This document shows, one piece after another, positions 1-64,000 of a DNA stretch of 64,000 nt. The position numbers and the translations under genes were made by a program. The notes under the pieces were generated by a model. That model ran no database searches and had not been told where the DNA came from. It was given only the letters and a program-made list of their open reading frames with translations. The DNA is from Lytechinus pictus (lineage: Eukaryota), in contig NC_087251.1 of the NCBI RefSeq assembly GCF_037042905.1, positions 36,954,001 to 37,018,000 of the forward strand. Reading direction: 5' to 3'. Every line of letters starts with the position of its first letter. The stretch's first letter is position 1.

Positions 1-2564
1 CTACTCAGCCGGTCGGCATGGTGAGCTTGATAGGCGTTGGGTCGGGCCGCTGAAGCTCCCCGTGCCGCGCTCCGAACCTAGCGCATTAATAGCTCGAAGC
101 TAGGTAGCACTAGCTCGATCGAAAGAATGGATATTAAGAATAACATGATGCGCATGCACTTCACACGGCTGCTAAGTAGAGATATGTATTGGCTGCTATT
201 ATCTAAAGGTAATTAGTTCCAAAGACCCTCATTATCTGATGCGGTCAGTTCCAGAGCATTGCATTATTAGCAATTGTTGATCCTAGGGTAGTCAGGAGAC
301 CACCATTTTAATACCAAGGTTTAGTTCAAGAGCCCCCTATTTTTGTCTTTGGTGTGGCGCATAGGTATCATTTTGTAATCCAAGTGCCCCCCCTTTCCCC
401 GGAATATGTTATTATCCTGTTCCTGAATTACATTAAACATGGGAAATAATGTTTGATAAATATTCTTCACAAGAATAAAACACAATTGCCAAAGTCGTCA
501 TACTGCCACATCTTATGAAATTATATTAAGGTCTCTATTCATTTATTCTAATTTGGAGGAGGGTGCACGCCAGGGGATGGGGTATATTATCAAATATTTT
601 TTTTGTTTTTTTTGTTTTACTTCTCTCCATCTCAACAAGATTGCTACAGAAAAAAGCCCTAACTCTTCTAGCAATATACAAAATGTTTGTTTTGACATAG
701 TGTAGTAGTACATAAAAGATAATGTAATGACATGTCATGATATACTGATCATTTTCCTAAGAGCCATTTCTCTGTCTTCTTCCCCTGGTGCCCCAGATTC
801 TGATGTCTTCCCTCAAATATCAACCCAACCTTCGATGCCACTATAATGGGAAATAAATTTATGGCGGTTGAGTATGACAACGACGACCACATCGATTACC
901 ATGGAACTCATCACACACCCAGGCAGCCAGATTAGCGATGGATACAGAAATGATGAAGGAGGCATATATCTATTTTGTAAAAGGGTGTTGCAAGAAACTT
1001 CCAATTGATTGCAAGTCATTTTCAGGTCCCAAAATCATTTGACACGCATTTCATTGCAATTTTGCAATTGATTGATGGTTTCCTCCTTGTATCAACAAAA
1101 TTGATTTGCTTTACTTAAAATTGATCTATCGATTGTCAATATGCATCTGAACTTTGCAATTGATTTATTGTCAGTAATTTCTTGCAACACCCCAAAGCAA
1201 TACTGTCAAATCTTCTATTAAGTCCACCCAAGAGGAGCAGGAGAAAGGTGGCCACTAAAGTCAGGTGGTCTTACAGACAGGTTATATCACAAATTCCTTT
1301 CTAATCAGAGACAATTTTTGTTGCCACTTAAGTCAGGTTTTTTATTATACATGAAGATAGGTGGCCACTATGAGAGATTTAACTGTACCTCGAAATGTCA
1401 AAAAATTTACCTCCAATTTTGATAATATTGTCAGTGTTATATTTGTTTGATTTTCTCAAGCTATTTGAATAAACTCATTAATGATTGATTTTATAGACTT
1501 TTAATAGTGAGGGCTTGAAAGTATATCACATTTTGGGGTGTTGCTTGACATTTTGGTTGGGGGTGTAAGACCAACGCATATATCATATTAAAGAAAAAGG
1601 AAAATCCTTCAAAGATTAAAAAAGTTATTTGAATTTTTTTTTAATTTGTGACGTCATATACATGTTTATATATGGCCCATATAAAATGCATGAATTTCAA
1701 TTTTATGACTTTAAAAAATCTTTCAGAAGCGGGTGTGAAATAATTAATCTGTTATACAGATGGTACAATAATATCCATTGGTGGCACGCTATGAATTATC
1801 CAAGAGAGAAAAAAGAAGCATGACATCATCTTTTAAATCATACCCCCCCAAAAAAAAAAAAAAATTACCATAGTGTCACTCCTGAATATTACTCTTTATG
1901 ATTTATTTTCTCTTTGACACTGGTTGCAAATTGATTTTGAAATCTAAATGTTGTACTTGTATACAAAAAAAAAAGCTCTTTCACTGCTCCAAGCCTCGAG
2001 AACAATCGGTTTGAGTACTATTCTTAGTGTTAATATCCAACTGGGACTTCAAGTATGCCTAACAGAAGACAATTCATGGACTGACATAGTAATACACCCA
2101 GCTCATGACGTAGCACATCTTATTCTCTTAATCCCCCAGCCCCTTATGGCTGCCATATAGGTTACAGTGTTTTTGAAGTTGAATTCTCTTTCTCAATGTG
2201 CATTATTCTACAAAAATATTTTTTTTAAATACCAATTATTTTGTGTGTGTTCAGAATATTTAAATTCCACCAATTTGCCTTCGTAAATTAAAATGTTTAT
2301 ATTTTCATGATGTATTTTTAAGTCCAGTCAAAATAAAACAAAATGAAGATTGTTAATATTCAAAATATGCTGCTGCTCACTTGGACCATCTTTATTGCTG
2401 GTCTACTTTTCATAAACATTCCTGAAACAAATAGCCAGTGATTTTTTTTATGACTGCGTATTAAAAGTTACTGAAATCATTGCATCTGATTGGCTCAGAG
2501 CAAATTTGATGTTTCATGAAACCACCCTAGACCATATGGCTGTTTTAAAGACTAAATACTACTG

Positions 2565-2902
2565 TGAAAGTCCATCCCAATAAAGAGTTGATTTGAATTG
2601 TATGAATAATACAATAAGCGAGGAATCTCACTGTGTTTCACTTTATATTGAAGATAAAATGAAGATATTTCATATTTCAAATATTAACATACAAAAGAAA
2701 TAGTGATTGTATGATGTCATCGATTCCCTCATTCGTATCCCAACCAGGATTTGCAATATAACTCTCGTGTGAAATTAATAAAAACTTACAATTTCATACC
2801 TTTCTCATTTTAGATCCGTTTTGAATGAAATTTTCAACGTTACACTTTGATTTGACTTTCTCTTTTAATTCAAACCAACTTCTGGTTGGGGTGGACTTTT
2901 AA
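2565..2902. mobile_element. Kolobok-like MITE
   Basis: AAGTCCATCCCAA...TTGGGGTGGACTTTTAA. Confidence 0.6.
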
Positions 2903-4299
2903 GAGTTGCACGGTATTCAGATTCTCTATTTATGACATGGCTGGGGTCCGTTTCATAAAGCTGATCCAAACTTTTGACTGGACTTTTTGTTAAATAAATG
3001 ACACTGTCTGATTTTTTCTCGGGTGTATTTATTTGTTGTTTATTGTCTAAATATTCTCCTTGTCAAACTCCTCTCAGTTTTCTATATCCCATGTTGTTAC
3101 TTTCCATTCATCATCATCTTGCTCATCTTTAACTACACGTTCAATAATTTGTCATTTTCTCTTTGATAATTAGTTACAAACACCATCTTCCTATCCTTGT
3201 TCAGTTAATCTTAGACTTAAAAAAAAATCTAGATTCTGGAGCCAAGTATATAAATATGTGATTTATTCACATTGACTGTTATGTTTAGTTGTATTCAGGG
3301 TATCGCTAAAGTGTTCCAAACATGAGTTTGGTTGTTATCTATTCATATATAAAAAAAAGTTCAGAGTTAGGACAAGATAGAAACATATAAGTGACTTTCT
3401 GTGAAAACTCTTTTGCTATTTGTTATTTACATGAATATAGGTTTCCAATTAATAATGATAATGATTTATTGATAAAGTGCCATATGTATTCAACTAGTAT
3501 ATATTGCCCTACAATAACTTGTAATTGAATGTGCTTTGAGATTGTATTTAGAATTATCCACTATGTTTTTCTTTTTTTATCATTATACATGTGATTTTCA
3601 TTTTAAATTATAACATATATATCTTTAAAATTATATTTTTGTTTTGACAGCATTGAAAATGCTTTGATTCTTTTAACAGTCCCAAATCTCAGATTTGATT
3701 AAGAATTCATATAAATGTATATACCGGTACTGTACAAAAGTGTTAAAATATTGTTATTTTTAAAATGTGTAAAAGAATAGCACAAAATATTATGATTATT
3801 CTGTATTTGTAACAGAAAATGCTCTGTATTCAGGATCATATTCCTTCTGGTAAGCATCTCTCTCCATTCCTCTATCTTTATTCTCCATTTGTCATCATCC
3901 CTATCACTCTGTCATTGAAACCTGCCTTTCTCATAGGCCACTCTCTTCAGCATCCATCTGTACAACTAATTTCTACACAATCCTGTTAACAGTAAGGATT
4001 CCTTTCCATTCTTAAACCCATCTTTCATAATAACCACTTTACCCTTCCCATATTATTTTACTACAAAGATTTTTAACATACACTATTTTTTGCTCCGTTA
4101 TCTCCCTATAGCCGTCCCACCCCACTAACAGACACTGTAAACTCTCTTGCATCCCTCTCGCCAATCACATAGTCATATCCACACCATGCACTAGTAAAAC
4201 ATTTAAATTCCACGATCATTAGAAAAAGAAGTTGGAAAAGAAATTGTGAAATTTGATATAATTTTCTGAATATTATGGCATATGGGCAAATATTAGAGA

Positions 4300-4480
4300 T
4301 ATTGTGGCTCAGTTGATTAATCTCCTTACTTTGAACCACAAATCTGGGTCTCAAATCCCACCGTGTCCTTTGGCAAGGCCTTTTATCTACATTTGCCACT
4401 CTCTACCCAGGTGTAGTAAATGGGTACCCGGTAGGAAATTATTCCCTGAATGCTTGAGCGCCCAGTCAAGGTAGCCGTGC
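4300..4480 (+). mobile_element. tRNA-derived SINE
   Basis: TGTGGCTCAGTTG A-box-like head. Core ACCCAGGTG..AAATGGGTACCCGGTAGG is shared with other copies in the window. Confidence 0.7.
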
Positions 4481-5143
4481 TAATTTTATCCAACACCTAC
4501 ATACTGTATGTTGCGTATTATTATATCCAAAAATTTCAGGAAATCAGATTTCAACAATTTCCCCTTCCACTTCTTTTCTGGGTCATGGAACTTCTGATGA
4601 TCAGGTACCCCCCCCCCCCCTCTCTACGCCAGGGTCATTTACCCATTCTGAACTCTGGTTTAAGTTGAACCGTTGCTATTATTTTAGCTTTCAAATCTTA
4701 AAGGAAACCATGAGAACTCAAGAAGAGAAGCAATCCTATTGGAAAGAGTAAAACAAGAGGAACAATTTAAAACAATTATTTTCATCAAAATTGGTTATGA
4801 ATGTTTTAAAAGTCTTGTTATATTTTCTTTGGGAATCCTCAAATTGGCCACCATGCTTCAAAATCACAGATTTTTGGACAACTGTATTTCCCCATTATCT
4901 TTCAAACTGCATCCTCCTGAGCATAACATATGTCATGGAAAAGTATAATTCACACCAAGTATGACAGGTCAGAAGGAGATGATGTGAAATATGTAAAATT
5001 TGTGTATAACACAAATGGAGCAATGTCCAGGAAATCAGCCATTATGTTTGCCAATTTGAGGAGTACAAGACTTCAAACTTCCATGTATGATTCCATAACC
5101 GAGTTTGATGAATTTATTCTTTTTGATAAGATGGATTCTCTCA

Positions 5144-5533
5144 GTTCACCCTGACAAAGAGTTTATTGTAAAGAATTAAAAAAAATTGGTAAAGGTTTGA
5201 GGAAAATCCAAAGAATAAAACGAGCTATAAGAATTTTAATTATTTGATTTGTGACATTGTATGCGAGCAGCTTTCCTACATATCATATGGTAAAAAATAA
5301 ATGAAACATTTTTTCAGAAAATTGTTTTTATTGTACCTTCAGTATTTAAATTCACAAATTATTCCTAAAAAATAAGTCATCACGAACCATTAGCAGCTGC
5401 TTGTTTATGACATCACAAATCAAAAACTTGAAAAACTGTCTTAATCTTTAATGGATTTCTTTAAACCTTCACCAATATTTGTCATTTTTTCTGCTCTTTT
5501 TACAATGTTTTCGTAAGGGTGAACTTCCCATTG
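5144..5533. mobile_element. Kolobok-like MITE; an uninterrupted relative of the copy split inside the foldback element
   Basis: GTTCACCCTGAC...GTAAGGGTGAAC inverted ends. Internal match to 24743-24899 and 31416-31646. Confidence 0.6.
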
Positions 5534-7425
5534 AATAATAAAATAGATTAATACATAAAAAGGGCACTCGGGAGGTCCAAATTGATAAAAGGATTGGTCA
5601 GGGGGTAACAATGGATATGAAAAGGGGGTATCAATGAATATAAAAAGGGGGTATTCATGGATAAAGAAGGGGTGGTCAGGGGGTCAGTGGAAAAAAAGGG
5701 GGGTATGCCAAGTTTCACAGAATACTGGATGTACACAAATAAGCAAAACTGAAAAGCAATTTTTCAAGGGATTATCAAATTTATTCAAAGAAAAGTGAAC
5801 AAAAAAAAATGACCAGCAGCCAAGAAGATTCATTCAAGTATACAAGATACCATACCATGACCTCTTGATTCAATGGGGCAAACCCCACCCCTCACAAAAT
5901 GACAAGCAGCCTAGTCTGAGCTGGGGTCTCCTTGACAAAATCCCACAATATGTGACATCACTACATTGAGACCTATTTTTCAGTGTACAGAGACGGGCTC
6001 TCGATACTGCTGTGCATGGTATACAAAACTTGCCACAATGAGAGTGCTTTATTAATGATTTCAATGATCTTTTGTGTAGCCAAGAGTATGAAAGACAATG
6101 CATCAACTTTCCAGGTGATTATGTTGCTGGGGACAACAGTTACATTTTAGGGGGAACTTATTTACTCACATTCATCTAAATTTTGCCTCAAAGAGAAATT
6201 TCCTTTTACCCCCTCCCTTCCTCTTTCCCCAGCTACTCCCCTTCTCTCTTCCTGCCATAAGAATAAAAATATATTAATCTCCTTTGTAGTCTTCATTCAT
6301 CCTTGAACAAAACCACATCATTTCCTTTAATCTGCTCCCTTCCTTACAACCATCTCCCCCTCCCCTCTACCCCTTCTACACGAATAGCAGTTAATCCACT
6401 GATTGTGCTCTCTTCCCGTACCTCCCTATTCTATCCATCCAGGGAAGCATTTCATGAAGATTTTGGTCGGTGATTTTCACCACCAAATCCTTGAACAGAG
6501 CACGTTAGTGATGATCACTCGATTTTAACAAAACTTGTCATGAAACGCTCCCTGTATTTGCCCATTTTCGATTATTTCACATCCTAACATTCACTATCCA
6601 TGACTGACACTACAATGTTCTTATTTTCAAATTAATATTTTTGAGTATTATTACTAATCATCATATATAGTTTTATTAATTAAAATTTATATTACATTAA
6701 AAAAAAATCATTGGCTAGATTTTTTTTTTTGGGGGGGGGAGCTTTTCATTTCAAAAGAGCAAATGGAATATATTACGATTTTGCAAATATATATACCTTT
6801 TTGTGCACATGATACAATCAAAATTTCTAAGAATATGGGTGAACACTGCATTCTGATCAAAATAGAAACCAACAAGGAAAATAATTTGTTTTCCTGTCAA
6901 GCTAATTTATTTATTCACCATCATACAAGAACCAATTGTTTGTTTGCATACTGTATCCATCACATAACCATGAACTCTGAGAGATCAGGCGAGGCACCGA
7001 CAATGAAAGATAGATCTAATAAGTTAGGACCTCAACATAGGCTTGTCCTGAGGGAGTACACTTCACATCCCACACTGGTTTATAATCCCCCAACAATCAG
7101 TACAATACAATGCATGAACCATAGTAGTGAAGCAAAATGTCAAATTTCAGAGACGGCACTCAAAAAAATTTCAAAAAAAAAATCTTTCCATGAATATAAG
7201 AAACCATTTCTTCAGCCGAATGGTCATCAAGAACCAATGACAACTCTCACAGACAGCACCAAATAAAATTGCCTAAACTTGTTCCGGACTGGATGAAGGA
7301 AACCACTTCTTTAGCCAAAGGGTCACAGATTGTTGGAAGTTGGAAGAATCTACCAAAACATGCAATGTCAAATCTGACAGACAGCACCCAAAAAATTTCC
7401 CAAATTTGTTCCATGCTGGATATAG

Positions 7426-7989
7426 GGGGGGGGGGGGGGCACTTACATTGATGAGTGGATACCATGCACAACAAAAAAAAAGGTAAAAAGGATGTCTTTT
7501 TCAATATAGGGCACGTTACATACGTAACGTAATAAGGGTGTCAAAAACACTAAAATAATGAAAAAAAGGTATCTATTTCGCTAGGAAAGCTGTTTAGGGT
7601 TAAATTTGCGAGGGTATAAAAAAGACTTAAAATGTTTTTATAAGGGATGTACTTTTTGCCCCAACAGTCAACACTACGTGTTTAGAGCCCGATTGCACGA
7701 GGTGTGGCCGTACTCAACCCAATGATGTACATGTACATGTAGGTAAAGGTAAAACCGACGTCCGAGACAATTAAAATATCACATACTTGTTTAGGGGTTC
7801 AATTCAGGGAAAACTTGCCAAGAGTATCGTCTTATTTCCAATACTTGTTAAGTGTAGGGTTTCACATGCAAATACTTGCTAAGGGGTGCATTTCCACAAT
7901 ATGGAAAATACTTGTTTAGGGTGCTTTTCGAGACCCCATGGTTGCACATAGTAGGCCACTCGTCAATGAAAGTGCCCCCCCCCCCCCCC
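7426..7989. mobile_element. MITE with poly-G/poly-C termini
   Basis: G-run followed by CACTTACATTGATGAGTGG versus CCACTCGTCAATGAAAGTG followed by a C-run. GATATAG is duplicated at 7419-7425 and 7990-7996. Confidence 0.8.
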
Positions 7990-10900
7990 GATATAGATAA
8001 CCATTTCTTTAGCCAAAGGGACACTTTTGTAAAAATCTACCAATCACTGCCCTACCCACAGACTAGAAGATTGATGAACGAACAGCCTAGCATCACTTCA
8101 TGTCAACCTTCAGGACCTGGCTAAGAAACTTCTCTGACATGATCGAAGGAACTATAAGCAAGAAGGAAATAATTCTATGGTCTGCAAATCATGCTTTGTA
8201 TGATCAATTGATCATTGCAAAGAAATGAAAGACTCACAAATTCCCATGAAAGATTTTAGATGGTACAAGATCATTAGCAAATTGAATCATTTAGTGGAGG
8301 CCCTTCTCCAAATATAACTTGCGATAGTAAGCAGGTACATGCATACCTTAACCTTATAAAGCCTTGGGGGGGGGGGGGCTTCTTAGCTAAGCCTCCCTCA
8401 ACATATTCGCGATTTTAAATCTGTAATGATCAGGTCACAACATTTTATGAAATTTTTCTCACGCAACTTAAGACCAAATTCACAACGTGATGGTATGGGG
8501 TTGCAAAGTTAGGCAATGTTTTGTAAGTGCATGTCAGACACGAAATTGGTCATTTAATAAATGTGATTTAATTTGACAAATCCAATGAAAATTCATTCTG
8601 TATGTACATGTAGCCAAAATTCATAAATGTATCATTATTTTTACTTTTACTGATTACAAGCTATTGATTTGAAATAGTGACAACACCCCCCCCCCCCCCC
8701 CCCCCGGTCTATGTAATTTTAAAATAGCCTGGGCTATATATAGGGTGAAATAAAATAATTTCCCCTCACTTTAAGGGATTACATTTCTGAATACCTGAAT
8801 GTGATGAAATTTCCTCTGAACAGGAAATCTATTCAAATTTCATTCCAAAGAGTGTTTCCTCCTGGACACATGTTGACAAAGACTTTAAGAATCTGCTTTA
8901 TCAGAATTCAAACAAGTGCAATGTGGTTTAATAGCTAGAGTTACTGACTAAGTCAGAAAATGTATCAGATGTATGTAGCTTCCCTTTTGGTGACAATATA
9001 GGCATGCATGAGGAGCAAAAAATAGTCTTTATTGACTCTGACTCTGTAATACCAAGACTTCACATTGCCTTTCATTTCATCAGAGTCAAATAAATGGGAA
9101 ATCCAATAAACACAGGAAAATGTCAAATGGCTGGAAAAGACAAAATTGACCAACTGGAACTAGATCCGATGAGAATTCCTCTAATGCCATCACAAAGAGG
9201 CCAACACTCTCACAAGAGATCAGCATCTGTGAGTCCAAGAAGTGCATGAGGTTTTGAAGAGCTGGATATCATGCGTAAGCTGAAAGGAACACCATTCCTT
9301 GTGGTCAGATAGTACATGAAGATCATCACAACATAACCAGATTCCAAACACCAAATATAAAGATGTCATATGCAACTGAAACTACTTTCAGGAAGACAGC
9401 AGTACTCTCTTCAAACACACATCGCCAGTTCCTCTCTCTTCTCTTTGTGCAGAACAAATGATTATCTGCGTCGATTTGGAGTGCAAACCAGTTTTTCATC
9501 GATCTTGACCAATGGCACCAAGCTCCAAAGCCATATTGACAACACTGCTCCATCAATATTTCAAATATCAATAGGGGTCAACTTGAAACACTACTCTGGG
9601 AAGGCTCTAGAAATAAAAGTTTGACATTCCACTTCTGAAACAAGATTCCAGACTTACTTATATTGCTCTGATTGAAGGAGCATTTTTTTTTTACACATTG
9701 TGGAAAAAACTCATTGAAGTGTACAACCCTCATAAAAATGGGTGAAAATTTTAAATCCGAAGTTGAAGATTTGGGCAGACAAACCTATATTGAGAATCTA
9801 CCTTGATCATCACATATCTTAACATTCGTGCAGTCCACAATATCTCTTCACATTCTGTGAATACATGATGGATACACACTCAGCAAACATGAGGTTTATG
9901 TACGTACATGGTGAAATGACTGTGATAAAGTTTGAAATATTTATTCAAATTAGTCTGACCCAAAAAAATAACACATACAGAAAAGAGAATATATATTGCA
10001 AAATCATTCACATTGCTCTATCATTGCTCTGCAATTAAAAAAATCAATGTCTGTATATAAAAATTTCTTATAAAAATTGTTTATCTTCTTAGCACGTTAC
10101 TAAATCAGTCATGGCAGATATCATGTTGCAGCAATGTGAAACAAAAAGAAAGTTAGAGCAACAGCTAGAACAAATAGTACTGGGAGGTATATAAAAAAGG
10201 ACTATCAATGGATTGACATACCTTGTACAGCCAACAAAAAGATAAATAAATGGGGGAAAAAACAGTAAAGGTAAAGAGAAGGGATTACAATCATTAAAAG
10301 AAAAGAGAAAAAAATCCTGATATGGGGAAAATTGCTGCCCAATATTTTCACAAAAGTTATTGCCCTCAGTACATAAACTGGAAAACTGATTGCATTGTCT
10401 CACATACTTAAGGCTACAAAAATATCATTGAAATCATTATTAAAGCACTTACATTGTGGCAAGTTGTATACCATGCACAACAGTGTCCAATGCCCTTCTC
10501 TGCACACTGAAAAATATATCTCTTGGTAGTGATGTCGCTAATTGTGTGATTCTGGCAGGAAGATCCCAGCTCAAACCAGACAGGAAGCCATGTTTGCAAG
10601 GTTTAGGGCCTACCACCATCGATTGGGGTCAACTGCTATGGTCCGTATATTGAATGAATCTTCTGGGCTGCTGGTCTTACATTCTTTTTCAAGAAATAAC
10701 AAAAATCATGAATACAAAGCAAGCATATAGTACAATCAAAGACTATGGGCAGGGACAGAGATTTTCCATTTCAAAACATGGTCATTTCCGTTTCTGAAAA
10801 CCTACAATTCTGTTTCAAACTTGATTTAAAATGGAGATTCTGTGTTTGTACAAAGCAAAGGCATGAATTCAGTTTGCAAAGGTAAACTCAATGAAATATC

Positions 10901-12412
10901 ACATGAAAAGAAGACAAACAAAAATAATCTTCCATTTTGATTTACAGGTATTAAACAGAAAATCACTGTCCCTAATATACAGTACATGTCGGGCAGGTCA
11001 AAACTATTTTACATACAGGTAATAGACAAATTAAAGAGGGGTTTCACAAAAATTTGAGAATGTCTCAATATGCTCTAAAATTTTCATTTGCATGTGAAAA
11101 TTAAGGTATCGCCATATTGGTTAGATCTCCCAAACAGGACGAACTCTACTGAAGATGGGGCTGTGCATTAAACACTTACATGTATGCAAGATTTGAGTGT
11201 TATTTAACAATTCATGAAACTTTTCCCAGAATTGTTTCTCTAGGAGTCATAAACTTTTGAAGCATCTAATACCTATATAAACATAACTGGCACCATACAT
11301 TACTGAGACTATGAGAACATTGAAATAAACTAAATCAACTCTCAATTGCATACAGTAAAATAATGCCTCTGCCATTGAAATACATATTTCATAATTTCAA
11401 ATAATGGCCTCCAGGACATTTGACCTTGTGACTAAAATAATCAAAACAGATCCTCACTCGCATCCATATAAGTTGAAATTAAAGTATTAAAACATCTTCA
11501 GTTTTTGTGAGAAAGAAATATTTTTGGGCATACAATAACCCTCAAATGGTTCTTTACTTATTGAAAAAAAAAAAAAAGTTCAAAATGACCTCTGTGACTT
11601 TTGACCTCATAACCCCAAATCACTGTGCTTCTGATATGAATACATGAAACAAGTATTCAATTATTTTGTTACACCCGCATGCATACACAAGCCAATTTTG
11701 AAGTTGAACCCTTACATGGTTCTTTATCATGGGAACAAACATATTTCTGGTACATATTGACTCCAAATCTAATCAGATTCTTGCCACTCCAATCTAAATG
11801 AAGTTGATCCCTCAAACAGTTCTTCAGTGGTTGCATGAACATGATATTTAAATAACATATTTGTCATCTGTGACCTTTGAATGCATGACAATATCTTCTG
11901 TAATATATTGATTGAATTTTATAGGTTAATAACAAACTTCCCTATACTGTGCATTTGAAATACCCGTTATCTATAATTTAGATAAAAAATGAAAATGAAA
12001 ATGAAAATTTACATATCATTAGATTGGACAGAACATATCAACATTATTCATGGGAAATAAGTATATATAAAGTATTGCAAAGAAAATGGGGGAGGGGGGG
12101 GGTATACAATTCTACGACAAGTAGCTCCAGGGTAAAAAACCAGAGATAAAACTCAAGAGGCAAAAACTCTGGAAAACCTTTGGATCCACTTTTGCAGAAA
12201 TAGTCAACATACACTACCCCCCCCCCCAACAATTACCATTAAAAGGTCTTGTCACATCGTTCCCTTCATGCCTTACATGTAGCTTGCGGTATCTTTTTGC
12301 TATCTGTAGGTAGCCTGCATTAACAGTATCTCGCACACAGTTGCCTACAAGAGTGCAACAAAGTCTGATTTTCCAACAAAGAAAGCATTTTGTTGCAGGA
12401 GATTGATTGGTG

Positions 12413-12601
12413 GTGATTTTTTTTACCTGATTGCTAAGAAAGCATGAATGCTTGTAAGCAAGCAACCAGAGGACCGATGGCTTAAGGTCCCCTCCGAAGG
12501 ACCTGGTACTGAGGATTAATGCCTTACCAAAGGGCACTAGCGCACCAAGTGGGAATCGAACCCGGGTCACCGGAATACGAGTCCCCCGCTCTACCGACTG
12601 C
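12413..12601 (-). mobile_element. tRNA-derived SINE
   Basis: Minus strand GCAGTCGGTAGAGCG (A box) and GGTTCGATTCCC (B box), followed by a non-tRNA body. Confidence 0.8.
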
Positions 12602-13912
12602 CCACAACTTACCTGCAAGGTTTGCACAGAAGGATGTGTCAGGGCCTTAACTTTATCAAGAGAAGGTAGCAAATTAAGTTAACTTCACAAAAAACTACTA
12701 GGCATAATAACCCACATATTAATAATTATAAACTTCATGATAATTGAAATAATTTCCAACCTTATGCACATATCAATTTTTTTACTCCTAGTAATAATCA
12801 TGTCCTACATAGTATGCCAGCAAAGAGATAATAGCTTGGACCTGCTCCTTGGATCTACGCAAAAGTAATCAAAACATATTTAAACACTGGGTTCATAAGT
12901 AGCTGGCATTTAGTTCATTCACTTTCATTTACCGGTACATACCGTAATGGAAATCTCCCGTGTTAGGTAGACGTTTTCAGTCGATTCATAAATTTTCAAT
13001 TTAATGAATACTCAAATCTTAAAACTTAGATTTATGAATGTTTCAGTATTTTCTGCTTCAAATGCTTAAATCAAAATCATGTTATTTAAGATTGAAATAG
13101 TATCATCAGCAATTTTGAAAAACAAAATAAATTTTAAAAATGATTGAAATAAATAGGAAATTTTAAAAATTATAAACTTCACAATTTCGTTTTCAAAGGA
13201 AAGTCTGATAAGAATCCCACAAAGCATCCAGAAACAAAAGTTTGGAGCTGTATTTGAATAATTAGAGCATCTAATTTATGCATAAATATAAAGCTTAATG
13301 ATTAATAATCAAAATTAAGTGTACAGTCTGTAGGTAACATTGTAGGTGACATGCATACCAATTTTTGTTGCAGAGCGCGGTAGACAGCAGAGGTGACTAA
13401 CGGTCATTACAATTAAGGACACCATGCTCATACAGATTTATCAAAACAAGTAATCCTCCTTTGATCTTGGAGTATTCTAAACAATTTTTTTGTGATGATT
13501 TCCTCACCCTAAATAATGCCACAAATATTTGATTTTTGTGAAAGAATGAAAACTACACCGTTTTTCTTCTGATTTGGTAATTTTGATAAACTCTTCTTGC
13601 ATTGCAACGCATGACAGGATGGGATTCTAGTACGTAGCGTCATGCTTATCACCCATGTTTGCAGGTCAAAAGTGGTTGATTATTGTATACTAATCCAGTG
13701 TTTCCACCCTTAGGAAATTTCCTGAATTCTGGGAAATTTATTATCTCTTGGTAATTTTGAGAAACATAAATAAATATCCCAAAACTCTAAAAATCTAAAC
13801 TCACAATAATTTTCCTCATTATATAGCTCAAATTCTTTTTCTGCTCGCTCTTTATTCGTGATTTTGTCCCCATTTTAAGTGTGTAAAAAAAAAGGAGCCC
13901 TTAAGACTCCTT

Positions 13913-14213
13913 GGGGTGCATTTTGAAGTCGGGTTTAACTTAAACTCAAGTTTAAAGTTGTGGTTTAAGTATGGATAGCCAATTGTTACATGAATCACTT
14001 ACAGTAGAGATATCATATTTCAGCTCATTGGCTCTCAAATCATTCATAATTGTCTAGGAAGTATAAATAGATGATTGTCTTTACCATTGAAGAATCAGGA
14101 AAGAGCACAGTAAATATAAGAAACATACAACTTAATAAAAATGTTGACACATTTGGCTTCCCATAATTTTAGCACAGAGTTAGACCATGGTCTGACTTCA
14201 GAATACAGGCCCT
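13913..14213. mobile_element. PIF/Harbinger-like MITE
   Basis: GGGGTGCATTTTGAAGTC...GACTTCAGAATACAGGCCC termini. Confidence 0.6.
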
Positions 14214-15796
14214 TGAATTTTGGTCATTAGGCCTGGTTCATGCAGGGCCATGTACCATCTATTTAAAAAAAAATAAACTTCAAAATTCCAGGTTATTCAT
14301 TTCCAGCAAATCTGTTTTTTAGCTGTGGAAACACTGTACTAAATCTATGTTTTTGCAATTGTCTTACCATGGTTTCTGCATATTCCATTTCAATTTCCTT
14401 GTTTGTTATTCTTTGTAGACTCCATCCGAAGCAAAAAGTGAAATTGACAAACGGTATACTAATAAAAAGCCCTTTTATTAAACTACAAAACACAATGAAG
14501 TTTTATGCACTGTCGTCACTTGCCAGTTGAGTATTTTCTGAAGAAAAACTCAGATAAAGCAGGCTTTGAAAATAAGTCTAAACATAAGTTTCATTAACTT
14601 CTCACAGACCTGAATTCTGTCACATCAGACAATTTGAGCGGGGTTGGGATTACATGAGTCGGAATGTAGAAAATATTAAATACTTTCTTGGTTTCAAAAT
14701 AATGAATTTGAATCTTAAATGAACAAAAACTTACAACCCTTGAACTTTTGGTAATTTCTTTCTCTAGCTATGTTTTGGCTATGACTGCTGTGTCACAAAA
14801 CTATTACAGATAGAAAGCTATAACAAAAATTTGCAAAGAAAACATGGCAAAAAATATTGCCCAGCGATAAATATGTGAGTTATTTCCATGTAATAATGAT
14901 AATAATAACAAAATAAAAATAACGTAACCTGGAATTTGTTTTTTCACGTTTTAACGCATGTAATCCCAATACTATTTGTGAGAATAACATCAAAGAGTTC
15001 AATGGCCCAAGGCATTGGGGAATGAGTTGCAATCAAACACAACTCTCAAAATCAAACGCAACTTGATTATCAACCAATCAACAGCATGCACTTGAGACTT
15101 GCGATTGATATTCTGACTTGTGTCACAAGTGTCGCAACTCTTTCTTCACCGGTCCCAGGTCAGTGAAAAACACAATGACTAATTTTAAAGCCAGCTAATT
15201 TGAAAATTCATAAAAACATGATACTCATCTGGGAAACCAGGAAAATTGTGACATTTATCAATTACACTTTTTACTTCAGATGAGAACTTCAGCAATGAAG
15301 GTTGTTCTCCTGGTCTTGTGATCTCTATCTTGACTCGGAACACATCTGATCTTAATCTCTGAGGTTCTGTTCTTGATCTTGAGCTGCAAATCTTGATCTT
15401 CAAGACTTGATCTAGGGAAAAAGAAAAGGGGCAAAAGCATTAATTAGTAAACATACAAGCTGATTCACAAACCACGAGTCTCGCCTGATTTAGTGATCAA
15501 TAAAATACATGCAATATAATCTTTTGACCGCTAAATCACTATTGACCTTATCATCCTCAAGAACACACGTGTGGTATAACCAAACAATTTTTTTAACCCA
15601 GCATAAAGTTGCCATAAACACAATTGATGCAGATATAAAGTACAAGTAATGTGAGTAAGTTGAACAAAAACTTGAAAGAGTGTTGCCCGCCTTTAGACCC
15701 CTAGATGACCTTTGACACCATCATCCTCAACATATGCATGGTTTAGGGCTGTTGCTAGGTCAGACTAGGTTTGGTGAATAAATTTATAGATTATCA

Positions 15797-17300
15797 TTAA
15801 CCCGTTGAGCCCTACGGCCAAGATAACTTGCTAGGGGCATTTTCACGGTAACTAACATTACACGGCACAATTTTATACACATTTCATTGCATGCATCTCT
15901 AAAACAACAAATGATGGGAGTTTGCTTTTGATAGAGTTCATAAAGTGAACCTTGCTGTATACTCTGATACTAAGTTTTTCAATGCAACCACATTTGTTAC
16001 GCATCAGCAAGCAAAAATGTGTCGGTAACTTAAGTTACGCAATAAGGACATGCAATTTCAGGGTGTTCAGTAAAATTCATGTCCTTGAGTAGATAGAGTA
16101 ATAAGTTGGATGTAAATATACCTTTGTTACTAGGTTAAGATGTGTCAAAATATTAAATAATTTGTTATAGTCTTTTGGGGGCTATGTATGATAATTTTTC
16201 CACGACCATGCTGGTAACTGACGTTACACTTAAATTTGCCATAGAGATAACACATGGAACATTTCAATGAAAAAACTTTTTCTTTTTCTTAATTCCTTTT
16301 CTTTGATTTGAACATTTTATTACTTGTCGGCAATTGACATTACACATGTACCATTGCTATATGATTTTCAAATGCATAATTTTCTTGGTACTGATATGTA
16401 AGGCTTTTAAAATCATAAAAGTTTCATAATACTTCACATTTTAACTGATCAAAAGATAAGAAATGTATGTTTTACTTACTCAGGGGGGGGGGGGGGCATA
16501 GCAGCTACATGTATTCCTATGCATACTTTACACATGGATTTTTTTCTTTTATATTTACTTTTTAAACCTTTTCCTTCTGCAACCCCCCCCCCCCCGAAGA
16601 AAAAGAAAAAATGGCAAATTTAATTTTAGTAAGGGTCTCCTCCCCTACCCCTCCCCTGAATCTCATGCAACCATGCAGTTTTATTGATTTTTAATTCTGG
16701 TCAGTACAAGCAATGCTTGTTCATATCTGTCGGATTTCAATTGTCTACATAATTTGTTTAATCATTCTCATTGGTAATTTCCTTTTTTAAGCCGTCAACA
16801 GAAAATAAACTACAGGTTCTAAACTGAAAGTGTGAACTATTTGTAAATTAGAAAAAAGACAAAGTTTTAGTAGATCCATGCTAGGCCCGTTTTGAAAGTC
16901 CATTTTTGATGCACATGTACATGGTGTGTTTTTCGTTCATGTACACGTTGTAAACACTGCGAGCGTCTTATGTTTTCAGTGTTTCCGACATTTCGACACG
17001 GACCCGCATCAACATGTCAATATAATATAAAAAGGGGTCTCTATATAGCCTAAGTCGCGGTTTTAAAGCTTACCTGAGAAGTTAGAAGTATCAATCCACA
17101 AAAATTGGTGCAATTAAAAAGTTTACTCAGCTTAGCAGCGCATTGAATTAATAAAGAATGCAAAAGAAAATGAGTGCAGGGCCCTAGCTAGCGCCAACGT
17201 TCGTTGGATGCGCATTTTGCATACTGTATGTACCGTACATGCATGCACAGATCGCTGCAGAATTAAGTGTAACTGAAGTTATCGATTGATTTTCATTATT
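15797..17300. mobile_element. Possible piggyBac-like non-autonomous relic
   Basis: Begins TTAA-CCCGTTGAG. Four dispersed GGTAACTNANRTTACRC-type motifs plus an inverted copy at about 17267-17284. Right terminus not identified. Confidence 0.35.
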
Positions 17301-18092
17301 TTATTGCCAATTTGAGGAGCGTTCCTTCGTAGGCTTGTGGCACATGTGTACGAGCGTATCAACACGTAACTGCAGCAATGATCGCTGTCGCAATTGGTGA
17401 TTCTCAAATTGGCTCTGAGTGTGATTGAACAACGCTTTCGAGCTAGCTTTCGAGACCGGAGCAGACCCATTTCGTGGTACAAAAACTTGAGTCTCCATAA
17501 TGAATGTGGATTAAATCAGCGATTTTGGAAGTAAACTCTAGGTTAATTGAAATATATTGACATATTAGTGATTAAAACATGTACAGTGTCTGAGAACTAA
17601 GAATTAAGGTGAGGCTGTGAGCATGTTCACTGACTTTACACTCCCATGCAAGCTTTATGCAGAAAATGATGCTACCGTGTACACGATGATGGAATTTAGT
17701 ACACGTGCACTGACTTGACCGTGCGTGTACACGTGTACCCGAAACGGGCCTAATCCATGCAACATTGATCAAATCTGTCAAATTTCACTTTTCATCTATA
17801 CTTGTATTAAACCAAATACAAAAATTGTATCACACCTCCAGAGCTACAAACCAGTACATTTTTGGCGTATTTAGTACGTTTGTGCAGCCAAAATACGACA
17901 GTACGTTTTTTCTTTTAAAAATACGCTTTTGTATTTAAAAAAAAAAATATATATATTTTTTCTATTTGTCTCAACGTGATATAAATCACAGTATGGCATA
18001 ATCATTCATCTAAATACAGCAAGTAGGCGTACAAGGCAAAATAATGAAAAAATGAAATGTATGACATTTTTTTATACACACCAATAACAGTA

Positions 18093-18376
18093 AGGGTTTA
18101 TGTTCAATTGGCCTAATGCCAGTTTGTCCACTATCCATATGGTCTAATTGCCATTTAGTCCACTCACCATTCCATCTAATAACCAGTTGGCCCAATAGCC
18201 ATTTAGTCCATGTACCATTTGGTGTAATTGGACTAAAAAATGAATATTAGACCAACTGGTTATGAGACGAAATGGCCATAAACAAACTGGTGATTAGACA
18301 AAGTAATTATTAGACCAAATGGTTATTGGACCAAATGGTTGTTAGACAAAATGTTGGACAGAATGGCATTAGACTA
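18093..18376. mobile_element. Foldback-like MITE fragment with short inverted tandem repeats, abutting the 1-kb array
   Basis: CCATTTAGTCCA/GGTCTAAT-type repeats followed by inverted TAGACCAAATGG repeats. Confidence 0.6.
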
Positions 18377-21300
18377 GATATGAAATTACTTTAAAAACAA
18401 GGTTAGGTGTTCTTACAGTATCCAGAAAATCTATTTAAAATTCAGTACTACACCTTGATATGGTGATGAGCATGGAGCATTACACATTTTGGACTATTGA
18501 ATGTTGTTGACAAGGCTCATACCTACATGGAGTAATATACTTTGTACCTCATATGAGACCAATGTCAACAAAGTGGGTGTATACCTAGTGCCAACTTAGT
18601 TACCTAAAACTTCCTTGTTGTTGTTCCTGGGCTGAGTAGATAATCATGGTCATGGTTGATGACATCACAGTGCTTTCTTCCTGCTATTGATTGCGCTAAT
18701 TCCAGTCCTGTGATGTTCTGTCAATTTCATCAAAACTCAGAGACAATCTCCTGTTCGGGAGAGAGACAAATTGGTGCCAAATAAAAATGTGATAAGCAGA
18801 TACCTTATGAAAAAAATACCATGTTCATCTCTCTACATGTACTTAAAATATTCATAATATACTTTTGTTTTCAGAACATCTTTTGTTATCATCTATACAC
18901 AAAAAGAAATTGGATTTTGACCTGTGCCACTGTGGGACAAAATATTAGATGGAAAAATTTTGTTTCTTTTACGCTTTTGCAAATCAAGTCTTATATTTGG
19001 AGACTGCCTCCCATATTATCAGAGATTTTCAGATACTGGCTGTGCACTTCTACTCATTGTTGATGTATGAGTGGGATATCACACACCTTGTTCACCTTGC
19101 CAAAGGGAGGATCCTCATAGCATCAACATTCTTGGCATTCAAATGATCATAATGATATACATCCAACTTTCTTCAAGCTACTTGTCCAAACTTTATCCTT
19201 TGATTAAAATTCTATTTCACACTAGTAAGCTCACTTCACAATTTTTCACGTTGTTCAAATTCCACAGGTAGAGTTGCCAGATAATCATTTTTAATAAAAA
19301 ATTTATTCCCTAAAATAAGAAAATTCATATCAGGCAATATTGTCCCAAGTCCATGTTTAATTCTTTCCTGATTCAAATGAATTTACTTGATCTACTTTAG
19401 ATATGAAATGACTACACCCATCAAGCAAGGTTAGGTGTTCTTACAGTATCCTGAAAATCTACTTAAAATTCAGTACTACACCTTGATATGGTGGCATATA
19501 TGGAGCATTACAAATTTTGGACTATTTGAATGTTATTGACAAAGCTTGTACCTACATGGAGTAATATACTTTGTACCTCATATGAGACAAATGTCAACAA
19601 AATGGGTGTATACCTAGTGCCAACTTACCTACAACTTCCTTGTTGTTGTTCCTGGGCTGAGTAGATAATCATGGTCATGGTTGATGACATCACAGTGCTT
19701 TCTTCCTGCTATCGATTGCGCCGATAAATCCGACAGTCCAGTGATGTTCTCTCAATTTCATCAAAACTCAGAGACAATCTCCTGTTTGGGAGAGACAAAT
19801 TGGTGCCAAATAAAAATGTGATAATCAGATTCCATATGAAAAAAAATACCCTGTTCATCTCTCTACATGTATTTAAGATATTCATAATCTACTTTTGTTT
19901 TCATAACACCTTTTGTTATCATCCATACACAAAAAGAAATTGGATTTTGACCTGTGGGACAAAATATTAGATGGAAAAATTTTGTTTCTTTTACGCTTTT
20001 GCAAATCAAGTCTTATATTTGGAGACTGCCTCCCATATTATCAGAGATTTACAGATACTGGCTGTGCACTTCTACTGATTGTTGGTGTACGAGTGGGAAA
20101 TCACACACCTTGGTCACCTTGCCAAAGGAAGGATCTTCATAGCATCAACATTTTTGGCATTCAAATGATCACATTGACATACATCCAACTTTCTTAAAGT
20201 TACTTGTCCAAACTTTATCCTTTGATTAAAATTCTTTTTCACACAAAGCTAACTTCACAATTTCTCAAGTTGTTCAAATTCCACGGGTAGAGTTGCCAGA
20301 TAATCATTTTTAATAAAAAATTTATTTCCTAAAATAAGAAAATTCATATCAGGCAATATTGTCCCAAGACCATGTGTAATTCTTTCCTGATTCAAATGAA
20401 TTTACTTGATCTACTTTAGATATGAAATGACTACACCCATCAAGCAAGGTTAGGTGTTCTTACAGTATCAAGAAAATCTAGTTAAAATTCAGTGCTACAC
20501 CTTGATATGGTGGCATATATGGAGCATTACAAATTTTGGACTATTGAATGTTATTGAAAGGCTCATACCTACATAGAGTAATATACTTTGTACCTCATAT
20601 GTGACCAATGTCATCAAAGTGGGTGTATACCTAGTGCCAACTTAGTTACCTAAAACTTCCTTGTTGTTGTTCCTGGGCCAAGTAGATAATCATGGTCATG
20701 GTTGATGACATCAGTGTTTCTTCCTGCTATCGATTGTGCCGATTAATCCGACAGTCCTGTGATGTTCTGTCAATTTCATCAAAACTCAGAAACAATCTCC
20801 TGTTTGGGGAAGAGACAAATTTTTGCCAAATAAAAATGTGATAAGCAGATTCCATATGAAAAAATACCCCGTTCATCTTCTACTTAAAATATACTGTTTT
20901 TATCAATATAAACAAAACCAAATGGGCTTACTGTTGATGTAGTTTCTATTCAATTTTTGCAAAACAAGTTTCAGATTAGGAGACCATCTCCCATATTCAT
21001 CAGAGAGTCTCCAATACTGACTGTGCACCTATACTCATTGTTGATGTATGAGTAGGAAATCACACCTGAGGATCTTCATAGCATCAACATTCTTGGTATT
21101 CAAATGATCATATTGACATACATCCAACTTTCTTAAAATTACTTGTCCAAACTTAATCCTTTGATTAAATTTTGTTTTCACACTGTAAGCTAATTTTACA
21201 ATTTTTCAAGTTGTTCAAATTCCACGGTTGCCAGATAATCATTTTCAAAACAAATTTTATTCCCTAAAAACAGAAAATTCATATCAGGCAATATTGTCCC

Positions 21301-22503
21301 AAGTCCCTGTTTAATTCTTTCCTGATTCAAATGAATTTACGTGATCTACTTTAGATATGAAATGACTAAACCCATCAAGCAAGGTTAGGTGTTCTAAAAT
21401 GATCCAGAAAATCTAGTTATAGTTCAGTGATATACCTTGAAATGGTGGCATACATGGTGATTGACAAATTTTGGACTATTTGAATGTTATTGACAAAGCT
21501 TGTACCTACATGGAGTAATATATTTTATACCTCATATGAGACAAATGTCAACAAAATGGGTGTATACCTAGTGCCAACTTACCTACAACTTCCTTGTTGT
21601 TGTTCCCGAGTTGAGTAGATAATCATGGTGATAGTTGATGACCTCACGTTGTTCTTCCTGCTATTGACTGCGCAAATAAATTCCAGTCCTGTGATATCCT
21701 CTCAATTTCATCCTGTTTGGGAGAGAGATAAATTGGTGCCAAAAAATTGTGATAAGCAGATTCCTTATTAAAAATTACCCCTTTCCTCCATGTACTTAAA
21801 ATATTCATAATCTACTTTTGTTTACATAACATCTTTTGTTATCATCTATAATACTCTATACACAAAAACAAATTGGATTTTGACCTGTGTGACAAAATAT
21901 TAGATGGAAAATTTTGGTTTCTTTTATGCTTTTGCAAATCAAGTATTATATTTGGAGGCTGTCTCCCATATTATCAGCGATTTCAGATACTGTCTATGCA
22001 CCTCTTCTCATCGATGATGTATGAGTGGGATATCACACACCTTCATAGCATCAACATTCTTGGCATTCATATGATCATATTGACATACACATCCAACTCT
22101 CTTGAAGTTGCTTGTCAAAATTTTCTCAAACTTTATCCTTTTTTCTGCTGCACACTAGCTAACTAAATAAGTTATCAGGTTGTTCAAATTCCACAGGTAG
22201 AGTTGCCAGAGTAATATTTTTTATTTTCTAAAATCAGACAATTCATATCAGACAACTTTGTTCCATGTCCCTGTGTAATTTTTTTTCCTGATTCATATGA
22301 ATTTACATCTACTGTGGATATTAACTGACTAAACATATAAAAGAAGGTTTTAATAGTATTCTAATAGTATCCAGAAAATCTAGTACAAATTCAGCATTAC
22401 ACCTTGAAATGGGGCGTACATGGAGCCTGACAATTTTTTTACTAGGTTGAATGTTGTTAACAAGTCTTGTCCTGACATTGAGTAATATACTTTGTATCTC
22501 ACA
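18375..22503. repeat. Tandem array of ~0.94-1.02-kb units (about 4.2 copies)
   Basis: The unit start TAGATATGAAAT..CAAGGTTAGGTGTTC recurs at about 18375, 19398, 20417 and 21352, with a diverged partial copy at about 22315. Confidence 0.95.
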
Positions 22504-24262
22504 ATGTTACGCCGCACAAGTCACCCAGTGAAAATTTCTGTTGAGATATGATGGACATATACTGGCTTTGTTGAGTTGAACTTGATTGGAAAATTACTTC
22601 ATTTTTGCATCGAAAACTCAATGAATTCAAACAGCTTGTTTCCAGATATCTCATGAAGATATGAACATATTTGTATTTGCATTAGAAATATGACAATCAT
22701 TTGACAAAGGGGTCTACCCCGATCCTTAAAATTATTCTGCATTTGTGACAATATTGTCAAAAACATTAGAAAATCTTGTCACCTTCTAATCAAGGATCAT
22801 GAAATTGCACACATCTACAAACAAATTAGTAAATGTGATTCCAACCCTTTTTTGACAAAATATCTGTCTCGTTCGTTCTCCTTCTTTCAAAATTGAAAAC
22901 AAATGGCCGATCGATACCGCGCGACGAACGCGACATGGAGATCTAACTTTTCCTTTTTTGAGGGTCCAGTTGGTGCCTGTATGTCAAGATTCTGTGTCAC
23001 GATAGACCTTCATCCATATAATTTATTTTTCCCCCTTTTATTTGGAGTGCTAAATTGCGACCCCGTTCTACCCCATTTTGGAGAGTACCCGATGTCTGCT
23101 TAGTATTACACAGAAGAGTCCTGGGTTAGACTTGGTCTTGCTTCACTACACCTCATCAATAGACTCAAATTTTTCATCCACTCTGTACCGGGTGCCTATG
23201 GCTATGCCCCAAAATTAATTAAGCCAAACTGTATTAATTTTCAAAATAAAATAAAATTTTTAATAAAATAAAGTCAAAGAGGTGTCTAGGTCTTTGTATA
23301 ATTTTTTTTTTATTTCTTACCCTGAAAAAGACCTGAATCTGCTGTTTTGGTCTAAAAAAAAGAGAGAATTATTCTTCTTCCATTGAGTAGTCCTCTTTGT
23401 AGAGTATAGTCTTGAGATATTATCATTGACTTATTGCATTTTTAGGTGCATGATTCATGAATAGACCACAGTTCAACTGGAGTAAATCTAGTCTAAGTAC
23501 CTGTTTTCATTTTATTTAAGTTAATGTAGGTCTAGGTCTATATTTTTGCCAGCATAATATTTGAACAATTAAAATCATCTTGGGCCTGGCACAATAGTTT
23601 GTAGTAGTCTAACGTTAGCTTGTATAAAAATTACAAATCCCTGTGGCCATGGATTGGGGGGGGGGGATAAAAAATACATGGCCCTGCTGGGGACTAGTAC
23701 TAATACTATTACTCGGTCCTCACACTAACTGCGTGCATGATGGCTAGCTGTCTCTGACTCTGTCTTAGACAGCTGGGAGCCGTCTGCTTCGAGGAGTTTT
23801 TTAACATTTTTTTAAATTTCTCCACGTACGTACACAGCCACCATTAGGGGGTTAAAAATGCAAAATACCCCAGACAGGGCTCATCGATTTTTGTCTTTAT
23901 TTCATAAAAATGTATGAAACGAACTGGACCAAAATAAAGAATATTGGCCTGAAATGCACCAAAAAGGGGAAAAATAAACTTAAAAGGACAAAAAAAAATC
24001 AGTGACTTTCTTCGGCTGTTGCACAACTTCACTTCCCTGGTTTATCCGAACTTGATACATAAACATATGGCCATTGAGTCCCTGTACAGATCGAATTAGA
24101 TCTTCGATCTCTGTATTGTAATTGGTGAGTGGAGCGAACAGAGTTCAGTGGAACAACCAATAAAACAGAGTCCGAAGCTTTTGGTCTAACTCTGTCTGTG
24201 ACTGTCTGACTGTGTAGGAGGAAAAGTCTATGTCAAAAAAGTTGACAAAACGGCTCGGTTTT

Positions 24263-24480
24263 AAAAATGGCAAAGGTAAAAATGGCAAAGGTAAAAATGA
24301 CGAAGGTATAAATGACAGCAGTAAAAATGGCAGAGGTAAAAATGGCAAAGGTAAAAATGGCAGAGGTAAAAATGGCAGAGGTAAAAATGGCAAAGGTAAA
24401 AATGGCAAAGGTAAAAATGACGAAGGTATAAATGACAGCAGTAATAATGGCAGAGGTAAAAATGACAGAGGTATAAATGG
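24263..24480 (+). repeat. Left arm 15-bp tandem array with a 120-bp (8-unit) higher-order period
   Basis: The variant pair AAAAATGACGAAGGT-ATAAATGACAGCAGT recurs exactly 120 bp apart. Confidence 0.95.
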
Positions 24481-25110
24481 TCAGTCTTAAACCCCAATGC
24501 CAAAAAATTCAAAAAGCCCCTCCATGCAATCAGTAGATTAAATACGGTTCTGAGAAGAAAATTGGAATTATGTTTGACTAATGGAAAGGGTAACATTTTT
24601 AAATGATATTGTAGGTCTTCTGCACCAAATTGGTAACACTTGAGTTGGTATTTCTTATTGTTTCCTGGACTTACATGCACGGCCTTCTCAATTCAAATTT
24701 GAAGCACACTTTGGATCCCAAGTGTTATACTTAATTCAGTAGGGGAAATTCACACTGATATAAAGTTTATTGGAGAAATAGCAGCAAATAATTAAAATGA
24801 TATTGGTGGGGGTTTTAGGGAATCCATCAAAGATTTAAAAAGCTATTAGAATTTTACATTTTAACGGTGACGTCATTTGCGAGCAGTTTTTCCCACATAC
24901 CGTAAGGGCGCTAGTATACACCCAACCCAAAAAGTACCTCGCTGAGGTCAATGACCCATTCTTGACCGGCCTAGTTCCGTAACGCGTACTCTAAATTTGA
25001 TGCGCATCGGCACACTTATGCCTGTAGCATAGTTCTGTACGCACACCGCATTGCACATCGTACATACGAATAATTGAATAGAAGAAATCGAGTGAAATCT
25101 TACCTTTCAG

Positions 25111-25145
25111 ATACACTTTGCGACGAAGTTGGTGTTTCCAGATTG
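25111..25145 (+). other. Probable 5' UTR exon of the transposase gene
   Basis: Preceded by CCTTTCAG and followed by a GTGAGT donor at 25146. A matching acceptor, TTTCTCCCTTAG, ends at 26599, 3 nt before the ATG. Lies in a CpG-enriched stretch. Confidence 0.5.
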
Positions 25146-25534
25146 GTGAGTAACTTATAAATATTCAATTTTTATGTAATTTTTTAGTCCAAAATATGTT
25201 AAAACGCTTAGTCTCGCCCATCAGGGGGAGCACGGGTTCTGTAGGTCTAGACTAGTCGCCTTTCTTATCGATAATGGCCGTTTCGTTGTTGTTAGCACTG
25301 ATCGAAAGTGAACGTACACGGCGAGATGGCGCTCCTCTAGTATCCGCCCAGCGTATGATTTAGCTTTGCTTTTGGCAAAGGGCCAATGGCAATGCAGGAT
25401 ATATGTATATTCTAGATCTATTAATTGATTGATTTGGAAAATGTACTTGTACTACAGTCAGCTTTAGTTTCACCGGTGATTACTCCATGATGAAAATAAA
25501 GGAGATTATGAGATATGTTAAGAATATAAAAGTG

Positions 25535-26575
25535 ACTTGATGATGGATGATTATGATGGTGATTAACTGACTATGGATAATAATGATGATGATGATGATG
25601 ATGATGGGGATGATGATAGGTGATGATAATAATTTCATGTGAATATGTGATGATGACAATGATGACGATGATGGTGGTGGATAATGATGATAATTTGGCG
25701 ATGATGATGATGGATAATGAAGTGATGGATAATGATGATGATGATGTTGATGATGATGATAATAATAATTTCATGATGTGATAATAATGATGATGATGAT
25801 AGAAGATGATGAATGATGGTGGTGGTGGATAATGATGATAATAATTTGGTGATGATAATTTGGTGATGATGATGATGATGACGAATTGACGATGATGGTG
25901 ATGGATGATGATGATGTTGATGATGATGATAATAATAATTTCATGATGTGATAATAATGATGATGATGATAGAAGATGATGAATGATGGTGGTGGTGGAT
26001 AATGATGATAATAATTTGGTGATGATGATGATGATGACGAATTGACGATGATGGTGATGGATGATGATGATGTTGATGATGATGATAATAATAATTTCAT
26101 GATGTGATAATAATGATGATGATGATAGAAGATGATGAATGATGGTGGTGGTGGATAATGATGATAATAATTTGGTGATGATAATTTGGTGATGATGATG
26201 ATGATGACGAATTGACGATGATGGTGATGGATGATGATGATGTTGATGATGATGATAATAATAATTTCATGATGTGATAATAATGATGATGATGATAGAA
26301 GATGATGAATGATGGTGGTGGATAATGATGATAATAATTTGGTGATGATGATGATGATGACGAATTGACGATGATGGTGAATGATGATGATGATGACGAT
26401 GATGATGATGATAGAAGATGATAAATGATGGTGGTGGTGGATAATGATGATACTAATTTGGTGATGATGATGGATAATGATAATAATTTCATGATAATAA
26501 TAATTTGGTGATGTGATAATAATGATGATGATGATGGTGGAAAATGATATTGGTGGATAATGATGACTTGATGAT
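25535..26575 (+). repeat. Degenerate (GAT)n satellite with a ~160-175-bp higher-order repeat, in the putative 5' UTR intron of the transposase
   Basis: GAT/AAT/GGT triplets. Landmarks such as TTTCATGATGTG and GACGAATTGACG recur periodically. Confidence 0.95.
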
Positions 26576-26602
26576 GAACAAATTCTATTTCTCCCTTAGA
26601 TC

Positions 26603-29600
26603 ATGCCCCGTGCTCCTAAATGGAAACAGGACGACGTAGCTGCGGCGTTACGTAGAGTACGGTTCAGTGAGCTTTCGATAAGAAAGGCTTCACAGGAATA
26701 TAGAATTCCCTACGAAACCCTGCGTGACAAAGTATCAGGGAGAGCTCCGACATCGGTTTCGAGATTCGGTCCACGACCATTCCTCACAGAGAAGGAGGAG
26801 GAGGAGATAGTACGATGGACGATCAAGATGGGGAGAATCGGTTTTGGACAAACCAGGGGAGACATTCAGTCCGTAAGTATGCAGAAAAATTTTCTTCCTG
26901 ATGCTTCGTGAAAGGTCGAGTCCATCCTAGAAAAATGTTGATTGGTAACAATAAAGAACAATCAAACAAAAATATCGCTGAAAATATAATCGTTATCGGA
27001 TGTAAAATAAGGAGGTTATGATATTTGTAAGTTTCACTTATTTTTCACAAAACAGTTTTATGCACAACTCAGTGACATGCATGCAAATGAGAGAGTGGAT
27101 GATATCCATCACTCACTATTTTTTTATTGTTTGAATTATGTCAAATTACAGATTTGACAATTAGGACCAACTTGACTGAACCATAAAATGATAACAAAAT
27201 TGAATTAATTCTACATATTCTTGGATGAATAAAACTTTTTGTTTCACGTAAGAATGAGAAGAAAATGAAATTATTTCATATTTCATGCACATTACATAGT
27301 GAGTGACGTTATCAATCCCCTCATTTGCATACTGACTGGACCAGGATGTGCATTTAACTGTTTTGTGACTGAAATTAAAGAAAAAAAATAAAATGTTTTA
27401 TTTTACATCCAATTTTGATGAAATTTGACTTTTCTCCTATTATTTGAATAAACTTCGGGTTTGGGTGGACTTGTCTGTCATTAACAAAACCAATTTCATC
27501 ATGTAGCTAACGTGATAAATCGATAAGAATGTTGCAATTTTGGTAATGCTGCTTAAGGGCTACTACTTTTCTTACTGTTATTACAACAACAATAATAATG
27601 ATAGTAAAAATTGAAATAATATGAATGGTAATGATAATAATAATAAAAACAATGATACTAATAGTTATAATGGAAGATAATTTTTGACAATTATATTTGT
27701 TATATAGATTATAATGCTATTAACACAGCTAATAATACAATAAATTAAAATAAAGACATATAAAGTAATGAAGAATAATAATTGTATAACACTATAAATT
27801 ATTCATTAGCTCTTACATGTAACTGTTAAAAAAGAAAAGGAAATATTCCTCATAACACCATGATCTTTCAAGAAAATTGCAGAAAGGTATTTAATCCACT
27901 CAAATAAAGATGGAGAATAAAATGAAAGTCTTTGCTTTTCTTGTTATTCAGGTCGTGAAGAAAATGCTTGACAAAGATGGCAGGGCAAACCCCTTTGTAG
28001 AAAACAAGCCTGGGAAGCGTTGGTGGAGCAGTTTCCGTGCAAGGCACCCTCAATTAGTTTTCCGGAAGCCACAACCAATTGGAAAAGAGCGTACAGCAGT
28101 TACAAAGAATCGAATAGACAAGTATGTCTTCACAATTATATATATATTTCTGTTAAAATAGGTTAAATACAGACCGAGTATTCTTTTTTTAATAACATGT
28201 TGCCATTATATCCTTCTTTCCTTTTTCTTCTTCCTTTTATTTTTCTTGTTCCTATTATTTTCTTCTTATTCTTCTCCCTTTTTTCATTTTCTTCTTCTCC
28301 TGTTTCTTCTACTTCTTCTAGGAAACGAGTCACTTTCCATGATAATATTTTGCCCAAGATTTTCATCAAGATTTTCATGAATGGCATAATCCTAGTTGTT
28401 GTGTGTTTGGACAATCAATTTTTAAACAGCCATTTGGAAAAAGTAACCAGCTAAGTTTCATTCATTTTTGGTACAAAATTAAATGGATGACAATAATATA
28501 TGGAACAAATTACTGAAATAATATTTTGTGTGTGTGTGTTAATCAAAAGACAAAAATAAGGCTTCAAAATATTAAAATGTCTACACCCAACCCCCATCAT
28601 ACATGCAAGTCATTAATCAAATACATATGAGTGAAGGTGTTCCACATACCTTTGTGTTTCTCCCTCATTCACAGATGGTTCAAAGAATTGGAAGAATTCT
28701 TAGGAGAAAACAATGCAAGAAGCATTCTCGATGAGCCAAATCGACTCTTCAATGCCGACGAATCAGGATTCCCGCTTGGTGGGAGAGCATCTGATCGGGT
28801 ATTGTCATTAAAAGGCGAGAAAGTCATCCAACAATTTAAGAATGCTGAAAAGGGACAGGTAACTGTGCTTGTCACTGCATGCGCGAGTGGTAGCTTTTTG
28901 CCACCAATGATTGTTTTACCGGGGCGACACGGTGACGGTTCTGCATACCAAGGAGCGCCAAGGGGTGCTTTCTTTGCTAGGACCAAAAACGGCTGGATGG
29001 ATAGCAAAGCCTTTTATGGTTTCATTGCTAATCTTTTCCAGCCGTATTTGGTCCAGATGAAAGTACCCCTTCCAGTGCTCCTGCTCGTCGATGGCCTTTC
29101 GGCACATCAAACGCTGGAGGTAGCGAAGCATTGTGAGGCGAATCGGATTCTTTTGTACCGATTCCCTCTCAATGCTACGCACATCCTCCAGCCGTGCGAT
29201 GTGTCTGTGTTCAGATCATTAAAGGCATCGTGGAATCGAGCGGAGGAGCAGTTCCGTTACCAAAACCCCGGTGATTATGTCACAAGAGTGACGTTTTCGC
29301 GCGTGTTCGCCGGCGCGTGGAAGGAGCTTCTGGGGAAGCCAGAAATTGCATCTTCTGGTTTTCGGGCAGCAGGGATCTACCCGTTTACGAAATTGTTTCG
29401 TGAAGAGCTACTACGTCCAGCAGACTTGTACAGTTTCATAGATAAGAATCCTCAAGAAGGAGAGACACCATCATCTAGGAATAGTGCTTTTATTCCGGTA
29501 GACGATGACATGAGGTCATCTCAACCCGATGAACCTGATGATGATGCACCATCTTCGTCATCAGCTCATCGGGAACATGGAGTCAGCTGCATCGTGGATA

Positions 29601-30236
29601 CTTCCGAGTATCCATGGTGATGCTCCATGTGGAGACAGGCCTCTAAACGAGGCATTCATCTCGCCGTCGCTAGATGAATGCCTCGTTTATCCCGAGATTG
29701 AAGTCTCAAATCAAAGGAGAAGGAAAAGGCAACTGCCTGAGGCAATAAGTGGAGAGGCGTTTATAAGATTCGCCGAGGAACGAGCGAGAGAGAAAAGAGC
29801 GGAGGAGGAGAGGAAAAAACAGAGAAGAGAGGAACGGGAACAGAATAGAGTGGAAAAAGAGAGAAGGAAGGAAGTTGAAAAGGAGAAGAGGCGAAAACGA
29901 CAACAAGAACTTGAGCAGAGGAAACTAGAACGGGAGAGGAGAGTAAGAGAGAAGTTACAGCGGATGAAAGAAGTGATTGAGAGGAAAGCGAGAGAGAAGA
30001 AAGAAAGAGAGGCAGAGAGAGAGAAAAAAAAGGGCGGTAAGAGGAGAGAGAAGAGTGTGAGGGTGGATGATGATGACGATGATGTGTATGTATGCCCTGA
30101 ATGTTTGATGATGAATGATGATGAGTGGATTGGATGTGATTACTGTATGGCGTGGGTACATCACAAGTGCTCTGCTCTTTGTGATGTACCAATTGTAGAT
30201 GTAAATAAGTATATGTTTAAGTGTAATTTCTGTTAA
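26603..30236 (+). CDS. pogo/Fot-like DD35D transposase (HTH-psq, CENP-B-type HTH, DDE_1, coiled coil, C-terminal PHD-like finger); spliced, with one apparent frameshift near 29530-29620
   Basis: Exons 26603-26872 (GTAAGT donor, phase 0), 27952-28121 (GTATGT donor, phase 2) and 28675 onward join in frame. N-terminus KWKQDDVAAALRRVR..LSIRKASQEYRIPYETLRDKV is psq-like; PGKRWWSSFRARHP is CENP-B-type HTH. Catalytic motifs are FNADESG, LLVDG and QPCD, with 35 residues between the last two Asp. The frame stops at 29620. The overlapping frame 29529-30236 supplies a K/R/E coiled coil and CPEC..WIGCDYC..WVHHKC..CNFC. Confidence 0.9.
26909..27484. mobile_element. Kolobok-like MITE in the first coding intron of the transposase
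   Basis: Termini AAAGGTCGAGTCCATCC...GGGTGGACTTGTC. Internal similarity to the copy at about 2565-2902. Confidence 0.65.
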
Positions 30237-31642
30237 AATTTAATAGGTATAAGTTATGTTATGTCAAAAAGTGCAATTTCTCTTACATGAGCAAGTCTGA
30301 TGGTGACTATACTCTGAATATATAATATAACCTCTGCAATCTAATGTAGTGTAAAATGTAAACTATTCTATAGCTCTATCTCTACACCATTCTCTAATCT
30401 AGACTCCAATCTCTATATCTGCAATCTATTCTGTAACCATGCAATCTATATTATGAATTGGTTTCAGAAGTTCTCTAACCCCTTTAATAATTGTTCTGGT
30501 CAAGACTTTACAGCCAAACAGGTTTTTGACAACCTTGAATGCTTGACCAAAATATAATTATTCTGAATTGGAGGGAGTTGACCTTTTAGGGAGAAGATGA
30601 AATATAGTGAATAAGAAACCGATTTATGTGCGTGCGTCAAAAGTTTAGCTGGAAGAAGAATGAGTAATACTTTCTTAAGAAAGATGGAATTGATAGACAT
30701 ATAGTTTCCTGTTATACTTCTTGTAAAAGATTTGATTAAGTATTGATTATGTATTGATATGTTATTAAATATGTATTGATTTGTTTTTTAATATATTGAA
30801 TATGTGAGATATCATCACATAACAATATATTCATCCGTCATGAACTTGTTTCTGCTATAACTGGAAGATTCCTGCTGCTCGGTTGGCATAGCGCAGTTAC
30901 CTGTCCCCTTTCTCTTTTGTTTTTTTTCCCCCGAAATGTATTAAAGGGGAGTATCTGCTTTAACATGTTGGTCTTTCTAGCAAGAATAAATTATTAAAAG
31001 GCTTCTACATCAATGCCAATATTTGTTAACATTTACATTTTATGTATAACTGTTAAATGTGATTATTTTCAAAAAGAAAAAAAAGGCTTCTACCGTGATG
31101 TATATTATTTTGCTTGTCGTTTGAATTCTTTTAAGTTTATGACGTTTGTTGATAGAGAGTGACATGAAAGTAAACTATTTTTGGGAGCATGAGGAGGAAA
31201 ATACGTAAATAGGCCTATATAATGAAGACTATATGACACTTATAATAAAAACCAAATCAAATAAAGAGCAAAAGAGGTGAAATATTTAATGAAGGGGGAT
31301 GTAGGAGGTGGAGGAGGAGAAAAAAATAGCGAAAAACAAGAAGAAAAACGTGGTATACCAATGGCAAAGAGAATTGGCATTAAAAGGAAGAATGATAATT
31401 AATGAGACAAAATGGTATGGTGTAATAAAAAAAAATGAAATGTCATTTTTTTTTTTTTTTATGAAAATGGTTTTTATTGTACCTCAAGTATATCAACATA
31501 CAAATCATTTCACATCTGCTCCTGAAAGAATTTTTTTTGGCAATCATGAACCACTGATTAAAAAATTGAGAAGAAGGACTCTAGGAGCCTATCTATATAA
31601 TATATTTTGGTGGATAAAATACGTGGCAGCTGCTAGTATACG

Positions 31643-31792
31643 ACCTCTGTCAATTTAACCTCTGCCTTTTTTACCTCTGCCATTTTTTTTACCTCTGCCA
31701 TCTTTACCTCTGCCATATTTACCTTCGCCATTATTACCTCTGCCATTTTTACCTCTGCCATATAATCATATTACCGTACCTTTGCCATTTTT
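31643..31792 (-). repeat. Right arm 15-bp tandem array, inverted relative to the left arm
   Basis: Repeated ACCTCTGCCATTTTT-type units. Confidence 0.95.
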
Positions 31793-32844
31793 ACCCGGCA
31801 CTGACAAAAACTGCACAAATAAAATGAATCAGGTTAAAGATAAATACCTCCTTAATAATATTGCTCAATGCTGAATCTAACATGATGATGGTCGGTCAGC
31901 ACGGGCTCAAATGTAAAGTTCAGGGTCAGCTGCTCACGACTCGACTAGTATTACTATTAGTAACGTTAGAGTCAGGGATCCGCGGCCGAATTAGAAGCGG
32001 GATTTTGGAAGGAATTGCTCTGGAGCATGCACGGGGATCCAGCGGCCCAGACCTGTTGCGTTGAGAGCCCGAGTGGCATGTCTATCCGCTCAAATTTCCG
32101 AGGTCGTGGAGTGGCAGGCTATACTGGTTCGCCTGCTATTGGTAAAATCAGACCAACTTGGAATATACAAGAGTACCGGTAATGCTGTGTAGGTCTACTG
32201 ATACGTTTTTAAACATCAAATCTAGCCCAAATTTCTACAAAATTAACAGAAAAGTTCATCAATTCGAAATTCCCGCTGCGAGTACGAGGCCCCATTTTTT
32301 CCCCTTGTGAACGAAGGTATCCGACATCTAGCCATCAACGAGAAAAGAAAAATTACCTGTTTAAATCATTAATGTTCCTGTTATTATAGTTCCCACTGTC
32401 ACAAATGATTTAAAACAAAATTGATATCTGGAGTCCAATGCAGCTTCCAAAATAGGCTTGCACTATAAATTAATGAAATCTTGTCTTTTCTTAAGTCGGC
32501 ATATGCAGATATAAGTTAGTTAGAGATATAGACAGATTTCTGGTAGATGCTGATAAAACAAATAGTCTATTTGAAATTAAAGGAAAAACGATAGAATTAA
32601 GACAGTCAAAATATAAGAAAACTTTTTTTTTAAAATCATTATTAAAATACTGATTCACTTCACTCTCCTTATAATTGCCATCACCTTCATTACCATTAGC
32701 ATAAATAAGGAGATTCAGATTTTTCATTCATCATGACACAGAATAACTGGATTGGATATGGTGAAATTTAATTTGCTGCCCATGAATACGAGTGTCATTG
32801 GTAAAGAAATCCAGAGCTCCCCATTATCACAGTCATCAGGTGTC

Positions 32845-34030
32845 TTCATCATAATCATCATCATACATCCTTCATTATCATCATCATTATAACCTCCATT
32901 ATCATCACCAACAACATAACCTCCACCATCGTAAACATAACCTACATTACATCCTTCATCATCATGAAAACCTCATTTATCCTCATCACCATAACCTCCA
33001 TCATCATCACCAACACCTTCATTACTTACATCCTTTATTATCATTATCATCATCATTATAACCTCTGTTATTATCATCATCAACACCATCAACATAACCT
33101 TGCTTCATTACATCATTCATTATCATCGTTATAACCTCCATTATCATCAACACCATCAACATAACCTTGCTTCGTTACATCCTTCATTATCATCATCATT
33201 ATAACCTCCATTATCATCATCACAACCACCATCATCAACACCATCAACATAACCTTGCATCATTACATTCTTCACTATCATTATAACCTCCATTGTCATT
33301 CATCATCATCATGTACTTCATTACATCATCATTATAACCTCCATTACCATCACAACCTCCATCAACATAACCTTGCTTCATTACATCCTTCATTATCATC
33401 ATCATCATTATAACCTCCATTATCATTCATCATCATCATATTATACAAATAATGCATGCAGCCGAGTGCGTTAGTGGAAATGCAGAGCACGCAAGGTTTC
33501 TTTAGATAGGTGCCGCACTGTGCACGAGCCGCTTGTGGCGAGTGCCCAGTGTGCTCCATCTGAAGAAACCGAGCTTTCTCTGCATTTACTTTTACGCACG
33601 ACAGAGCAAGTGCATTATTTGTTTTATAAAATAGCAACACAGAAATTTTTTTTTTTAAAGTTACAGTACAGTTTTGTTGGACTTCTACCGCACTGGTTTG
33701 CTTGAGCGTGCAATGTCAATTTTCTTTGCGCACCTTTTGCACTGCCGTGCAGTGCACAAAAAAAGTTGGATGTCATGTGACGCGTATTGGCCAATCGCGA
33801 TGCTTGAAATAATACACATATTTTATAAACTTCATTACATCATCATCATTATAACCTCCATTACCATCACAACCTCCATCATCAACATAACCTTGCTTCA
33901 TTATAACCTCCATTATCATCATCACAATCACATCCTGCATTATCATCATCATTATAACCTCCATTATCATCATCATCATATACTTCATTACATCATCATC
34001 ATTATAACCTCAATTATCACCATCATCATC
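32845..34030 (+). repeat. Degenerate (CAT)n-rich minisatellite
   Basis: Recurring ATTATAACCTCCATTATCATC and CAACATAACCTTGC units. Confidence 0.95.
33441..33828. mobile_element. Palindromic non-autonomous element (Crypton-like) inserted in a (CAT)n satellite
   Basis: Imperfect palindrome centred on GAGCCGCTTGTGGCGAG. TTATA at both ends. The satellite resumes on both sides. Confidence 0.6.
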
Positions 34031-35689
34031 TCATTCTGGTTATAAATTCTTTTAGAAATCTTATTAAAATTCACGTTGCAGCCAGTTGGCTACATGGATA
34101 AAAAAAAAACTAACCAAAAATGGGTCAAAATTTTTCAGTGAATCAGAATTTTTGGTCACAGAAGACGTGTAATGGGCATAAATTTATTTACCGGTACTCA
34201 GCCATATGATTTAAGACTATTTCAGACAGCATGAATAACAAACTTTGCTCTTTGCCATTCAAATGCAAGTTAGACTTTCATAGTGATATCAAATCGATTC
34301 ATAAAATTTTCTCCTGATTTCCAACAATTCTAATGGCTATACTAATTCTGTATTATCTTCACTCACCCTTATTTTTTACATTCCGTTCATATAATTCAAA
34401 ATTGGTCTTCCATATTCTCGATTGTAAGTTGGTATACTGAAATATTGTACATATAAACTGTATTTATATGGCTATGATTTTTTACATTTTGTGAATTTAT
34501 GAATGAAGTTGCAATCAATTAAACGATATATATATATCTTTCATGATATTGAGTCATAAATATTTTGGATATGAATGATCTGATGAGAAATTTCTAGACA
34601 TGTCATAAAGCCTATTACATCTACAATCTTTTGCTACTTGTATAAATAATACATGCTTGACAAAGAAAATATATTATATCATAATATATTTGACACTATA
34701 TGGATACACATAATGCACATTTACAAAATAAAATACATTTATACATATATATCTGCAAGTAACATAAAATCTATACGACACCAAACACTAAGAAACTTGC
34801 TTTTTAACAATATCAATACTATATTTTTTACACTAACATTTTTAAAAGGATTTTTAAAAGAGACAACTTATTTTTAAATGATTAAATATGAAATTCATCA
34901 ATATCAGGTAATAAAAACATTAAATCCAAAAAGAATATGAATGTAAAAAATATATATAAAATACATGTCATAATCCAATATCACTTGGAGTATATGAAAT
35001 AATCAATTGCTGGTCTAATGAATGTTACAATTTCAAAAGTACAGTAGAGCCAACTCTTACATGTTTGTAGTTATCACAGTCAGTATCCAAATTGTACTAA
35101 AAGCCTTCACTCATCCAAAACTGCAATTAGAGAACGCTCACACTACACAAGCAAATGTGATTGGATTTGAAAAGAAATTGCATGAGCACTTGATACATGA
35201 ACATTCCAACCTATAAAATCTGAATGAACAAAGTTCTGAATAGTGATATAGATGACAAAATAAAAATTCCAGTGTGTTACAACTTACAAGCCTCCCCATA
35301 GGAATAAAAAACAAATTCACTTCCAAACAGGGGAATGGTTATTACATCATCATCAGCTGCAACTTGAAGTCAATTTGGGCTTTACTCCGACCGAAGTACT
35401 GGAGCAAAGCAGAATTCTGATTTTAGTATTCCTAGCAAAGCTAGTATGGCAAACTTCAAATATATCTTTACTTTTTGGAACTTTCATATTTAATGCACAA
35501 TGCGATTTGTTAAAAATTGTGTTGTAGGCGGATCGTGTAAGTGTGCGAAGAATCTGTGCGCAATAAGGTTGATTTCTGCAAATATCTTCTGTGCCATGGG
35601 TGAGAAATCAAAACCTCCTTATTAACTCCCAAGAATTGCTTAACGAATTAATCTGTTATAATGATAGTAATAATGACAATGATATCTGT

Positions 35690-35945
35690 ATTTATAGCAC
35701 TCTTTTCTGGGATACAGAGCAAAACTATTATTACCCTGGTTTTAGCGAGCTACCACTTTATCAGTAGAGCTCAATGTATTCAAGGAATAAATCCTACCGG
35801 GTACCCATTACCTCATCTGGGTTGAGTGGAACACACAGCAAATAAATTTCTTGCTGAACGAAATTACACCATGACTGGGATTTGAACCCACGATCCTCTG
35901 TTTGAAAGTCCAAAGACTAATCCAAATGGCCACAGGACTCCACTG
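35690..35945 (-). mobile_element. tRNA-derived SINE
   Basis: B box GGTTCAAATCC on the minus strand. Same core as 4300-4480. Confidence 0.75.
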
Positions 35946-36863
35946 TATGAAGCTACCCGAACTTCTTCTGCATCTTGTACTCCAAGAAAGCAATGAACCA
36001 ATTTTCATATTTTCACTCAATTTTATAGCAAAAAGCTGAAGCTTACTACCACCAAACTATTTCTTATAAAGTTGGGTCTGTTTTCCTTTATATCTTAATA
36101 AAGCTCAAGTTTGTTTTTGTCCCAGTGAATTATTAATGCATGCTTAATGAAGGATAAAAAGTGAAAAAGGGACTATATACATTTTGTAAATTATTTTAAA
36201 AGGATGCAAGAAAAGGAAAGAGAATTGTAGTACACAATATATATATATAGTAACAATAAATATTATAGAGGTCTAAAACTTTCATGATACATACTTTTTC
36301 ATGATACTAGTATGAGAAAAAATGTAATTGTGGTTAGAATGAACAATCCACAACTACCAAAATGCTTCACGGCCAACGACACATACAATGATTTATATCA
36401 ACCTAATGTACATTTTCTTACATTGGCACACATAAGATGGGTATTGTTAAATTCAAGATTATACATTGTACATGTATTACATATCGTCAAATACGACAAG
36501 TCAATGACCACACTTACTTAATCTTTAATCCTGTCATAAAGTGTCAAGTTTTGAAGCATTGCACTGTCAATAACACAGAAGTATGTCCACGAACATTGCT
36601 CAAACTTTACAGATGCTGTATGCCAAGCTAAACACAGAGAGCTAGAGTATGTGTTGCGACATTCCTGATATCATATAACTACGCTCAGTACATTGAGATA
36701 TTGACATAGGAAATCATCAATTGCCAGCAAACACTTATCAAGACTACATCAATGGGAAGTACTGTCAAACCTGTCTATAAGGCCATCCAAGAGACACAGA
36801 AAAAGTGGTCACTGAAGACGGGTTCTATATCAAACTTCTGAAGGTTTCCACGGCGAAGAAGTA

Positions 36864-37113
36864 TAGTGTGGTAGGTTTCACGGTACACCATGTATCTTTT
36901 TTTGGAAAGTGTTGGTCCTGAAAAGGACCACCCAAACTCGACGTTTCGACAAGTGAATTCTTGACATCTTCAGGACAACAAGAACCTTCCTGAACAACTT
37001 CTTCTGAAGACAACAGGAACACAGTTGTCGAGACATCGAGTTTGGGTAGTCCTTTTCAGGACCAAAACTTGCCCTAGAAAGATACATGGTGTACCGTGAA
37101 ACCTACTACACTA
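36864..37113. mobile_element. Hairpin MITE with 33-bp near-perfect inverted repeats
   Basis: TAGTGTGGTAGGTTTCACGGTACACCATGTATC / GATACATGGTGTACCGTGAAACCTACTACACTA. Confidence 0.8.
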
Positions 37114-37399
37114 GGTTTTATATTAACACATATTCTTTTTAAATGGGAGACAATTTTAGTAGCCACTAAAAACAGGTTTTCTCGTAGCTGAGTTAATTTT
37201 TCTTTTCCCCAAAACTATAACATCACAGATCATGGTGGCATTGCTAGTGGGAGGATCTCCATGATAGAAGTAGCGTTCTGGACATTTTAATGCTCGTAGC
37301 TATATTAGTATTATATTTAATATTTCTGCAGCTTTCATTGATCTGTTCAACTGGTTTCAGAGGTTTCACCCTCGTTTAGAATATCCTAGGACAACAGAC

Positions 37400-40300
37400 T
37401 CATAGCTCTGTAGACAGTGGACCACTGGTTCTTGTAAACATAGACCCCTTGGCAAGATTAGGTTCAGGTCCATTGCAGTTATTCTGGTCTGGCCCTGTTA
37501 CAAGGGTGGGATCTCTGCCGGTCTTCTCCACGGGTCCAGTGATATTCTCTTTATTTGGTCCAGCGAGGTATTCCGGATTGGGTCCCATGTTCTGCATATA
37601 ATCTTGCCTGTGAGGAAAAAATGGAATGAGTCTTTCATGCAATTGTACAATAATAATATATCTCAATATATAATTTTTAAGGCACCAATTACCTAGTTAC
37701 CTATTCAATGGTGCACTATATTACCCCGGCTTCAGCTCCAGCTGCTAAAGGAGCTTGGTGCCTTTGAGGAATTAATCCTTACCTGGGTTGAGAGCAGTAT
37801 AATGTGGATCAGTTTTTGCTGAAAGAAATTACAACATGGCTGGGCTTCAAATCCACGACCCTCTGTTTAAACTTAAAGGCAAGAGTCAGAACCAACAGAC
37901 CACAACGCTCCAACAATTGTTTCGGTGGCTTGGGTCTAGTAACACAAAGTTGAGCAATCAGTTGTATGCTTGATAATATGATTAATTGTGATGATTAATT
38001 ATGTATAATCCGAAGACTCCTGGAGCTCTCAATAATGCACTGGTCAAACTCCAGAATTGTATATCAGATATAAGACAGTGGATGATAGTGAATAAGCTAA
38101 AACTAAATGACAAAAAACTTATTTTTTTGTTGCGGCCTCTACTTATAACTTGCGCAATCTTCCAAATGTTCAACTTGATGTTGATGGTACAATCATTAGA
38201 CCATCAGAAAAAATACGAAACCTCGGAGTCATATTTGATTCCCGCATGTCAATGTCGTACCATATCTCTCATATCTGTAGCACAGTCACTTTTTATTTAA
38301 GGAACATTTCTAGAATCAGAAGGTTTATTGACCAGTCTGCCTGTCACAATGCTGTTCATTCATTGGTTCTGTCTTGTATTGATTATTGCAATGGGCTCCT
38401 TTCTACAATTCCCTCTAATCAATAAATCCGTATTCAATGACTACAAAATTGGGCAGCACAATTAATTTTAAAGGTTTCCCGAGATCAACCTTCCCAACCA
38501 CTCTTTGATTCTCTTTACTGGCTTCCTTTTAAACAGAGAATTACGTTCAAATTACTCTTGATTGTCTACAAAACACTGAATAAACAGGCTCCACAGTATT
38601 TAAGTATTAAACTGCTTGAATCTGTATACACCAACTAGAGCACTTAGGTCGGCCAGTGATCACCTTCGCCTCACATATTAATTAACTCGTACATTAGCTG
38701 GTGACAGAACTTTTACGGTGTAAATGTAATCAATGTAATCATGGAGAGATTTTGTTCCCCTCAATTTTCACAGATACTCTACTCCCAAACAATCTTAATA
38801 ACCCTTGCTGTTCGCGTCCTTGTATTCATTAGCCACAAATAACAGGACAACAAAATAATAAGAAAAAATAAACAAAAACTCTTTTGAAACTCAATTGCTT
38901 GCTACAAATCATTCACATAAAATCTAAATATTTACTTATTTTAATGAATAGGGACAGTGATTTTCTATTTAAAACAAGGTGGTTCATGAACCACGAGTCT
39001 CACCTGCAATTTCATTTCAAACTTGATTTAAAATGGAAATTCGGATTTGTTATAGAAAATGTACACAGCAAAATCATGAAAAGTAAAGAACCAACACAGA
39101 TTTTCCGTTTTGATTTATCGGTAAACAGAAAATCCCTGCCCCTACAAGAAAAAGACATGAAGAAATTGAACTCACAGGAGATTGTTTCTATCAGGTCCTT
39201 GGACCGATGATTGGTCTGGTCCCTTAGCTCCGGTGGTACTGGTGTGAGATGATGGTGGGCTATATACAGGATAACTGAAATGAAAGAAGAAATGTTATCA
39301 AACATGAATACATGAATGTAAGTAATTCTAATAATTCAAATGATAATAATAACAATAAGAGTATGTAAAACACACATCAAAAAGGGCATCTTAAACTCAA
39401 ATTCTTATTAAGCTGCCTGGTTAAAAGTGAGCCATTAGCAGCGTAGGAAATAAATGAGAGCGACGGGCGATTTCGCCCTCATGAGAGCTCTAATAGCCCC
39501 TAAATTCCCCCCAAAATGCATGCTTTGGGGGCGACCATTCTTTTCAGAGTCGCCCCAAGATCTGTCACAAACAGTATTCAATATTATAGCAGAATGATAT
39601 TTGCATTTAAGGTCTACTGCATAAATGCTTGTTGCCCCTAAAAAGTAGCCCTTAAAATGAAATAAATAGCCCCCGAAATTCTGCAATCGCCCCAATGTCG
39701 TGAAAAAGATAGCTCCTTAAAAAAAATGAAAATAATTTCCTACCCTAACTACTAGTGACGTGCTCCCTTGAAACCATTAATAGTTTCACTAAATTATTTT
39801 TGTGATTTTTGTAGTGCTTGAAAAAAGCACATCCTATGCTATAAATGATGTATAAAATTTACAAACAACAATCCACACCAGTACTTGATTGAATATAGAA
39901 GGAATTCACTGATGAAAGCTCCAGAGAACAAGGAGAAAATGAGGTTTGAATGTCAGGATATACTAAAGCATGCGATGTGTACAATGGGCAATCTCTGTAA
40001 AATTTCCAAGCTGTCCCCCCCCCCCCCGCAAAAAAAAATGGTGTCAATAGTATTTCATCTTTTACTTAAATTTACAAAGTAAAATTTTGACACAATAAAA
40101 AAGGAGAAATACCCTTTCAGATTATTAACTTAATGATATTTTTGGGGCTATTTACAAAGAACCTTCCTGAGATATACTTATTGTTGGTTTTGAGTGGCTG
40201 GTAAAATCTAATGGTTCCATGACATTTGCTCCGGCGACAACTGCTCCACTGTAAATTCAATACACTATTCGAATGACCAACTTCATCCCTGGGTTAAATA

Positions 40301-43300
40301 CTATACCCTATTCTAAACCTAACCCTAAATCTAACATAAAACCCTAATTGCAACCCTATCCCTATCAGTGAAAAAAATACACGGGGGCGGCGGGCGAATT
40401 CGCCCCGGAAATGCCTAAAGTCGCCCTCGAAATCAGCCAAAATCATGCTTTCAGGGGCGACATAAAATCTGAATGTTGCCCCCGAAATTATTGCCGAGTG
40501 ATAACAACTCAACGACCCACTAGCGCCATAGATATGCTCGAGCTCCGCTTACCATTTAAAAATCATCAAAATCCACACTCGAAATCATGAATAAGCCTTG
40601 AAAATAGCGAGGAGCACAGTTTCAAATTCCGAAGTTGCGTCTTTTTTTCTGTACCACGTATTTCCACACACATGGTACCAGGTATGGAAAAAAATCAACG
40701 CGACGGTCGGGAAACAGTTGCATGTATAGGGGTCCATTATGACTACCACCATGTGCAATTTCTAATGCACATGTTTCCCCTCCAGATATCACAATTCTGT
40801 GATAAAATAATTCGAATTACACAGGAAATAAATCCCAGAGTCTAGTAACCTATCATTGGTGAGTTGTCATTCGGCTTTGCTTTTCAAAACGGCCTATTAA
40901 CATCCAAAATAACTTACCTTATTTATTAATTATAACTTAAAAATCATTTGTTTTATTTTTCTCAGGGATGTGGTAAATATCAGACAATAAATCATCAAAC
41001 AAAGCTCCATCTATTTTACAAGGCCGGCGGCAGGCGCACGCATTGGCACTTGTATTAGCTAGCCAGTCTGAGCTCTGTCTCTCTGCCAGATCTCTGGGGG
41101 ACAATTCGCTCAGTAAGGGCCTCAATGATGGTGATTTTCTTTTTCAGACAGAGTTTACATTTCAGGTATATTATTCAAAACTGCCAATAATGTTTGATGA
41201 TTTCTTCATTGTCATGTATATTTAAGTTCTTAATGAATACATTCTCACCAAATTTAGACTCCCCCATAGAGAAATGCAATTTTCATGGAGATCTGCGTTT
41301 TCAAAGAACTTCACGAAAAGTTATGGTATGTGGGCCTTTATTACATGTACATGGCCAAGTACAGGAATAGACGGAGTAGAAATTAGATATTGAATTCATT
41401 TATATCCAAGTCCAACTCACAGTCACACCCACACACACACACACACCCACACACCCAAGATTCTAAGCATGAAAAAAATAACTTAAAAAAATCATACAAT
41501 TTATATTAAACAAAAAGTAATAATTCATTAATGAGTGAACAGGTATTCCTAAAAATACAAAAAAGTAGCATTCAAAAAGAGCCCCCGCAATGCAAATAGT
41601 AGCCCCCAAAAGGTAGAAATGGAGCCCCCGAAATTTGACAAAAAATTTAAAATGGAGCCCCTGAAAAAAAAAATTATTTTTTTCCCTGATCCCTATATCT
41701 TATACAAAATAAAGCCCGGAGCAATTGTCGGCGGCGGAGCAAATGTCGTGTCACCAAATTTAACATCCTGTCTTCAGTTAAAGCTACTGTTTCCAGCACT
41801 TGGTGACTGGCTCCTGAGCACTGACGTCAAAATTAACCTGGTAATTAATTTCATGCTACAGGACCTCCGCATGAGCGGTGCGTTGGCTTAGTTGGTAAAG
41901 CATCCATCTCACAACCGGGAGGTCAGGAGTTCAAACCCCGGCCGCATCAGACAAAAAAACGTTAACAGATGGGCCCATGATCACTTTGGCAAAATGAATT
42001 TTCGGAGTATTTCTATTTCAGATTTATATTTCGAACAATAAAATATGGGTTTTCATGTTAATTTTTAAATGTTTTTATTCATGTTTATATGTTTATTTAC
42101 ATACCGGTATATAAAAGGGGTCAACAGAAGAGAAATTAAGGCACAAATTTTATTTGTAATAACATTATTCTTACTTTGATTTCACTGGTGAAGAATGAGC
42201 TTGTTTCTTGGGACCACTGAGTGTCTTCTTGGAGGGCATTGCAGATCTGAAATGAAATAAACATTTAGTTAGATAAATCGCCTTCCAGCAGGAAATGTGA
42301 TAACAATTCTTTCAAAAAATTGCAAAAGCATGCTACCAACAAATTTCATTAAAAGTGTACTCCAGGCTGAAAATATTATTTAAACAGATAAAGTAAAATC
42401 AGACAAATAAAACACTGAAAATTTCATCAAAATTGGACAAAAAATAATTAAGTTATGACATCTTAATATTATGCATTATGCAATGAGCAAGCTGATGATG
42501 TCACATTCCCCTTGTTCTTTTGTATTATATGATATTATACTTATTCAAATATTGTCCACCAAGAATGAACAAAACTTGGATTGACATCTGATGCAATGTG
42601 TAAGATAATCTTTGCTGCAACTTACTTTGTTACAAGGGAGACAATCATACTTTAGTACATATCATTTTTTTAACATACAATTTCAATTTCTAATTATTTT
42701 CAGCCCAGAGCTCCCCTTTAAATGAATTAAAAAATGTAGCAAGCAAACAAATATGAAAAGGAGGGAGGGGGTAGAGGCTGTTTCGAGTGACCAACCTAAC
42801 CTAACCAGGATAGATACAATTTCACAGGCTATAAGGTTTGAGCACAATGGTGGGCCACTCTGCAGTATTGTCTACTGGTCACTGGTATAACTTTAATCAG
42901 AAGTTTGTTGATAATAAAGAGAATGAGAAAAACATAACTAGCACTGATTGGGGAGGGGAGGGAACCCAAATGTAATTAAAATGACGGCATATGATATCAT
43001 TGTCAGTATGTTCATCAATCATAATGAATTGATCACTATTCAGACATATTCAGACACAGCATTAACATATCAAACTAAAATACACTGATATCTGCCACAC
43101 ACATCTCCTCTTATCAAATATCACACTTTCTCTTGATAATACCAGTCTATGTATCATACTTTCTATGCAGTACTTGAATGCACGAGCGCTGAAAGGCAGC
43201 TTGAGCTAAAGCCGTGGTAATAATAATAAATATCAATGCTCCTCGGAATAGATTGTTTCTAGATAGATGGCGCAATACAAATGCCTATTATTATTATCAT

Positions 43301-46300
43301 TAATACCAGTGATTATTACCAGTCTATGTACCATACTTTCTATGCAGTACTTGTATAAATCTACCTTGTACATGTACATGTAGTCAAAGTCCATCCATAG
43401 CTAAGCAATACTCCACTACAAGGACAGCTCTCTAAAAAGACATTTTATTCAAGTCAGGTCAGGAGACTCTTCTCTCTGTCCGCAATATTTACACAATTTT
43501 CCCAAATTGAGACAAATAAAAATAAAAGGCAGGAAGTAGAAAGGCGATTCCTTGATTTCATGATCGTTCACTTCAGCAAACAACTTCCTCAACAGGACTG
43601 TATATTACAATCATCAGAAAAGCTGTACCACAAAAGTGACTTAATACACATGAGACCTAACCTTTGTACCTGTTCCTTTGTGGACACACTCTTTGCCATA
43701 AAAGGCTATCATGTCAGAGAGATTTCAAAGACAAACTATCAAATAAGACAAGGTAAAAAAAAAAAAAACGAGCTGCAAGTATAGTGTTGGGAAGAGTTGA
43801 TGTTTCTTCAAAAGATACATGTATGTTTTTTAAGAATAGGTTGGATCTCTAATCAGACACGTTTCCTGTTTGGACATGCAGTGATGATGTATAAATCAAT
43901 GCATGCCATGGCATTAACACACTGAAAAAATAATTTAAATCATGTCATCTCACTACATGATCACAGTACAAGACATTCTGCAACCCTAAATTAATGCAAT
44001 ATAAGCACATACATGTACATACTCCTATAATGTCAGGAATTACAGTATGGAACCAACTTAAAAGTTCTCTTGAAATGTCACCTACTTTACAAAGTGTTAA
44101 ACACACTCTTAAATCTTTACTAACTGCAGATGAGGTGTAAATGAATTCCTTGAGTAAACATGCATATTCAACATTTAAAAAGAAACCATTCATATGTCAT
44201 TTTTTTCAAACAAGGTTTACTTTTTGGATAATTTGGTTTATGATTTTTCTTTCAAATTTACTTCATATCATTCTACGTTAGTTAAAAAAAAAATCAAAAT
44301 TCAAAAGTTTAATTAAAATCGTCAAAGTTGAATATCACATGAGTATATTTAACAAGGTTGCCAATAATAATTATTTCATACATGTTTATATTCTTCTGTA
44401 TAATTTATGTAGAAATTGTTTATTACTATGTCATAGGGGGGGGGGGGACCAGTAATCTCTTGTCTCAATCATAATGTTGGCTTTTCAGCCTACATGTATA
44501 GGGTCTAATCAAACTTAATTTATATGCCAATCATTTTGTATACATGCATGCTAAATCATTTATTGCACAGCGCCCTCTTCATTCAGATTGTGTCAATCTG
44601 GGCAGGTGCTCACATTTAATTATTATTTGAAATAAATTTTTTTTCTCGTGAGCTCTACTTCTACCCAGGTTGACACTTCTTCTTTTTAATTCTTGATTTG
44701 ATTCTAATTTAATTTGTTGTCATCTTCAACAACTATATAGTTGTATTTTACTATTTTGTAGTACATGTATGTATGTTATCTTTGTAAAGTCACATGGATT
44801 GGAAAGGAAGACCTTCGGGTTATAGTTATTTAGTTAATCTTTTTCCTTTCCCGGCATCCATGTGACTCTCCTATTCCTATTGTTTGTATATGTTGTTTAT
44901 GTATTTGATTATGCCGAATAAAATAATAATAATAATAATAATAATATATTTTTCATTACTTGTTTATTATTACTGCAATTTGTTGCCACCCTGTATAAAG
45001 ATCAGAAAAATGAATAAATGAATAAATTACGCAATAATTAAATAATAAATAAATAAATTAATTAATTGATTAATTTAAAAACATTAAAAAATAAATACAT
45101 TAATAAACATTAAAAAAATAAAAATTAGATAAATAAATAAATAAATAAAAATAAACAAATGTGAACACATGACATTGCATCTGATTGGCCAGAACAAATA
45201 AAACTGAAAATCACTATTTGCCAAAAGAAACACTCCCGTGATCCACCACTCACACATAGATAGCCCTAATATTCGAATTACATTCACTTTGTGCCTTTCC
45301 CAATACAAGCGCTGCCAATGTTCATTGTCATGGGAGGCTTGTTGGTCCACCACTATTTCCTTGGACATAGCATGCACTGTAAGAATTGAAAAATTTAAGA
45401 CATCTTTCTCCAAGGATGATGAATTCCAATCGCAGGGAAGAATAAAGATTAATCAAGAAAGCAAGCAGTAAAACCAAAGGAGATCTGTATTCTGTAGTAT
45501 TAAAATGTGGTTGGTTATCACAGTGAAAGAGAAACACTATAAAGAATGCAAAGTACTGAGTACACTGTGGTGGACCAAATATCTCAGGATTAGCAAGAAT
45601 GAGTGGTGTCTCAATTAGGGTGCAACTTACCCAAATGTCTTGTAAAATGCAGACAATTTATCTTAAAATGTAACTTACTTGGAGGCTGCCGGTTTCTTAA
45701 TGGCCATGGAGCTGCTTGCAGCTGCAGTTAATTTCTTACTGGGTGAACTCACTGCTGCACTTGTTGTAGGGCGCTTCTGAGAATCCCTGGAATCATGCAT
45801 AGTACAAAAACAAATATAAAATCATAAGAATACAAGCTAAATCTCGAGACAATTATTCACATTAAACCTGCATAAATCATTTACTAACATGCACTGTTTG
45901 GAGAAATCCTTCAGAAAATTTTTAAGTTCACACTCAGACAGCATCATAAAAAAACTTGCCTTCTATACATGCATCTGATAAGCATAGAAACACCTAGGTA
46001 AGTGATCTGCGCTATGCAAGCACCGATGTACATTAATGGATAATTTCCTTATCTTTGTTTTTTAACAAAAATTTCACCGTAACTGTAGTATAGGGAAGTA
46101 TATTCTTTGATAGCAAGCCAGCGCCGTTTTATAACAAGTGGAATGCCTCTGGCCGTCTCACCTGCATCACGCGATTCAATATAGCAGCAGTGCTGATTTT
46201 GAAAACTACTATAACTCGCACAAGATGTTCAGTGATACTTGGTTACTCTTATTTCCACGTTTTATGAACTAGACCAATACACTTATAGAGATATGATGGC

Positions 46301-49300
46301 AATTCAACAAATACCCCCAACGTGGCCAAAGTTCTTTGACCTTACATGACCTTTGACCTTGATCATGTGACCGGAAACTCGCACAGGATGTTCAGTGATA
46401 CTTGATTACTATTATGTCCAAGTTTTATGAACTAGACCAACACACTTTCAAATTTATGGCTGTAATTCAACAAATACCCCAATTTGGCCAAAGTTCATTG
46501 ACCCTAAATGACCTTTGACCTTGATCATGTGACCTGAAACTTGCACAGGATGTTCAGTAATACTTGATTACTATTATGTCCAAGTTTCATGAATCAGATC
46601 CATAAACTTTCAAAGTTATGATGGTAATTCAACAGATACCCCCAATTCGGCCAAAGTTCATTGACCCTAAATGACCTTTGACCTTGGTCATGTGATGTGA
46701 AACTCATGCAGGATGTTCAGTGATACTTGATTAACCTTATGTATAAGTTTCATGAACTAGGTCCATATATTTTCTAAGTTATGATGACATTTCAAAAACT
46801 TAACCTTAGGTTAAGATTTTGATGTTGATTCCCCCAACATGGTCTAAGTTCATTGACCCTAAATGACCTTTGACCTTGGTCATGTGACATGAAACTCAGG
46901 CAGGATGTTCAGTAATACTTGATTAACCTTATGGCCAAGTTTCATGAACTAGGTCCATATACTTTCTAAGTTATGCTGTCATTTCAAAAACTTAACCTCA
47001 GGTTAAGATTTGGTGTTGACGCCGCCGCCGCCGTCGCCGTCGGAAAAGCGGCGCCTATAGTCTCACTCTGCTATGCAGGTGAGACAAAAATCAATTCATG
47101 AAGATGATCTTAAAACAACTATGTACTAGCATTCTTGTTACGAACCACTCCAAGTCCTCAACTACAGATATCTGGACAGGTTTCTAACCTGTAATGCCAC
47201 ATTCTCAGTAGTGCACATGTAGTCTTGCCCTCTTGAATGACAACATACAATTACATTAATCTTCATATAAAACTACAATAATGGTGTAATCAAGTCGCTA
47301 AACCAGTATTTTTCCTCTCAAAAAGATTTAGTTGTATATACAAATAGGCTGAATTATTCTCTGTATTACTAGATACATGGATTATCAGAAGGTTTTTGAC
47401 TAACAAACATTTTGTCAATGAGATACCACAGTGCTGGTCAAATCGCTCCCCTTTATCACAGAAAATGTGAAACTCAAACCATGACCATAGTAGGAGTTCT
47501 CTTTCTCACGTTGTATATTCCCATCATACTGGTGTATAATGCATACCTGCCAACCTTTGATAATAAAAACTCAGTATCAAAGCTATGAGGGCACTGAGCG
47601 CCTGAGTGGGGGCGCCTCCTCCCCCCCTTCCCCTGCTCCGGTGAGTGTGGATATGTGTGTGTGTGTGTGACTGTAAGATAAACTTTGATGCAAGTAAGTT
47701 CAAGAAATTAAGTCAAGATCTAAATTCTACACCATCTTTTCAAGAACTAGCCTGGATAATATCAGTACACAATCACACACTGCTGTTTTATTCCACACAA
47801 TACTGACTTACCCCAAAAATCGGAATTGGAGTTCAAAAATCAGAAAAATTCTGCCAAAATCGGAATAGTTGGCAGGTATAATAATGGATTTCAAAGCAAG
47901 CATACAATCATATCTTAACACCAGCAAGACATCTTCTATGAATGTTATGAATGTACACATGAAATCACCTACAATATCAAGACCTTGGTCCGTAACGCAA
48001 TGGTTAACGATTAATCGCTAAATGAAATGGCCTATCAAATTCATTGTTGCATATGCACTTTGCTCACTAGACAGACTAGGAACCAATCAGAATTGCTCTT
48101 TCAAATTAGCGATTAATCGCTAACCTTTGTGTTACGGGGCCCAGCCTCTTATTCACTCATAATTCAAATCCCCCTGAAATATTTCAGAGAATCCTTCAAA
48201 TAAGAAATAAAATTCAATTCAAATAAAATTCAAAGTATTTTTCAATCTATCATGTAATTTAGCGGAAACATATCCTTCCTGGGGTGTTATAACCTCACAT
48301 GTTTTGGTTTTTTGGTTGGGGGGGGGGGCAGCTTAGAAAATGCTGTACATAGCTTTAGTAACATGGCAACGATGACATTCTTGGCAAAAGAATATTGACA
48401 TTCATGTAATTAACTCCAAAATCAAGTTTTTTCTGATCTGATCTACTAATGCATGACATTAAATCAATCAAAAGATTATCTCGATAAAACTAGGGAAATT
48501 TAATTAAAATGATTATTGTCTTTACTTACGATGTAGAGGGAGCTGTAGTACTCCTGGATGTAACAGTACTGGTGCTTGACGAGGGCCTAGACTCAGGGAA
48601 AGTCACTACTTTACCTGATTAAATAGATTTTAAAAAAAAGTTATCTTAAGACTTTGTCTATCCCTTGAGTTGCAGAGATAAAAGACTGAAATGGAGATAA
48701 ATGGCTAAAATAAACATGAATTCAATAAAATAAGAATTTTATAACATATTTCAGGCTATGAAAAGGCAAATATATCACATATGTAGTTATTGGTAGGCCT
48801 TTACAGGGATATCTGAAATGTGAAAGAAGTACAGAATTTCACTGGTCATGGGTCCTTGATGCATTAGATGTTACTTTTATCACAACTTTGGCACTTAATG
48901 TAACTTCTATGGTAGTGATGCTAAACAGCGAATCACCACTGGGTGGCAAAGTTACTATTCCTGGAACAGGGCTCTGCACTTTTAATATACAGTAACTGGA
49001 GAGTGCCTGAGCAGGGAAAATGTTCACCCCTATTATACTTTATAAATCCAGGGAATAATTTTGCTTTACAAATTTGAATAGCATTTTGGTCATTTAAGTG
49101 AAAAGCTCTCAACTAAGTAATGTACAGTCCTATGTAAAAATATGCTATACAAATTGCGATACCGGGAAAATTATTCCCTGAAATCAGTCATAGATATGAA
49201 TTTAAAAAAAGTTCCTGTTATTCTTAGATAGAAGATAGAGTAGCAATCGAAAAGACTCTCAAACATCAATCTTTCACAGACCGATATATTAAAGCAATTA

Positions 49301-52300
49301 AAATGGCTTCTTAACATGCTTTCAAGTTTAAGAAACAGATACAATTTGGGAAGGACAGAAAAGTTCAATAGAAATAGACAAAACACTCAAGCAGAATTTT
49401 AAGAGGCATGCAAAAACACGGTAAATCACAACAACAAACTAAGCAATAATTTCTCTAGAAGAGTTTGTGTCATGCAATAGCAGAATTTCATTAAATAGAT
49501 ACATAAATGAAATATTAAAGCCAAAGTATAACACAAAGACTGGAGTAAAACTACAACTATTGAAAATTAGAATGCTTGTTTTAAGATCATTAAACTTGAA
49601 ACAGATTATAAATTCATCTGAAATACATTTTAGGTTCCTATCATTTTTAAAGAGAAAAAAAGAGGCAAATAACAAAAGATTCAATTTAAGTTTGACATTA
49701 TTCAATAAGCATTAATGTTTGAAATGCTTGAAACTAAGTTTCTGCAAAAGATTTGACATCAAAATGTCTTATTTCAGGGAAATAATGGCATCTCAGGGAA
49801 ATAGCATCTCAATTAATAATTTAGTTTCATAAAATGCAAAAAAATCTTATCTGAGAAAAAAACATCTGTAATAGAGCCATCCTCTAAAGGTGTCTTCAAC
49901 ATCTATATGCAATATTTTGCATTAGATGATCAGTATACAGTAACATGTGTAACCTGTAATCATCATACAGTCTTGCATTACATAACACATCATGTCTAAC
50001 CACTGTATACTGGCCTAGTTATTACGCTTATTTGTCAGCATAAATTGTTAACACTAGTGGGGCTGCAGTGGGTTTTTTGTTTTTTGTTTTTGTTTTACTC
50101 AATTTCAAGTTATGTTATTCAATATATTAACTGGAAATCCAAACCAAATATAAAAGGCCAATCTACACTATCAGACGTCATGACCTCCTAAACATTTGTA
50201 ATCAATGTTCTCTTCCACACACAAAATGGCTGGAATTATTTTCCCCCAAAAGTTTTACTTTGAAGGATATATAATATGCTATTTATGTTCTGTTCTGATT
50301 ACTGCTTACATTCGTCTCCAAGTTTGCCAGGGAATTAAGTACCTATTTACACTGACCCCTTTTCTACAGAAGCAATATAGTAAAGCTAGAGGGGTTGCAT
50401 ATTTTAAAAACATTTCTTATCTCAATATATTACATACATCAACCACTCTAGAAACTTGCTTAAGGTTTTGAAGTACCTGTCTTTCAAATAATGACTGTAA
50501 CCTTTGACATACATGTAGTTGTTAGAACCTTACAATAACTACTGCTGGGCTCCGTCTTACATAGAATTACGATTGATCTAATTAACCTCAACTATATGGA
50601 AATCCATCAATGTCATAATTTTTATCAAAGAAAATTTGCACAATGTCCTACGTGTATACAAAGAGGATCACACTGAATTTTCAAGAAAACTTTCAATGTA
50701 TGAATATACAACAAATCTAGAAAACATGAGGAACATGCTTTTTAGATGATGACATTGCTGGTTTTCCATAGTTGTGGTTGATTTGATAAATCATAACTCT
50801 TTGCAAGACAGGCCCTGATCTTAACCAACTCCACACTGATTGATTTCATGTAATACTGGAAATAATGCAATCGCTTTGATCGTTTTTTTTTTTATGTGAT
50901 TGTGGCACAGGAGTTTGTCCACACTTGGATCTGGTGTCTATTGTCCTTACTGATAGCTACATGCCGTTTAATCTTGACCAAAGTCGTCACATTGAAAAAA
51001 ACATCCCCCCCACCAAATCATAAAAATTCCTTTCTAAATTGATGACAAAAAATAAGAAAAGACCTAATAAAATCAAAAGATAATGCTATTGTATTCATTA
51101 AAAAATCTCTCTCAGCTCTCACATTCAAATCAAATCTTTGACATAACTGAGTCATTCCACACAAATCTGTAGCTTTAGGAAAACTGCTGTTATCAAGAGG
51201 ATACTTTAGAACATTCTCATTAGAGAAAAAGTAGCTCAAAGAAACTTTCTTCCATTAGCTATCACCATAGCAACAATTAGATGCATGATGCAAGGGTTAG
51301 TCACATGATGATGATAATGATGATGATGACGACGATGATGATAATGCAAGCTAAGCCTACTACACAAGAGATGAAGAAGGTTTACACAGTGGTGACAACA
51401 CTGTTGGTAATAACAAAAGTCAAACTATGTTAAAGGGAACAATTTCAACACTTTTTGCTCACTACGCTGTCCACTATCTGATCAGCCATCACATACATGC
51501 CTATCTATTGGAATTCCTTTGTTTGTAAGCAAAGAATATTCAATTCGCAATTTGACGCCAGATAAAACACAACTTAAGTGATATCCACCAGTTACATTTT
51601 TATTTCACAAATAATCTGAGACTATGGTTACATGTAACATTGCCTGTGGGGTTACAGAAATTTGTTCGACTTCAGAGAAATTCAACTATTTTTGGCATAA
51701 ACTGGTCTAAAAATTGGCTTTGACTTGGGTAGATATTTGACTTATGGAAGGTCGAATTATGCAAATTTCCCGGTTTATATACTACATAGTATGTTCATAT
51801 AGTAGATATGGCTATGCAATTTACTTTATGGTCTGGAAAGTGTATATACACAGACAAACACAGAACACTGCCATCTGCAATCATAATTAAAATAATCAAT
51901 ATCTACTCCAATGATAAAAAGGACTTTGCATTTAACATCTTTGCTAATAAAACAAAACTCTGCAGTATGCAATCATGATAACAAGAATCAATATCCACTC
52001 CATGGATAAAAAGGATTTTGCATTTAACATCTTTGCTAATCAATAAAAACTCTGCAGTTTACATCATAATAAAAATAATGAATATCTATCTGCTTCAGAA
52101 GACATTCAATTAAAAAAAGTTGATAGGATACATGTGTGTGGTGGCAGGTCAGATATAAACCAATAGCTAGAAGGACGTTAGTGACTAAATGCCCTTCTGC
52201 TTCTAACAAACACAGAGGACACAAGTAAGCAATGAGACTTGCTTGAGTCGGCTTGTTCCGTCGTGACACTATTGGTGGTCGATGTCTTGGGGAAAGTAAC

Positions 52301-55300
52301 TTCAATCTGGCCTGTGATCACTCCTCCAATCTCTGTAAATTGGCAACACACAGTGTGTGACAAAACCAGGAATAGCAAATTAATAAAGGCAATGCCATAA
52401 GGACATTTACCACACCTTTATTTTTTGCTCTTTCTCAAATTCAGGGGCCGTTGCATAAAACTTTTTACCTGAGAAAACTCAGGTTGTTTTTACCGGAGTT
52501 TTTGCCCTGTGTTAAAGTCAATGGCAGAAAGCAGACTAACATTAGTTTTCAGTTTTTACCACAGTTTTCTCAGGTAAAAAAATTTATGCAACAGGCCTCA
52601 GGTCAATTTTTATGGTTAAAAGTTAAAACTCACCGTTGTAAGTACAAATGGATCTAGAGACAACAAATAAATTTGATCTGAAATGTCTTCTTACATGAGA
52701 ATCAAAACTAATCACCGAATCAGACATGTGGGACTATACACAATGTTTGACACTTAAGAGAAATTAATGCATCTATCACTTGCAAGTCTATTTTTAGGTC
52801 CGCAAATTGATCATATATCCTCCATTTGATTGCAAAGTGGCACTTAATAGCTGATCTGGATCTTGGTGGACATGAGCTCAATGTGTCTTTGTACATATAG
52901 CCCATCTGAACCGTAACGTGAGTAACCACTTTATCTGCACCCCTAGTAAAAACCATGTGTTCTTTTTTTTTTTTATTATATACAAATTTGTCTCCCTAAT
53001 ATACTTCTTTGAAATGGATATAATCAACTTTCATAAAAGCCTTGCATGAGGACACTTTTCACTTATGTCCACTTTTCATTTTATGCATGTCCAAATCATG
53101 TAACATGAGTAACTGACACATTTCAAAGATTTGCCAGGAGCATAATGAAATTTCCCAAGTTTTGTTTTTATACAAAGGATAGTCAGACTGCGTACTATGT
53201 TGTGATAAAGAGATGTTTAGTTCCTATCAATAATAATGGAGTTACAGCTCAAAGTATGAGTCAAGGTGTCTCCAAATGTAACGTGAGAAACCGTGGAATA
53301 GCCCAAAGGTATTTGATACAGTTGGAATTGATCTATCAATTGCCAAATTGCAAGAGAAATTTGCTATCAATTGCAAAATTTTCATGTAACACCCCCAGTT
53401 GTCAGAATGTGAGACACATACCTACCCCCTCAATCAATTGCAAATAATAAAATCCCATATAAATTATAAGCAAACAAATGGTTTTATCCTCTTATTAAAA
53501 AAAATGCCATTTCATTGAAATAATTTTTTTTCTTTTGCTTAATAGCAATGCTAGCATAGATTTGCCAAAGAAAAAAAAGAGAGGGGAGTGATTAAACTAT
53601 GTGTAGATTCAAACAGATCCAGTTGAATACAATTTAGAACTGATTTTAAAAATAAATCAATATTCAAGCATACTTGGCACATACATGTAACATTACAAGA
53701 ACAGAACAAAAGAATGCTAAACAGAATCAACAGATCCTTTCCTTCTAGTCTGGCTCAACAATACTTACTACTCATGAGGAGCAAAATTATTCACATATGC
53801 TCACATTAAATCATAACAAAAAAAGCTGAGTCGAATAGAAGTACAGTTATTTGGCTCTTTATCTCCAAGTCAAGGCAGATATAAAAGCATTTTCAGCAAG
53901 AGTAAAAATGATAGAATATCATCAGAACATGCAGCAAAAATAATTCTTCCTTGCTAATTAATACAAAATCACTAATATATTGTGAAGATAAGCTACAAGA
54001 ACTTTGCAAGAGTGAGGGGGGGGGGGGGAGAGTAGACAACAGTATTAACTTGTACCCTTTGTTTTCTCCCTTTTACACGGTTCCCACAGAAATTTGAAAA
54101 CAGAATTCCATAACTTTCACATGACTAAATTGCCGCTTTCCATGACTTCCCGCAACGTCCCGGTAGTTATGTAGAATTTGGGATGTCACAAAACCAGGAA
54201 AAAATAGAAATCATGAACACCAATTATAATAGCAGAGTGTGAGAGTTGCGAGACATGACAAACTGGAAAGCTGCCGTAGCCAAGAGGTAAATGCAATTCC
54301 ATGACTTTTCGCAAATTTTCCAAATTCCCTGACTTTTCCCTGACTTTCCATGACCACAAATTTTTCCAGGATTTTCCATGACTGTGGGAACCCTGTTTAG
54401 AAAGAGGTATGAATGTCAACTTTATTCTTGTAGAAAATCTTTCAACAAATCTCTCCTTCCAATGTCACTATGTTTGATTTTTCAGTGATAATGCAAACAT
54501 TATTATTGCAGTAGAATTACCACATCTCAAAATGTATTTCCTGCAGTACCTTATAAGACATTTTATGAGGTATTTCAAGAAAATTACAATGAAATGGTAG
54601 TACTTCAGAACCAAAATCCTAATGACCTGGTACCGGTTGAAGAAAGAGTTGCGTTTTAACACAAGTCAAAATATCAATCACAAGTCGTGTGGTCCAGTGG
54701 TTAGAGCATTGGACTCATAATCGCAAGGTTGTGAGTTTGAATCCCAACTCTGCCATTGTCGCCACTTTGATGAAAAAGGCCCGAGAGTGATATCTGTCGT
54801 CTATAACGTCAGCCACTATGACTGATAAACCTAGACGTAAAATGTTTCCTAGGTAATTGGTTATATACCAGCTTGGCGTTTACCAGCAAAATGCTGTCCT
54901 GCCGAGTTCCTGCGGGAGTTACCATAAACAGAAACAGAAGTCCCAAATGCATGCAGTTCATTGGTTGAAAATAAAGTTGCGTTTGATATTTAGAGATGTG
55001 TTTGCTTGCAATTCTTTCTGCAACGGGACCCCTGAAGGTTTACATGTACACTCCGTCTACATGCAGTTGGTCTACTCACAATTTAGTCTAATTGTTGTTT
55101 GGTCTAATACCCACTGAATCAAGTTCAATTATCAGTTAGTCTAATACCCAGATAGTCTCAATTTCCACTTCATCTCCAAATTATTGTGCTCTTCGTCAAA
55201 TAAAAAAAATTGATTAACAGTTTCTATAATCAAACAGACTAAATAGTGTTAAATGAAATGGATATTGCCTTCAATAGAAATAAGACCAATTAAAGAGCAA

Positions 55301-58300
55301 GATAAATTGCAATAAAACTAAATGATAAGATGGATGATCTGGGGTCCGTTTCTTAAGCTGTTTGTAAGTTAAGAGTGATTTTAAGAATAAATGGTGATCC
55401 TTTCTTGTGAAATGCTAGTCACCATTAAAGGGGAATCCAACCCAAATAAAAACTTGTTTTTATTAGGAAAAGAAAAATCAGACAAGTTGATAGGTGAAAG
55501 TTTGAACAATATTGGACAAACAACAAGAAAGTTATGAATTTTTAAAAGTTATAAATATTGGTAATCACTATACTCATGGAGACTTCAGATTGGCCGTATA
55601 TGGGATGTCATAGTGATGTAAGGCAAGGACTACTCTTCCATGTACTCCAATACATATTATGGCTAAAATGTCATTTTTCCCAAAAGTTTTATTTCAAATT
55701 ATATTTTTCTTTCATGAGGACATAAAACAATATACTACCAGGATTATATTTAGATTACTTCCCCAGGGGAATGGGTACTTAGGAGAAAACCACAAATCCC
55801 TGATAATAAAGTACATGGCCTATGAGAAAGTTGTCCTTGCCCCTTGTCATAATTTACTTACCCAGTTGCCAATTTGAAATCTACATAGTGTTAGTGATTT
55901 CAATTTCAAAGCAGCTATAACTTTCTTATTGCTTGTCCGATTTCTTTCAAACTTTCACCATTCCGTTTAATTTATTTTTCTCCTTCCCAACACAATATAC
56001 AAATAGCGAATAGGCATGAGTGCGATGGTGCGAGATTTCGCATGAGGTGAAAGAAAGATGCTCTATTCAACGAGGCGTTAGCCGAGTTGAATAGAGTGTT
56101 TCTTTCTTTCACCGAATGCGAAATCTCGCACCATTGCACGAATAAGAATATTTGCTATTTGTGTTGTACAACGCCTCGGAAGTTAGCGAAAATATGTAAA
56201 AACAAAGAGTTTTTCCTGCAGTAATCTATGAAAAGGGAGCAAAAATATGGAAAGCGAAAAGCAAAATCCCACAAGCGAACACCTCGGGCAGCATTGCGCA
56301 TTTAGCCAGCAGGCTATACGCGTATTGCACCTTCATTTTTACTGAGCGCAATGAATTGAATCGTATTGTGACGTCACCTCCTAAGCCGTGCAACGGTACA
56401 TTTTGGATGGTACGTCTTTTGTGCAACGGTACGAATGTTTGACATTCAGCCTCCCATTTGCTCGCGTACAACAAGTTAAGTAGGCGTTGTACAACATTTA
56501 ATGGCCAAGGCTGGATTCCCCTTTAAATGTTCATTGGTGATCAAGCGGCAATTTACTTGATCCAAATGGGTGAATTCACATTACTTACGTGATGCGCCAC
56601 CCTTTTGGGTGCTGGATGAATCACTCTTCAGCATTTGGAGTACGGCCGATGCTTTCGCTTCGTCATAGTTGGTTGAATCTACGGCCATTTCAATCATCAA
56701 CTCACTCACATTAGGGAATTTCTTCTTCAAATTTGCCTTCACTGTGGTTATTTTGCAGATTTAAAAAAAAATCATAGTGATTCTGATAGTAAGACAAAGC
56801 CTTGTTAATTCCAATTTTCTGTCACCGTAGTTATACTTTATCAACAAAAATGATATTCAAGATTAGATAATTTTATAAATGGTTCTGTAAAAATGAGACA
56901 GAACACCTCAGTGAGATATGGAGGTTTGCACACACAAGATTCAAATATTGATAGATCTACAAGTTTAAAATGAATAAAAATAAAAAATATGAAATTGTTT
57001 TATAGTGCATAACACAGCAATTTATGTCCTTATGCCATAATATGAAAGAGAAGTAGAAATTAAGAAATGAAATCAGAAACTAAGATGGTATTCATGTCTA
57101 ATGAATGTCATATGAACCGTGCCTAACACAATTGAACGACGAAATTAATATTTCTTTCTACAATTTAGGTCAAGGTGAAATATAACACTGATGTGGCAAA
57201 ATGATGATATTCAGTGACAATCCTCTATTTCAATTATTCATTATCACCTTTTGCATTTTTATTCCTTTTTTTTTCTTCTTTGAATAAATGTCAATATAAC
57301 AGAATATTGTTAATAATTACAATAATAAAAAGATGAATTTTTTCAAAGTGCAATCACTATGCGGGCTTTGATAATAACTTCTAATGATTATACTGCAAAA
57401 AATTAACTACTTAAATAATTCAGTACACAGGTGGGTCTTCAATGATTAAAAAAAAGGAACAGATAGGCATTTCTTATCACAATAGGATAAGAATCTTTTA
57501 AAAATTTTTACAAAAGAATCTAAAATACTAAAAGCAATTAATTCTGTGCTGTACATTATTTATGAGCTAGAAAAAGAAGGATTTTCAAAAAAAAATTCAT
57601 GTGTTCACAATGTGTCAATTATTTCCCTCAATTCAAATAAGTACTGCAAACAAAAATAAACTGTTAATTTCCACAAATACTTGAAGAGTGCAATTATGGC
57701 CTGACATGGCAAACTATGAATACTTATTATTCAACAATGTCATAAAATTGATATCACTGCCGATGTTATTTAAATCTAAAGGAGTTTTCAAACACTTACC
57801 AGTTTGTTTTTTCATTGCTGTCAAGGGGGCACTTTTCTATGGGGAAAGAGAAATAAAATAGAATTATTCTTTATATCTAGGAACAGGTGAAGTTCTTCAC
57901 TTATTATTTTAGAAATACAAAAACAGTGTGATCAAGCCAAGTATCAGAACACATGTTGCCCATGGTATAATCTATAAAACTAGGAGGCACTGGGTGCCCC
58001 CCCCCCCCTCCCCTGGCCTAGTTAGGTTAAATCCTATCATGAAAACTGCTTTATGGGTTTTTTGCTTATAGTACATTAAAACCAGTCATATCTCTGTGGC
58101 AGTCATTTATTTACAGAATCAAATCAGCCTGGATAAATTGTAAGATAATCCAGTTATACCGTTGGTTTTAAAAGACAACATGTGGTACTCTACGGACAAA
58201 ATCTTACCTTGGGAGAAGATTTTGGATGAGCTTTCTTAGCCACAGGTTGGTTGACAACTTTTTGTCCCATCAGGCCCAAGGCTGTTTTGGCTTCATCCTT

Positions 58301-61300
58301 GTTGAAATCGTATGTCTCTAATATCATGTCCACTACATTGGCCTGGGTGTTAGCAAACATGTGCCGCATCTCCCGCTTGACTGTACATGTAATTTTAAAA
58401 TTCATTTGAAAGTTTTTGCATGTTTACTTCAGAAGTTCACGAATAATGAAAATAAAATGTTAGCAGACATCCTGGCTACATTGTCAATTTGAATTTTGTC
58501 TGCAACACCTGAAAATTCTATTGTTTGTGATGTTTCTCATTCATGTCTCATATACATATGTATTTTTTTTATAGATAGCCCAAAGTAAATAGTATTTTAA
58601 CATTTAACATCCATATTAATCTTGGTGAAACATTTAAAAATTGACAGCAAGTATTCAAGACCAAACTACATGACTCTTAAAAAAAAGGAAAGTACATGAA
58701 CACCAAACCATACATATTTTTTTTAATTTGAAGGTCAGAGATTATTGTGAGCTGGATTTTTTTCATGGTTAAAGGCTTAAAAGTGAAAAAAATAAACATA
58801 TACAATCATGAAGATATCATTAAATATTCAGAAAAACATTGAGAGTGAACTTATCAAGAAGATTTTGCAGAATGTGATCTTACCAGCTTCCTTGTCAATG
58901 GGAGGTTCATTGAAAGTTGTCTCGACTACTGGAGGGGTCTGCAGAAAAAAAAGAGCAATGTTAAAGATAAACTCTGGTACTGGTAACAAGGGAAAATTAA
59001 ATTTTCTCAGAATTGAACAAAACTTAAACAGAATCACAACAAGTGGAGCACCTCTGGCAGTCTCGCCTGCATTACGCAATTCAATATACATGTAGCAGCA
59101 GTGCTGACTTTGAAAACGACTATTAAATAATAATTTACAAAAAACGCCATTCACAGAATAATAAAAATACTCCATTCACTGACCCTATATGACATATGGC
59201 CTTGATCATGTAACCTAAGACTTGTGCAAAATTATCAGTGATACTTGATTAACACCATGTACACATTTCATGAAATATATCCATAAATTTTCAAAATTAT
59301 GAAGGCAATTCAACGGTTTTCCCCCCAAATTGCCAAAGTTCATTGACCTTCAATTACCTTTGTCATGTGACCTGAAACTCGGGCAGGATGTTCAGTAATG
59401 CTTGACTACCCTTATGACTAAGTTTCATAAACTAGGTCCATATACTTTCTAAGGTATGTCATTTCAAAAACTGAACCTTAAGTTAAGATTTGATGTTGAC
59501 ATTACCGCCGCCGTCAGGAACACGGCGCCTATAATAGTCTCGCTCTGCTATGCAGGCGAGACAAAAAGGAGTAGTTGGCAAGCCTGAAAGTGCACCTTCA
59601 AAAAGTATCCCTGGCCCTAAATCCAACTTTAAAGCCTGCAATTAAACTACTTGGCAAAAGTTAAGATAAATCCAAGCACCACACTGAATGTGAGCCCAGA
59701 TGGGCAATGACTGTGTCCTACCGGTTTAGCTTCCTGTCTGCGCTGAGCTGACTGAACCCGCCGCCTCTCCCGCTCCTTCTCCAGTTTAGCTTGTTGCTCT
59801 TGACGCTTTTTTTCCGCTTCCATTTGTTCTCTTGCTCTCATGAGAGCGATCTCCCTCTGCTGTTCCATCACTTTACAAGCATTGCAAGTACTCCCCTCAA
59901 CATCAACCTAACAGAGTAAAAATAGGAGTATTTGAAGATGAAAAGAATAATGAACATCATTTTTTTTTATATAGCTCTTATCAAAATATCGAGTGGAATT
60001 AAAAAAGGTGGTTTAAAATTTATTTTTACCATAACGAACTATCATAATTTTGTATCATAGGTATCAAATTACGCTTAATTTTACTGCGTATATTAAAAAA
60101 TGTCCAATGCTGATGCGTGCTTTTGTCACAGTGCGCCAAATTGACGCCTGTGGTTATCCATGCTATTTTATTCATGAGTCCACTGTTCTGAATTATGAGT
60201 CCACTCTTCAAACAGTGGACTCATGAATAAAATAGCGTATCTAACCATGGTACAGGCGTCAAATTGGCGCACTGTGGCAAAAGTGCGCATCAGCATTGGA
60301 ATTTTTTACACATGCGCCCGATACACGCTAAATTAAGCATAATTTATACAGGAAATCTGCATAACCATGGATTCAACCGTGAGTTTTAAAAACCACCATT
60401 GTGAATTCAGGCTATAGTGCCTAACAGATGCTCTGCTAATGCCAGGGTAATTATGATGCTTTACTGTAGTGTACAGTGCTTTGAGATTTCTGATAAAGTT
60501 AGAGTTAAATGCTACATGTATAAAAGTATAATTATAATTTATTAATATGCACTTGGAATGATCCAATGATTCCTGGTAAAGATCTGTTTTTGTGAGAATG
60601 CTCTAGATTTGCGATTGTTATCATTGTTTTATATACCATTGGTCAATGCAGATTTGAGCAAATTAATTTTACTAGTTTATAGTCCGTGGTCTAAAATCTA
60701 AATGTACACCACCTTTTATGAAATCCACCCATTGGTCTGATTTCACAAAGAAAAATGTTGAATCCATGGCCTAATTAATACACAATTTATGCAAAATTTC
60801 ATGCACCAATTAATGCTTAGTTTTGCATGCATTAAGAGAAAGGGGTGTACTAATGTACATCTTTGACACATGCATAGGGTCCTACATTCATCCCTGTAGC
60901 TACATTGTTTAAGTTTTAATGAGCCCACTACTTTGAATGAATGGGTATAGTGTAAATACAAACTGATTTCAGCAGTGCATTCCCACCATGGTTTGACTCG
61001 TCGTCCATTTTTGTGAAACACAAATTTAAACAATCCGGGGGCCGTTTCATAAAGCTGTTCTTAAGTTAAGAGCAACTTTAAGAATGACTGGTGAACCCTT
61101 CTTATACGTGCTAAACAATCGCCAGTTCAATACCATTTACCACAAGAAAGGATCACCAGTCGTTCTTACAGACGCTCTTAACTTACAAACAGCTTTATGA
61201 AACACCCCCCATGTCTTAAATTCAGCCCAAGAAATTAAATGACATCATATGGAATGCTCTAACCTGAAAGTTTCAAGTAAATCTACTTTGCGAACTTAGG

Positions 61301-63493
61301 CCTTCAATCACGTCAATCAACCAGTCATATTAAGAGACGACTTCCTAGCTCTTGCTAGGAAGTCTTGCTCCTAGCTCTTACAATAACATCACATAGAAAC
61401 TTTTGCATTTGAATTCCCAGACATGTATACAATTCAAAATCTACAAAAGTTCAAAATATAAATCAGGTGGTTTTTTTTGTTTCCTAACATTTTTCTAATA
61501 AACTGAATTTTAAGATTGATGTTTGAGCCATTACACGTCCAAACATTTGTTTGTATACATGTACTTACTGTTATGTGATGATAAGACATATCTCACATAT
61601 TCAATAATATATCAATACATAATCAATACTTAAAGGAGAATGAAACTCTTGGAGCAAGTTAGCTTTTGTGAAAGCAGAAAAATCAAAGAATAAGATCAAC
61701 AAAAGTTTGAGTAAAATAGGACTAGCAATAGAAGAGTTATGAGCATTTGAATGTCGAGATCACTAATGCTATGGAGATCCTCCCATTGGCAATGCGACCA
61801 ATGTCTATGATGTCACAGATGAACAACTCTCCCCTTTTGGACACTGAAAATATACCCCAGAACATCTCTTTTTACTCATTCTAATCATATGACAAACGAT
61901 TCATCAATGATATAATGTTGTGAAACCTCTGTACTTGTCCTCTCATAAAGAGAACACCTCACCTCGTGATATACTCTATAAAAGTGAGAATATAAGTGAA
62001 ATAAGTACTAAAGTAATGAGGGAGTTGTACGTGTGTGACATCACAGATCTTGGTCGCATTGCCAATGGGAGGATCTACATGGCATTAGTGATCTCAATAT
62101 TCAAATGTCCATAACTTTCTTATTATTCAATCAATCTTCCTCAAACTTTAAACAATATGTTTCTTTGATTTTTCTCTTTGATATGGATTCAGCTGGTTTC
62201 AAGGGTTTCATTCTCCTTTAATCAATACTTCTACAGGAAGTATAACAGGAAATCATATGTCATTGTTTACAACAATGATTCGGAAAATCAATGTCATGAA
62301 AGGGAAAAAAATATTCAAATTCACTATCAATATATTACCTTGAAAAATCAATTTCATCAATTCAACAATCTAATTTAATTAATTTATCCAACTAGTACAT
62401 GTATATCAACATACCTCTTTGGTCTTGCATGTTCTACATTTCGGTTTGGCAATGGGCTGCATTGGAATATAAGCCTGGAAATTAGAGAGAAGTTCAACAA
62501 AATCAACATATTAAATCCTGGATGAACACGAATCTCACCACAAAAGAACAGGAACTCTATGTGATTGTGCACATAATCTCTAGGATTATAACCATACTTC
62601 CTAGGCTTAACATGCAAATCTTAAGCAGTTCCTACATACATGTACATGTACTAGAGATGTACAGAGATGTAGCTTTGAGCTATTGAATGTAACAAACATT
62701 TATGCATCTACTCTTATCATTCATATATATGCACAAAGACATCTAGATAACTGCAATAACACATACAGAGCCATACAGAAATAAAAAGAGGATCAGTAAT
62801 AAACGTGATAATCCTAATAATATTCTGCTTTTATTTAGCGCTTTGATATATTGGAACAAAGTCTCTAGTGCTTTTTAAATATATCAACCTGGTAATCAGA
62901 GTTTTGCTTCCCTGCAAACATGCATGTTGAAAAGAAGTTTATAAACAAATTTGATATTTCTGCACTCCATGGGGAGCATTCCACCAAGAAGTTTCCGAAC
63001 TCAATTGCTTGGTATTCAACATTGGCATACTAAAATATTGTGTTTTAATATCAGAAAATATTGTGTCTCTATCAGGAAATTCCTTTAATGCTTTATAAGC
63101 ACCTATATGGCAGCACATCTATTCCGATTGTTCCAATTGATGTACTTCAAATTTGACTATGTATTGTTTGATTTTGTTGTGCTTTGTAAACGGAAAATGA
63201 ATAAATCTAAATCTAAATCTAAATTTAAAAAAGCCGGGTAGCAGCGATTGGTATCCTCAGGCAAAAAGAGCTTAATAAATAAATCCAGCTATTATTATTA
63301 TCAAATTGCAGGATCTCAGACAGTAGACTATATTTCATAACTTAGCTTTATAACTTGCAAGGTATTGAAACAGAGCCCTGGTCACATTGTGATACATACC
63401 CGAGGTTGGGCGGGACTCCTCTGCTGTGCCTCATAATACTCTTTCCGAGGGTCAACCCACTGGGTTTTCTTAGTCATATGGTTGATGTAGAAA
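37400..63493 (-). CDS. Multi-exon gene (5' part outside the window): WW domain, coiled coil, two CUE-like domains, S/T-rich linker, C-terminal GP repeats
   Basis: Exons with AG/GT borders and consistent phases: 63400-63493 (FYINHMTKKTQWVDPR, C-terminal half of WW), 59722-59907, 58884-58938, 58208-58380 (MRHMFANTQANVVDMILETYDFNKDEAKTAL), 57800-57836, 56589-56741 (LKKKFPNVSELMIEMAVDSTNYDEAKASAVL), 48530-48614, 45679-45786, 42175-42246, 39176-39274 and 37400-37607 (stop). Confidence 0.88.
37720..37910 (-). mobile_element. tRNA-derived SINE (decayed)
   Basis: Colinear similarity to 35690-35945. Confidence 0.6.
37995..38720 (+). mobile_element. 5'-truncated L2/CR1-group LINE fragment (C-terminal part of the RT ORF), decayed
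   Basis: LQNCISDIRQWMIVNKLKLN, IRNLGVIFDS, VLSCIDYCNGLL, LQNWAA and LYWLPFKQRITFK motifs, with frameshifts and stops. Confidence 0.9.
39439..39747. mobile_element. hAT-like MITE related to 40366-41688
   Basis: TIR CAGCGTAGGAAAT / ATTTCCTACCCTA and shared GGGCGA.TTCGCCC subterminal motif. TSD decayed. Confidence 0.6.
40213..41755. mobile_element. MULE-like MITE with subterminal repeats, split by the hAT-like insertion
   Basis: GACATTTGCTCCGGCGACAACTGCTCC versus GGAGCAATTGTCGGCGGCGGAGCAAATGTC. Flanks AAATCTAAT/AAATTTAAC (7 of 9 match). Internal CCTAAC-type repeats. Confidence 0.7.
40366..41688. mobile_element. hAT-like non-autonomous element with a perfect 8-bp TSD
   Basis: Termini CAGTGAAAAAAATA...TATTTTTTTCCCTG. 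ATCCCTAT at 40358-40365 and 41689-41696. Repeated subterminal GCCCC motifs. Confidence 0.85.
41873..41970 (+). mobile_element. tRNA-derived SINE head
   Basis: TGGCTTAGTTGGTAAAGC (A box) and AGTTCAAACCCC (B box). The anticodon stem is imperfect. Confidence 0.6.
42348..42722. mobile_element. Kolobok-like MITE
   Basis: TTAA-AAGTGTACTCCAGGCTGAAAAT...ATTTTCAGCCCAGAGCTCCCCT-TTAA. Confidence 0.65.
43790..44150 (+). mobile_element. Old non-LTR retrotransposon 3' relic
   Basis: Conceptual translation GW..MMYKSM..HDHSTRHS..GITVWNQLKSSL resembles the C-terminus of CR1/L2-group ORF2. Confidence 0.5.
46133..47090. mobile_element. Non-autonomous Helentron-like (HINE/pearl/Tsp-type) element with ~160-190-bp internal core repeats
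   Basis: Starts AACAAG. Subterminal inverted repeat GTCTCACCTGCAT/ATGCAGGTGAGAC, terminal hairpin, (GCC)n microsatellite, tandem TGACCTTTGACC-containing cores and an A-run at the end. Confidence 0.8.
47542..47880. mobile_element. hAT-like MITE
   Basis: ATACCTGCCAAC / GTTGGCAGGTAT terminal inverted repeat. Confidence 0.6.
47987..48142. mobile_element. PIF/Harbinger-like MITE
   Basis: CCGTAACGCAATGGTTAACGATTAATCGC / GCGATTAATCGCTAACCTTTGTGTTACGG. Confidence 0.7.
52242..52332 (-). other. Possible alternative exon of the WW/CUE gene
   Basis: TTTACAG acceptor, in phase with the upstream exon (QIGGVITGQIEVTFPKTSTTNSVTTEQADS). It ends either at a non-canonical GCAAGT donor or reads on to the stop at 52178. 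Confidence 0.35.
52444..52597. mobile_element. PIF/Harbinger-like MITE
   Basis: GGGGCCGTTGCATAAAACTTTTTACCTGAGAAAACT / AGTTTTCTCAGGTAAAAAAATTTATGCAACAGGCC, with TCA on both sides. Confidence 0.75.
54076..54394. mobile_element. hAT-like MITE
   Basis: CACGGTTCCCACAG / CTGTGGGAACCCTG, with TTCCATGAC subterminal repeats. Confidence 0.65.
54684..54925 (+). mobile_element. tRNA-derived SINE nested in a Harbinger-like MITE (about 54630-55032)
   Basis: GTGGTCCAGTGGTTAGAGC (A box) and GAGTTTGAATCC (B box). The flanking MITE halves rejoin at CAAGTC/GAAGTC. Confidence 0.7.
55425..56526. mobile_element. Kolobok-like MITE (TTAA TSD) containing a nested palindromic element
   Basis: TTAA-AGGGGAATCCA...TGGATTCCCCT-TTAA. 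Confidence 0.8.
55996..56494. mobile_element. Palindromic non-autonomous element (Crypton-like)
   Basis: A ~165-bp imperfect palindrome (55999-56162) centred on CGAGGCGTTAGCCGAG. ACAA is repeated at both junctions. No terminal inverted repeats. Confidence 0.65.
59038..59566. mobile_element. Second, shorter copy of the Helentron-like family
   Basis: Same termini and core sequence as 46133-47090, with about two cores. Confidence 0.8.
60068..60344. mobile_element. Long-palindrome MITE
   Basis: Arms of about 125 bp, e.g. GCTATTTTATTCATGAGTCCACTGTT / AACAGTGGACTCATGAATAAAATAGC. Confidence 0.75.
61037..61210. mobile_element. PIF/Harbinger-like MITE
   Basis: GGGGGCCGTTTCATAAAGCTGTT...AACAGCTTTATGAAACACCCCCC. 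Confidence 0.7.
61630..62221. mobile_element. Kolobok-like MITE (TTAA TSD) with long internal inverted repeats
   Basis: TTAA-AGGAGAATGAAAC...GTTTCATTCTCCT-TTAA. Internal inverted repeat GATCCTCCCATTGGCAATGCGACCAA / TTGGTCGCATTGCCAATGGGAGGATC. Confidence 0.85.
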
Positions 63494-64000
63494 CTATGGA
63501 GAAATGAAAAAAAAACAGTAATTCTATGAAATGTAGGAGTATGACTGCGTCCCCTACCAGAGACTTAAAACCTTAAAAAAGGCTATATTAACAGGTTCAT
63601 TGACTAATTCAAAACATTTTCAAATCTAGAAAAAACATGCAAGCTTCAGTCCCTGTACTAATGGGTGTTCTGCTTAATTATGATGCCAACATTGTAAATT
63701 TACCTTGTACATAGACTGAACAGATGGATGCCCATGCATAATGTAGAGACAGCATTGAAAAAAAAAGGGAAGATCATGACGCTCTAGACCGAGTGATCTT
63801 CCCAGTATTTAGCAAATCAGACATTAGCAAAAATGGCTCCATTATACGGCAAATATTATAATACTTCAAATATTCCTTGGACCACTGCTTGCAAAACATT
63901 CTTCAAGAACATTGATAATCCTTCACTCTTCACTCAAAATTGATGGTAGCCCCTAAGGGGCAATCTTGAATGACATCATCTTTCTACTAGACGTCTTTAT

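Follow-up and report, generated by a model that had tools for sequence, protein, structure and literature searches.

A frameshifted pogo-type transposase gene with one recognisable end, nested between two pieces of a MITE in the sea urchin Lytechinus pictus

Results

We analysed a 64,000-nucleotide stretch of Lytechinus pictus DNA (hereafter the window; contig NC_087251.1, positions 36,954,001 to 37,018,000) and found that a 6.5-kb pogo-type gene, with three coding exons and one frameshift, lies between two pieces of a single MITE. This nesting is real: the MITE is split, the inserted element has a pogo-type left end and no right TIR, and its paralogues elsewhere diverge from it at 31412. The case is most likely one of ordinary nested transposon decay and not the birth of a new element, with pogo insertion followed by loss of the right end in the window copy as the probable course of events.

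A single MITE split by the transposase segment

That one MITE flanks the transposase segment had been proposed in the initial annotation, and alignment to an uninterrupted family member, the 5144 copy, bears this out. The left piece aligns over 5145-5282 with 106 of 134 aligned columns identical (79%) and the right piece from 5286 on with 68 of 93 (73%), at local scores of 111 and 78 against shuffle maxima of 47 and 58 (300 shuffles each). The features of the split are as follows.

5143..5531, + strand: reference copy of the MITE family, uninterrupted and near-palindromic
24741..24899, + strand: left MITE piece, ending in the target TA at 24898-24899; its left end was earlier placed at 24743
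31413..31415, + strand: junction TGG, which on the best reading is filler or a diverged MITE TCA and on a rival one a CpG-decayed CGG element end
31416..31646, + strand: right MITE piece, with a clear match to ~31515, a weak middle and a match that resumes at 31621-31646 before the arm cuts it

The MITE is indeed cut off at the right 15-bp arm; it stops at ~5412 of the reference copy, so that ~120 nt are missing. The outermost left bases are absent from the 5144 copy. The family may be Kolobok-like, as the initial annotation had it; TTAA adjoins the ends of neither window MITE copy, and both copies are decayed. A TTAA target-site duplication appears in a table of PMC6428116 for a Kolobok element.

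The junction letters quoted earlier are those of the sequence, and of the insertion at a TA proposed with them, the left TA at 24898-99 is supported as the site and a clean TA duplication is not confirmed. The reference MITE reads CCTACATA-TCA-TATGGT at the junction site, and set against it the left junction TA corresponds to the first of the MITE's TAs and the right junction TA to the second, so no clean duplication is demonstrated. The two pieces show neither the overlap nor the large gap that would mark independent fragments, being contiguous within 0-3 nt. Of the right-hand rejoining points, 31413 has the highest score, 54; 31418, the point suggested earlier as a check, scores 51 and 31416 scores 49, a small margin on one MITE reference copy. 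At 24899/31413 the MITE closes with no junction gap and without the second TA.

The right edge of the inserted segment, earlier set at 31415, moves to 31412, where matches to copies elsewhere end. Window letters at 31404-31412 are GAGACAAAA, and independent contigs from two organisms end their match at 31412; of the four longest 3' contig pieces listed, two run past it with different letters. Over 30654-31412, X1 record 7 (1519 nt) departs from the window at 9 positions and by 3 gaps, and it carries 759 further letters, none with a listed match; X5 record 15 (584 nt) ends its match at the same base with 71 letters remaining, and its depth of 212 resembles that of the ORF contigs (218-227). Among the 24 matches listed from three contig runs, which held 34,028 shorter pieces besides, none links the MITE or an arm to the 3' region of the transposase. 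The comparison with reads and contigs covered 26600-32700 (the left end lies outside), with sequence differences, coding ones included, taken from 40 of 743 rows and contig pieces from those 24; 20 of 24 small-share runs were left aside.

A spliced transposase gene with one frameshift

The gene and its surroundings comprise the following features.

24926..25145, + strand: putative CpG-rich promoter and non-coding first exon, with a GTGAGT donor at 25146 and a CpG o/e of 1.3
25583..26536, no strand assigned: degenerate (ATG)n array whose higher-order units measure 156/170 bp, placed in the first of the putative introns
26600..26872, + strand: first coding exon, with the HTH_psq domain and an ATG at 26603; a contig piece ends exactly at 26872
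26911..27500 (approximate limits), no strand assigned: high-copy intron repeat, summed depth up to 787,495
27952..28121, + strand: second coding exon, 170 nt
28675..30236, + strand: last coding exon, with the DDE_1 core (DD35D), a charged coiled region and a Cys/His finger
30237..31412, + strand: pogo 3' region, which contains a high-copy repeat at ~30272-30883 and matches other copies as far as 31412

Domain search of the window protein returned DDE_1 (PF03184) with its DDxD triad (E=7.4e-19, 68 bits against a cut-off of 22) and, at the N terminus, the pogo-type helix-turn-helix HTH_psq (E=5.2e-08), but no match to BrkDBD; by count, 35 residues separate the last two aspartates. For a PHD-like finger, the one score over the cut-off came from P0006, the Diadema relative, and P0004 had no PDB sequence match. 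The description of the ORF as almost intact holds only loosely, as a +1 frameshift near 29606 yields a 461-aa product and drops the last ~205 residues. The intron repeat at 26911..27500 appears to be common to other family copies, with organism B contigs at family depth spanning 26600-27056, 27148-27424 and 27397-29046. In the raw RNA run X21, depth over the gene was 0-3.5, without start or end sites.

A pogo-type left end without a right partner

24900..24925, + strand: left terminus of the pogo element, TA followed by CCGTAAGG..., where MITE homology stops; it has no partner in the window

This end begins TA/CCGTA, and CCGTA with TA is a TIR motif tabulated for pogo/Passer elements in PMC7386202, which makes it a typical pogo terminus. 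Its terminal word is CCGTAAGGGCGCTAG, the reverse complement of which, with TA, is the right end expected of a proper TIR pair. As the initial annotation held, no such partner exists: a proper right pogo TIR, whose discovery between 30236 and 31415 would have spoken against that claim, was absent from 30236-31900, where the reverse complement of the first 15 nt was matched at best with 5 mismatches and that of the first 20 nt with 9. The best local alignment of left and right ends scored 18, a value equalled in 194 of 200 shuffles, and no subterminal motif was common to both ends above chance. The inner ends read CCGT and CCAT, agreeing at 3 of 4 positions with TA next to them. The window copy lacks a TIR pair, with a TA preceding its left end and a right TA that aligns with the MITE's own second; PMC7386202 states that one TIR, a TSD and a transposase of at least 300 aa still count as a transposon.

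One candidate pair, a TA-flanked inverted repeat at 25153-72 / 30235-54 (17/20), was nominally significant (2/300 shuffles, 2/280 real pairs), but it was discarded as the element's present boundary, since other copies go on matching for 1.15 kb past it.

A dispersed and recently active Lytechinus family

At the 90% protein-identity level the family has six members, including intact 666-aa models on other chromosomes of L. pictus and L. variegatus, and the occurrence of models on different chromosomes in two species, together with several variant contigs, attests to dispersed copies of a mobile element. LOC129283361 is another L. pictus copy locus, and LOC121421580 and LOC121416151 are loci of L. 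variegatus. A spliced, expressed copy is ~99% identical over the 3' part, from which we take the window copy to be young and its near-intact ORF to reflect recent family activity; the same identity leaves the earlier idea of slow right-end decay around a long-kept ORF unsupported. The spliced contig is a different copy, with 23 differences in the 273 nt of the first coding exon and a departure from the window sequence at 31412. Besides the frameshift, the window copy differs from both intact models at five residues.

Selection was assessed on the 16 listed coding differences only, protein-derived counts being dropped because X1's copy differs from P0004 (29451). Nine of the 16 are synonymous against 23% expected (P=0.004; P=0.026 if the neutral fraction is 0.70), an excess that points to selection on the active lineage.

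Protein-alignment scans kept none of 328 candidates from genome_contigs, none of 12 from viral_contigs and 43 of 588 from metagenomes, all of the latter distant (22-51% in the best segment). TIRs were sought at 36 of the 43 metagenome loci, 29 of which had usable flanks, and among these 29 a CCGT-type TIR was present only in L015, a relative at 31% identity whose 24-bp TIR reads TA/CCGTC... on the left and TA/CGTC... on the right. None of the tested metagenome loci matched the window arm or ends, and the exact 24-nt left-end pattern had 0 matches in metagenome contigs. One metagenome locus carries a 22-nt match to the MITE (E=0.007). A search of listed titles and abstract openings, with Repbase and the subscription literature outside its reach, found no published description of this pogo family; the term 'Lytechinus' had no match in the supplements of PMC7386202 and PMC7325037, nor did CCGTAAGG in that of PMC7325037.

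An outer foldback, probably in a host-gene intron

24243..24250, + strand: TGACAAAA, left-hand member of an 8-bp direct repeat that is probably the foldback's target-site duplication and is the only 8-mer common to both arm flanks
24251..24480, + strand: left foldback arm, 14.6 copies of a 15-bp tandem unit
24481..24740, no strand assigned: unique spacer, foldback interior or captured DNA, with no second match in the window and no right-side counterpart
31643..31801, - strand: right foldback arm, a very high-copy repeat; it falls short of the left arm in length, and its inner end is broken
31802..31809, + strand: right copy of TGACAAAA
31848..32312, - strand: probable host-gene exon, with donor GGAG/GTATTT; the match of X1 record 8 ends at 31847, and the record has another 121 letters

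The two repeat copies agree at 8/8 positions, or 8/9 if extended on either side, and the chance of a shared 8-mer in random 25x25-nt windows is 0.0095. Summed depth on the arms reached 650,716 against ~230 on the ORF in X5, a rough measure. Two hallmarks of MULE-type foldbacks are present, a probable 8-9 bp duplication and long TIRs of 9-15 bp tandem units, and an 8-bp repeat at 15-bp arms fits such an element rather than a TA-cutting enzyme. The exon position suggests that the whole nest lies inside the following host-gene intron.

Discussion

Among known pogo lineages, the window protein shares with the Fot/Fot-like DD35D group, as described in PMC7386202, the DDE_1 core with 35-residue spacing, HTH_psq (the group being defined by DD35D with HTH_psq and/or HTH_Tnp_Tc5) and, at its left end, the TA that is the group's target. 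That group spans 1.2-5.2 kb, whereas the window element is 6.5 kb with introns; its distribution as given in PMC7386202 omits animals, whereas our element comes from a sea urchin, carries a C-terminal PHD-like finger and has one end. The likeness is one of domains. Passer elements (PMC7386202) share the TA/CCGTA terminal motif and DD35D, but are characterised there by BrkDBD and/or HTH_Tnp_Tc5, while the window protein has HTH_psq without BrkDBD, and HTH_Tnp_Tc5 appeared only below cut-off, in P0006.

For the outer unit, the sea-urchin TU elements offer a MULE-type foldback comparison. Inverted arms of short tandem units like its own are described in Muta1/Muta5 of Aedes (15 bp in Muta5; PMC5225508) and in Tm1 of Meloidogyne (13-15 bp, along with nested insertions and truncated TIRs; PMC3169594). 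Like these MULE foldbacks (PMC5225508, PMC3169594), the outer unit has unequal unit numbers at its two ends, an 8-bp repeat on its flanks and short outer termini that do not match; no MULE transposase was found in it, its only large ORF being pogo-type, and the inner part of its right arm is deleted. Animal Pack-TIRs, described in PMC8277862 as foreign sequence between TIR ends, mostly single-copy and with repair-type junctions, are similar, except that the cargo here is another transposon and not a host gene. Here a transposase-type end meets a TA at the left junction, which argues for nested insertion rather than gap-filling capture.

We infer the following order of events, including the repair mechanism and the survival of the right TIR in other copies. 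A low-copy, recently active Lytechinus pogo transposon would have been cut and pasted into the TA at 24898-99 of a resident MITE, itself enclosed by the two arms of a MULE-type foldback that probably occupied an intron of a host gene. The DNA may then have broken at the element's right boundary or close to it, for instance because only one end was cut or because the gap left by excision was incompletely repaired. End-joining would have closed the break at the cost of the right TIR and the duplicated TA, leaving the MITE flank whole to within 0-3 nt and an ATGGT-ATGGT micro-duplication behind; a second deletion would have fused the interior of the MITE with the right arm's inner portion. With one end only, the window copy could no longer be moved by its own enzyme. 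The pogo-type left end and the divergence of other copies after 31412 support the part of this history already proposed in the initial annotation, namely insertion at that TA with the right end missing. Several points weigh against it: TGG/TA at 31413-17 is one CpG-type transition from an expected CGG/TA, and an aligner could stop there; sparing the flank within 3 nt demands a break right at the element boundary; the junction comparison uses a single MITE reference copy; L015 alone among the 29 metagenome loci has a CCGT-type TIR; and beyond 31412 the other copies are known as mismatching lengths, not as sequence.

In one unlikely reading the insertion is complete (24900-31415) and the family's ends are asymmetric, with only TA/CCGT...ACGG/TA in common and the right C turned to T at a CpG. 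The MITE would then have lost one CATAT of a CATAT-CATAT doublet by slippage, and the right end of other copies would read ...GACAAAACGG followed by TA. The three-in-four agreement of the inner ends beside TA fits this, as do the tandem 5-mer in the MITE here and the contigs of both organisms, which stop exactly one base short of the predicted mismatch. X5 record 15, however, continues for its 71 letters at a depth near that of multi-locus ORF contigs (mean depth alone being indecisive), where a contig would be expected to break as copies enter different flanks; two additional coincidences are needed, and TIRs measure 23-93 bp in the pogo table rows of PMC7386202, and 24 bp in L015. That the family transposes essentially without a TIR, with ~99% identical 3' parts on different chromosomes and a complete window copy, is just as doubtful; if true, it would call into question whether Tc1/mariner/pogo enzymes always require two like ends, as the rule has it, since a DD35D transposase would pair and cut two unlike ones. 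It is unlikely that the nest was instead built at a donor site and carried here by a MULE-type transposase as Pack-TIR cargo of a 7.55-kb foldback, its inner history being otherwise that of the preferred reading. The perfect 8-bp repeat beside MITE pieces 21-27% diverged from the 5144 copy suggests as much, and PMC5225508 describes heterogeneous interiors in non-autonomous MULE derivatives and PMC8277862 multicopy Pack-TIRs in animals; yet no listed contig piece from the three runs spans the transposase-MITE junction, divergence measured on a single reference copy may be a matter of subfamily and not of age, the inner end of the right arm is broken, and animal Pack-TIRs are mostly single-copy (PMC8277862).

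An old, fixed or domesticated locus common to the sister species, its right end lost long ago, is very unlikely. Several introns and a CpG-rich 5' region would suit it, as would the truncated L. variegatus model, whose chromosome is close in length (48.7 vs 49.7 Mb), and the sparse X21 reads that keep orientation over transposase and right flank, but the window copy is frameshifted and has paralogues on other chromosomes, its 3' part lies ~1% from another copy against ~3% at the single-copy flank (15 differences/466 nt), and a shared location would date the insertion without proving host function. The end-replacement route to a new autonomous element envisaged in the initial annotation, by which a pogo transposase without its own right end would use the 15-bp arms as termini, we regard as highly improbable. 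The gene does sit between inverted arms, whose unit loosely resembles the repeated L015 subterminal word GGGGTAACATTGATCA (~10/15 letters by eye); against this, the arms are a separate, very abundant repeat bounded by the 8-bp repeat rather than TA, the window copy is frameshifted, no listed contig joins transposase to MITE or arm, and the spliced contig is the other copy that departs at 31412.

On the preferred reading, pogo insertion followed by right-end loss, the locus itself carries little weight: it is a tidy three-layer nesting with one-sided loss, and the pogo copy in it is dead, although the spliced sea-urchin family to which it belongs was recently active. In practice it is useful as a lead to the intact 666-aa Lytechinus relatives and to the expressed spliced copy.

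Nested organization of the locus

The locus is a real three-layer nested insertion, in which a foldback unit (24243-31809) encloses a MITE that is itself interrupted by a transposase-bearing pogo segment. When compared with an uninterrupted reference copy of the MITE at 5143-5531, 24741-24899 matched 5145-5282 (local alignment score 111; shuffle maximum 47, 300 shuffles) and the sequence from 31416 onward matched from 5286 on (score 78; shuffle maximum 58, 300 shuffles), with 106/134 and 68/93 identical columns, respectively. Because the pieces align to adjacent reference stretches, these alignments indicate a single element split in place by the transposase segment, as the initial annotation had proposed. 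The right piece is clear to ~31515, weak in its middle and resumes at 31621-31646, where the 15-bp arm starts; ~120 nt of its right part are missing, in keeping with the suggestion that the MITE is cut off at that arm. The pieces neither overlap nor leave a large gap, and 30236-31415 holds no right TIR, the two outcomes that had been named as contrary to this view. TTAA adjoins neither decayed MITE copy, and Kolobok identity is a candidate label.

The outer unit is bounded as follows.

24251-24480: left inverted foldback arm, 15-bp units
31643-31801: right inverted foldback arm, 15-bp units

The 8-bp direct repeat TGACAAAA bounds both arms; random window pairs share such a repeat at a rate of 0.0095. 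The unit thus resembles MULE-type foldbacks, for which passages in PMC5225508 and PMC3169594 describe 9-15 bp tandem units with 8-9 bp duplications. A TA-cutting pogo enzyme would not generate the 8-bp repeat. In X1, an RNA-like sequencing run, record 8 comes to an end 45 nt beyond the right 8-bp repeat, at a splice donor on the minus strand, and the whole nest therefore probably lies in a host intron. On the minus strand, 31848-32312 is a CpG-rich probable host-gene exon, and record 8 carries 121 letters of the putative next exon. RNA reads of run X21 were sparse over 26600-32311, with the first mate on the plus strand across the transposase and right flank. For most stranded library types this orientation denotes minus-strand RNA; the reads are ~95% alike and have several letters in common with contigs from a second source organism, organism B.

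Elsewhere in the window, four tandem units of ~1 kb (18395-21526; spacing 1028/1019/935; 73-95% alike) adjoin a 16-bp array (18237-18353), and a 163/192-bp tandem repeat family lies at 46169-47019 and forms another small cluster 12 kb further on (59175-59481).

The transposase gene and its family

The pogo coding exons have GT-AG boundaries:

26603-26872: first coding exon
27952-28121: second coding exon
28675-30236: third coding exon

The product carries HTH_psq and DDE_1 (Pfam), and 35 residues separate its last two aspartates. Owing to a +1 frameshift near 29606 it stops at 461 aa; it is identical to RefSeq XP_063957514.1 (Lytechinus pictus). Its 90% protein cluster has six members. Four are from L. 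pictus: the window's own model, an intact one of 666 aa located on a different chromosome (32.99 vs 49.74 Mb), and two that lack contig data. The other two are from L. variegatus (one intact, 666 aa; one of 153 aa). Molluscs, insects and other urchins have relatives further off. Besides the frameshift, the window copy has five residues unlike both intact models. Among 16 listed coding differences between the window and other copies in the sequencing runs, a subset of 743 difference rows, synonymous changes number 9 (P=0.004 for an expected 23%; P=0.026 if the expectation allows for transition bias).

In domains, spacing and dispersal the element resembles pogo-superfamily cut-and-paste transposons, although this copy lacks a TIR pair; we assign it at superfamily level, with Fot-like or an unclassified animal clade as finer candidates. 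No description of this Lytechinus pogo family was found in titles, abstract starts or paper supplements, Repbase being outside the search.

Other copies in sequencing runs

Other copies were compared in 4 of 24 runs, aligned to window 26600-32700. X1 record 1 ends exactly at exon end 26872, leaving 200 letters, a length to which the 170-nt next exon and a 30-nt overlap would add up, and record 3 begins exactly at 28675. The X1 copy differs from the window at 23/273 positions in the first coding exon and at 13/859, 11/1151 and 9/760 further 3'. This divergence, ~8% and then ~1%, identifies it at the sequence level as another, mosaic, very close copy of the pogo element, and its unevenness may reflect recombination or conversion between copies. 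Across 26600-28830 and 28830-31412, where X1 shifts in this way, organism B contigs differ by ~4-5% throughout.

X1 record 7 matches 30654-31412 and continues for 759 letters without a match among those listed. Record 15 of X5, a DNA run, also stops at 31412, with 71 letters left; its depth of 212, near that of ORF contigs (218-227), is ~2x that of both flank haplotypes combined (105 at 32211). Two 3' pieces (X5 record 16 and X6 record 24) break at 31244, their second parts being absent among the matches listed. The transposase-MITE join appeared in 0 of the 24 contig pieces listed, a listing that ends before a further 34,028 shorter ones. Depth, which is not copy number and served only for the contrast between ORF and arm, summed to ~230 on the ORF vs 650,716 on the arm bin. 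Contigs at family depth or of 99% identity extend over the repeats in the intron and the 3' region, so these repeats look like passengers of the pogo family rather than marks of old age in the window copy. The putative first intron also holds a degenerate (ATG)n array (25583-26536) whose higher-order units measure 156/170 bp; this array and (CAT)n-like arrays on the other side (32850-34034) give spurious inverted repeats.

Pogo ends and the right junction

The absence of a matching TIR pair was borne out: across 30236-31900 the best reverse-complement matches to the left end had 5/15 and 9/20 mismatches, and 194/200 shuffles did as well as the best local alignment. The left end itself, TA|CCGTA, appears as a TIR motif with TA in the pogo/Passer listing of PMC7386202. 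Among 29 metagenome loci with usable flanks, only L015, a distant relative, has a comparable end, with a 24-bp TIR; it is a complete 2.5-kb element (470-3002) in which a 16-bp subterminal word, loosely like the window's 15-bp arm unit, occurs six times.

The 10-mer GCTAGTATAC occurs in the same orientation at 24910-24919, near the left end, and at 31633-31642, at the MITE/arm boundary, where it fits MITE sequence with 4 mismatches/22. GACAAAA, the last seven matching letters of the pogo segment (31406), recurs in both outer 8-bp repeats (24243, 31802), probably by chance. An AT-rich inverted repeat (25153-25172 / 30235-30254; 17/20, TA outside both arms) encloses exactly the coding exons, its right arm overlapping the stop codon; matched by 2/300 shuffles and 2/280 real pairs, it may be what is left of an older pair of inner ends, or it may be chance.

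At the split point the MITE reference reads CCTACATA-TCA-TATGGT. TA is present on both sides of the segment, as first described, but on this alignment the duplication is not clean: the left TA is the first TA of the reference and the right one (31416-17) its second. Rejoining 24899/31413 is gap-free, with TGG replacing TCA, and scores 54, ahead of the junction originally suggested, 24899/31418 (51), and of 31416 (49), a small margin obtained with a single reference copy. Positions 31412-31421 read ATGGT-ATGGT, a small tandem duplication such as end-joining repair leaves behind.

Proposed history of the locus

We consider nesting followed by right-end loss and a second deletion the probable history, and it retains the earlier proposal of a pogo insertion at TA whose right end was lost. 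The foldback would have come first, then the MITE within it, then pogo into a TA; a break at the right pogo boundary may have been repaired in a way that cost the element its right TIR and the duplicated TA, and a second deletion would have joined the MITE to the right arm. We infer both the order of events and the repair route.

That the foldback carried the composite here as cargo is unlikely. Slightly less credence goes to a pogo family with only 4-bp end symmetry, the aligner having halted at a C/T mismatch at 31413. This reading merits notice because the contigs of both organisms end a single base short of the CpG site it predicts, but X5 record 15 runs on unbroken for its 71 letters, which counts against this reading because copies entering different flanks should break the contig. 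An old shared or domesticated locus is more doubtful still. The route to a new element envisaged in the initial annotation, end replacement with the foldback arms as new transposon termini, is very improbable, as the arms are bounded by an 8-bp repeat foreign to a TA-cutting enzyme.

Nested and one-ended DNA transposons are commonplace (PMC3169594 on Tm1; PMC8277862 on Pack-TIRs). On the favored reading of insertion, right-end loss and deletion, the locus would represent ordinary decay.
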